NCBI GenBank assembly: GCA_001244265.2
Contig: CDLV01000009.1
Location: forward strand, 496,001 to 560,000
Length of the DNA: 64,000 bases
Source of the DNA: Microbotryum violaceum
Taxonomy: Eukaryota
Direction: 5' to 3'
This document shows, one piece after another, positions 1-64,000 of the stretch. A model generated the notes under the pieces. It did no database searches. It worked only from the letters and a program-made list of their open reading frames with translations, and had not been told where the DNA came from. The translations under genes were made by a program, and so were the position numbers. Each line of letters opens with the position of its first letter. Position 1 is the stretch's first letter.

Positions 1-1865
1 CGCAGTAAGACAGATGGATCCGTTCGAGCGAGGTGCGTTGCAAGAGCGCTTGAATGCCTTCGTCGGTGATGTTCGCGACTCGGACGAGACCGATGCGTTT
101 GAGGCGAGGGAGGTTCGTTGCGAGCTCAAAGACGGACAGGTCCGTCAACCGTGTGCAGCATGCCAGATCAATATATCGCAGTCGAGTGCACGACCGGGCC
201 AAGGCGGTGACGGCGACGTCGGTGATGTTGGACACGTGACCGAGGTGGAGGTAGTGGAGGTGCTTGCCCAGCAGACTGATCGAATGAATGGCATCGTCGG
301 TCAATCGACTGCACTTGGCGAGGATGAGGTTCCGGATGCGCGGCATATACTTGACGATCCCGGCAACCGCATCGTCGGTCAGCTGGGCAACACTGGTGAG
401 GTCGAGGTATCGCAGATGTTCGAACGGCTTGAGGCGGGGCGAAGCATCTATCGGTAACGGCCGAGGTATGAGCGAGCCGTCCATGGCGACCAGGGGCGGT
501 AAAGGAGAGGTCGATCGATCGGGGTCCTCGGGCATGTTGTACTCGCGCGTCGAGCCGAGCGAATGGATCATCGAGCTGGACGGGAAAGCATCCTCCGTGA
601 TCTCGGCACACCCCTGCAGAGAAAGTTCACGTAGAGCGGGTGAAGTTCGGAATATTTGAAGTAATGAAAGCGACGTGAGTCTCGTGCAAGCAATGAGATC
701 GACTTCGAGCAAGAGCGGACAGTTGATCGAGAGCAGAATGACCGAGCTGTCCGAAATGAGCGAAACCTGTCGCAGCTTAATCTGTCCATTATCAACCAGA
801 AAGCAGATTGATGAGCCCAACCAGTTCTCGGCGTCCCGTTCGGGAAGAAACTGAACGTACCCTTCTGAGCGACTTGCACCGTTTCGCGATCGTCTCCATC
901 CCGAGATCCGTCACCTCCTTGCACCCGCTTAGATTCAACCCCTGCAGCTTCGGACTGCTCTTCGCGATCGTCTGGCACACCGCGTCATTTACTTCAACGA
1001 CGTCACTCAAGTCCAACGCCGCCAGCCTCGTGCAATTGCTCAACAACGCGATCAAGCTCTCGGGTCCGAGCGTTCGGCATCCAGCTAGCGTAAGTCGCTC
1101 CAACCGTACGCACGGCAGCAATTTGCGCAACACCTTGTCCGTCATCTCCTCGTGTAGAGTCGAAAAATTGAGTCGCCGGATAAAGGTCGGGTATGGGAAT
1201 GTCTGGTCGGGCGAGTGGATGACCTGCAGCATCCCCGAGAGCGACGGTAACGAGGTGAACGAAGGTTTGTGCCATAGCAACTCGACACCGCACTGGCACC
1301 AGGCTTTGCACACGAGCAGGGCCGGAGACAGTGATGCAGCCGGTAGGAGGCGTAAAATGTGGAGCAGGATCTCGTGCGGAAGAGAGGAAGCGGGGATCGG
1401 CGCAGTCGTCGTAAGTGGGGCCGCTTCAGACGAGATGGTGACGGGTGCGCTCGAGGTCAAGACGGTCGGGTGCGAGATAGGTGCATAGCTCATCGTCGAC
1501 AGTGGTGAAGGACCATGACTACCCTGATTGAACGGCCACGGTGTGGACAGCGAGTTGGGTCGAGGTGTCGCGACAGCAGGGGAAGTGATGGCCAAGGAGA
1601 GGGACGAGCTATTGCCGCCGGCCTGATCGTCGTCGAGAAAGTCCGAGTCGTCGGCCGATTCCTCCTCGACGTCGGGATCGGCATCGCGGTCGCGGTCGCG
1701 TTCTTGTTCTTCGGATTCGAGCGAGGAGTTTCCTTCGTGCATGACCATGTCGCGGTCCGAGATGAGGCCCGAGCTCGAAGCGATCGAAGGCGAGCGGGAG
1801 GTTTGGGACTCGAGCGTGTGGGCGCTCGTGCTGGCCAACCCGAGGCTGTTTCCGTTGGAGACCAT
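1..1865 (-). CDS. GRR1: SCF F-box/leucine-rich-repeat protein (Grr1-like), 3' end runs off the window
   Basis: ORF 792..1865 has an F-box (LPHEILLHIL...LLVCKAWCQCGVELLW) and Grr1-type LRRs (FPYPTFIRRLNF, CVRLERLTLAGC, LQGLNLSGC). After an intron (~783-860) the LRRs continue (IKLRQVSLISD...CPLLLEVDL) to base 1. Confidence 0.9.
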
Positions 1866-2908
1866 GGTGGTCGTAGTGTTGGGATCGAATAAAAGTCTAA
1901 AGAGAGGGTGGAAATAGAGTACGTCAGCTTGAAAGCCGTGGTTGAGTCATCCACGTAGGCGAGCGAACGAAAAATTGGTCTGACGGCGTTGACAGGAGCG
2001 AGCTGGGGCCAGACGGTCGTCGGCGATGAGACAAGCGATCGCGGAGGGGGAGAAAGCAGTGATCAAGCTCGGGCAAAGCACCGCAAAAGTATCCATCAAC
2101 CAGACCAAGACTGAAGAGGGAGACGGTGCACATGCTGCGATGACAGCCGAGCCCACACGAGCAGCTCGCCACGACACCCTCACGGGTGAAGGGAGGTGCC
2201 AAGCGAGTGGGAGAGGTGCCTCGTCACCACGACGGTGCAACCCAAGACAGTAAGCTACGAATATACCTCGAGCTAGGCTGGACAGTCATGGCATGCACCG
2301 CATCTCGTCCGAGCGCTGGTCGTCAAGCGAACCAGCGCGCCAGCTCGTTCGTCCCAGTAACCAGCCCGATACCGCTCCATCAAGTCATGTAGCCCGAGAC
2401 TGACCTCTACATAAACTCGTCCCGTACTTGTTCGAGGTGATTGTCGCGTGTATTCTGAACAAGTGCAAGCGCCGAGACCGCACTGTCGGCACGTGAAAGG
2501 AGTGGTCCTACAAAGGGCTGGCCACTCACCACCGACCAGCCCAGCCGCGCAAGCTCGCGCATTCGACCCCGCGCAAGCCGACGAATCGGCCACTTGTAAG
2601 GCTACATTCCCGATTACAAATCCCCAGACTCCCACAATCTCCCCACATCCCGGGGACGGTCTAATCGCTTCGGGCCGGGGCAACCGTTGTTTGAACTTTG
2701 CGTTTGTCTCTCAGGTACGATGACGGGTTGGGTGTCTTGTCTACAAAGTAAGCGCATAGAATTCCACAATCCAGCGGACTGGTAGACCACCGCCGAAAAC
2801 AAAGAGAGGAAACAGCAAAGAAGGAGCAAAAAAGGGAAAGTGTAAAAATGAGGAGAAAAGAAGAGGGTGAAAAAAGAAGATCACAATGGAATGTGCATGT
2901 GTATGATT

Positions 2909-5423
2909 CTACATGTTGATCTTGCCCCCGGCGGCGCCCTTCTTGGAGACCAACTTGGCTCGCTCGATCTCGGCTTGCGAGTTCTTGACCAACGTGTTCT
3001 TGTAATCAACGATACTGATGTCCGACTTGCTCAGATCCAAGATCTTCTTGTTCTTGACTTCCCACAATTGTTCCGCGACTTGGGAGATCAGGCGGAAATC
3101 GTGAGAGACGATCACGACACCACCGGAGAACTCGCGGATCGCCTTGGCCAACGCGTCGATCGAACCCATGTCCAAGTGGTTGGTCGGCTCGTCGAGCAAG
3201 AGGATGTCGGGTCGCTCCATCGCCAACTGCGCAAACACGACTCGGTTACGCAGACCATCCGACAACTGACTAATCGGCGAGGTCTGATGCGTGCCACTGA
3301 TTCCGAAGCGACCGATCTGCGCTCGGAAGTACTGAATATCCTTGTCCGGAAACTTGGGCTTGAATGTCTTCTCAAAGTACTCGAGCGGCGACTCGTGGTA
3401 CGGCAGCTGGTCGGCCGAGTGCTGAGAGTACTTGGCGAGCTTCAACGACGGGTGGCGGTTGACCGTGCCCTGCAGGGGTTGCAGTTGCCCCGTGATGAGG
3501 TTCAACAGCGTCGATTTACCCGTACCGTTCTGGCCGACGATGGCGATACGCGAGTCCATGTCGATACCGAACGAGAGGTCCTTGTACAGCGCATCCTGCA
3601 TCTTGCCAGAGTACGCGAACGCGACGTCGCTGAAGGCGATGATCGGCGGCGGCAATTTGCGCACGTCCTCAAAGTTGAACGAGAGCGGCTTGCGCTCGGT
3701 GACCTTCTCGATGAAGCCCTCGGCCTCCATCTTGTCGATGATCTTTTGCTTCGACTTGGCCTGCTTGACCAAGTTGGCGTACGTTCCGGCACTGGCGATG
3801 AAGTCCTTGATATGCTTGATCTCGTCCTGCTGCTTCTGGTACGCCTTCATTTGATTTGTCTCGTTCTCGGTCTTGGTTCGGACGTAGGTCGAGTAGTTAC
3901 CACCGTACGAGATGAACTTTCGCTGTTGGGTCAAGTCGAGGATGTTGGTGCAGACCGTGTCCATGAAATCGGCCGAGTGCGACGTCAGAACGAGGATGTG
4001 GTTGTAGGTCGACAGGTAAGCTTCGAGCCACACGACGGCTTCCAGATCCAAGTGATTGGTCGGTTCGTCGAGCAAGAGCAAGTGAGGTCGGATCGTCAAG
4101 GCCTTGGCGAGCGCGACTCGCATCCTCCATCCACCGGACATGTCTTTCGTCGCCTTGGCCATCATCGCCGGCCCGAACCCGAGACCGTGCAAGATGGCAC
4201 CGGCCTTGGCCTCGAACGTGTTGGGGTCAAGTTCCTCGAGCTCCTCGTACTTGAGCTCGAGCGCGAGCTCGTCGACGTTGTCGGCGACCGACATCTCCTC
4301 GATCTGTCGCTCGATACGCGCAACCTTCTCCTTGGCCGACTGGACGATGTAGTCCAGTGCGGTCATCTCGGACGGCTCGGCCTCACCCTGGACGAGGTAA
4401 ATGTCGATGTGCTCCGGAATCTCGACATCTCGGGCAGCAATGGATTGGAGCCATGTCGTCTGATCATCGGAGGACGGATTCAAAGTCAGCCTTCGTCCAA
4501 GTTATCAACCGGGACTGCGAGTCGGAAACTGACCTTTCCTGAACCGTTGTCACCGAGGAGACCGTATCTTTTGAAATGACAGCCCGAATGATTAGTCACC
4601 TCTTCGACCACCTATTCCTAGTTCACCGACAACGCACCGGTTACCGTAGTTGAGCGAAAAGTCGGCGTTCTCAATCAAAAGACGGCCGTGGAACGACAGA
4701 GAGTACGACTGGATCTGGATATCACGACTCTGACCATCCGAGACGACGACACCACTTCCCGAACGGTCGGTTGCGAGGCGCAACTTGGCCATGGAGAGGT
4801 CCTCTTCCGAGTTGGCGGCCGAGACGGAGGTCAAGGGGGTGTTGGTCGCGGACGCGGCTTTGGACCCGGCTCGGGACCCCGTCTTGGACGAAGCGGTCGA
4901 GGATTCACCCTTGGCAGCGGCCTTGGCGGCCTATTGATAGTCGGTAGACGTGAGTCGAGGTGCAGAGAAAAATATTGATGGACCGAGTTTGAGAGAGAAT
5001 AAATTGTCGGGCCAAGCGGCGGCACCGGGAAAGCAGCGAGAAGACTCAAAAAGTCAGCCGTTCCGTCCGTCGCAACGTAGAGAGAATGCGCATGTAGGCA
5101 AACTCATGGGGCAAGGTACTAACCTTTTCTGCCATTCGCTTGGCTTTTGATGCAGAAATGGGTGCCTGTGTGACGACATCGGGGACGCGTGTGAGCAAAT
5201 ACGGCTTTTGTGTGAGGTTTGCGACCCGACCCAACGCGTGCGGAACGGAACTCGACCTGACGACGGCCGGGAGCAAGCGAGCAGCTGTGACCCTTCGCAC
5301 GGGAGCTCGACAGCGACTCGAGCCGCGTCGCCTCATCCCGAGCCGCCCATGGATGTCATCCTTCGCTGGGCCAATGCAAGGTCTATCGTCCATCTCCGCA
5401 CTCTTCAGAGCTTGACTTACCAT
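2909..5423 (-). CDS. ARB1: ABC-F family ATPase (Arb1/ABCF2)
   Basis: Two ABC domains without TM segments (GDNGSGK, MSGGWRMR, LLLDEPTNHLD, GQNGTGKST, LSDG). N-terminus M|APISASKAKR from an ATG-only exon at 5421-5423 followed by GTAAGT. Confidence 0.93.
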
Positions 5424-5794
5424 GATGTAGGTAAGGATGCGGGGGTGCTGAACCTAGAGAGGAGCAGCGGAAGGTGGCGGAGCAACGCCAACGATCCATA
5501 GCGAATTTCAGGCTCGTGTCGTCGTCAGTGCCGCGCGCCATTTTTCGGTGGTCACAATTTCGCCCCTCCCAATTACAAAGTCGGCAATTCAAGATGTCGA
5601 GTCACACCCTCTCGCCTGCGAACAAGTCGTTTACCCCCGAAAAAACACGGATGCATTTTCACCTTCGCCGAAGGTACAAGAGGAAAAAACAGAAACGTGG
5701 CAAAAAGCTAGAACAAGAGAAAGGTAGAAGAGCAACGCCGGCAAGAAAGGGAACCCACAAAGACTCTAAACGAACGTCCAAGGTTTTCGTTCGC

Positions 5795-6783
5795 TTAGAG
5801 CTTGACTTCCTTGAGTCCGTCCTTCCAGAAGATGAAGTAAGGCGTTGTGCCGTCCTCGCGGTAGTTGAGCAAAGCGATCATGCCGTCGCTGTGAAGAGTG
5901 TCGACGTCAGTTGTTTTGCTCTGATACAGGTCAAGATGAACGCGAAGGCACTCACGGGTTCATCGATTCACCGGTGTAGAACTCGTAGTCCTTGAAGTTG
6001 CCCAAGACCCTGATCGAGCCCGAACGCAGCAGAACTTTAGCACACCAAAACCATCAGATAGCAGTCTCGACTCGTACTGACTTCTTGGCAAGGACAGCGG
6101 CGCCCTTCTCGAACTCGGGAATGCGATCGGGGTTGGTGGCTTGGAGGTGCGCCTTGATGGCCTTCATGTAACCCTTGAGGTAGGTCATGTACGACTTCTT
6201 GTCGAACGAGGTCGCGGTCAAGCGGAACGAGTTGACGATGTTGTTGACCTGCGAGTCACCCTCTTGGAGATCCTCCTCGGCTTCCTCGGCCGAACTGCGC
6301 AGGCGGGTAAGAATCACGACGAGGATGAGCCACTTGTCTTGGCGTCGAGCCAGCGCAATATGCAGTAAGATGTGACTTACGCGTTGGCACCAATGTCAAT
6401 TTGACCGGCACGGAGGGTGATGACGGCGCAGTCAGCCTCGTAGGCGACTCCGTCGACTTCCTTGAGCTAATGGGGACATGTGGAATGGGGAAGAGTCAGC
6501 ACAATGGGTGATAAAACGCGGTGGCAGGTGCATCGTTTGAATGGGGTCCAAGTCGTTACACCCATGAGCGACAAATGGGTCCGTATAACGAGAATATCGA
6601 CCATGTACCGAGCTCGCGTGATCCAGAATCACAACCATCCGCGTGGCTACGCCTCGTTCGCGACGACACGACGAACACGACCACGAGACCGTCGCCAGAA
6701 CCCCAAACCTGCACGAGGTAACTCACGTCGTAGGCATCCGAGACCATCTCGTCGCCGGTGAGAACGTCGGTGTACAACAACAT
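5795..6783 (-). CDS. TMA19: Translationally controlled tumour protein (TCTP)
   Basis: Exons read [47 protein letters not shown] and [25 protein letters not shown]. Confidence 0.95.
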
Positions 6784-7674
6784 GGTGGCTAGTGGATTTG
6801 GTGGGGGTGATGGAGGGTGGTGTGAGGGCGTGGCTTTGTGAATGGGGAATGCGAGCGAACACGAGAACGCCGTGGGAGAACGTGCGAAACGACGACGAGG
6901 AGCGGAAGGGGTGAAGATGGGAGACAAGAAGAGCTTGTTGATTAGAGCTAAGCTCCTTGAAAGCAGTGCTCGATCGCCGTGAATTGGGTAGGTAGCAACT
7001 CACATGTGCGTTTAGTATGGAGAGCTGCAACAAGAGTTTCAGTCGCCCGCCAAGACCGCACACAGCAGCTGTCCCCCCTTCTGGCGTCTCCGCAGGTCAG
7101 GCCGGTCAGGCCGGTCAGGCGCGAAAATCTTGGGCCGCGCTGGGCCAGCCGAGGCCGCGGTCTCGCCACGCCGACTCGGCTGCGAAACATGCCTCGAGCG
7201 GAATGTCGATGTTGCCTGAGAGTTGAGCGAGCTCGAGTCAGCTGACGCCCGAGGCAGTCGGTCGGATCGCATTTCGATCAGTCAACACGGGTTAGTCGAA
7301 TATGAGAGTTGCTGGGACTATGCACAACTTGTATGCAGCCAACCGAGTAGTTCCGCTGGGAATCACACTCCTCTGCTCCCAATCTCGGCAGGCACCCACT
7401 CTCCCCCACGCGGAACTCGAACTCTAGAGCGTAGTTGTGATGCGACCATTACAGCAACGTGGAAAAATCCGGGGAGCCACTCTCTAAAGAAAAGAAAAGA
7501 AGCAGGACCAGGAAGACTGCGTGTTGTTTTACCCCCATCATGAGGGAGAGAAGAGGGGGGGGGGGGGGGGAGTTCCCTCCATCCAGCGTACGTCCAACGA
7601 AACTGCTTCGGCCGAGGATCGAGAAACGTAACGAAGACGAAGGCCATTTTGGAGTTTGCGGTTTGTCGATTGAT

Positions 7675-8217
7675 TTAGTACTTGACGAACGTCTTGGCCT
7701 TGGCCTTGGACACTCGGAGTACGTTGAAGCGGACGGTCTTGGACAAAGGTCGGCATTGGCCGACGGTGACCTGGTCGCCGAGATCGACGCGGAACGCGGG
7801 CGAGCAGTGCGCGGCAAAGTTCTTGTGTCGCTTCTCGTATCGGTTGTACTTCGAGACGAACATGAGGTACTCTCGTCGGCAGATGATGGTGCGGGTCATC
7901 TTGTTGGACATGACCTTGCCCGTCAGGATACGGCCACGGATCGAGACCTCGCCGGTGAAGGGGCACTTCTTATCAATGTAGGTACCGTTGATGGCCTCCT
8001 TGGGGGTCTGTGGAAGATTGCGAACCCAAAACCCACACCATCAGCAAACAAGCGCCAAGGCGATTCCCCAAAATGACTTCGAACGCACCTTGAACCCAAG
8101 TCCGACATCCTTGTACCAGCGACGGTCCTTGCCAGCCGACTTCTTGGACTTGGCCGTAACCTTGGCGTTCTGGAAGAGGGGTTGCTTCTGGAAGGACTTT
8201 TCGATTTGCTCTGCCAT
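7675..8217 (-). CDS. RPS11: 40S ribosomal protein S11 (uS17)
   Basis: [13 protein letters not shown]...[11 protein letters not shown], intron, then [10 protein letters not shown]...[10 protein letters not shown]...[15 protein letters not shown]. Confidence 0.97.
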
Positions 8218-9277
8218 GGTGGCTGTAAGAATCGGAGTGAAAGATAAGGGGGAGCAGCGCAGCGCGGAGGAAGGGGAGAGAGCAAGGGTCAGCGATCGGT
8301 CGCGGCGAGCAGGTGGAATGCGCGAATTGACACGGCTGCTCGCTGAGGTCGTGAGCTCGGTGTCGTGCAGTTGTGCGGAGCTGTTCTCGAGTCGAGTTGT
8401 GTCGTGTCGAGGGTCGTGGTCGTGCGATTACTATCATTCATCGTCCCTTTATGACTGTAGTCACTCCACGTTGTACCAATGCACAGGCATACGACGGCGA
8501 CGACGGCGACGACGGGATGCGTCCCCCCCTCTTCGCACGCTCAACACGCCCCCGCGATGCAACTCCATGCACTCCAATACCCCCGATCCTCCTCAAAGCG
8601 TTTCATCCCCATCCCACAACACCATCCAACCATCAGCGCATCAACCCAGTGTGACGCCGTGCTCCACGCTCCCCCTCCTAAGCGCGCTGCGACGCCCAGC
8701 GCCAGGGAAGAAGTTTTGAGGCGTAGCCACCACCCGCCTCCTCCCCTACAATCCAACTACTCAAGGCTACGAGCCCCTTCCCTAAGCGTCCCTCCTCATC
8801 CCAGTCGAGTCCAAAGTCGATGTCGATCTAGTCGTAGTCGTAATCGATCTCCAGAGTCGCAGCAAGTGAAAAGAGCGGGTGGCAGGCCTTACAGGTTGTT
8901 AGTTTGGACACGAAGGGGGGGATCGAACGCACAGCGGGGAAGCGTTCAAGCCCATTTCCCGCCTTGGACGGGGTCGTCTGCAGCTCGCGAGCTGGTCGAC
9001 TTTCGGGCCAGCGCGAGGGTGAAAAAAGCCCTGGCGCGGCTGGGGGGACCATTTTGACCATAGGCAAATTTCGGCCCGACGGATTTCGGACCAGCCTGGC
9101 CCCTCAAGCTTGGAGGCTGGGAAGTGTAGTACCACCTTGCTGCGGTAGTGCTCTCTTCGGTAATGCTCTCTTCATCAGAATGCACTCAAATTGAATCAAA
9201 AGCATATGCCTCCTTTCGTTGAAGTACAAAAGGTCTCTGAGCTCGTCTTCAATTTTCAAGAAACTCCCCAATACTCC

Positions 9278-11122
9278 TTACATCACCCCTCTCAACCACT
9301 TTAACACTTCTTTTACCCGCTTCCCTTTCAATCCCTGCGGTATTTTATTCTCGACTCCATCCAGAGATCCATACCGTAGATCCTGTACGATCTCACGCAC
9401 TGTCTGTGCGGCTCGGTAATAATCCGCATTCAAAGGTGAGGTCGTAATCGTGCATGAGGTGATGAGCGCGTGCCGGGAGGTGATGTGGTATGCCTAGAGG
9501 GTCGTTCGAAAACCGTTGAGTTAGATTTCGGGGCAACGTTGAGTTTACAAAAGTGCTCACTAGTGGTCCAAAGGGAAGTTCACCCGAGACGTCATGTGTG
9601 AATTCGGGCGTTTGGCCATACTTCCAATCCCATGACTGGGGAGACGTACTCCATCAGTGATCTTCAACGAGCTCAAAGTATGATGAGGCTCACCTGTAGT
9701 TCGTCGATGACGCCCCTGACATACTCGTTCCGCTCCACCTCGGATTCGTCAACTTCCTATCCCGCGCGGCCCACGATCACGGATCGCAGAGATTAGCCCT
9801 ACTCAATTCCACGCCACAGCCGTCTTCGACTCACATGAATCTTCAAGCCCTCATCGCCGTGACTTCTTCCAAACTCTTTCGTTACGGCTCGCACGAATGA
9901 GGCATGATCGATCGTGGAACTGAACTCGCGCAAGTTTTTGACGGGTGAGGGTACGGATGCCACGCCTTTGGTCACGAGAGTATCCTGGATGGGAGAAAAG
10001 TGGACGTCCAAACGATTAGTCAATGGTGGTTTCCTGAAAGCTGTACGTCGAAGTGCACCCACCCTGGAGTTCTCGAGCAGTCCTTTGAGGTCTTTGAGCT
10101 TGGCATCAATGAGCATGGTTCCGTGATGATACGCCCGAGCATTGACAAGCTTGAATGCCGAACCTGAGACGTAAAGACCGACAACAATTTCCCTAGATAA
10201 GCACTTTCATCCCCACCGACGCTCGAACTCGGTAAATCGAGCCTCAAGCCACCGACGACTCATCTTGAACGAATCGACACAGATATCATTCCTGTCATTG
10301 ACGTAAGCCTCGATTCCCAAATTGTTGAGCGCCCTAGCGACCAACTCGGCATTTGTCCGTCGTTCAAACTCGAGCCGAGGGACGAATACGCAATAATTTG
10401 TATTGCCGAGATCCTGTATAGAGGTTGGAGAACCTCATCTTCAGCATGCAGAAGACTCGGACGGGTGGATCGAGGTGGCCGTACATGATAGACGGTTCCT
10501 CCTCCTGATTTTCTCCGTACGAATGGAATTCCTAGTTGTTCCAATCGATGAAGGTCGATTTCCTTCCATGGATTCTGAAGGCATCATTCGGGACCAAATT
10601 AGTTCCTGGAAAGTGCAGTGCCTTGACGGAGTTCGGCACGATGAGCAGGCTAGCTTACCTGATTCCGACCGATGATGATGCTTGGCGTGTTGCGATACAT
10701 GTACAGGGTGATAATGGACGGATCTGTTTTACGAAATAGCCTGCGTCGCAGTCCCCAAGAGCCCATTAGCAGCTCGTCCTATCCTTGAGATGGGTCCGAG
10801 ACGATGCGATGTGGGGGAGGGGCAGAGGGGGGCAGCGAAGAAAGAAACCACTACGTACCAATCCTCGTAGGCCAAGTTGAAATGTGGATCATGGCTTTTG
10901 GAAACATAGATGGCGAGCTTGAGGAATGCAACTCGGGAGTTCCGGTCAGCTGCGAGGCCTCTGACATCCCCACCAGCTGCTCGCACGACTCACGGGTGCT
11001 TTGGACTCGCTTTGAAACGACACCGTTCCGGACAAGCTCCTGGATCTGGTGACCAAGCGAGTACATGCACATGCCGGAACAGCCTTGGTCGACCGCACGA
11101 GCTGAGATAAGAGGGGCTGCAT
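9278..11122 (-). CDS. AIM22: Mitochondrial lipoate-protein ligase A (Lip3/Aim22-like)
   Basis: Exons carry [35 protein letters not shown]...[20 protein letters not shown] and [11 protein letters not shown]. The start is inferred from a presequence-like exon ([13 protein letters not shown]...) and is less certain. Confidence 0.85.
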
Positions 11123-13843
11123 GGTCGCAACACCGAGCTTGAAAGGCTGTGACACGGCTGAGAGGCTTTGCGCTTGCTCTGCTTTGCTCTCGGTCGGCGA
11201 TCGGGTTGGGTCGGCAAAAGCGCGGCGAGAGTGCGCTGTCCAACCCGGCACTTGTAGAGCGCGGCAGTCGAGAAAAGTGTTTCTTGGATCGGCACCGCAG
11301 CAATTTGCTCAAAAGGCAGTACTACGAAGACTCACCGCCTCGCAAGTCGAATCATAATTAACGACAAGGCACTCCGGCTTGCGTTTCTGACATTATGGCT
11401 GGATTTGCGACACCGCTTGCGACGCTCAAGCCTTAGCAGAATGACGGAAATGGCATGGGCCGACATGCAGCGAATAGTCGAAACCCCTCGGCGGTGCAAC
11501 CTGGTCAGGTTGTTTTCGAACGAGGGTTAATGCTGCTGACTGCCAGCTCAGACAGTCTCTTCGGACAGACCAACTTAACGATCGTGGCTGCAGTGGGCGT
11601 TCCTCTTCGCAGTGGGCTTGATCAGCGCTGCCGGACGTGTGTAAGACTTTGCGAAGGGCTTCAAGGTCTTAGCCGTCGATTCGGAAACGCCGGACCTATA
11701 GCCCGGACGCGTACCTTCCGACGTGTTCGAGAGCCACACACCGTCCATGCCTCCGGGGTCAACTGGCAAATCATCAGGATGTACGCCATTCGAAGTCGCG
11801 AGCGCCGATGGCTGAAGTCGGCAAGCCCGGACTCCGAGTCGGAGGCTAACTTGTTGGCGCGGAGAAGAGGCGATTACAACCTGACTCCAAACCAAAACCT
11901 TACTGCCTGCTCTAGCTTGCTCTTCATTATTATCTACCAGCGTTTAAGATCGAGAACGCGTCGGAGGATGCGATACGATCCTCAGCGCCGCCCGCTGCGG
12001 ACAAGCTTGAAAGGGGCAGAGACAGCCCGCCCGACCCGTCTTTGCGCCGACAGACAAGCGCGATGTAAGTGTCTTGTTCCTCTTCGTTGAAACAGGAGAA
12101 TTTGCGACCGGAAGTCTGCGCCACACCGGATATGGTTTATTGACCATCTTGAGTGCTCGACTGCGGAAAATATGGTGACGCGCTGGCACACCTCACTGAG
12201 AGAATGATCATGTTGCAATTTGTCAATAGGAAATGTACCGTGATGTCGTTCTAAATCAAACGAGCTGAAGGCCTCGATGAATCAGGCTTGTCGTGCATGG
12301 GCGGGAGGGATGAGTGGAAGTGCCATCGGCGAAGGTGGGGGTGGGGGTTTGCGCAAGTGAGGGAGGCCGCTGCATTCAGCTGCAGTTGGGCCGCTGCGAG
12401 TAGTACGTATGATGCAAACCCTTACTAGCCGAGAGAGGGGTGGGATTGCGCTGAGCTGTAGAAAATATAGTAGGCACACTCTGAGTTAAACAAGCAGTGA
12501 CTTTCTGTTTCAGCGTGGGTCGCCATATGTTTAAGGTGTCGGCGCAAGGTACTTGACAAGGCGCGACAGGCTCAAGCTGGAACCGGCGCAGGAACACTGC
12601 GAGACCAGGCGAGGCGGGCCAGGGGACCAGGGGTATTCGGAGGTTGTAGAGCTCTCCCCGAGAAGTTGACGATCAGAGCTACAGAGGACAAAATGGATTG
12701 AGCTCTAACCCGATCGCAGGCTATGTACATTCAGCAAGGCGGGGGCCGCGGAGCCAAGTTGAACCTCGGACCAATGCATACATCGAGTCGAGGGGGGGCA
12801 CGATGGCGCCGTCGCACCTCGGCCGTTCTCCTTCGCAGCCTCAAGCGTATTCTACCGTTCCACCTACGGACCTCCTCTTCCTCCACGCCCGATGAGCTCA
12901 ATCACCTACCCATCTAGTATACCAACAGCAACATTACGCACGGATGCATCGACATCCACTGGCCCAATCGAGCCAGCACGGCCTTCGCTGCTCTCGTCCA
13001 TCATGACGACCCCTTACCTGCCGTGGGCGACCAGTGCCGTACTGTGAGCACTCAAAAATAGCTCAATTCGCATGACGGCCGTCTATTAATCACTTGTACT
13101 TGTTACAACTCGTGCAGACTCGCCTCTGTCCCGCCTTGCGTCAAAGCTCCGCTTGGATTCCCTCACCTCGTTCAACTGCCGCTTTTTGCTCTCATCTTTG
13201 GTGGTTCAGGGTGAGCAACTGTCTCCATTTAATTTCGTTTTTCACGCGCAACGCCATGTCGAAACTCGTCTACTCTCCTTGGTCCAGGTACATGATCCGA
13301 ACTGGAGATCCTTACAACGGAGCAGGCACCACGACAGGTAAATTTCACCACGATCGACGACCTTTATCTCCCGAGCAGCCGAGTCAACTGGGCATATAGT
13401 CCACAATCGACTCGAAACTAATCTTCGTTTCTGGTCTCTTCTTTCCCCGTTAGCCTGGTCTCTGACCTACCTCTTCTTCCACGGACGCAAAGCCCTCGCT
13501 TCGAGAAAACCGATCCCGATCTTGCTCGCTTCGACAATGGCCACTCAGGCACTAGTAGCGGGTGGTTTTTACTGGAGCAGTGATGAGGATGGGGAGGAGG
13601 AACGAACAGGGAGTGGGAAATTTGGTGTAGTATAATAGCACAGACGAGGTGTAACATGATAAGTCGGAGCTTGACCAAACGTAGCCGGAAATATCTGCAC
13701 AGTGTAAAGGCGCAGAGAACTCATCCTCTCTCACTCGTGATGATATCGAGAGAACGAACACAGAGGGGCGAATACGAACGACGCAGTATTGACAGTTACA
13801 ACGGGCGTCATGCACAAAGAAACAATATATAGGTAAGATCTTG

Positions 13844-15579
13844 CTACTTGCGCTTCCCCTTCGAAGCATTCGGGTTTCGTCTCCCCGCACCGATGACGGG
13901 CAAACCGGACGAATCGAGTCGAACTTCTCCCCCAGCTCCGTTCTTGCCGCCCCTTCGCCGCCCCTTCTCGCCTTGCAACATCGCGGGCTGCGTGAGGGCA
14001 TCAAGAAAGTAGAGATCAGACCCTGCCCGCTGGACGTACGAAGAATAGCGAGATGAAGCAAGTAGACTGACCTGCCAATCCGGATCGTTGAATCCCTTCA
14101 GCCCACCCTCGTTCGCGTCCCCACCCCTCCTCTTCTCGTCCATGACACTCCTCAACAAGGCCCTCGTCTCCTTATGCCTCATCACTTCGGCAGTCTTGAT
14201 TCCTCTCGACCATTCCTTCTGATCTTCCCTCAACACCGGTTCGGCATTAACGCCACCACCTGCTCGACCCATCTTTGGGTTGGGCAGCGAGTACTGCGTG
14301 CCTCGGAGGCGGTACTGGAAGTTCTTCTTGAGGTGGAGAATGTAGCCGTTCGGATGCTCGGGGGAGGCGGGCACGTAGGTGATGGACGTGCGAATCAAGG
14401 TCGGGCCTCCGCAAGAAGGGCAGAATCGTTTCTCCGGGTTCTTGCAGAGTCTTCAGTGAGGAAAGTAGCGGGAGACAATGAGTAATCGTTCTCTTTCCTT
14501 CGCCAACATCACAGATCGTAGGCGACTCACTTGAAGCAAGCATGACACCTCAAGATCCAGGTCCTGACCTCCCTGACCCTCTTTCCTCCCGAACCCAAGA
14601 CGTTCAAGCCCATCTGCAACCCCACGTTCTGCATCGCAAAGTCACCGGTCAAAACGGCGGCCTTCATGATCGCTTTGGGTGCTTTGGCGAGGGTGCCTTC
14701 GGGTGGTGTGAAGAGGCCGAGATCTTTCACTTTGTGCAAGGTGACATTCTCGGGTGTGATCCACGATCCACCAGACGAGTCCGATTCTTCGCCTTCGGAT
14801 TCGCCATCGTCTTCGTCGTCGTCCTCATCGTCGTCATGCTCTTGGGGATCAATATCCTCTTCTGTCTCTTGCTGTACACTGATCTCCTGTCCCGCGGGTT
14901 CGCCCTCCTCCGACGTGCCGACTTGGGTCTCCTCCTTGGCCGTAGACAATTCCGAAGTCGAAGCCACGGGCTCCTCTATGACATCCTTTACCTCCAGCTT
15001 CTCAACACCTGCCTCAGCCTCCTCCAAAGGCTTATACTCATGCTCCTCGTTCGTCTTGGGAGGCCCGGTCAATACCTGTCCCGGATGGTCCCTTACCCTC
15101 CATCCACCATTCTCTTGCAATTCGAGCGTCAAACAGAGAGCCAAGACTCGGATATCGGCTTTGGACAGCACGGCGATATCACCTGTCTTTCTCGCAAAGT
15201 CTGTGACTAAAGATTGAACGAAAATTATGTCAACTCAAAGCCCGGAGGATGTATCGACTTTATGAAACTCACTTCGCGCGACGGCCTCAAAGGAAGGTTC
15301 TCGGACCGTGAACCCAGGCTTGACGTCTTCGCCACTCCCCTCAGGAGGCAACAATTGCAACTGAGCCTCCTGGAGCACTTCACGTCCTTTTCGATCCCTC
15401 AATTCGGAGACGACATCCGGTGTAAGGAGGTAGTGGGTCGCCATACCACGGAGCGTGGACAAAGGGGAGGTGAGCAGAGGCGATGAATCGACGATCAGGT
15501 GCTTGACCGGCGGTTGACGAGGGGACGAAGTGGTCATCGTCATGGATGGGTTCATGATCGGTGGTGGTGCGGAGGCCAT
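13844..15579 (-). CDS. NOB1: 20S pre-rRNA endonuclease Nob1 (PIN domain plus zinc ribbon)
   Basis: LIVDSSP...VVSELRD, VLSKADIRVLAL, GGSWITPEN, TGDFAMQNVGLQMGL, WILRCHACFK, FCPSCG, RGTQYSLP. Confidence 0.95.
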
Positions 15580-16506
15580 GACGAGTGCGTCTTAAAGGGT
15601 TATGAGTGTGCGGAGGAGTAGAGTGGCAGTGAGTGCCTTGCTCAGCCCGACTCGATGCCTCTGTGCGCCTGCCAGCGCCTGTGGGGCTGCGAAGCTCATG
15701 ACTCGGGCTGCGAAGGGCGCGAGTTTCCATTAGCGATCGATCGGACTAGATCGAGTCGAATCGCGCGATAGTCCGGCAAGTCGCACTAATCGTCGACGCG
15801 CGCCCTTTGCTCACTTGTGTCGTAAGTCATTGACCTGCTCTTGGCCCCTTTCGGTAGGGTAGGTCCAAATTCATCCACCTCAGAAGCCTGTGTGTGGTTA
15901 AAATCAGGAAGGTGCACTGATCTGATGCAGTGGATCGCAGTCGAGACACGCTCAGTTATAGCCCCTGTATTCTCCCCGACCTCTACGACATCGCTTGCAA
16001 CACGAGGTACACCAATGACACGGACATGGACACGGTGTGAGTGCGAGCGATGTGACGCCATGTCTCGGCGCCAATCGGGCAGAAAAAGGGGCCTGTACAA
16101 ATAAAGGGTGTAATGGGACTTGTAATGTAACACTTTACTGCTCAACGGCTGATTTTGAATGCATTTCAAGGGAGATCGTGTTGTCGTGACTCCCAGTGCA
16201 GCCTTTAAAGAGGTAATCAGTACGTGGCAGTGCATTTCATCCACCCCTATCCTTCGTAAGATAATAGCGCGGCAGAGGTGGACGAGCTTCCTCAAGGTAC
16301 GATGGCGCAAGCACTCTCGATCCATTTTCTAGATCCTGTTATGATCTCAGGGTGTTCATCGAACCAATGAGAACGGCAACAGGACACACGTGTTCCGCGC
16401 CGTTCGTGTAGGACCAAGTCAATCTGAGAAGAGTTGTGCAGCAAAGTATAGATATTTTCTGTCCAACCCGTCGACCTCCCCACACAGCAAAGAAGCTAAT
16501 CCCTGC

Positions 16507-18112
<1,606 letters not shown>

Positions 18113-19712
18113 GGATGTGGTTGAATGGAAAGGACGTGGATGGGGTCGAACGTGTGTTGGCGTCAAGGGTCCGTGGAGGGAGCAAGATGAGATGCCAGGA
18201 GGAGCATCAGCACTTCATCGCCGCCGACTTTACGGCGCGGTGACATCGGACGGGATCAAAAGCATTCCCGAGTTCCGATCAATAATGCAACGCGGCTTGC
18301 CGAATTGTTACGATCGTTCTTTTGCTCGCCACTGCACGACACAATTTAGACCCAGCACACTGTCCGTACGTAGATATGGGCCAGTGAGTGCATGGGCTGA
18401 GTCTTTAGATGTTATTGAGATACAAACAATGCCACATGGTTTGTGCTTTGCCCGTCGAGGCAGTCTGGCTGAGTTGCAACGGATGTGCTACGGTTCGGAG
18501 GGAGGCCCTGCAGCTCTGCAGTGCCACCCACTCGGCTCCGACTCGGAGTGACGGCCACGCCGCCACGACTCACTGGCACATACTCAATCAAACTGCATAC
18601 GAACTGGCCGTCAAGTCACAGTACATGCATTCGTTCTGGACATTATTGAATCCGGTCTTGTACACGAAAGAGCATTGTCCCCGAGAGGTACACTTGCTAC
18701 TCGCAGCGTTCCGAGCGACGGCGGGGCAACGCTTGCAATTGGGATCGCATCGGCTGGAACTTCTGCGCACACGTGAGAAATCCTTGCCCCATCAGCCAAA
18801 ATTATCGACCACGGAGAAACGTTCCTATTGCATCTATGGAGAAATGGGTGGTCCGGAGTTGTAGCCTCAGCGGTACACGTGTTATGCAGGCACTGCAGGC
18901 GTCGCGACAACCGGTCTGAACCCCTCATGCGACCGGAGTCGGAGGCTACCGTCGGCCCGCGATACTCGCCTCGGATCGGAAGATTGCAGAGGGTGGATGG
19001 ATCTCGACTTGCCAGTGGATTGGATCCTTCTCACGGCTCCTTGGACATGAGCTGAGCGATCAAGTCGATATTTTCTCCTGTGCCTGCCAGCCACAGATCG
19101 CCGCTCCGAATTTTGGCTCCAGCCGAATGTATGGGGTTGGGATGCGATCACTGTGACGATGAGAGCGATGAGAGACGGACCTCAGCATTTTGGTAAGGAG
19201 AAACACGAAAACACATCCGAGTGATCACAGTGCAGGCGGGACCGGTGCGCTAGTCACGTGCTTTTGCTCGATCAGCGCGAACGTGATTTATGGTTTCAAT
19301 GCAATTGGTCGATCAAATGTGAATCAACCCAAAAGAAGCAGAAGAATTAGAATTTGTCGCCGGTCATCATCTCGCATTATTCGCCCTAACCGGAAGCCTG
19401 CACCAGCCTGCACATAGTAGTAACCTTCATCGGCAACTGAAGGCTTGCAAGACTCGGACTCGACCGACCCCTCTGCGCGCGGCCTCGTGTTTTCGCCTGT
19501 GCGTGCCGTGCCGCCCCACCGCCTGATCTAGGTCCCCGCCTCTCTGGACGATCGTCACAGCAACAACTACCATCCGAACAACGATGCAGTAATGACCTTG
19601 TCATAGCCTAGCCGACGGTACTTTTTCGGGCATCCGAGAAGCGGTCAAAGATCACGCGATCGACTTGGACGGGTTCGCGCAGTTTCCCGTGCCACCGCTG
19701 GAACTTCATTCG

Positions 19713-21918
<2,206 letters not shown>

Positions 21919-21972
21919 TAAAACAAAAACAAACACCCTTGACCCCCCTTCCCTCCTCCCAAAGTCCTCGAA

Positions 21973-24900
21973 TCACCTCTTCAGATTAGCCCCCATGCCT
22001 CCACTCACCACCCTCCTCTTATTAACGCCGACCGAAGTCGGACTTATAGGACTCGTCATTATCCCCAAGCTATTGGTCAACATAGGTGGGGGTCGACTAG
22101 AACTTCGACCCATTCCGAAGCCACCTCCCCCGGCAGTAGAAGAAGTCGACGTCCCCGTTCCTTTTCGACTCGTGCTCCCTACTGTCCCATTTTTCCCGCC
22201 TTGGACACCACCACCACCACCACCACCACCACTGGCGCCTCTCATCGACCCCATCCCATTCGGCCCTCCACCACCCGAATGAGGCGTCAAAGGTTGACTA
22301 CCCCATCCGTTCGTCGTCGACGGCCCCATCGTCGGAAATGATGTATTGAAAGGAGGGTCGAACCCCAATTCGTGTCCTTGCATCGCCGCCGTCGCTCTTC
22401 GTTTTTGTACGGCTCGGAAGTGGTACAACAGTTCGGACCAACGGACGTCGTCTTGGCGGCGGAGACGGGAGGCGTTGATGGTGTTGGAGGAGATTGAGGT
22501 TGAGGAAGAGGCGTTGGAGGGGTTCATGCAGGGAGAAGAGCTGGAGGAGGATGAGGGAAGGGTTGAGGAAGAGGTGGGGAAAGTTCTGTGAGGGTGTGAG
22601 GGGCGTCAACATCAGAATGTCTTGTGCGGATGTGGACTAATCAAGAACTCACTTTGGTACAGTTTGCAAGAAGCCTAATGTGCTGACTGCGCTCAACCGA
22701 TTGCGCAAAGTCGCGAATGCACTCGACTGCGGCAAGAGCATCAGCAGACCATACATGGCTTTGAGCAGATACGGGTACCGATCCGGTTCGAGCAATTGTA
22801 ATCGTAACGAGGTGAAGACGGGGGATTCTAGCAGTTGTACGAGCTTATCGATTTGGATTAGCATGCTGACGGTGATTTCGAGTTCGGCGCTATGGGGGAT
22901 CGGATCAGGAAGTGTCAGTTGCATAGTATTGCCCAATCCTCCTATCTGTTGAACCCACAATATCTGCAGCAATGCACAGGCTTGCTCATAAGTCTGAGCG
23001 AGCAGGCACAACGAGAATGTCGCAACGGCGTTGTGCGACCATGACCGATACAACGCCACGAACAGGCTTTGACCGTCCTGCGTGGTCATGACATGATGGG
23101 ATGGGTGAGCTCAACTACGATACACGGCCGAAGGCCACCTGTCTATGACTTACCTTGGTGTCCAAGCTCTTGAGCCTTTTGCGGAACTCGGCCAACTCTG
23201 GCGAGGTGATCATGATCAAGTTGAGGTTCTGCACCATGATGGATGCAAACTCGAGATCCTTTGAAGCAAGCGCAACCCAGCCCACGTCAGCGTCGCTTTA
23301 CTCGTCATTTCATTGAATGCGTACCTGAGAGAACTCACCTCATCCTTCTCCAGAATCTCGGCGAAAGTCCTATAGATCCTCTCAGTATTCAAGCTCGCGC
23401 ACAATTGACGGATGATCAAGCTTCCCCTCGTCTCCAATAGCTTGCGATCGGTCGAGAACAGCTCCAACAAGGACATCATGAACGTCGGGAAGTATTCGTC
23501 GTCGGCGCTAGCCGAGATTTGAGCGAGGAGCTGTAGATCCATCCGGAGAACCCTTTCGGACGCGTCGGAGAGCATCTTGAGGAGAAGAGCAATACTGAGG
23601 CCCGATTCGGAAGAACCAGTACTGTAGGCCGGGTGCGTACGAATGCACGAGGGGTTGCGAGACGATTCGCCGGCGGGATCGTCGATGGCGAGGATCCTTC
23701 TCGGTGCTTTTTGGTGCAGCATGATGAGCCACTCCAATGCCGCGACCCTCGTTTCTTCGTGCTCGTTCAGGAATTGCAACGTCAACGCATTGACCGTCGC
23801 ACCGTAATCGAAAGGGTCCATCTCGGGAGTGGCCCCTATTGATGGGTAGTCGGACATGCTCGAACGCGATCGTTGATCATCGGGGAAGCCGGTCATGTTT
23901 GTTGGCGGAGAGGAGGTGATGTTCCGGTCTTTGTTCAAGTCGCCTGATCGAGTTGGGGCGGCGCAGGCGGAGGTTGCGAGCAGGCCCGTGTTTGTCGGCG
24001 GCTGGGGAGAGGACGGCCCTGCCACGGGAAGGGCTTGGATAACGGAGAAGAGGTTGTCGTTCGTTTCGTTGGCGGCGTTGCGGATCGTAGGGACATGGTG
24101 GGCGAGTGAGGATAAGATGACGGGGATGAGACGAGGCGCGAACGGGACCATGACGGGCTGCACAAAAATCAGGAACTCGGCGATCCATCTCAAACAGGTG
24201 GCTTGTATCTCCTCGTCCGGGAAGGTCAAATGCTCGAGGAGGATCTCAATGATGGCGGCGTGGTCGACATGCACCCCTTGTCCGGGGATCCACTCGCCCG
24301 AGTCATCATCATCCTCGTCGTCGTAGTCCTCCTCCGATCCCTCCTCCTCATTCGGGCCGCGTGGCTTGCCCGAGGCGGCCCCTTCGATCTGCAAGCCTTG
24401 CAACGATTCTTGCAATGTCGGTGTCGGCACCTTCGAGTCTCCCGGCCCGCCACCGACTTTCGTCATCCCACTGAGTTGGCTCGTTCTGCGGCTGTGGGTC
24501 CGACTCGAGGATTCGGCTCTCACACCGGCCGAGCTCTCGGGTTTGGCGGCGTCTCGTTCTTGCTCGAGCTTGCTCTCCTCGATCTGGTGAAACTTTTGCA
24601 CCTCGGCAACTTCTCGAATCTCGCGCAGGAAATCGGCGAGGACATTCTGGGTCGCGATGCGAATATCGACGGTCGGATCGCCGAGGAACTTGAGTAGTCC
24701 GTCGAGGAACTCGGGTAGGTAGGTGACGAGCTCGAGTTCGGGAACCGAGTCGAGCACGGTGAGCCACGACACGAGGTAGGTTCGGGTGAAGGGATTGATG
24801 ACGTATATCCGTTCGCGCAGGAGCGGGACGAAGCGATTGAGGGAGAAGGCGTGCTGAGGTTCGGACTCACTCTGATCTTTGGTATCGCGAGTGTCGCCCA

Positions 24901-25856
24901 GAGGGGGTGACCCTGGTCGATCAGAGGTGTTAGGATGAAGAGATTGAGAAGGCGGGATGTTGAGGGTCGACACATAGGTCGATGCCTGCTCGGTGACGAC
25001 ATCCTTGACGAGTCGGTCGAGCAGCTCGGCGCCGTTCTTGACACTGATTTCGGTATCGGCAGCCAGCTAAAGGAGATCAAAGCCCTTGAATGAGCTATCA
25101 ATTTCACGAACTTACGATGAGCATCACACTTACCCTTGACATGGCGTCAAAGAGCTCATTAAAATAGATCAAGATCTCTCCCTTGGCGACTTTGGTCTAC
25201 GTGTGGGGGTCGGGGGGTTCGGTGGGGAAGAGGGGGACGCTAGATCAGCAAGCCATCTGAAAAGAACGCGAGTGTTGAATCAACACTGACAATGTTGTAC
25301 ATGCTCTCGCAGGCAAAATATCGGACTTTGGAGTCTTGGTCGGCAAAGCACCTGAGCACGGGTGGTACGAGCGCGGCGAGATGCTCGGCTACTTTGGGGC
25401 CGAGGGCGATGCTGTTGGAGGGTTTGAGCGTTAGTGCGCCAGTCACGGTACCACGTCGTCGCTGTTGAACTGACGATGTCCCGGCCAGTCCCATGATACC
25501 GCCGGACCTAGCATGCGAGTTGTGCGATTCGACGAGCGTACACAGCTGTCCGATGATGAGCTCGAGGCGCTTGACGTCGTCGATGGCGACGCAGTCCTTG
25601 ATGACCCGTTCCAGCTCCAACGCCGTGTTTTTCCGTCGTTCATATGCCTGTCACGGTAATCCAGTGAGGGTTAGCGTCGGAGTGACGGGTGACGGGTGTC
25701 GGTCGCCGTCTTGGACCGCTCGAAACAGGGACGAGGGGAGGGGTCCATGCGGTCGAGCATCGCGTGTGGAGCCGCCGCGTGTCGACCGGAACGGTTCAGC
25801 GGAATGCACGGCACACGCACCTTGTCAGCGAGGTTCCTCAGCATGACGGCCTCCAT
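21973..25856 (-). CDS. VAC14: PI(3,5)P2 regulatory scaffold Vac14
   Basis: LADK|AYERRKNTALELE, DQDSKVRYFACESMYNI, SVKNGAELLDRLVKDV, LLETRGSLIIRQLC, QIDKLVQLLESPVFTSLRLQLLEP, LLPQSSAFATLRNRL. Confidence 0.96.
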
Positions 25857-26488
25857 CTTGAGCAACACGTGTCCTCTGTCAGACGCAGGGGAGGTGCGAC
25901 TTGTGCCGCGGTGGGCAACTTAGGTAGTATGGGCTCAGAGGCAAAAACAGGATCAAGGATCAAGCAGCTGGTTAAATGCACCCACGTCGAATCGAAGCGC
26001 CCCCCTGAGCGAGCCGCAAACGGACCAGAGCTAATGTTGGCGATCTCTAATCGTGATTACGGCAGATTACGCCTATTATAGCACGGGGGTGGGACGCCCC
26101 CCTTCGCGCGGCAGTCGCCCTTGCAATTTTTTTTTTCCCTCGACCTCATCCTCGCTCTGCGAACGGCACTCGTCCGTTGGTGTCCTACGGTCTCACTTCA
26201 TTTCTTCCGCACATACACCTGAGCTTGACTGAGCTCTGGTGGATGGCCCGACAATCCCACACACCCTAAGATCCGCCGCCTTGACCCCTGATCACGCCTG
26301 CCTTAAAAAGCTCCCAACGCTTCCCCAAGCCTGACACCCCTTCTACACCGGACATCGAAGTCATGCGGCCATGTGAGTATCTGCTTCCTCTCGCTTCACC
26401 CATGCTGTACCTCTCCAACAACTTGGCGACACCCAAACCCTGCCGCTCGTCTCCCCGCGAAGCAGCCTGACTTGCGAACGTTCGCCCC

Positions 26489-26616
26489 GAAAAACGAATG
26501 ATTATACACAAATTCTGTTTTCTGAAACAAAGACACCCCCTTGGTCAAAGAACCTTGGGATGTGGCTTTCGCTACTTTGTGGAACACTATATCCAACGCT
26601 TAAAATGACGTTTTTC
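26489..26616 (+). ncRNA. Intronic box C/D snoRNA (predicted 25S rRNA 2'-O-methylation guide)
   Basis: Perfect 8-bp terminal stem GAAAAACG (26489-26496)/CGTTTTTC (26609-26616). Box C ATGATTA (26498) and box D ATGA (26605) carry a compensatory U-A change. Box D' CTGA at 26522. Guide ATCCAACGCTTA (26591-26602) is complementary to conserved 25S UAAGCGUUGGAU (from memory). Lies in a GT-AG intron 26373-26745. Confidence 0.72.
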
Positions 26617-27539
26617 TTTCGCTTGCTCGCCTTCTCCCTTGGTGGGAAGAGGGAGCGCGATGGCAGCCTCCGGGTCATCACCATGGCCTCTCACATGCTC
26701 CCTTTTGACTCTGAACTGACAAGTTGATGATGCTGGGTCTATCAGGATGCAGCTTTAATGCGAGCCCGGAGCCGTCTAGACAAAGCTCCACGGCGGAGCA
26801 GCGCGGTCCCCCAGTCTGCTGCTGCTGCCCCTCACCACAACACCTTGTACACGGCGAGCCCTTCTGAGGCAATACAACGACGCCCCGCCATCCTACCAGA
26901 CTGCTCAACCTTGCGCCATAATCCGTGCACGTGGGTGCTCGCGCTTCGCTCTCTGTCGCCGAGTTCCACCTCTCCCTCCATTCAGATCGCCCAGCTCTTT
27001 TCTTCACCTGATGAACCAAACAAAGATTCAGAACCGCTAACCTGACGCTGATTGAAGGACGGAGGCAAACGTAAGAGGGGTTTCTTCGGGAACGCTTCTT
27101 CTTTTGGCCTTTTTGTCCTTTTATTGGCCATGACGCGAGATCTTATCGATTATACTTCTGATTTATCAAAAGAGCATGGTCTTCGTTGATTGGATGCAAT
27201 GACAGGACACTCCTGTCACAATTGCTGCCCCGCGGGAGAAGGATTGGTTTCCTCCTCGCTGAGCTCGTGCCCGAGAGTTGGAAATAAGTGGTCTCCGATC
27301 AACATGTTGTGCGTTGCTCTCCGATGGCTATCTAGCGTACGGTATCTAGTGAGACGATTTCTGCCATGATCTCGCCGAGCGCTCCACTTGTTGAACTCAG
27401 CCGAGCGCTTCTGATCGGGCGGCACCTTCTCGTTCGCAAACGGGGCGAACCAGCTCGGTCAGCGGCCGCCAGCTCCGCTGCTCCACTTCAGTCCTCTCCC
27501 TCCCTACACACACTCCCTAGCGCAATTCACTCGAAGAAC

Positions 27540-29738
27540 ATGCCATCCTTCTCCGAGTACGCCTTGTCCAAGGTAAGGCCACCCACTCCGCTCGAGCTGC
27601 TCAAGTTGCGCTCGCTGGAGTTGCTGATGGCGCGCCTTCGCCGACGCTTTGCTTCCCCACATCATCGGTCACCGGTCATCGTCGACCTTCGCCTACGTCA
27701 CACGTCGCACGCGTCCATTTGCATCACCACGTCATAACAGGTCAAGGATCATTCTCTTCTGCAAGATCAATCCCACATTAATGGGGAATGGGTCTCCCAC
27801 GCCAGCACCTTCCAAGTCACCGGTACGTTGCACCACACCGCACCCTCCTCCGATCGGTCTATACTTGGCCTTTAATCTCTTCTCGATGTCCTACAGACCC
27901 GGCGACGGGCGACGTCTTGGGATCAGTTCCTGAGCAAGGTGTGCAAGAAACCAAGCAGGCCATCCAAGCTGCTCAAGAGGCGTTCAAGTCGTGGAAAAAG
28001 ACCACCGCCAAAGTGAGCACAAGCTCAGCGCTTGCCCAAGAGGGTTTTCTCCTCTTCTCATTCCCGAGGGCTCGAAGGGCCACGTCTGGTAGTTTGTGGC
28101 TCGAGTCGGCTTCTAAAACTGGATATTTGATTCCCGTGCTTGTTTTAATCAGACTCGCCATGATCTGATGCTCAAGCTCTTCAAGCTTTTCAACGAGAAC
28201 CTCGACGATCTCGGCGCCATCATCGCTCTGGAAAACGGCAAAGCTCTGGCTGAGGCAAAGGTAAGTGACTATTGAACATTAAACTTTGATTCATTGAGAT
28301 GACAGAAGTAACTGAACGTAGCCTCAACGGGTTCCAGGGCGAGGTGACATACTCGGCTTCGTTCCTCGAATGGTTCGCCGAGGAGGCGATCCGATCCGAT
28401 GGGGACATCATCCCTGCCTCCACACCCGGGACTCGGCAGCTCGTCTTCAAGCAGCCCGTTGGTGTGGTCGGATTGATCACACCTTGGAAGTGCGTTCAAG
28501 TGAATTCTGCCAAGCTGAACAACCAAATCAGCCTAATTGGCTCACACCTTCGTTTGCTCCTTCACTGGCAGCTTCCCCTCGGCGATGATTACCCGTAAAG
28601 TTGCCCCTGCTCTCGCGGCGGGATGCACCGTCGTCATCAAAGCGCCTCCAGAAACGCCCTTCTCGACCCTCGCTTTCGTTGAGTTGGCCAAACGAGCCGG
28701 CTTCCCCGATGGCGTCATCAACGTCGTCACGACCAAGGCCAGCACCAAGGACGTTGGCTTGGAGTTGACGACCAACCCCATCGTCAAGAAAATCTCGTTC
28801 ACGGGAAGCGTGAGTGCATTCACATTCTGGATGAATCAAACCCAATCCTAAGTTTCCAAATTGAATGGTCACCGCCATAGACACCCGTTGGCAAGTTGTT
28901 GATGCAACAAGCTTCATCGACGCTCAAGAAATGCTCCTTCGAACTCGGAGGTCTAGCCCCCTTTGTCGTCTTTGAAGATGCTGATATCGACAAGGCCGTC
29001 GCCGCAGCGGTGATCGCCAAATTCCGAGGATCGGGTCAAACATGTGTGTGCACGCAATACCATCTCGTTCATTCGTCCGTCTACGATCAATTCGCCGAAA
29101 AGCTCGCTGCCAAAGTCAAGGCTTTCAAAGTCGGCAACGCGTTCGACGAAGGTGTCACCCACGGTCCTTTGATCCACGATGCGGCCGTCGATAAAGTCGA
29201 TCGACACGTACAAGATGCCGTTAAGAAAGGAGCCAAGGTTCTGGTCGGGGGTAAGAAGGCCGTTGTGAAAGGAGGTGAACGAGGGTCCTTCTACGAACCG
29301 ACGATCCTCGTCGACGTCCCCACGAGCGCCTGTCTGGGAGAGGAAGAGACTTTTGGTCCGCTCGCGGCTTTGTACCGATTCGACACCGAACAAGAGGCAT
29401 TGGACATGTGCAATTCGGCCGAGGTCGGCTTGGCCGGGTATTTCTTCACCGAGAACTTGTCCCGTGCTTGGAGATTCGCCGAGGCGTTGGAGGTTGGGAT
29501 GGTCGGATTGAACACCGGCATCTTGTCGAGTAGTGTCGTACCGTTTGGTGGAGTGAAGCAGAGTGGGTTGGGTAGGGAGGGAAGCAAGTGAGTCCTGCGT
29601 CGTTAATTTCGAGGCTGGATGGTGACATTCATCCGGCGCGTAGCTGAGCACTCATCAGATTTCCTCATTTGTACCAGGTACGGTCTCGCGGATTATCAAA
29701 ACATCAAGTTGCTTGTCATGGGCGGATTGGACGCTTGA
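27540..29738 (+). CDS. UGA2: Succinate-semialdehyde dehydrogenase (aldehyde dehydrogenase family)
   Basis: [85 protein letters not shown]. Confidence 0.94.
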
Positions 29739-30058
29739 ACAAAGCTCAACAGCAATTGTGATGCTGATTCTGGGAGGAGCTACGATGTTCGTGCAAGAAA
29801 AAGTGCGATGTTTGCGAATACTTTATGGTTGGTCTCCCAACACCTGCGGAGCAGGCGGGAGCCACATCAACCTGAGCGCAGTCCAGTCGTCATCGGGCGC
29901 TCAGCGTTTCCGAGTACCGCCGCCGTTTTCCGAGCTCCGCCGCTATCCTGCCCTCGAAATGTCAAACTTTTAAAGCGAAAAAATAATTATGAGCGACTGT
30001 CCAGGTCGGTCGTGTTGTTGTTGTGGAACTTGATAAGCGTGGTCCGATGGCGGTGAAC

Positions 30059-30145
30059 CACGAACAGAGTCGGATGTTGGTTTGCTGAACGAAAAGCAAG
30101 AACACGAACAGAGTCGGATGTTAGTTTGCTGAACGAAAAGCAAGA
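30059..30145 (+). repeat. 44-bp tandem duplication (2 copies, 1 mismatch)
   Basis: CACGAACAGAGTCGGATGTT(G/A)GTTTGCTGAACGAAAAGCAAGA starting at 30059 and 30103. Confidence 0.95.
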
Positions 30146-30909
30146 CTATGGTATGGCCTTCGGACGAACGGCTTGGAAAATACGCGGTCAGTCAAGTGCA
30201 ATGCTCTGTTCAACTCCAACCTTACCTTCCTGCTTCAGTCTCCGACTTCCGCCTCGGCGCTTCAGCGCTTCAGCTTCGATATCTGACCCGATTTGACGTC
30301 TTGCTCGACTTATCTGACCCGACTTCGTCGTCTTGCTCGACTTTGCCAGCGTATTGATTGCAAGGAGGGCAGATGGAAAGCGCCGTCTATTCGGAACTCC
30401 AGAATGATAGTTGAAGATGAGATTATTCCGATGTATGGAAAAATGGGCTACTGTCATCTTCTTAAGCTCTGCATAGGGTAAGTGCGATGCCGAACTTGAA
30501 GCTTGAACCTTCTCGGGCGACGAATGAACGTTGCTCGGTGCACGTTGCAGCCCGCGGGCGATAACTGTGCAGCTAAGAATGCTGGACGGACAGTTCCGAG
30601 GGATAATTCCGAATTGTTCTCACTGTGTGTTACATAAACGAATAAAATGGGCGTATTGAGGATATATATCATGCCACTCTCGAAGTTACATCCTTGGCGG
30701 GGCCATCAGCGTCTCCGGGGCGTGGACCGTTTCAAGGTCCGGTGGCTGCCACTGGCCCCTCTCCATTAGCCGAACCCGCAAGTAGCCCCCTTTTGGACGC
30801 ACGCCGCCCTGCTTTACTCTCTTTCTTATAGCCAAAGACTCCGACCTGAATGTCAACAGACCCCTAATCATACCTCAGGCCCTCACCGGACGACATAGCG
30901 CCGCAGGCC

Positions 30910-32851
30910 ATGTCGGCGTCGGCTTCGTCCTCGCCGTGGCGATACCGGAGCATCCTCGAGCTACCACGAGTGCGCAGACTTCTTTGGCATGAGGAGATGG
31001 GGAGAAAGAGCAACTTCAGAGGATACATCAGACTGTGCCTCGTTTATGTCACGTCCACGATCATTCTGGTGCTACTAATCGTGCACTATGCTGGCCACGC
31101 TGGGTGGGCCCGACCCGGGTCCCTATCATTCTCGAAAAAGATGGTTCAGGACACGAATGGCGAGATTTGGCCCTCTGAAGCTGCACGGGAGCGATTGCTG
31201 CCGCCACGGGTCGTCGTCGGCCAACCATGGAGTCGGACTGAGAAGATCGCGACGGCGGCGGGGGAGGGGGCCGGCAGTGAAAGAGACGTGATCGTGACGC
31301 GGTACCTGGGCGAGAAGGAGAATTCGCCCCTCGTCGACAGCCAGATCCACCACGGTCTCAGTATCCATGGACATCGTATGGACGCCATGTACGAGTACGA
31401 GACGAGCGACCTCGGGGTTTACCTCACCACGCTCGAGACCTTCATCCGCGACCACCTGCCGACGCGCGACTCGGACGAAGATGACCCCTCGTCGTTGATC
31501 AACGCGATGCGCGCTTACTTCCCACTCAAGGAGCAACGGAGCCAGAAGCAGCCGATCCCATTCAAGCTTTTTCGCACGGGCAAGACTTTTCAAACTTTAA
31601 TGGCAGGGAAATATTTATCCTCTTTCAACCGACTGAACCCGGGTACGCAAACGGGATCATTTCCGGAGGCGATTTTAAGTGCTTGTCACTGATCGAGGCA
31701 CTATTTAGGGCTCAACACGACATCGCATTGGGATGCTGCTGCCGATACTTGGGCACGGGATCGTTTTGAATTCGACAGAAACCAAGAGACACAAGGCAAG
31801 CAGGGAATCGTCGAGGCCTGGGACAGTCTCCGCCCTCAAAAACCCGTGTTGAAGGCCGACTTCTGGAGGTGCGGCAAAAACGAGCCAGATCGAGGTGGGG
31901 CAGGGTTTGGGCGGTCGGGCAACTGATCACAGACGGTTCCCCAATAGGTACCTCATTGTAGCAAGTGAAGGAGGCTGGTACGCCGACGAGGATTTGGAGG
32001 CACTCCGCCCCTTCGCCGAGTGGGGACTTCCGCAAGGTGTCGACGAGCAAAAGTGAGCTGAGGCTCGCGCAGATTTTCGCCGAGCCAAGAATGGAAAACA
32101 CTGAGACAAGGTCATCATTTCAGGCCACTGGGCTTTACGGAGGCTTCATTGGTTGTCGGGATTGAAGCGGACCTGCTCCACTACCCGCTCTGGGCAACGG
32201 TCCGTCGTTTCTGTATTATATCCTTCCATCAGCTGTTCGCCTGACGCGATCCTCTTTGAACCCTCTGCACGAACAGCGCTTCGCCCGACCGATCCAGATC
32301 GTGCAATGGGGGTTCGGAGCCGCACGTGGACACCCGGTCACGATAGATGCCATGAGAAGGGCCTACAATAAGACCATGAAACTCAAGCCCGGACGGACGG
32401 TCGACATCCTCCTAACCACCGGACCGGGGCCCTGGACGAGTGCCGTCTTTGGGTGGCTGCTCGCTCGGAATGGCCGCACCTGGGTCGACTTTCACGGTGT
32501 TCCCTATCCGGGGTGGCGCCATCAAGATCTTGACACAGGGGAGCTGGGAGATATTCGCATCATGCCCTTGACGGCGATGACGCCGGACAGATCGTGAGCG
32601 ATCGACCGCCGGCAGGCCGGTGGCGGTTGGCCGGCGTGATCTCACACCGCGCCCCTACTGAGTCACAGCTCGAAGACTTTCCCCACAGTCCCAAGTTTTA
32701 CCCCGGATCACGCGGACGGGATCATTACGCCGCCATGTCTGTGCACCATTTCGATGGGAGCTGGAGAGACAAACGTCCAAGCGGCAAGGCCCCAGAGAGT
32801 CAAGGCGCCAAAGGTCCAAGCCAACCCCGCTCCAAGTCCACTCGTGCATAG
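30910..32851 (+). CDS. Glycosyltransferase family 32, OCH1/HOC1-like alpha-mannosyltransferase (type II membrane protein)
   Basis: N-terminal TM (LCLVYVTSTIILVLLIV), QPIPFKLFRT, PVLKADFWR|YLIVASEGGWYADED (DXD), QIVQWGFGAARGHP, TTGPGPWT, HHFDGSW. Confidence 0.85.
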
Positions 32852-33221
32852 GCCGATTCATGGATCGGATCCACCCCGAAGTTCTGCCGAACAAACTGGG
32901 CGGGTTAGGCTAGACCTCGTCAGGGTCACATTGTCATACAATACAGTCTGGTAGATAAAGCTTTGCGTTGTGGTAACAAGGCTAAAAGCTCAAGCGGCCT
33001 CCCGTCTGTTCAGAATTTGAGCGATTCTGGGGGGGAAGCTGCAACACCTGGCGATGGAGACCCGACGAGAAGAAGTCACACGGTCGCACAAAAGGATAGC
33101 TCAGGATTCAGCCCTCAAGTCAAGACTTGCAGCCACGTCTTAAGCGCTTTACGATTCGGGCCCAAGCTTCCATGGATTTTGCGATACAACTGCAATTTCA
33201 GAAGCAGATAAGATAACAACT

Positions 33222-35760
33222 CTACAGCTTGGCTTTGATCGGCCCTTCGAGTGTGTCCCGTCGGTAAACCCCTCCGGCCCCACCTTCTCCCCCCTGAACA
33301 GGATCAGCGAGCAAGATGACTGTGACCGTGATCTTAGGACAGGGAGAAACAAAGGGCGTCAACATCAACAGCATCAGGTAAGATTAAAAGTGCCCCCTTG
33401 CTGTAGCATGGCATATATTGGACAAGCGCAACTCACATCGTCTCGATAACGCCGACTGAGCGGTGCGGGAATGCTAAGTAGAATCGAAACCTGTTCCTTC
33501 TTGGCACCCCCGAGCGCGTTCCTCACGAGATGCGTCGCCAAGTTGCCGTCCTCGAACGAAAACACGTCGCCTTCGCCCCGCGTCGGTTCCTGTCGAGGCG
33601 CATGCATGTGCGACAGGTCCGTGTCGATGCTCTGATCGTTAACGTGGTTCATCACGCTCGGTCGGGACTGGTTCCCCCGGACGCCGGAAAGATGGCCTCC
33701 GACGAGCGCAACGATCTCGTCGTTGTTGAGTCGATCGTAGAGACCGTCGGTGGCGAGCACGATAAAGCGCGTTGCCTGAGGTTGCGGCGGTTCGGAGGAA
33801 GAAGAGACGGGCAAGAAAGAAGCGAGCGATCGTCGCTGCGAGGGCAGACCCGCCGATAAATCGGCGCTGACGACCTCCGGGACGGCGGTCACGTAAGGTG
33901 GGGTGTGGTAGTTTTTGGGACGACCGCGGACGGAGCCAGGGTGGAATGCTTGCGCGAGCCGCTCGGCCGTCCCCGGTGGCCACTTGTAGCGTGCGTCGCC
34001 AAACGCTCGAGTCGGTTCGAGCCCTCCCAGGACACGACCACGAGTGATCACCGTGTCGGCCTCTTCTGGTGGATGCTCGGATTGCATCCTATGGGAGCAA
34101 GCGGGGTGATACTTAGTTTTGGCGAGGCTTTGGAATGCGACGTCACTCCTGGCCGACTCACCTCTTGACCTCCTTGGGGTTGCGCCCCGTCTGATCGTCA
34201 CTCAGGACCTCGGCTCGCCATTTCCCGCCACCACCGCTCTGTGCCGGTTCCCACGTTCCCATCACGGCGCGCGAGTCACCGGTGCAGGCGACGTGAAGCT
34301 TGTTCCTACCCGCATCGAGGAAGCACAGCAAGGCGCAGCTACCCGAAAGCGCGGGCAACAACGTCTGCAGCGCCTCGGACGCTTCCAGCCCCAGGATTTG
34401 TTCCGGACTTGGCTTGCTGAGTTTGTTGCCGGCCTTTTCAGCTTTTTCCAACAACCGCACGGGGGCCTGAACGATCTGATTATCCATAGCCGCAAAGGCG
34501 TTCTTGATCGCGGTTTGTAGGATCGGATCGTAGACGTCTAGGTCCAGCTTGGGCTGAGGTGGGGCGGAAGAGAATAGGGACCAAATGGAAGAGCCAGAGG
34601 AGGAAGAGGAGGAAGCAGAGGCGGAAGGTGGGGTCGAAAGCGTTGTTGAAGGTAGCTTGGCCAGCTCAGCGGCGTAAGCGGGGGCGCCGCGGAAGACGAG
34701 ATCGAGTTCGCGAGCGACATAGGAGACGAGGGTGGACGAAAGCAGCCGGCTCGTTTGCCACCCACTGTGTCCGTCTATAACGAGGGCGTAGGGGGAGTGG
34801 ACGGTCAGTACGCCGCTCACTGGTCCCTTTCGAGCAACCAGTCGAATGTGGAGGGAAGGGAGGGGACCGACCGAATACGCCCCAAAAGACGAGATCGCCC
34901 TGGATCGAGTCCTTGATGCGACAGTCTCGTTCGAGAATGACGCAGCACGAGTCATCCTCGATCGGCGAGTTGGAGGCGACCGAGGTGGTGTCGTAACGAA
35001 AGACAGGGTTCGCTCGCCTCGAGACGGCATAGGACGCCTCGTGCTCTTTGAGCCGTGCATCGGTCTCGGCCGGTGAGAGCCGGGTCAAGGTCTTTGTTCC
35101 TGGAGCGCCCGTTCTGAGGAGAAGGGGGAGGGCATTGTGTCAGATTTATGATTTCGGGGTATGGCGGCAGCACTGGGCCGGAACTCTTCGCTGAAGGTGG
35201 CCGATCGACACGAAGCGGGGACGAGCCAGGGTTGACGGGAGGTCGGAGGGCGGGAGGGCGGAGGTGGGAGGTGGGGCGGCGCGGTGACCGGACCGGCCGC
35301 TTTGGAAGCATCGAGTGTTGGGCGTACAAGACCCTGGGTCGGCATCCTCGATCGAGAAAACAAGGCATACGGGAACCCTTGGAATCCCCACAAGCTGGGT
35401 GACTCACTGTGATATGACGGGCACGGTGAAGCTCGATCGCATGCCCTCGCCCTGTCGGCCCATCGCTTCCTCCTTTTCCTTGCGCTGTGACGCGGACCAA
35501 ATGAGCAAGCCAGAGATACCTGCACCTCCTGCAACTAAAAGCGCGATATCGTAGGTGCTACGTCGCGCCGGGGTCGGAGCTGTGGGGCCCGTAGCAAGCC
35601 AGCGACGCTGAAGCTGGCGGGGTGAATGCTGCACGACGCGCACGTGAGACGATGAGGACGACGACGACGCCGACAGGAACGACAGGGACGACAGGGACGA
35701 CAATGACAACCAGGCCTGCGTCGATGGCAACAAACGAGGTGCGAGCCGTGGCTTGATCAT
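33222..35760 (-). CDS. PTC5: Mitochondrial PP2C / pyruvate dehydrogenase phosphatase
   Basis: Presequence-like start MIKPRLAPR, ASNSPIEDD, DGHSGW, ALSGSCALL, VACTGDSRAV, GRVLGGLEPTRAFGDARYKW, TPPYVTA, LATDGLYD, NLATHLVRNALGG, SRRYRDD|ITVTVI. Confidence 0.92.
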
Positions 35761-36015
35761 CGACCTCGAGCTTGAGTGACTCCGCAAGACTATTCTGAGC
35801 CCGCCCGTCCAATCGGTAGGGTAGAGGAAACTGGCTGAAGCCGGACCGTCACTCGTCACTGGGTAGTGCTACAGGCTGGCCGGGCATAAAAGGGCGCAAA
35901 GGGCGCAACGTAGACAGCCACTGCTCTGTCTGGTCACCAAAAACGAGTTGGGCCGGTGGGGCGCAGTTGGGAAGTTGCGCTTGATCTGCAACAACAAAAA
36001 AAATAAACAAGGGGC

Positions 36016-36020
36016 AAAAA
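36016..36020 (-). terminator. RNA polymerase III oligo-dT terminator of the tRNA gene
   Basis: T5 run ~10 nt downstream of the tRNA 3' end on the minus strand, and a T7 run at 35996-36002. Confidence 0.6.
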
Positions 36021-36029
36021 GAAAGATTG

Positions 36030-36128
36030 TGCCTCCAGTGTGAATCGAACACACGACCTTCTCATGCCATAATACACCATAAGACGGTGACGTACGAGTG
36101 AGACGCGCTGCCGCTACGCCATAGAGGC
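36030..36128 (-). tRNA. tRNA-Thr(CGT) with 27-nt intron at canonical position 37/38
   Basis: Minus strand reads GCCTCTA TG GCGTAGCGGCAGCGC G TCTCA CTCGTA[intron 27 nt]A TGAGA AGGTC GTGTG TTCGATT CACAC TGGAGGC A. Acceptor, anticodon and T stems all pair. Confidence 0.92.
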
Positions 36129-36210
36129 CAAACCGGTTACCGGAAGGACCCAGTTAACATATCCTAATTGTTTGCAAATTTTCCCGGGGGGCGGCCTAAA
36201 CGTGCCGTCT

Positions 36211-36315
36211 CACTTCACTTCACTTCACTTCACTTCACTTCACTTCACTTCACTTCACTTCACTTCACTCCACTTCACTTCACTTCACTTCACTTCACTT
36301 CACTTCACTTCACTT
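36211..36315 (+). repeat. (CACTT)21 pentanucleotide array
   Basis: 21 units, one CACTC variant at 36266-36270. Confidence 0.98.
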
Positions 36316-36372
36316 CGAAATCGCCCTACCGCAGTCTGCGATACTCGAGTTAACAAGTGATACACCGACAAG

Positions 36373-38647
36373 ATGTCTACAGGAGACCCTGGGTCCCCAC
36401 CGCCGGCACCGCCACCACCGGTGTCCGCCACCAGCGTCCAGCCACCCCGCGACCAGATCCCGATAAGCTCGAAGAAGACGCAAGCCACGGGCCCCGCCAC
36501 CGCCGCACCCAACTATGCCGCCGCTGCGAGTCAGGCGACTCAGTCACCTGAACAACAGCAACAACAACAACAGCGTGCCAAGGCTCTGGGCAGCCTCCTA
36601 CAAGCCATGGGTGCTGTACCCGGAAACCGCATGGATCGTTGGGTCCAGGCCATCTACTTCGCCGAACTCTACCCCGTCGCCACCGCCACATCGCTGAAAT
36701 TCTCGGCCTTGAACGCGAACCGGTCTGTCGAGAACATCTTTGATTACGCCCTTGAAGTGACTCTGTCTCACCAGAGCACCTCGCGAGCGTCTCATGCCGA
36801 CAAGACCGATCTCGTGGCCTGCGTCACGAGGCTGTTATCGCCGATCTCTCCTATCTGCTTTGAGCCTGGAGTTCCTCTGCCGGACCACCTTGCAGCCTAT
36901 CGACCACAGATCCTAGGCGTACAACATTCATCAATCCTGCGTAATGGGGCGGCTCACCATCGCGTTACGGTTGGGTTCGTCACCGGCGAGGCACGTGACG
37001 CTGCGCTTACGACGCCCCCTGCTCTCACTTGGCGATCGGCGAAGGCCCGCTTCGCGAAATCTCACAGGTTCCACCATAACATGGTCGAGCTTCGAATCAA
37101 CGTCGGTGTTCAAGGAGTGCCTTCCATGGATGCCATCATCAAATCGTTCCAATTACTAGTGCAGGACTTGTCAGGCAAGGGACATTCGTGCCAACTTGTG
37201 CAGGTTCTGCGCATTATCAGCGTGGACAACGCCTCGGCCTTTGCCCACGTTGCCGGAGACTACTCAGCTTTCCTACACTTCGATGACGACTCCCTGTTCA
37301 AACGCCCTAACACGACCTTGAAAGAGATCCTACCTTCGAGAATCGGCCTTCCCACTCGAGGCATCCCGGTCACCGCCCTTCGCCATGACTATGAGAAGGA
37401 GGCGGCTTGCGGTAGGTGCCACTTCGTTGGTCACGTGGGAACCTGCGGACTGGATCAGGAGAGCAAGCGAAAGGAGGCTCACAACGGCAACGGCAACGGC
37501 AACACCAACGCCAACAAGAACACCATCACCAACGACACCAACATTGCGGAGGCCGAGGCCCCCATTCCTGTGCCGGTTGTTAACAGGATCGCATCACAGA
37601 ATCGCTTCGCCGGGCTCGAGGTTGAGGAGGGACAGGAGGAAGCGGTAACTGGCCAGAGCGGACAGGGGCCAGAGGAATCGGGGAGGAGGACGCTGGTGAT
37701 AAGGCGGATGACGAGGACTCGGAGGACTCGGAGATGGAATCAGAGGCGACCGTGAAAACGGAGGCCATCATACTTAAGAGCGAGGACGAGTCGGTTTTAG
37801 AGGACTGCGGAGGATCCGATGGAGAGGTGATTGATGAGGATGAGGTGATGGCGGATGGAAGGGGCGAAACAGAAGGCAAGGTGGCGACGGAGATGGAGGA
37901 AAGGGAGGTGGCGACGGAGATGGAGGAAGAGGAGGTGGCGACGGAGGTGGACGATGTGGACGAGGCAGGGGGAGCGACGAAAGCGGAGAACGCGGAAGCG
38001 ACGGACTTAGGGGAGACGAACAGGCTGGGCAATGACGACGACAGCGACGCAACAGCAACCGCCGCCACCGCTTCCCGCGAATCGACACCCCACGAACCAA
38101 CCCCACCTCTGTCACCCGAAACTCTTGCCAAGTCGCTTCGCGAGGGGGAGGAGTGGGACAGGATCAGAGCTAACTGGGTTGAGCAGGCACGACTCGAGCG
38201 GGACCAAAGCATCGAGAGGAGGCTCGACGCTGAAACCCCTTTGGTGCGTCACAACTTTGCCACGTGGGATGAGGACGGTGAGATACGTTCCATCAATATC
38301 AGGGGGACCGCTTCGAAGTTCAAAAAGCCGGTAATGAAGAGGTCGCAGACTGCGGCGGACCTCAGTGACCCGAGTGACGAACCGACCGACGCCAAGCGAG
38401 TGATCATCAAAGGGAAGAGCCGCGTCGTTGTCAAGGATGGAACAGAGGGCGGAGGGTGACGAGGTCGATGTCAGCGGCGGCGGCGATGCCGGTTGGCGTG
38501 ACGAAAGTGGACCGAGGGAAAGCAAAGGGGGTAGCCGAGGAGAAAAGATGGTCCGACCACGAGCCCGAGGACGATGTCCTGCCCGCCCTCCCCCTCTTTG
38601 AGGACGTCACCACCGCCAAGAGCGCTTCGACCTCAACTACCCATTAA
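36373..38647 (+). CDS. LINE ORF1 (gag-like nucleic-acid-binding protein), two -1 frameshifts as assembled
   Basis: [13 protein letters not shown] knuckle (~37408-37446), SQNRFAGL motif, acidic tail with 27-bp VATEMEE repeats. Joining ORFs 36373, 37734 and 38456 needs one extra G at ~37681 and one at ~38448. Confidence 0.75.
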
Positions 38648-41600
38648 TGATTAAGCACACCATCATCACCTGGAACGTGAGGAGGGGCATGGGGGTCCCG
38701 GAGAAACGACGTGACATTTACAACTACCTATCCCTTTTCAAAGCATCGGCCATTCTCATACAAGAGCACTTCATCAGACCGCACCTCTGGCAACTCATCA
38801 AGGACGAGTACGAGGGCAAGCTCTTCATCAACCAACATTGTCTGACTCTAATTCCGGCTGACTCCCCCTGATCGACGCCGAGCTCTTGCGCACCCACTCG
38901 GCACTCGACGGCCGGCTCCTCGTCACGTCCTTTCGTCTGCGGGGCGACATCAAAATTCTAGAAATCAACAACGTTTACGCGCCCGTTGACCCAAAGCAAC
39001 GAGCGAAATTCTTTGACAAACTCTTATTTCACAAAACACAGAAATCCCACCTCCGACTCCTTGGCGGTGATCTCAACGACTGCCCGCGCCCAGAAGTCGA
39101 TCGGCGGAACCAAAGTCGGCGCGGCCACCACTGGCCAATCCTGATCGGCAAGCTCGACTCGGCCTACACGGACTGCATCCGCTACAAACACCCATCACCC
39201 CATCCTTCACTCGACCTAATCCCAATCGCAAGCGACCCAACTCCTTCTCCCGGCTTGACTACTTTCTCCTGCAACGGACACACCAAAAAAGACTCGATCA
39301 GGCCTCGACGATCTACGACTATCCCAAGGAGCTTTCCGATCACCGACCGGTCTTGATTGTGCTGGCTCTCTCAGACGATCCTGATGCGACCCTCCCACAG
39401 CTCAGCCTACCTACCACATCAAACCAACTACATCGAATCAACACCACAACCTTTAAGACGGTGGAATTCCAGCGGATGATGGAAGGATGGTTGGAAGGGG
39501 CAAGCGGGGAGGAACCGGTGGGGAGCTCGAGGTCATCCTGAAGGCGTGCAGGGATAGGGGTGGGGAGATGGCGAGGAGGTTGCATCGGGAGCGGACGGAA
39601 CGGATGGAGTATTTGGTGGGGAGGGTGCAGATCTGGAGGCGATACCGGAATGGGGGGAGGCGGAAACGGCAGAATGGACAAGGACGTCCGAGGAACTCAA
39701 GCGGGCGGTCGAGGAGCGCGCGCGCCTACTCCGGATCCGAGCCCACGTACCCGAGATCGCCTCCGAGGAACGACTGTCGCGGCCGGTCCACGCCAAGCTC
39801 GCGGCGCGGAACTCGGACTCCAAGATCACAGCACTGCGCTTGAGCAACGGAGAGCTAACGCATGACATTGATGTCGCTCTTGACCACACGCAGGCGCATT
39901 TCCAGCGCCTCTACCACATCGAGCCTCGTGACCCGGACCGCGTCGACCGACTTCGGGACGATTTCCTCGCGCCGATCAGGGCGGCGCGGACTTGCGACGA
40001 CCCGCGCTCGGATCCTCTCTTTCTGCGCCGACTCTCGGAATCACAGAACGACTTACTCCAGCGACCAATCACCGAGGACGAGGTCGTGGCCGCGATCGGG
40101 ACGACGCACCCGGGGCGATCGCCGGGACCGTCGGGCGTGCCCTACGAACTCTACCAGACCGCACCCAAGGCGTGGGCCAAGGTGCTGACCAAGGCCTACA
40201 ACGCGATGATAGAGCGAGGCTCACTCTCTCCCAAGCAGGGCCAAGGACTCGTGCGCCTCATCTTCAAGCGACACAAGAAGAATGCTGATCGCGCCGAACT
40301 TTCGGCGTACCGGCCGATCACCCTGCGCGAGTGCGATTACAAGATCTTTACCAAGGTCTATGTCGCCCGTTTGAACCAAATTCTACCGGATCTCCTCCCG
40401 CCGCAGCAGCACGGATTCGTCAAGGACCGCCGATCGGCTGACGCTGCACTACACCTTCGTCTCCTGATCGAGGAAGTTGGCGCGCGCAGGACCGAGTTCC
40501 CCGCGGCCGCACTCTTATCTCTTGACCAATCGTCCGCCTACGACCTCGTCGAGCATGACTGGATCTTTGCCATCTTTGACGCTCTGGGCGCTCCTGCCAC
40601 CTTTCTTCGCGTGCTGAGGATGCTCTACTCGGGTGACTCGACCTCGGCCCGCTACATCATCAATGGGTTCTTGACGGCGCCGGTACGACTGACATGTGGG
40701 CTCGGCCAAGGGGACCCGGCGTCGTCGTCGTCGGTCTGGGACATCGTGTTTCAGCCGTTTCTGGATGCTCTACACCGTCGAAACATCGCGCTGAATCTCT
40801 CCATACCTGCACTTCATCCGTACCCACAGAGCCGCGCCATTACATCGCTTGCTTTTGCCGATGACGTTGTCGTCGCCGTCGCGGGCTTGGGGTCACTCAA
40901 CTTGCTCGATGACCTGGCGCTCGACTGGAGGCATGCAACGAATGGCCGGCTCAACACGGACAAGACGGTCGTCCTACCGATCGGACGCCGCTGGGACCCG
41001 GGGCAACGCCCGCTCGTCGTCAAGGCCGCAGGCGAGTCGCTCGAGTGGATCGGCCTCCCCTTCGACCCGAGCGGCGACACCGAACTCGCCTACGCGAATC
41101 TCATCGAACGCCTCGAGGCGACGCTGGAAGGGGTTCAGCATCGCTGGCTCACACACCACACCCGTGCCTTTTACGTCAATCGGTACGCCATCCCCAAGAT
41201 CCTGCACTTCCTTGCAGCCGACATCCCGCCGCCCGAAGTCGTCAAGAAGCTCGATGACATGCTCGTCGATTTCGTCCGTGGGGGCAAGGGCAGGACCAGC
41301 TACGGCAGAGATATCGTGTTCACAGCCAAGCTCAAGGGGGGACTCGGGGTGATCAGGATGCAGGACGTCGTGGACGCGGTTGCGGCACGGATCTGGGACG
41401 TTCTTCTCGGCGGTTCGGGCGCGATCTGGCAAGGACTTGCGCGCGTGGCACTCCAGCGAGCTCAGTCCGACCTCGACCTGGCCACCGATCTCTGGCCACA
41501 TCCATCCACTCCCATCCCCAGCGACCTCCATCCCCGATGGCGAGCAGCATTGGGGGTTCCGAAACAGCAAGACGCGCAGGTCAACCCGAGGACCTTGACC

Positions 41601-42663
41601 ACCGCGAACCTGCTCGCGCTTCCCACCTTGCTCGGCAGCCTCCACACCCCATCAGAGGGAGACAGACCATCGACGCGGTTCATATACCTGACTACCTTCG
41701 TCTCCAGGGCTACCCGAAGGTGGCGGATCTCTACCGGCGCGAGTTGTATGCGGGTGGGGGGTTTCACCTTTGGACGCCGCCGGCGGATGTGCTCGGCGAC
41801 AACAGCGAGTACGATCGACGCGGGCTCCCGCAGCGACTGGCAATCGCGGCCTGGTACCGGTTTACTGTCGATCGACACAAGAACACGCCCTTGGCGGTGG
41901 CGGTGGCGGCAGGACGGCTCAACGTGCCTCCCCGGATCGGCACCAGCGCACCGCTCGAGGCGATTCTCCCCAAGCCCGTGGCCCGCTTCGCAATGGAGCA
42001 GCGCCTTCCGGACCCGGTGCTTCCACAGCAGGCGAGCCAGTACAAGCTGCTGAACATGGCTCGACCGTACACCATCCGTCGCATCCGCCGGGTCCTGAAC
42101 GCGAAGGCCTTTACCAACACGCTCGGGCTCAAGGGACCACCGCAGCCGGACGACCTCAGGAGCTTTTGGAAGGCGGTCAACTCGAAGGCACTGACGGCGA
42201 GGGAGAGGGAAGTTTGGTTCAAGCTGATTCTCCGCTTCACCCCGACGCGCAAGCTGCAACACCAACAGAATCACGACACTTCTCCCGCGTGCCTCGTCTG
42301 CGAGGCGCCGGTGGACGACACCGACCACTACTTTTTCGACTGCGTTGACTCTGGGAACGTTTGGATCGCGGCAAGGAGCGTGCTCTGCGACGCACTGGGG
42401 CTCGACACGATCGACAACACGCATTACACGGCTGTTCAACGCATGTTCGGACTTCCGAAGCTCAAGGCCAGTCTACGCGATCAAGAAGGAGCGGGGAGGA
42501 CGATCGAAATATTCACCGGGCTGGTCTTGGAGATGATCAGCAGCGGGAGGTGGGGGATGCAGAAGTGGGGACGAAGATGGAGGGTGTTGTGAGGAGGAGG
42601 ATCATCTTGGAGGAGAGGTTGAAGCTGAGGGCGGGAGGAGCTTGGGGGAGGAGAGGGCAGTAG
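38647..42663 (+). CDS. LINE ORF2 (AP endonuclease, reverse transcriptase, zinc knuckle), six -1 frameshifts as assembled
   Basis: IITWNVR, LIQEH, NVYAP, GGDLN, SRLDYF, SDHRPV (APE). SPGPSG, YRPITL, QHGFV, DQSSAYD, GLGQGDP, FADD, KGGLG (RT). CLVC-X8-H-X4-C (knuckle). Confidence 0.93.
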
Positions 42664-44799
42664 AGGCTGGGTTCGACTTTCCCCCCACCACCACCACACA
42701 CACACACCAAATTCTCGTGACATCATTTTCTCCTACTGTACACTAAATAGATCGCTTTCATCTTTCATTTGTTACAGGTTCACCGTTGCGGATCATGGAC
42801 CATCTCGCGATTTGGCGTCGACTCGGTGTGGCTCGCGCTCTTCGGCTTCGGGGTTCTGAGTCAAGGGAGGGATCAGCGGACACAGGCAGAAAGTCGGCTT
42901 TGAGGGGCCAGGGACTGCCGATGGGGGAGGTTTTGAGGGACCTTCACCGCGTCTTGTTGTGACTGAGCAGAGACTTGGAGCGTCGAGGGTCGTGGTGGTT
43001 GCGCAGTCGTGCTCTTGTCTTCGTCTCGACCGAGTGGGAAGTGGCTGTGGGGTGGGCCTTCTGTCGTTAGTACATTTCTTTTCTTTCTTTTTTCTCTTCA
43101 TCTCTCTTTCTCTCTCTCATTAGTCTCCTGGGGGGGAGCAACCGCTTGGCTAGGGCATTTGAATCCGAATCTCGGATTGGTGGACTTGGCTCGTTTCTCG
43201 CACTTTTGCGGGCGGTTTGTGTTATCATCGTAGTCTTCCATCTAGTTTTTCCGTAGGCCAAAACAGGGGGAACAGGAACTGGGGGCAATATGATGAACGT
43301 TTTCTACAAAAAAAAAAAAACGGGACGCACCCTTGTCTCAATCCTTGCACCGTTATGCAGCAGAGAGAACGTTGAACTTAGATAGCCACCAAGACGTAAA
43401 TGAAACCCCCACTCGGATGGTAGTCTGCACGACCTTGCACGGCTTTTGGGCCACAGGCGACGACACGATCGCAGCGGCTCCTACTCTCCCACTGCATCAT
43501 ACAGAGCGATGCCCACATGTGCAAGCTAAGGTCATCCTTAGTGCCCTTCCATGCATGCAGACACCTCTTCTCACCCCTTAGTAGTACTAGGTAGCAAGAG
43601 TGCCCAGTCGCGCGTCCCCTTACTCCAAGTATGGCCTATGCGTGCGGGCCTTAGTATAGGCATCTGACATTGTCCTCGGCCGGCTGTTGTCAGTCTTGAG
43701 CATCATCACTTTTCACACCTTTCAAGATGAGTACCATCAACACGTTCGCGGTGACTAAAGCCTCTCTGCCCCATGGCCGATCGCGCAGCGCACGTCGCGA
43801 CCCACTCGTACCGCATGTTTCGACATGGGAAGGACGAGTGTCGGATCGGAACGCGCAACGAAGTACAGCCCTCTTCTTGGTTGTTGCTACCCCTATCCTG
43901 TGTGCTAACTTGCAATGCAGAATGTCAATGCGTCCAAGTTGAGATGTTATTCTCTTAGAATCACTCTAGGGACTCTTGAACTATGAAGTTTCCAACAACG
44001 CCCGAATTACTGATGGTGTTGGTTCTAAAAATCTTTCTCGGTTTGGGTGCTGCGCAAACCTGGCAGAGGGAGGTGTTATGGCGCTCCTCCGCTAGAGGTG
44101 CGATATATACTAGTGTACATTTTTATAACTCGTGTTATCTATTTCTTCTCCCAACGAAAGTCTGTAGCTCCCATTCACACCCAGCGAAAGACAATGAAAA
44201 GCGAACCTCCGAGCCGTCGGACAACAGACTAAAAGTGCAAGAAGCAATCTAAACCCCGGCGTATTCGTTTTCAAGCGACCTCTGACTGGAGATTAGCTAA
44301 GTATGATCAAACTAGCAGCATTCACGTGGGTTTGACTCGATGCGACGCCCTGACTCGACTGCGTCGGCGGCGATCACGTCACGCGACCTCTCCCCCGAGA
44401 AGCTGGTCCGTGCGAGCAAGCCCGGCTGTCTTAACCTTCGCAAGCGGCGGCGCGAGTCGAAACGGGCAAAGGTCGCCTCGTCTTACCCCACACCGTGGTC
44501 GTGTGTGCGCACACGAGTCACAAACTTTGACGAATCACCCAGTCGTCACTCGACAATCGCCAAGTGTGATTCAAGGTGGTCTGTTCCCGATACTTCCGCA
44601 GCGGCATCTGCCTACATCGCTCCGGTCCGACCCGTCTTCGCTCGCTCGCCTGGCTCTGGTACTCGTTCAACCCGGCCCCAGCTGTTCAGAAGCTAGCTGC
44701 CCAAGTGGAGGCCATCGCCGTGACGCCATTCCAAGTCACTCGTGCCCCTCCTGCAAGCGCAGCGCGGAATCTGCAACACAAATCCCGTGATCCAGCTGC

Positions 44800-47513
44800 A
44801 TGGCTGCACCTTCGTATCCACCAGCACCCCAAGGCTCGACGCGAGGACCGTCCAAGAAGGCCATCAAGAGAGCCCACGCCGCGCCGATCGCGACCATGAC
44901 TGCCAAAGCCAACCAGCCGCCGCCACTCGTTCGCAGCGGCAGCAAGCGACCGCGACCGTCCGAGTCGTCCTACAATGCGACCGACGTCGATGCGGAGCAG
45001 CAACCACCTGCAGCCGCGGTGAGGAAGGTTGTCGGCATGAAGGCAGTTGCTGCAGCGTCCAAGACGAGACCGTCCTCGATCACCGGCGACGGGAGCGCTT
45101 TCAAGAGGGGCATGTATCTCACCTTCATCGATGACGCCTTCAAGCGGAGACAACAGGTACGACGTACTGGCGAGCGCTGGGGTCAGAGTTGTCATGTGCT
45201 GACACGTGTGATCCAAAACTTCCACAGGGGCAGAACGAGCGTTACAAGGAGCTCATCGCCCAGTTCCTCGCCATCATCCCCTCGACTTCCTCCGCGCCGC
45301 ATGCGAGCTCATCCACCTCCACCTCGTCCTTTACATCGGCGGAAACATCGACAACGGCGTCGTTGCGCGTGTGGCTCGATGCGCTGACCCATATTGTCTC
45401 CAAACTCGACGCAACTCACGCCCCACTCGTCGAGACGATCCTCGCTGTACCGTGGGCGACGATGGACGACGGCTTTGTCACGGTTTACGTCAAGTTCATC
45501 AGCGCGCTCGTCTCGGCACGACCCGAATGGCTGCAAGCCGTCCTGAGCCCGTGTGTACAAGGGTTCAGCTACCGTGAGTCCTGACGTCACCCCCACATGA
45601 AGCCTCGCGGACTCATCCTCTGTCTCTGGCACGCAGGCTCGAAATACACCGTCGGCTCCCCAGCGGCGATGCCATCAATCACGCGGGGAATACTATACAG
45701 CCGACTCCACGCGATGCTCACCATGCTCCTCTCCCTGATTCCGACCCTCGCCCCTTCCCTCGCCCCCCTCCTGTCGATCCATTTCCCCGCCAAACGCGAG
45801 CCCAAGGTTGCGCAAATTTGCTACATCGAGAACCTGCTCGTGCTGAGCGAGTACTGCTCGGCTCTAACGGAAGACATCATGGGTTTGATCGTGGAGAGAG
45901 CGCTCAACATCGACGTCGAGATCCAGGGGGAACCTGATGATTGGGAGGACGCCGAGGAAGAGCTGCTCAGTGTTCAGCCGCGGGAGGACGAAGCGAACGT
46001 CAAGGAGGTCGTCGGTCGACTGATTGCCGAAGATGCGGATGCCTCGAGTGACGATGAGGACGAGGATGACGACGGTGATGCTTTCAACATGGAGGACCTC
46101 GACTCGGACGACGAACCAAACCCTATCAGCGACGACGAGGCGGCGAAAAAAGTTCGGTCAAGCGAGGGTATGTCGGTCGAGGCACTGCGCAAGATTCTCG
46201 AGCGGCGGACCAAACTCGACGCGATCCTCAAAGTCGTGCTCGACCACCTCGCCAATGCGCATGCCGAGGTACCCTCCTCCCCTCGGCCCCCTCTCACGAA
46301 CGAGGGCCTTGACTCGACCGAGACCACACCCACCCCTGAGACCCGACCGTCACAAGAAGTCGTGGAGCGACGACTCGCACTTTTTCGGTCGTTGCTCGAC
46401 ATCTTCGATCGCACGCTCCTGCGCACGTTCAAGACGCGCAACACGCAATTCATCCTCTTTTACCTGTGCTCTCTCGACGTCGCCTCGTCGGATCAGTTCA
46501 TCGGCGTGCTTCTGGGGCGAGCTTTGTTCCAGACGGATGCACCAGCGATCACTCGTGTGGCCGCCGCGGGATACGTCGCGAGCTTCATCAGTCGTGCCAC
46601 GTATGTCGACGCCAGCATGACGCGCAAGGTCGTCCATCACCTGTGCCGCTACCTCGAGACCTCCATGGAAGATTTTGCTGCGGCCTCGCGTGTCTCCACT
46701 GGACCCAAAGCCTCGGCAACATCGAGCGTGGCCATCGATCTGCCCGTCTTTTACGCCGTCACTCAAGCCGTCTTTTATATCTTTTGCTTCCGCTGGAAGG
46801 ACCTGATGGACGAAGGCGAGGAAGACGACCTCGTGCTCGAACCGGGCAGGAGGTGGATGTTGGGCCTCGAGACGATCAAAAAAGTCGTCGCTTCGAACTT
46901 TAATCCGCTAAAGGTGTGCGCTCAATCGATCGTGCAACAGTTCGCCACGATCGCAAACAAGACGAACTTTCTTTACTGCTGGTCCCTCATCGACTCGAAC
47001 CGTCGGTCTGGGGTACGCGACGCGAACGCACCTTCTGCTGCGACATCGTACGCGGTCCCTCACCTCAATCGACAAGCGCCTCCGCCTCCTTCCCGCTCCT
47101 CCGCAGCGTCGATTGCGTCCGCCGCTCCACGGCAGTTGCTCGTCGCAGAGGAAATGGATTCTTTCTTCCCCTTTGACCCTTTCAAGATGCCGCTTTCGTC
47201 CGTCTACATCGACGGCATCTACCGCGAATGGATCGATGACGACGCAAGCTCGTCTGAAGCGTCGTCCGACACTTCATCGTCCGAAGCGAGTGATTCCGAA
47301 GACTCGGCTAGCGATTGCGATCCTGTGTCGGATACGACGAGTGGGTGGGCCGTACCGGGCTTGTTGTCGACGAGTAGTGATCCGGCTTTGGATGCCGAGG
47401 TCGCGAGGTCGTTCGAGGCGATGAGTCTCAGTCTTTCTCCGCATCACGAATCGTTCGGAGGGCGTCGCAAGAAGGAAGAGGATCGACGGCCGGTCATCTC
47501 GAGTTTGGCTTGA
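44800..47513 (+). CDS. RRN3: RNA polymerase I initiation factor Rrn3 (TIF-IA)
   Basis: YLTFIDDAF, WLDALTHIVSKLD, HAMLTMLLSLIPT, IDVEIQ, KLDAILK, TFKTRNTQFILF, AAGYVASFISRA, FYAVTQAVFYIFCFRW, FNPLKVC, FFPFDP. Confidence 0.95.
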
Positions 47514-47968
47514 TCGGGCAGCACCCTTCCTGTCTTTATCCCCTTGTACCAGCACCGCATATTATGACCGCCTTATACGTTTGTGCTCCTTTAGTCATCA
47601 GCCACTTTTGGCTTCTCGTTTTTGCTTGTCTCTATCAATGATGTCTTGGGCCTTCTAGCAGCTTCACTCACTTTCCTCAGTCTCCTGTGCTTCCTTCTGC
47701 AAATTCACTCGTCACAGCTTTTGATGCACAGCCATCTGTACTTCGGATGTTTAAACTGTATTGGATTATTTACTAAGGGAAATGCCACGAGTGACGAGGG
47801 GCGTCCGCCCGCCCTCGTTCTAACAGAAGATGGCGGAAGCACAATCTAAGTTAGATGATCCGGAGATAAGACTCGTGGCTGCTGAGGAAGCGTATGTAAA
47901 GGAGGCACGTGAAGATATACCAAGAAAGGAGATAGAGACGCTCTATGGGGTCTAGGGAACAGCGCGGA

Positions 47969-49990
47969 CTATGCGACGGCATCGGGAGCGACGGCGACGA
48001 AACTGCCACGGGAGCCGTGTCGGGGGTGATGGGGTGGGTGAGCGCTGAAGATACCAAAGCAGACTGGATGAGCAGCAATTCCTTTCAAAGAGGGAGAAGA
48101 TCAATTATAGCTCACTCGATGACAATCTTGATGCGGCCGTCCTTCTGAGGGAATGCGTGGACGCAGTCCAACGAGGCTAATAATGGAGATGTCGCAAGCG
48201 ATGTCAACACGTCTTCAACTTCTTCTCAATGAATGAGATAAAGAACTACCTACGAACGATGTAGTGCGCTCCACTATCCGAAATCTTCTCGACCGGGTGG
48301 GACGTGCAGATGGCGATCGTTTTTGCGCCCGAGGAGACACCCGCTTTAATACCCGATGGCGAGTCCTCAAAGACGAGGCACTTCTCGACGGGGATGCCGA
48401 GCTCTTCGGCAGCCTAGAGTTGCGAAGGGATGGTCTGTCAGCATGCAGATGACATGTCCAGACGGAGATCCAGTGCTTCATGACTGACCAAGATGAACGG
48501 GTCGGGGTGGGGCTTGCCGCGCTTGAGCCTCGGGTCATCGGCAGTGATCGTCACGGCAGGTCGCTTGATCCCGGCGCGAGCAAGGGCTCCGTGGCAGTCT
48601 ATCACGGTCAATCGGACGTTTCAGGACGACAGATTAATCAATATCGCATTTTGGATGCAGCTTACAAGTCTTGGCACCTGAGGTGGCGACAGCATAACGA
48701 GCTTGAGGCAGGGAGGCGATCAAGCGGCGCACACCGGGCAGGATGCGGACAGACTTGTCTTGACAGCTACAGAGTCGGAAGAAAACACAGTTAATATTCT
48801 CATCATGTGGGTGATCGGATACGTTAGGGCATGACCGTCATGGTAGAACGCACCCAATCTCCTCTTCGGTGTATTCGCTGATGTCAAAGTCGTCGTCGGA
48901 CTCGTCATCATCATCGAAGGGCGATGTTAATTCAGCGAGGCGATCTCGGCTCGGCGCATCCCCGGTCGAAAGTCTGGCGAGCTTCGCATTGAGGGTGTCG
49001 AGGTTGGCACTGTCGTTGTTTGTTCCTAGGCCAGTATCCTCGGGACTTTCGGTGGCTTGAGGGGTCTGCATGACCGATGATCATCCCGTCAGATCAGTTT
49101 GAGCAAACCTTCGATGAGGATGCTCGAAACAGGGACTCACAGCGATCTTGCTCATGCCGAATTGACCACCGGCGAGACCAGACAAGAGAGGGTTCGGTCC
49201 TGACGAGTGGGAAGGTCGGCGACTCCCGGCATTGGAGCCACGTCGACTGTTGGACTGCGAGTTGCGGCGGCTGGACGCCTCGGAGCTCCGCCTTGAGCGC
49301 ACCTTGACGGAAAACTCGTCGGCTTCCCTGAGAATGCGCTTCTCGAACTGGTGATCGCACGGGCAGGAGGGTAAACGTGTCAGTTCACAAGACCAGGTAG
49401 AAAAGCCTGGCTCGAACGCGAGATGACCCAGCAGCACTCACCTCCTCGACGTGGGGTTCCATCTGCTCGTTCGTCAATCGACGGAGCTGGGGCTTGAGAT
49501 CGCGCAAGTTGTCGATCGCGCGACGTCCGTGAGTCGCGGCGATGACCTCGTCGGCGGGCTTGCCCAACTCTTCTGCGACCGAGCTCCATGCTGACTCTAC
49601 GGCGGCGATCGAATCGACCAATGTGCCTGTCGAGGATCAAATTCTTTGAGAGTAAGTGACATGGAAACAGAATCGATGGCCGAGGGATTGAGATTAGCGC
49701 CCGTCCGGGTCGCTGTCGCTAATCGAGTTGGGGTGTGAAGTCCCACGCTCGGGCGCGGTCATCATCGTCATGCCATCGATCCGTGCGCGCGCTCGCTCGC
49801 CCAAACGGCGAACGTTTCGACACAGAGCGCGCTGACTTTGCCGTAACGCTGGGGTGTTGTGTAAGTCGGTAGAGGGGAGATCAACACGACGAGACGTTTA
49901 AATCTAGTTCAACTCACCGTCCATGTCAAAGAGGATGCCCTCGACGTAGAACTCGGCGTGTTCGACGGGGTGTGTCGGCGAGAGCGACAT
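47969..49990 (-). CDS. HAD-superfamily phosphatase (glycerol-1-phosphatase/2-deoxyglucose-6-phosphatase-like)
   Basis: ILFDMDG|TLVDS (motif I), HGRR, ILPGV, VATSG (II), GKPHPDPF (III), LVFEDSPSGI (IV). The last exon and stop position are inferred. Confidence 0.88.
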
Positions 49991-50858
49991 CTCGAGCGCG
50001 GAAGGTTGTTTGGTGAGCTGCATGATCGGCTGTGCAGTGCAATCGCCGACAGAGACACGAGGCACAGGGCACAGGATTCAGGGCAAGAGTGTTCAGAATA
50101 GATCAGCACGAGTATCCCTGAGACCAGACTTTGTGGTGGGCGTTGTGGTGGGCGGGCGAGCAAGCAACAGCACGTGGAGCGTCGAGCTAATCGCAGCGAC
50201 CCGACGTGCTGGAACCCGGCGGAAGCGCCTCGAGCGCCGGCGCGTGTCCGAAAGACGGGTTTGGGCAGAGAGTGCAGGCGCGACAAGGCGAAGAGGACCC
50301 ATAATACTTACAAGCAAAGTTGTGATGGGGCGACTTGACAAATCAGGTTGTAGTCAGAGTTAAGGGGCCGGGCAAGAGAGCCGTCGAGCTGCCCGACGGT
50401 AGCGAAGGAAAATCGGCCAAACGCGAGGGCACCAGAAAATGGCGGAATGACGTAACGTCCGCCGAGCCAGGACGCTTGCGAAGCACCCTAAAGCCGACTG
50501 GATGGTCGAAACCCCGCACGCAGCCGCGGGAGCGGGTGTAGATTTCGGTCGAGCAGCGATCATACAACACGGCGAAATTGAAGTTCATCTGTCTATCGAT
50601 CACACACGCGGATCAATGGGATCGGCGCAGGTCCCTGAAAGCGACCCTCGGTGATCCTCCCGGCGACGTTGATAGTATCAATGGCGTTCTGCAGTGCTGG
50701 GCACAAAATATACGGGTACCGATGGGATGTCGTCCAGGGCTCCTTAAAAACCAAATTGTTATAATGCAATCAACTCCGCCCTAGCGACGGGAAAAAAAAT
50801 GAAAAATAATTCAATACGGACCCCTATAACGTTATCAGACGCTGCGCCGCGTGGGTCC

Positions 50859-52683
50859 TCAGTCGCTTTGTCTGACGGGGGCAGAAACGACCCGAATACC
50901 AATTTGAGAAACCTCGTGTTCCTTCCAATCCCACTTGATACTTTCCCAGGGCCAAGCCCGCTTCGACGATTGACTCCTCCACTCGTCCAGGATCGCCCGA
51001 GTCATCCTCCCCTGCCAGCTCTCGCTCGCGACCATATCCTCAAAGATGCCGTCCTCGGTCAATTCCTTTGGCGATGCGAGCAGCTCGGCGCCGTATTTTT
51101 CGTGCTCCAGAATGCGCGTGCGCTCGTCCCCTTTCATCTCTTGCTCGGTCGGCACGTAATGAGACGCGCACCCGAGGGGTCCCTCGATCGCCCGCCAATC
51201 CGTGTGCACGTCTTTGGCAACCTCGGCTTTCGCGATACAATTCGCGAGCGATCGTTGCGCGTAGTGGTTGATGCCTAATGAATTATCGGGAAGAACCAGA
51301 CCTTTCATCGGGTAGATGTTGTTGGGGGGCTTGAGTCGATTCCCGAGCGCGTCCATGATGATGTTGGCTTCTGGGCGGTCGCCATTCGAAGCCTGGCAGC
51401 TGTGTGCTCCCCACCACGACGCCGGGCGAGGTGTATTTGGGTCCGGCCATTGAAGCAGCATCTGAATGTACGAGGGACACATTTTCAGATATTTACCACT
51501 CGTCAGTCCTAGCATCTAGCGATCCGGAGCGCCGAACGACTGACCTTTCCCCAAGTTTTCCTACCGGGATCCTTCTTCTCCCGAACGACGTGTCTCTCCG
51601 TCACGTATTCCATACCGATCTCTCGTACGCCCACGTTCGTGAACGTGATCCTGGGGATCGGCACGCAAGTCGCATTTCTTAGCTCGTGGGAGAGCAGGTG
51701 GTGCAGGGGGTAATCCCAGTTGTTCAGCTCGACCTGGCTCAATTTCCCAGATGCGATTGGTCTCGGAACTTGGGCTTTGCTTGATGCCGACTCTAGCACG
51801 AGGAACTCGTCGACGTCGATGTGAGCCGCCCAGAGAGAGGTGGAAAGGACCTCACGCTCGCAGAGCCTCAGCAGGTCGTCGCGATGATGGGCTCCAACAA
51901 AAACGTCGTCTGGTGAAGCAACGTCGGGGCCCAGGAAGTGTCAGCGGGTCCCCGCAGAGCAGTACGCGAGTCGCACTGTTCAAAGTACAAAATATAACTG
52001 ACCTGGATATTTGAGCTCGTACAGGACCACACTGCCCTCTTCGAGCCACGGTCGTAAAAGCTTACGCATCCCGAGCGTCGGTTTGTTGTCGAATAAGTAT
52101 ATCCGCTCTACATTCAGATCATGTTTGGATAGGGTCGGATTCAGTATGGAAGTCCCATATGCTACTTTGAACCTTGTGAGTTAAGCCACGAAGCGAGGAC
52201 GAGCACTCACCAACTCCGAGCAAGCGGTGCCACGTGATCCACTCGACGAGAAACTCTTCCTCGTGCGTCGCGATGCTGCAAAGGCTGAGGTTGAACTGCG
52301 TCGGTCGGTTCTTCTGGTCCAAGAGATTGAACTCGGCGATGGCCTGCACGAGTGGCACCGCGGTCGTTTCATCCGTCGAGACGGGATCACGCTCGATGAA
52401 GGGGAATGGTCGGGTCGACTCGTCCACCTTTTCGGAGTCCGTCAATCGGTCAAACTTGGCTCTATAGACACGCGCCAACACGGGGTATGGTTAATCCAAC
52501 GAATGCGTCGCCTCGGCGCCTCTATGCTTGTGGGTATTCACGCTGGAAGTGAACGTACCGTACACTGGCCGAAGCCAGCTTTCGCAGCGTTTGTTTGCTC
52601 GACGCGCTGAACGACACAACGAGTGCCACGACGAGCAGCACCGAGAGCACCGCGAGCCGGCGCGACGGCGTGACGACGGCCAT
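50859..52683 (-). CDS. GT-A fold glycosyltransferase, GT92/DUF23-like type II membrane protein
   Basis: Signal anchor (LAVLSVLLVVALVVSF), SLCSIATHEEEFLVEWITWHRLLGV|ERIYLFDN, HIDVDEFLV (DXD), C-terminal INHY. Confidence 0.7.
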
Positions 52684-53997
52684 GCTCGAGCGCGTCTGGC
52701 AAGCGGTAGCTTTAGGGCCGAGTCGAACGAAGGGATCGAGCTGATCACTGAAGCCACATTCACCGGGCCAAAGAGGTGTCCTGGGATCAGGTGACGTCGG
52801 AGAGACTGGTCTGAAAGGAGAGCTGGCCGACGTTCCGAGAACCAACGCGCAAGGTACTCTGACTCCTTGGGAGAAACGCGCGGACGCGGGGCTTCCGGGC
52901 CGGAAGCCCTGCATCGAAACAAGCTGGCACGCCGATTGACCTCTAATCGCGAGTTCTGACAGCTCGTCGTTGCTCTCACCCTCCACCAGATTCTGAGACA
53001 CTCACATACTAAGGAAGTACAACGTGATTAGGACCTGAGGTCTGCTTTCCTTGGGCTCAAATTAACGCTGGCAAGCTCATGACGACTCCTGAGTCATCGG
53101 CAGCTCTCGAGCCTCAGCTACACAAGGGAACGCAGTCGAGTGAGTCTTCGGCGTCAGATTCGCGTCTCTGATCGCTGCGAAACCATTTGCTCTGGCACCG
53201 GGTCGGCTCAATCACAGGTTCTGGACCTCCGGCAAGGTCCGTAAATACCTGCCTACTAGTACTCTGAGCCTGTCAGGATAACATAATCATGCGCCAGGGA
53301 GAGGCCGATGCATATATAATTCACTCGCCTGCGGTTTGATTCAGACATCGTTTGAGGTTAGCTCGATTCATTGTTGTGGTTTTCAAATAAGCCAGATAAC
53401 GCGTCGAGCCCTTTATAGTCACGACTTATCACATCCTCGTTGTCCCCGTTGTCCTTGTCGTCCTCGCCGTCCGGGTACGAATGTGACGAGGCTTTCCACC
53501 ATTTCACCAGATATATCAGACCATTTGAAAGGTGAATAAAATGATGTTAAGCTTCTCTCCGCGAGTGCAACCTTCCCCGGCGAGGCCACATGCAGCATTG
53601 TAGAGGCATAGAAGGGCGAAGCGCTTGCGATCACATTCGAAGCGGTCCGTTCATCCTTGGCCACGCGCAATCATAACTTACGATATCTTGCCTTGGAGCC
53701 TACCGTCGCGGTACTATCGTCAACGTGTATCTCATTCTGCGCGATTTAAGACAAAGCGTTTCGCGTATCCATCCCGCCTACTGCGGTGGACGCCAGATCA
53801 TTCGGGAAAAGAGCGCGCGCAGGGCCCGCCCCTCTCTTGCCAAGGTGCCGAACAAGTCTCCCAGAGATATTTTCACTCGTGGTGTGCAAGGCAGGGGGCA
53901 TCGAACATTACCGAGGCGTAGAGAAAGAACAGTCCAACTGTATGTATTGCATAACCAACTCAGGCACCATTTTTGCCCCACAACCCGGTCGGCACAC

Positions 53998-55970
53998 TTA
54001 GTTTCCACCGTCCTGAGATTGATCGTCGCCCCCGGCGGCGATAGCTGCCTCGTCCTCATCCTCACCCTCGAAAGAGCCTTCGGGAAGAGCGTACAATCGG
54101 ATGACGGGCTGTGAGATCACGTTCAAAAAGCAAGAAGTCAGCTTCTTGAAACCAGAATAAAGAATCGAAGAACGTGATCTTTAAACGCACCTTGTTGGGA
54201 TCCTTGAGCAAGATGTACTTGCCGTCGGGCTGCTTGAAGCACAGGTCGGCGATGGTGCGCACGATACCCCATCCATTCGAAAGGTTGACGTTCATCTGGG
54301 CAGCAAAGTCGCGGGATTTGTACCATTGCGTGCCCAAGATGGTGTGACGCGATGATTCGCGCGGGTTCGCTCGCGAGACGTAACCCATCTTTATCTGCTC
54401 CGCACCGGCGAGGATGCTCGAGACCGCCCATCGGGCAAGCTTGCTCGAGTTGTTCTTCATCTCGGTCGCGACAACGGCACCTCGTTGGCTGTCGAGCTTG
54501 CTCCTCCAGTCGGGTGCCCCACCCGAGCCTTGTGCGCGCGAATCGAACTCGTTTAGCGTCTTGAACGTGATGTACGTGTTGTTCTCGTTGGCGGTCGCGC
54601 CTCGAACGAACGAGTCAACCTCGGTTCGGACCACAATCTGTACGTCCTCATCCTCGCTCGTCGAGAGATCGAACAAGCGGTAGCGGTAGGCGCACGAGGC
54701 GAGCGGCTCGGTCTCGTCCGACGAGTAGAAAGGGTTGGGGTGCTCGAGCTCGATCCTCGCGTCCGGGTGCTCGCGCACAACTTGGAACGCAAAGTTTTGG
54801 TTGATGTAGGTCGCCTCGAGCGACAGCGACGAGGGAGAGTTGAGCGTATCTTTCTCGCCATCAAGGGGAGGATCGGCAGCGTTCTCGTTGACGGACAGGT
54901 AGTCGAAAGTGGCCCCCTCTCGCTTGTCCATGAAGAGCTTGTCGCCCTCGCGCGTGAGCACAATGTCCCACGGATAAACTGTTCGGGTCGTGCACATGAG
55001 CATCGCCAAGATGGCGTCGGTCGCAAAGATCTGTGCCTTGCCGTGGGCGGCGAGGTCCTGGATGACGGGATCGTCGGATGTGGTCGGGTTGTAGCGGATG
55101 CGCTCGATAATCTGTAGCGGCTTCTCGTTCTTGGTCGTGACACGGTCGTAGGTCTTGTCATACTCGTACAGGAAACCATGCGATGAGATTGTTTCCGGGT
55201 GTTCGGTGTCAACGTCGAGGCGCAGCTTGCCGAGACGGGAGAACTCGATCTCCTCGAGCACCTGCCAGTCGGCGCCGATGACGACGCTCGCGTCTCGTGT
55301 TCGCTGCTCCTTATTCCAGTCTCGCCATCCGAAGCGACCACCCTGTCCTCCGCCTCGTCCACCACGTCCTCCGGCCTGGCCACCACGACCACCGCCCTGC
55401 ATGGCGTTTCGTCCCCCCCGTGCACCGGCGGCTCCACCTCGGTTGCCACCCCGTCCTCCCCCGCGGTTGTTCTGGTTCGATCGCCCGAGGTTGCCGAGTC
55501 CACCACCGGCGGATCCACCGCGCTTCGACGCGGCGCTCTTGCTACCGTCGACGAGCGAAAAGCTGGCTTCGTCCTCGTCGTGGAAGTAGGCGAACGTGCC
55601 CGCACTCGAGGCGCCGAAGGCTTCCTTGGGCTCGCGACCGTACTTGCCCGCACCGGCGGTTTGACCGGGTCGTCGTTGCCCTGCGCCGGATTGACCGCCC
55701 GAAGTCGACGCATCCATGTTCCAGTCGACGATGCGACCGAGCTTGTCGTTCTTGGAGAAGGGCGCATACGGGATACTGTGATCAAATTCGGACACGGACG
55801 AGGGTCAGTTTGTGTGAGGCGAGTTGGTGAAGCCTCGAGATTCGAGGAGAGAAGGGGAGGGGTGAAACGCATGAAACGCACTCTTTGTATTGAGCAGGCA
55901 AATGCTCGGCCGAGGGGCCAAAGCCGTCCTGGTTGTCGACGACCGAGGCGATGAGATCGGAAAGACTCAT
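53998..55970 (-). CDS. EIF3D: Translation initiation factor 3 subunit D
   Basis: IPYAPFSKNDKLGRIVDW, DEASFSLVD, TTSDDPVIQ, YPWDIV, ATYINQNF, SQRGAVVATEMKNNSSKLARW, KDPNK|PVIRLY. Confidence 0.96.
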
Positions 55971-56878
55971 GTCTGGTGAAGGAGTGTCGGTAGGTGTAGG
56001 TGTTAGAGGGTAGGGCAGAGGGAGCGTAAGTGTGGTTGCGAACGCGACGGCGCCAAGGGACGTGACAGAAGGCAGCAGCAAGTGGAGAGCAGAAGAGTCG
56101 TATCAGCAAGAAAGGCACAATCTGAAGAAAGAAACAAGTTCCCCGAGCCAACTCACTGTAGTTCTTGACGACTTTAGGGTCGGGAAGGATTCCAGGGGCC
56201 AGCAGCTCGCAGGGCTTGAGAAATGCACGCAGAACAATTTGGCAAAGCGGCTCGCACGGACCGCTTCAGAATATATTTTGGACGCCGCCGCTCGGCTAAG
56301 AGTCGGCTAGTCGGCTCACTCGGCTTGAGTCGACATGTCTGACAGTGACACTGTGACACGCCACTTGTCGCCGCTGACTCGGCATAGGGTCAACTTTATC
56401 CGTAATTTAATTAAGTAGATGTATCTGGCTGTACCCCGACAGCACCAGGAGCTGGGCGTCGCGCCGTCGATGTTCTCACTGGCATTCCGACTTGGCTCGT
56501 TTTAGGCAACCCAGCGCCTCATTCAGCAGCGCCATGCTGACGCAGGCTGACGAGATCCGGTTTCCACTCGGTTCCTTGACCGTCGATCACTTCGCGAGTA
56601 TAAGTCACTCTGACCGAGCTTGCCTTTCTTCCTCTTTCTGTTCACATCTCTTCACATTTGACACGTTCCTCAGTCGTATACTCTTCCTAATCTAAGGTGA
56701 GTATTTCTCGCTCAATCTTTCTTATGGTCCACTCGGCGTGCCCACCTCGGCTCGCGCTCGGAGACGGCAGACCCAACTCGTGGACGACCAATTTCCGCAA
56801 CTGCAGCGGCCCCCAAGCTGACCCAGTAATCCTCGATCCGCACTCTCACCATCAGCCACCCATCCTCAAATAAACATC

Positions 56879-57841
56879 ATGTCTTCCAAGTTCATCTCCT
56901 CTTTGACCGCCCGTCGCACCGTCTACGCCTTGTCGGCCTCTTCTCCCGTCCCCAACTCGAAGGTCAGTCCAAGCCTCAGGGGACTTGGGTCGAGAAGTGG
57001 GAGCGTCGTTCACTGATGCGAGTTCGTCTCGCAACGTCTCCCAGATTGTGGAAATTGTCAATGAAGTCGTCAAGCACTCGCCGACGTCGTTCAATTCACA
57101 ATCTTCAAGGGCCGTTGTAGTCTTTGGTAAGTCTTCGCTTTCTCCGGATCCTCCTCGGAGTAGCCTTCAGGCAAGTTGATCCGGACAGAGCATCGAGCTG
57201 ATCGAGTATTATGTGTCTTCCCTCCTCATCTCCTCATCTCCTCTATTGCCTCCAGGCGATGAGCACAAGAAGGTAAGCACTGGCTCAAGTTCTTCAAAAT
57301 ACGACGACAGGGCCTCGTATGCTAATGACGATCCAATTTCTTAGGTCTGGCAATTCACCAAGAAGGCGCTCAAGGCGATCGTCCCCGCCGAAGCGTGGCC
57401 CCAATCCGAGCAACGCCTCAGTGGGTTCGAGAACGCTCACGGCACGGTCCTTCTCTACGAGGACAAGAATGTCGTCAAGAGTCTGCAGGAAAATATGCCC
57501 ATGTACGCGGACAAATTCCCGCAATGGGCCGACCATGCTCATGGGTAAGCCGAAGGAAAGCCTCTCGTTCCGAAGTTTGGTCTTTCGAGCTAACTCGTCC
57601 TTGATCTCTACGTTCATTCAGAATCCTCGCTTCCAACTTGTGGGTCGCGCTTGAGCTCGAAGGACTCGGCGCCAATTTGCAGCACTACAACCCTCTTTTG
57701 GACGCCGACGTTCAAAAGGAGTTTGACATCCCCGAAGGATGGGAACTCAAGGCGCAACTCGTGTTCGGTAAAGTTGAGGCTCCCGCCGGCGAGAAGACGT
57801 TCCAACCTCTCGAGAGCCGAGTCAAGGTTTTTGGTGCCTAA
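56879..57841 (+). CDS. Nitroreductase-like protein (Hbn1/Frm2 family)
   Basis: ARRTVYAL, VKHSPTSFNSQSSR, GTVLFYED, WVALELEGLGANLQHYNP, WELKAQLVFG. Four coding introns and a probable 5' UTR intron (~56697-56855). Confidence 0.92.
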
Positions 57842-57860
57842 ACGTGGTATGAATTTGGTA

Positions 57861-58281
57861 GAGCAGTCGAATTGGTAGTGCTTGGGAACTCTCGATCTTA
57901 GTTTTGCATGACGAGCAGTCGAATTGGTAGTGCTTGGGAACTCTCGATCTTAGTTTTGCATGACGAGCAGTCGAATTGGTAGTGCTTGGGAACTCTCGAT
58001 CTTAGTTTTGCATGACGAGCAGTCGAATTGGTAGTGCTTGGGAACTCTCGATCTTAGTTTTGCATGACGAGCAGTCGAATTGGTAGTGCTTGGGAACTCT
58101 CGATCTTAGTTTTGCATGACGAGCAGTCGAATTGGTAGTGCTTGGGAACTCTCGATCTTAGTTTTGCATGACGAGCAGTCGAATTGGTAGTGCTTGGGAA
58201 CTCTCGATCTTAGTTTTGCATGACGAGCAGTCGAATTGGTAGTGCTTGGGAACTCTCGATTTTAGTTTTGCATGACGAGCA
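57861..58281. repeat. 52-bp minisatellite, 8 copies plus 5 nt
   Basis: Unit GAGCAGTCGAATTGGTAGTGCTTGGGAACTCTCGATCTTAGTTTTGCATGAC starts at 57861, 57913 ... 58225. A single C>T difference at 58261. Confidence 0.98.
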
Positions 58282-58314
58282 TTAGATTTATCACACTTGG
58301 TCGCCACGCACGGT

Positions 58315-59624
58315 TCAATAAGCTTCCAAGGCCGAATCTCGTTCGTCCGATTCGGTCCACCGAGGTTGGGCATCCGGAAACTCGGCACCTCGTACTTTGA
58401 GATTATAAGAAGCTACAGTGTAAGGAGGGAAAGGTCAGCATTTTTGGAGCAAGCGGTCAACATGCGAAGGTGCGACCGCACCGAGTTCAATCTTGCTCAA
58501 GCTCTGATCGAGCACGACCAATTTTTTGCCCAGCCACCGTGCGTAAGGTGCAAGTGGATCCAAATCTGCGTACTCCCAGATGAAAGAGGTCAATCACTCA
58601 TGCCCGAAGCTCGAGGGACACTTGCCTGCTCCGACTCACCTCCTTTGATAGCCCTCACCAAGCTCCCGAGATCATCGATATCCTCCCCCTTGTCTCCACC
58701 CGTCGCGGCCGTCGCAGCCGCCAACGACTTGCCAATCGAAGCAATGGCCAAACGCATCAATTCACCCGTCAGATCCGCAATGCCCCCTAGATAATCCTCT
58801 CCTGTGACTCGAACCAAAGGGGTTCGATCGTTGGGTTTGGTTGTGGATTCGGAGGGTTCGGCGGGAAGAGGCGATAGTAGGGAAGCCTGAGCTTCGGAAA
58901 GAGTCGGAATCCTTTGGTGGAGCATGTAGTAATAAAAGGTCCATCCCTCGAGCTGTGTAGAGGGGCGCTTGGTCAGCGAACCCAAAGCTAGCTCAGAAAG
59001 AGCACGACTTGGAAAGACGAACATATTCCTGCATTCCTGGTGAAATCGCTTTCTCGTATCTGTGGTGAGGACAGAGAAGCAACGATTCAGCCAAAATTTC
59101 GTTTACACAAGTTCTCTTGTCTAGGACGTACCTCCAGAATTGATCGCCTTGGACCTCAACGTGCACCTTGATGAAGAGCTCTCTCAGTTGCGCGATCTTG
59201 GCCTCGGCTTCTTGGAGGACTGTAGCGCGAGGGGTGTTGGTGATTCTACAACGTTATTTGGTTTTCTGTCAGCATTTATTGTCTGTGCCTTTCCATGATG
59301 CACCCGAGCGGCCGAGACGTACCGATGGAGGGTGAAGATGAGTTTCTTGGACAGCGCAGTGATGTCACGCGAGGTCTTGATCACTCGTTCCCTTCGGTCT
59401 TGCTACAGTTCGAACCGTGTCAAAGCGCAGGCATCAGCTTACAAGCCCACTCGGCGGGATGTGCAGTTCCGTATCGCAGGAAGCGAGAGACCGACATGAG
59501 CATCCAACTCGGTTCGAAAGCCGGCAAAGTCGTCGAGCAGGGATTGACCACGCGTGCGTTTCAGGGAAGGTGTATCGAGCGTTTTAGCCGAGGTGGTCGC
59601 CACTGATTCCGAGAGAGTTACCAT
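58315..59624 (-). CDS. TSNAX: Translin-associated factor X (TRAX, C3PO nuclease subunit)
   Basis: FRTELDAH, ERVIKTSRDITALSKKLIFTLHR, SPGMQEY, DYLGGIADLTGELMRLAI, YNLKVRGAE. Confidence 0.88.
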
Positions 59625-59994
59625 TGCGGAGAAATGAAGAAGAGAAGGCCAGCCGTGTCGTGTCGGTCCGGTGCAAGCAAGTGGGGGGGCGCGAAGTGCG
59701 AGGCGGGACGAGTCGTATGTAATGCTTGGACAAGTTGAGTGCTCGGACCCGCGCGGCAAGGCATGCCGGCGTCTGCGGGCGTACTGGCGCGTGCAGCGGC
59801 TCAGCGGCTCAGCGGCTCAGGCCGAGCTGCAGGCAAGCAATGCCTCGACCAGCCTCGACAGCGCCTCGACCCAACGGATCGATTCGCGAGGCGACTGCTC
59901 GGAAAGCGCGACGTCGTATCCCTCGGCCGGCATCGTGATCCTACTCTCTCCCGCCCACCTCCGTCCCTCCCCCTCCCCCCTTCTCCGACCAAGC

Positions 59995-62224
59995 ATGTCT
60001 TCCCTGCGAGCCTCTCAGCAGCTGTTGCGTTCGGTCGTGCGCCCCTCGCCGTCGACGTCGACCGCGCGATTCGTCGCCGCAACTCGTGGCCTCAAGACCT
60101 CGGCGCGCTCCACCGTTGCGAACCAGCTCATCAACAAGCGATTCGCCTCGAGTGACGCTTCCAACGATGGGTCCATCCAGGTCCGTTTCAGCGCTTGTTT
60201 CTTGGTTGCATTGGCACAGGGTTCCTCCAATCCGACGCGTGTCTCGGTCGCAATGGTCTCCCCCCACCCATCCGCCGTTCCTCCCCCAAGCTCCGCAACC
60301 GCCGACAGCCAACAAGCAGCGCCGCCGGCCTCGGAGTGATCCGCTATGATGTCCATCACCCAGCGTCGCATCGTGAGGAATCCGACGCCGATGTCATCGC
60401 ATGATATCGTTGAGATCATCGGCAATTGGACCGCAGGGCTTGGAGCGCTTGGCGACACGGATTCATGCTCTTGGGGGGTCGCGTCGGCATCGACGGGCCG
60501 TTGGCTCCACGCACTCCTCCCTGATCCCCCACCCTCGCACGCCCGGCTTCAACAACGCAACAGTAGTTCGCCCACCAACTTTGCGCGGATCAGAAGAACT
60601 AATAGGAGTTCTTCTTCCTTGCATTCTCACTCCAGATGACCGTTCGTGAGGCATTGAACACGGCGATGGAGGAGGAGATGATTCGAGACGAGACCGTCTT
60701 CATCCTCGGTGAGGAGGTCGCTCAATATAACGGTGCCTACAAGGTCAGTCTTGACCCCTAGCACCTTTCCAACCAGACAGGCTCACATATACTGACTCCA
60801 CAACTTTGTCACCTCAGGTCACGAAAGGTCTGCTCGACAAATTCGGCGAGAAGCGAGTTATCGATACACGTCAGTCCATCTCCCCCACGTGATCCGGTCT
60901 TAATCACCGTTGCTCATGTTGCATCTTTCTCCGCGTTTCGTTTCACAGCGATTACCGAGGCTGGTTTTACGGGTTTGGCCGTCGGTGCCGCTTTCGCAGG
61001 ATTGAGGCCCATCTGCGAGTTCATGACCTTTAACTTTGCCATGCAAGCCATCGACCAAATCGTCAACTCGGCAGCAAAGACCTACTACATGTCTGGAGGG
61101 TACGTGCAGACGACATCGCAACTTGTTGGTTGCTCTTGGCTGATTTTTGGGACTTGCTTTCTCGATTAAGTAACGTACCGTGCCCCATCGTCTTCCGAGG
61201 CGCCAACGGTGCCGCCGCTGGTGTCGGTGCTCAGCACTCGCAAGACTACGCTTGTCAGTTATTCTCTCTCTGTCAAGGTTTGTGAATAGCGTGGGTTTGA
61301 CGGGCTCATTTTCACGCCACAGCTTGGTACGGTCAAATCCCCGGCCTCAAGGTCGTGTCGCCTTACAGTGCCGAGGACTGCCGTGGGCTCCTCAAGGTAG
61401 GTGCTATATCGCCCACTTAAATATGTGAGATCTACAGGCTTATGGCCATATATTCTCGAATGCAATCTGCGCACCCAGGCCGCCATCCGTGACCCCAACC
61501 CGGTCGTCTTCCTCGAAAACGAGATCCTGTACGGTCAAAACTTCCCCGTGTCGAAGGAGGCGCAATCGACCGACTTCCTGCTCCCGATCGGCAAAGCCAA
61601 GATTGAACGCAAGGGAACGGACGTGACCGTCGTCGCTCACTCGCGCATGGTCGGCCTTTCGCTTGAAGCTGCGGAGATCTTGAAGAAGGAGGAGGGCATC
61701 GAGGTCGAGGTCATCAACATGAGGAGTATCAGGCCGTTGGACATTGAGACAATCATCGAGAGTGTCAAGAAGACAAACAGGTATGTTGACGAGGGCGATG
61801 GGTCGCTGCAATAACTACTTGGCTGATATGACAAGCCACCACCCTTTCATGTACAGGCTTGTGACCGTTGAGGGTGGTTTCCCTGCGTTCGGCGTTGGAT
61901 CCGAAATGTACGTGATCGGATGATACGATGAAAGATGTCTATCCTCGTGCTGATCCTTGGTCACTACGTACTCTCCAGCTGCGCGCAAGTTGTCGAGTCC
62001 GAGGCCTTCAGCTACCTCGACGCACCCGTCGAGCGAGTCACTGGTGCCGATCTCCCCACTCCCGTGCGTATCACAAGCGTTCGCCCTATCCTTGTAACTG
62101 AGCTGATCCTCACTGTCTTGATCCAATGCTCAACTTGCAGTATGCTCAAGTGCTCGAGGAGCTTGCCTTCCCTACGACCGATATCATTGTCAAGGTCGTC
62201 AAGAGGTCCCTTTACAAGTCGTAA
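59995..62224 (+). CDS. PDB1: Pyruvate dehydrogenase E1 beta subunit, mitochondrial
   Basis: Presequence, [82 protein letters not shown]. Confidence 0.97.
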
Positions 62225-63293
62225 AGAAAGAAAGCCATCTAACCCCCCCCCCTTTCCCCCCTTAACCTCTACTTTGTCATTCTTCTTTCTTTCGGAGCCC
62301 ATGGGGGTCTGCTGCTGCTATATTGTTTGGACTAGAGTAAACTGAGGAACAGGCGCGTCGGCTTCTCGCTGACCTTGAGAGCTGCGAAGTACGTCCAAGA
62401 TCGACCCGTCGAGGCTGATGTACAGAACAAAGAAGGGCCGAGCGACTCCAAGCTGCGAAAGAAGGGCTCGAGTGGGTTGATAGGCAGAGGGTGGCCCCTC
62501 AGTCGATCGACGGCAGCAAGCACTTGTTGGTCTCGCCTTTAGGAACCACAACAGACGGCTCTCATCTGCTGCGGACCCCCCCCCCCCCCCCCCCTTCACT
62601 CTCTTAGCTTGTTCGGGCGGCTCCGAGAACCAGACGAGTCGCAGTCAGGAAGCCTACACCCTCTGTAGCCAGATAAACTCTCTGCACCCTGTTTCTGAAG
62701 CGCTACCTAGTATCAGCATGGAGGTTTGTCTCTGCACAGGCTTCGGCGAATGCAGGGCGGTGCGGCCGCCACCGCAAACCTGAGGCCCGATCGGTCCGAG
62801 TCCCGGCGGCCGGCAGCCGCGATGATGTACGCGGAAAGTGGGAATGATTCGGCCTCGTGGAGGCAACTTCACACTATTGCTGTATCTTGTCGCATACAGC
62901 TACAGGCGGTAACTCTGCAGCGCACTCTTGTTCGCACTCCAGCTGTCTAGCTAGCAGAGGGGCCCTCGAGTCAGACCTGTGACTCGGATTCGAGGAGCGA
63001 TCGGCGCGCCCGGCCGGCAAGCCGCAACACCCCGCGCGGTCCTTCGGTAGAGTTCGGCTTATCTCCAAGTTCTCGGAGGAGTTCCTGCAGTGTCTAGACT
63101 TTTCGGATGAGAGCTCTCTATCTACGCTTCAAGTTGGTGTGCTCTGAAGCTCTCTGCTCTCCATGCTCAGCGGGGGATAAGACAGTCCAAAAGTTCAACC
63201 GAGCCGAGCTCGGCCGACGTCGAGATGTGCGACAATTAAACACAATACTCTTGTTACTCGCGATCAGTCTCCGGTAATTCGGCCGAGTTCCGG

Positions 63294-63322
63294 ATTTTAT
63301 TTTTATTTTATTTTATTTTATT
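63294..63322. repeat. (ATTTT)n microsatellite, ~6 units
   Basis: Directly visible. Confidence 0.85.
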
Positions 63323-64000
63323 GCATTGCGCCATAGTAGCCCCTGAGTACGCAAACCACCTTTACCTTCCGTCTCAAAGCTGACGTGATCACATATAGGA
63401 GCGCTGAGATTTTTTAGCACGGAGACCCCACGGGCGAAATTTCCTTATCGTGAGCGTAGTGTGCACATCGGCTAGCCGTGGTCCCAGCGAAACTTTATTC
63501 CATGGGAGGAGCTGTTGTGTTGCCCCTTGTTCAGGTGGATATCAGTGGATTGCTGTTTGCTGCCCTCGGAGTAGTCTGAGACCGCGTGACCAAAAATAGG
63601 CATCGTAATTGTGACTGGCGTCCCTAGCGCGCCAGTAGCGCGCGGTGCGATGTGCGACATTACCTTGGCGTTTGATCCGCGACCAGTGGAACGGCGCCAA
63701 TCCGCGCGATGACACGCCACAAAATCGTTTTGCCGTGGGGCTCCAAGTGCGGTATCCACACCAGGGCAATCCTGCAGTTGCATGTGAGCTTGTAGGGAGC
63801 GAACTAGTCGTAGGGAGCGATCTCAGTTGTTCCTTATTAATGCTAGAAGCACGCGGTTCGCCCAAGGCGCAGAGCTCTCGGCTAAAAATTGCTCGATGTC
63901 GCCATCACGGAGCCTCACGGAGCTTGCCGAGATGAAGCCCCCGAGTTGGCCTGCTCCTTTTCTCTATCTTGCGCATCCCCCACTGCTCGACGATCGACTC

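What the first reader, a model, noticed from the sequence alone, without database searches (positions are those of the whole stretch)
36030..43324. Full-length LINE inserted head-to-head just upstream of a tRNA gene: candidate tRNA-gene-targeting non-LTR retrotransposon in a fungus
Seen: the tRNA-Thr(CGT) 5' end is at 36128 (minus strand). The element's 5' end lies 58-82 bp away (G-run at 36186 or CACTT array at 36211) and points away from the tRNA. It is the only large mobile element in a gene-dense 64 kb. Known: position- and orientation-specific insertion ~50 bp upstream of tRNA genes is the strategy of the Dictyostelium L1-type element TRE5-A. In fungi, Pol III-gene targeting is established for the LTR elements Ty1 and Ty3. 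Inference: this may be an independently evolved TFIIIB-guided LINE family in basidiomycetes. I do not know of a described one. A single locus cannot prove targeting.
Basis: partly seen in the sequence, partly recalled or inferred. Interest (0 to 1): 0.85.

Follow-up and report, generated by a model that had tools for sequence, protein, structure and literature searches.

The report
Young LINE beside a fungal tRNA gene
A recently inserted, complete L1-like jumping gene sits 80 bases upstream of a threonine tRNA gene in an anther-smut fungus (Microbotryum), but a single copy cannot show that this family aims at tRNA genes.

Summary
A tRNA-Thr(CGT) gene with an intron lies at 36030-36128 on the minus strand. 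A 7.1 kb non-LTR element lies at about 36209-43321 on the plus strand, transcribed away from the tRNA. It has two ORFs, APE-RT-zinc finger domains and an A13 tail.

- **Empty site:** a 17.4 kb contig of a close relative joins 36199 to 43321 with only 9 letters between. The insertion is therefore recent. Its 5' boundary is at the (CACTT)n array, 80 nt from the tRNA.
- **Family:** it is multi-copy, restricted to Microbotryum by ORF1, and closest to human L1 ORF2p among solved structures.
- **Frameshifts:** the window has eight. All are single missing bases and 7 of 8 lie in G/C runs, so they are probably assembly errors.
- **Targeting claim:** I could not test it. Metagenome relatives were too distant or truncated.

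My arithmetic suggests one such coincidence per genome is not rare. Verdict: a new member of a known kind. I put tRNA targeting at about 0.2.

The parts
36030..36128 (-). tRNA-Thr(CGT) gene with a 27-29 nt intron
   Evidence: Rfam tRNA 53.6 bits. ARAGORN with the intron option calls it. ARAGORN with default settings missed it.
36129..36208 (.). 80-nt single-copy spacer between the tRNA 5' end and the insertion point. It holds an AT-rich stretch about 25-55 nt upstream of the tRNA.
   Evidence: X10 and X1 contigs at single-copy depth run to 36199 (table 8). Sequence read. That the 9 bridging letters equal 36200-36208 is inferred.
36209..43321 (+). L1-like non-LTR retrotransposon, about 7.1 kb, absent from the orthologous site in run X10
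   Evidence: X10 record 10 joins 36199 to 43321 with 9 letters between. Summed depth is 11-17 times the flank over the 5' part and 35-100 times at the 3' end.
36211..36316 (+). (CACTT)n array of about 21 units at the element's 5' end, with one CACTC variant
   Evidence: the repeat finder family D2 and sequence. It is not in the empty site. Family-level contigs reach 36-55 letters upstream of 36323 (table 8), so other copies probably carry it too (inferred).
36373..38647 (+). ORF1. It reads 460 aa in the window. The family form is about 750 aa, running through frames 1>3>2 with shifts near 37683 and 38446 and a TAA stop at 38645-38647. It has a CX2CX4HX3C knuckle and an acidic repeat tail, and no Pfam family.
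   Evidence: Translation. Homologues P0086, P0087 and P0098 map across the three frames. 33 of 33 hits are Microbotryum and none has a Pfam domain.
38647..42663 (+). ORF2 (APE endonuclease, reverse transcriptase, zf-RVT), about 1340 aa. Its ATG overlaps the ORF1 stop (TAATG). The window has shifts near 38866, 39190, 39519, 39629, 41646 and 42566.
   Evidence: tblastn of P0003, P0005 and P0006. Pfam. Extra bases in the contigs of all four runs (table 4). Best solved-structure match is human L1 ORF2p at 1.4e-22.
42664..43308 (+). 3' UTR with a CT-rich low-complexity block at 43069-43119
   Evidence: Sequence. Other copies skip 43035-43131 (table 5).
43309..43321 (+). A13 tail. The last A may belong to the target.
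   Evidence: Sequence. The X10 alignment resumes at 43321.
33374..35084 (-). Left neighbour: PP2C-type protein phosphatase gene (exon ORFs)
   Evidence: Pfam PP2C at 2.8e-11 and 2.3e-06.
45585..47513 (+). Right neighbour: RRN3 (RNA polymerase I initiation factor) gene, main exon
   Evidence: Pfam RRN3 at 6e-129.

Best explanation
This is an ordinary, recently active L1-like LINE of Microbotryum. One structurally complete copy (36209-43321) was inserted by target-primed reverse transcription into the roughly 1.4 kb spacer between a PP2C gene and RRN3. It landed 80 nt upstream of a tRNA-Thr gene and reads away from it. Shown: the element's parts, its multi-copy and 5'-truncated family, the empty site in a close relative, and the likely artefactual nature of the frameshifts. 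Inferred: that the nearness to the tRNA reflects chance plus survival of insertions in harmless intergenic DNA, rather than a dedicated Pol III-guided mechanism.
For: **Domains and relatives.**
- RVT_1 scores 4.4e-19, and weak APE and zf-RVT hits are present.
- 84 homologues were found. The best ones are all Microbotryum at 66-98% identity, and intact 1325-1335 aa forms carry APE+RT+zf-RVT.
- The best PDB match is human LINE-1 ORF2p at 1.4e-22.
- L1-clade elements are already reported from M. violaceum (PMC3956500 citing Hood 2005, passage seen).

**Family behaviour typical of LINEs.**
- Summed contig depth rises from about 11-17 times the flank over the 5' part to 35-100 times at the 3' end.
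- Truncated copies show loose ends at 37069 and 40650.
- There is an inverted junction at 38849/38914.

**Recent insertion.**
- X10 has an empty site. Its flanks differ from the window by 15 of 2808 and 11 of 2680 letters.
- The window copy differs from X1's family contigs by 3 of 1387 and 6 of 2113 letters.

**Chance.** With 134 tRNAs and 392 LINE copies in about 25 Mb, my arithmetic gives about 0.1 expected head-to-head cases within 100 nt per genome. Allowing any side or orientation gives about four times that.

**Distance.** 80 nt is outside TRE5's 40-54 nt window.

**Other copies.** Some relatives sit next to Copia or transporter sequence (P0022, P0046, P0050).
Against: - For this family alone the expected number of chance coincidences is only about 0.01-0.03. 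That rests on perhaps 15 full-length and 50-100 total copies, a rough reading of depth that the tool says is not a copy number. Seen without a look-elsewhere correction, the configuration is therefore uncommon.
- The orientation is the one TRE5 uses.
- The target (read as ...GCCGT|ACGGG...) is not the T-rich site that L1-type endonucleases usually nick. No target-site duplication of 2 nt or more fits the 9-letter bridge. Something other than endonuclease sequence preference may therefore have chosen the site.
- ORF1 is lineage-specific and of unknown fold. A tethering role cannot be excluded.
- No 5' flank of any other copy was seen.
Confidence: 0.68

Rival explanations
1. TRE5-like targeting. 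The family recognises the Pol III pre-initiation complex (TFIIIB/TFIIIC) on tRNA genes, perhaps through its lineage-specific ORF1 protein. It integrates at a fixed distance upstream with its 5' end facing the tRNA. This would be a fungal, independently evolved counterpart of the Dictyostelium TRE5 and NLTR-B elements.
For: - The 5' end faces the tRNA 5' end at 80 nt, in the opposite orientation, as for TRE5 (PMC5911963).
- The insertion is recent and lies in a gene-dense spacer, with both neighbours intact as far as Pfam shows.
- The target is not T-rich and no clear duplication is seen.
- ORF1 has no known family and occurs only in Microbotryum.
- For this family alone, chance expectation is low (my arithmetic).
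Against: - There is one locus only.
- 80 nt is outside the 40-54 nt (TRE5) and 39-64 nt (NLTR-B) windows.
- No fungal precedent appears in the review table or in four literature searches.
- Related RT gene models are fused to Copia or transporter domains, so some copies lie elsewhere.
- The look-elsewhere effect of a scan over many windows applies.
Confidence: 0.2
2. Open-chromatin or promoter preference without Pol III specificity. The element integrates preferentially in nucleosome-poor divergent promoter regions. The PP2C-tRNA-RRN3 spacer is simply one such region.
For: - The insertion lies in a spacer of about 1.4 kb (once the element is removed) between divergently placed genes.
- Insertions in such regions are likely to be tolerated in a genome with a mean inter-CDS length of 1,181 bp (PMC4469406).
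Against: [quoted passage not shown]
- No other copy's flank was seen here.
Confidence: 0.1
3. Microsatellite-specific LINE. The element targets (CACTT)n/(AAGTG)n arrays, as some Tx1-type elements target simple repeats (recalled, not from a call).
For: A 106-nt (CACTT)n array lies at the 5' junction.
Against: - The empty site in X10 has only 9 letters between 36199 and 43321, so no array pre-existed there.
- There is no CACTT repeat after the poly(A) tail.
- Family-level contigs carry 36-55 letters upstream of 36323, even in X10, which lacks this insertion. The array therefore travels with the element (inferred from lengths).
Confidence: 0.02

Closest known systems
L1-clade non-LTR retrotransposons of Microbotryum violaceum sensu lato (Hood 2005, as cited in PMC3956500; only the citing passage was seen)
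   Same: Same genus. It has an APE-RT-zinc finger ORF2, a poly(A) tail and 5'-truncated copies. The best solved-structure match is human L1 ORF2p.
   Different: I could not compare sequences with the published fragments. The (CACTT)n 5' array, the roughly 750 aa acidic-tailed ORF1 and the TAATG stop-start overlap are described here from the window and its homologues. Whether they are in print I cannot say.
Dictyostelium discoideum TRE5-A (L1-type, tRNA gene-targeted)
   Same: Two ORFs, and an ORF2 ordered APE-RT-zinc finger. The 5' end faces the tRNA 5' end in the opposite transcriptional orientation. It lives in a gene-dense genome (PMC5911963 passages).
   Different: TRE5 inserts 40-54 nt upstream and nearly all copies are tRNA-associated. 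Here the distance is 80 nt and only one copy was seen. TRE5-A ORF1 is shown to bind TFIIIB, which was not tested here. TRE5-A has modular A/B/C UTRs, whereas this element has a pentanucleotide array. No phylogeny was built, so 'independent origin' is untested.
Candida albicans Zorro3 (fungal L1-superfamily LINE)
   Same: A fungal L1-type element with two ORFs and a zinc-finger ORF1. New copies are often full length (PMC7175516 passages).
   Different: Zorro3 integrates into poly(A) tracts and is flanked by poly(A) on both sides. This element has no A-tract at its 5' flank.
Saccharomyces Ty1 and Ty3 (LTR elements targeted to Pol III genes)
   Same: Insertion upstream of a tRNA gene. Ty1 uses a broad window that includes about -80 (PMC5911963).
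   Different: These are integrase-based LTR elements, a different class and mechanism.

Membership tests
LINE / L1-like non-LTR retrotransposon | ORF2 with an APE endonuclease followed by reverse transcriptase, with no LTRs | tested here: met
   RVT_1 at 4.4e-19. Exo_endo_phos is weak in the broken window piece but present in intact homologues P0003 and P0006. The alignment to human L1 ORF2p spans APE to RT at 1.4e-22. The repeat finder found no terminal direct or inverted repeats.
LINE / L1-like non-LTR retrotransposon | 3' poly(A) tail and 5'-truncated copies (target-primed reverse transcription) | tested here: met
   A13 at 43309-43321. Depth rises towards the 3' end, truncation points show loose ends at 37069 and 40650, and there is an inverted junction at 38849/38914.
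LINE / L1-like non-LTR retrotransposon | Target-site duplication flanking the insertion | tested here: inconclusive
   The empty-site contig has 9 letters between 36199 and 43321. If these equal 36200-36208, no duplication of 2 nt or more exists. The letters themselves were not shown.
LINE / L1-like non-LTR retrotransposon | Placement in the L1 clade by RT phylogeny | not tested
   No tree was built, because named reference sequences (TRE5, Tx1, Zorro, Ylli, Tad1) were not available from a tool. The only support is the best PDB hit being L1 ORF2p, the absence of an RNase H Pfam hit, and the literature statement.
Pol III gene-targeted LINE (TRE5-like) | Most copies lie in a narrow window upstream of tRNA or 5S genes | not testable with these tools
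   No genome is held. Metagenome relatives were distant or truncated. One copy of one was seen.
Pol III gene-targeted LINE (TRE5-like) | Fixed orientation relative to the tRNA gene | tested here: inconclusive
   The single copy is in the TRE5 orientation. n = 1.
Pol III gene-targeted LINE (TRE5-like) | Insertion distance of about 40-64 nt from the mature tRNA 5' end | tested here: not met
   80 nt here, against 40-54 nt (TRE5) and 39-64 nt (NLTR-B) in PMC5911963. A new family need not share this distance.
Pol III gene-targeted LINE (TRE5-like) | An element protein binds TFIIIB/TFIIIC | not testable with these tools
   ORF1 has no known domain. Its AlphaFold model has pLDDT 37.5 and is unusable. 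No host TFIIIB sequences were in hand.
Microsatellite-specific LINE (Tx1-type; recalled) | The target repeat is present in the empty site and on both flanks | tested here: not met
   Only 9 letters bridge the empty site. There is no CACTT repeat 3' of the tail.

The most novel reading that the evidence does not exclude
This Microbotryum L1-like family is a fungal LINE that homes to RNA polymerase III genes. It would integrate about 80 nt upstream of tRNA genes with its 5' (CACTT)n end facing the gene, guided by its lineage-specific ORF1 protein binding the TFIIIB/TFIIIC complex. That would be the first tRNA-targeting non-LTR element outside the dictyostelid amoebae, and a further case of convergent evolution of safe-site targeting.
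Probability: 0.2. Interest if true: 0.8.

Novelty: new member of a known kind. Interest (0 to 1): 0.3.

Why it matters
As it stands, this is a well-resolved example of a young, probably still active L1-like element in anther-smut fungi. Its exact insertion boundaries come from an empty site in a close relative. It also shows that eight apparent frameshifts in a repeat can be homopolymer errors of the assembly rather than decay.

If the family did prove to home to tRNA genes, it would extend Pol III-guided LINE integration from amoebae to fungi. The review I read lists it only for dictyostelids (PMC5911963). Microbotryum would then offer many sequenced strains in which to map new insertions.

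Tried and rejected
- **Whole-genome tabulation.** I retried neither.
- **Read laying (one call allowed).** The tool skipped 36200-36322 as a repeat, so 5' junctions of other copies were not listed. 176 loose ends, 29 indels and 1004 contig pieces were not shown. No shown piece of X9 reaches either junction, so organism B's state is unknown. X15's contigs stop matching at 36133 and 43335, and I could not resolve why.
- **Metagenome scan with a 13-sequence ORF2 alignment.**
  - 208 relatives were found and 80 kept, mostly at 20-28% identity.
  - The two nearest (L001 43%, L049 48%) match only from residues 440 and 654 onward and have no Rfam hit.
  - ARAGORN found tRNA calls in 5 of 80 loci. One is spurious, with a 2307-nt 'intron', and L019 and L020 are the same locus. 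That is about what 672 kb of fungal-like DNA would hold.
  - I mapped element ends only in L021, where the tRNA lies about 460 nt beyond the ORF2 stop.
  - This is not a test of this family.
- **ORF1 fold.** The AlphaFold2 model from 16 sequences gave a mean pLDDT of 37.5. I ran no fold search on it.
- **Target-site duplication.** An 'AAACG' repeat on both sides would need 0 bridging letters, not 9. 'ACGTGCCGT' against 'ACGGGACGC' matches at only 6 of 9. I rejected both.
- **RT phylogeny with TRE5, Tx1, Zorro and Ylli.** Not done, because no tool supplied those sequences.
- **Literature.** Five full-text searches and passages of seven papers turned up no fungal tRNA-targeting LINE.
Full report
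**Observation**

The tRNA is real. Rfam's tRNA model scores 53.6 bits at 36030-36128 on the minus strand, with a 29-nt insertion in the anticodon loop. It is the only Rfam family found in the whole window.

ARAGORN with default settings reports no tRNA. With introns allowed it calls tRNA-Thr(cgt) at c[36029,36128] with a 27-nt intron. A run of five T lies about 10 nt past the gene's 3' end, as expected for a Pol III terminator (read).

To the right, on the plus strand, lie these features:
- a (CACTT)n array at 36211-36316;
- an ORF starting at 36373;
- pieces carrying reverse transcriptase (RVT_1, 4.4e-19), a weak APE endonuclease hit (0.0017) and a zf-RVT hit (8.6e-06) (3 of 9 pieces had a hit);
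- an A13 tail at 43309-43321.

**Host and family**

A search with the largest ORF2 piece gave 84 proteins. The best are all from Microbotryum species (M. silenes-dioicae 98%, M. saponariae 91%, M. intermedium 86-90%). The first named hit from another genus is Rhodotorula toruloides at 40%. Intact forms of 1325 and 1335 aa (P0003, P0006) carry APE, RT and zf-RVT.

Among solved structures the best match is human LINE-1 ORF2p (1.4e-22, spanning APE to RT), ahead of R2 proteins. L1-clade elements have been reported from M. violaceum (PMC3956500 citing Hood 2005; I saw the citing passage only). I built no phylogeny.

**Anatomy, refined**

Mapping homologues onto the window shows two long ORFs.
- **ORF1.** The family's ORF1 is about 750 aa. 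It runs from 36373 through frames 1, 3 and 2 to a TAA stop at 38645-38647 (P0086, P0087 and P0098).
- **ORF2.** ORF2 starts at an ATG at 38647, overlapping that stop (TAATG). It runs to 42663 through six further shifts.

Every shift moves the frame by -1.

Illumina-derived contigs of all four runs laid on the window carry one extra base at 38446, 39190, 39519, 39629, 41646 and 42566 (table 4; 29 further indel rows were not shown). Seven of the eight shift sites lie in runs of three or more G or C.

The simplest reading is that these are homopolymer deletions of a long-read assembly. The collapsed contigs reflect the family rather than this copy, so copy-specific mutations are not excluded.

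ORF1 has a CX2CX4HX3C knuckle and an acidic, repeat-bearing tail. It has no Pfam family, and 33 of 33 homologues are from Microbotryum. An AlphaFold2 model of it was unusable (pLDDT 37.5).

**Empty site and age**

In run X10 (organism C) one 17,396-letter contig aligns to 33392-36199 and to 43321-46000, with 9 letters between the two parts (table 8). That is the orthologous site without the element.

The tool skips 36200-36322 as a repeat. The 9 letters are therefore most simply 36200-36208, but the letters were not shown, so this is an inference. Three things follow:
- the G-run at 36186 is flank;
- the (CACTT)n array arrived with the insertion;
- the element begins at about 36209, 80 nt from the tRNA's 5' end.

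In X1 (organism A) a single-copy contig runs to 36199 plus 39 further letters, and another begins at 43292. This fits the filled site.

The flanks in X10 differ from the window by 15 of 2808 and 11 of 2680 letters. The window copy differs from X1's family contigs by 3 of 1387 and 6 of 2113 letters. The insertion is therefore young and the family recently active.

No duplication of 2 nt or more fits the 9-letter bridge. The inferred target (…GCCGT|ACGGG…) is not T-rich.

**Family behaviour**

Summed contig depth is 7.5-10 in the flanks of X1, 111-133 over the 5' half of the element and 336-912 near the 3' end. In X10 the figures are 28, 306-350 and 986-1561 (table 2). The tool warns that this is not a copy number. 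Read roughly, it suggests ten or more long copies and several-fold more 3' ends.

Three other features are usual for LINEs:
- truncated copies with their own flanks, at 37069 and at 40650 (the latter shared by X1, X9 and X10);
- an inverted junction at 38849/38914;
- variants that skip 43035-43131.

Family-level contigs extend 36 letters (X10) and 55 letters (X1) upstream of 36323. This suggests that other copies also begin with the array (inferred from lengths).

**Surroundings**

The left neighbour is a PP2C phosphatase gene (33374-35084, minus strand). The right neighbour is RRN3 (45585-47513, plus strand). None of the 10 largest ORFs outside the element has a transposon domain.

**The targeting claim**

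The geometry matches TRE5 in orientation. The review PMC5911963 says TRE5 inserts about 44-54 nt upstream of the mature tRNA in the opposite transcriptional orientation, and that its ORF1 protein binds TFIIIB. Its table lists only dictyostelid TRE5, TRE3, NLTR-A and NLTR-B as tRNA-targeting non-LTR elements (passages). Here the distance is 80 nt.

I could not examine other copies, for four reasons:
- no genome is held;
- the one read-laying run masked the 5' array;
- short-read contigs cannot cross a 106-nt pentanucleotide array in any case.

A metagenome scan returned 80 loci, mostly at 20-28% identity.
- The two nearest (43% and 48%) are 5'-truncated matches without Pol III genes.
- tRNA calls occurred in 5 of 80 loci. 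One is spurious and two are the same locus.
- I mapped ends only in L021, where the tRNA lies about 460 nt beyond ORF2.

None of this tests the Microbotryum family.

**Chance**

M. lychnidis-dioicae is reported to have 134 tRNA genes and 392 LINE copies (PMC4469406, Tables 1 and 2 as shown in passages). I take a genome of about 25 Mb. That size is an assumption, and the runs' contigs total 22-23 Mb.

- **All LINEs.** A 5' end within 100 nt upstream of a tRNA in the opposite orientation is expected about 0.1 times per genome under uniform insertion. The figure is two to three times higher if only intergenic insertions survive, and about four times higher again if any side or orientation would have drawn attention.
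- **This family alone.** The figure is about 0.01-0.03.

The locus is therefore suggestive but not significant for a finding picked from a scan.

Some related RT gene models are fused to Copia or transporter domains (P0022, P0046, P0050). This shows copies in other settings.

**Verdict**

This is a real, structurally complete, recently inserted L1-like LINE of a known kind in Microbotryum. Its boundaries are well defined and its family is probably active.

I put the tRNA-targeting reading at about 0.2. It would be of high interest if a genome-wide tabulation bore it out.

Five literature searches found no fungal tRNA-targeting LINE. The main text of the recent Microbotryum TE paper PMC10502011 does not contain the word tRNA.

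Noticed in passing
window 36133 and 43335 (run X15): In the more divergent run X15 the flanking contigs stop matching the window at 36133, 5 nt upstream of the tRNA, and at 43335. They run on for 92 and 105 unlike letters and then end. The tRNA-upstream spacer there is either strongly diverged or holds a different repeat. If it holds a repeat, this would be an independent insertion at the same tRNA.
   Followed up: no
window 33383-33421: Contigs of three runs break here and summed depth in 33000-33433 is about 4-5 times the flank. X15 skips 35 nt (33383 to 33419). A short dispersed repeat seems to sit inside or beside the PP2C gene.
   Followed up: no
window 57809-58380: A tandem array of a 52-nt unit, with about 11 units and the central ones 100% identical.
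   Followed up: no
window 30059-30145: A tandem duplication of a 43-44 nt unit at 98% identity.
   Followed up: no
window 37872-37966: Three 27-nt repeats inside the acidic tail of ORF1, encoding (E/V)ATEMEE-like units. ORF1 length differs among homologues from 610 to 742 aa.
   Followed up: partly
window 38645-38649: The ORF1 stop and ORF2 start overlap as TAATG. This arrangement is often linked to termination-reinitiation (that link is recalled, not from a call).
   Followed up: no
L021 424-7033: A distant LINE (23% identity in ORF2) from a soil metagenome has intact ORF1 (424-2358) and ORF2 (2380-6498). A tRNA-Lys(ctt) on the same strand lies about 460 nt past the ORF2 stop, at the contig end.
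   Followed up: partly
window 1-64000: ARAGORN with default settings missed the intron-bearing tRNA that Rfam and ARAGORN -i both find. tRNA censuses of these fungi need intron-aware settings.
   Followed up: yes
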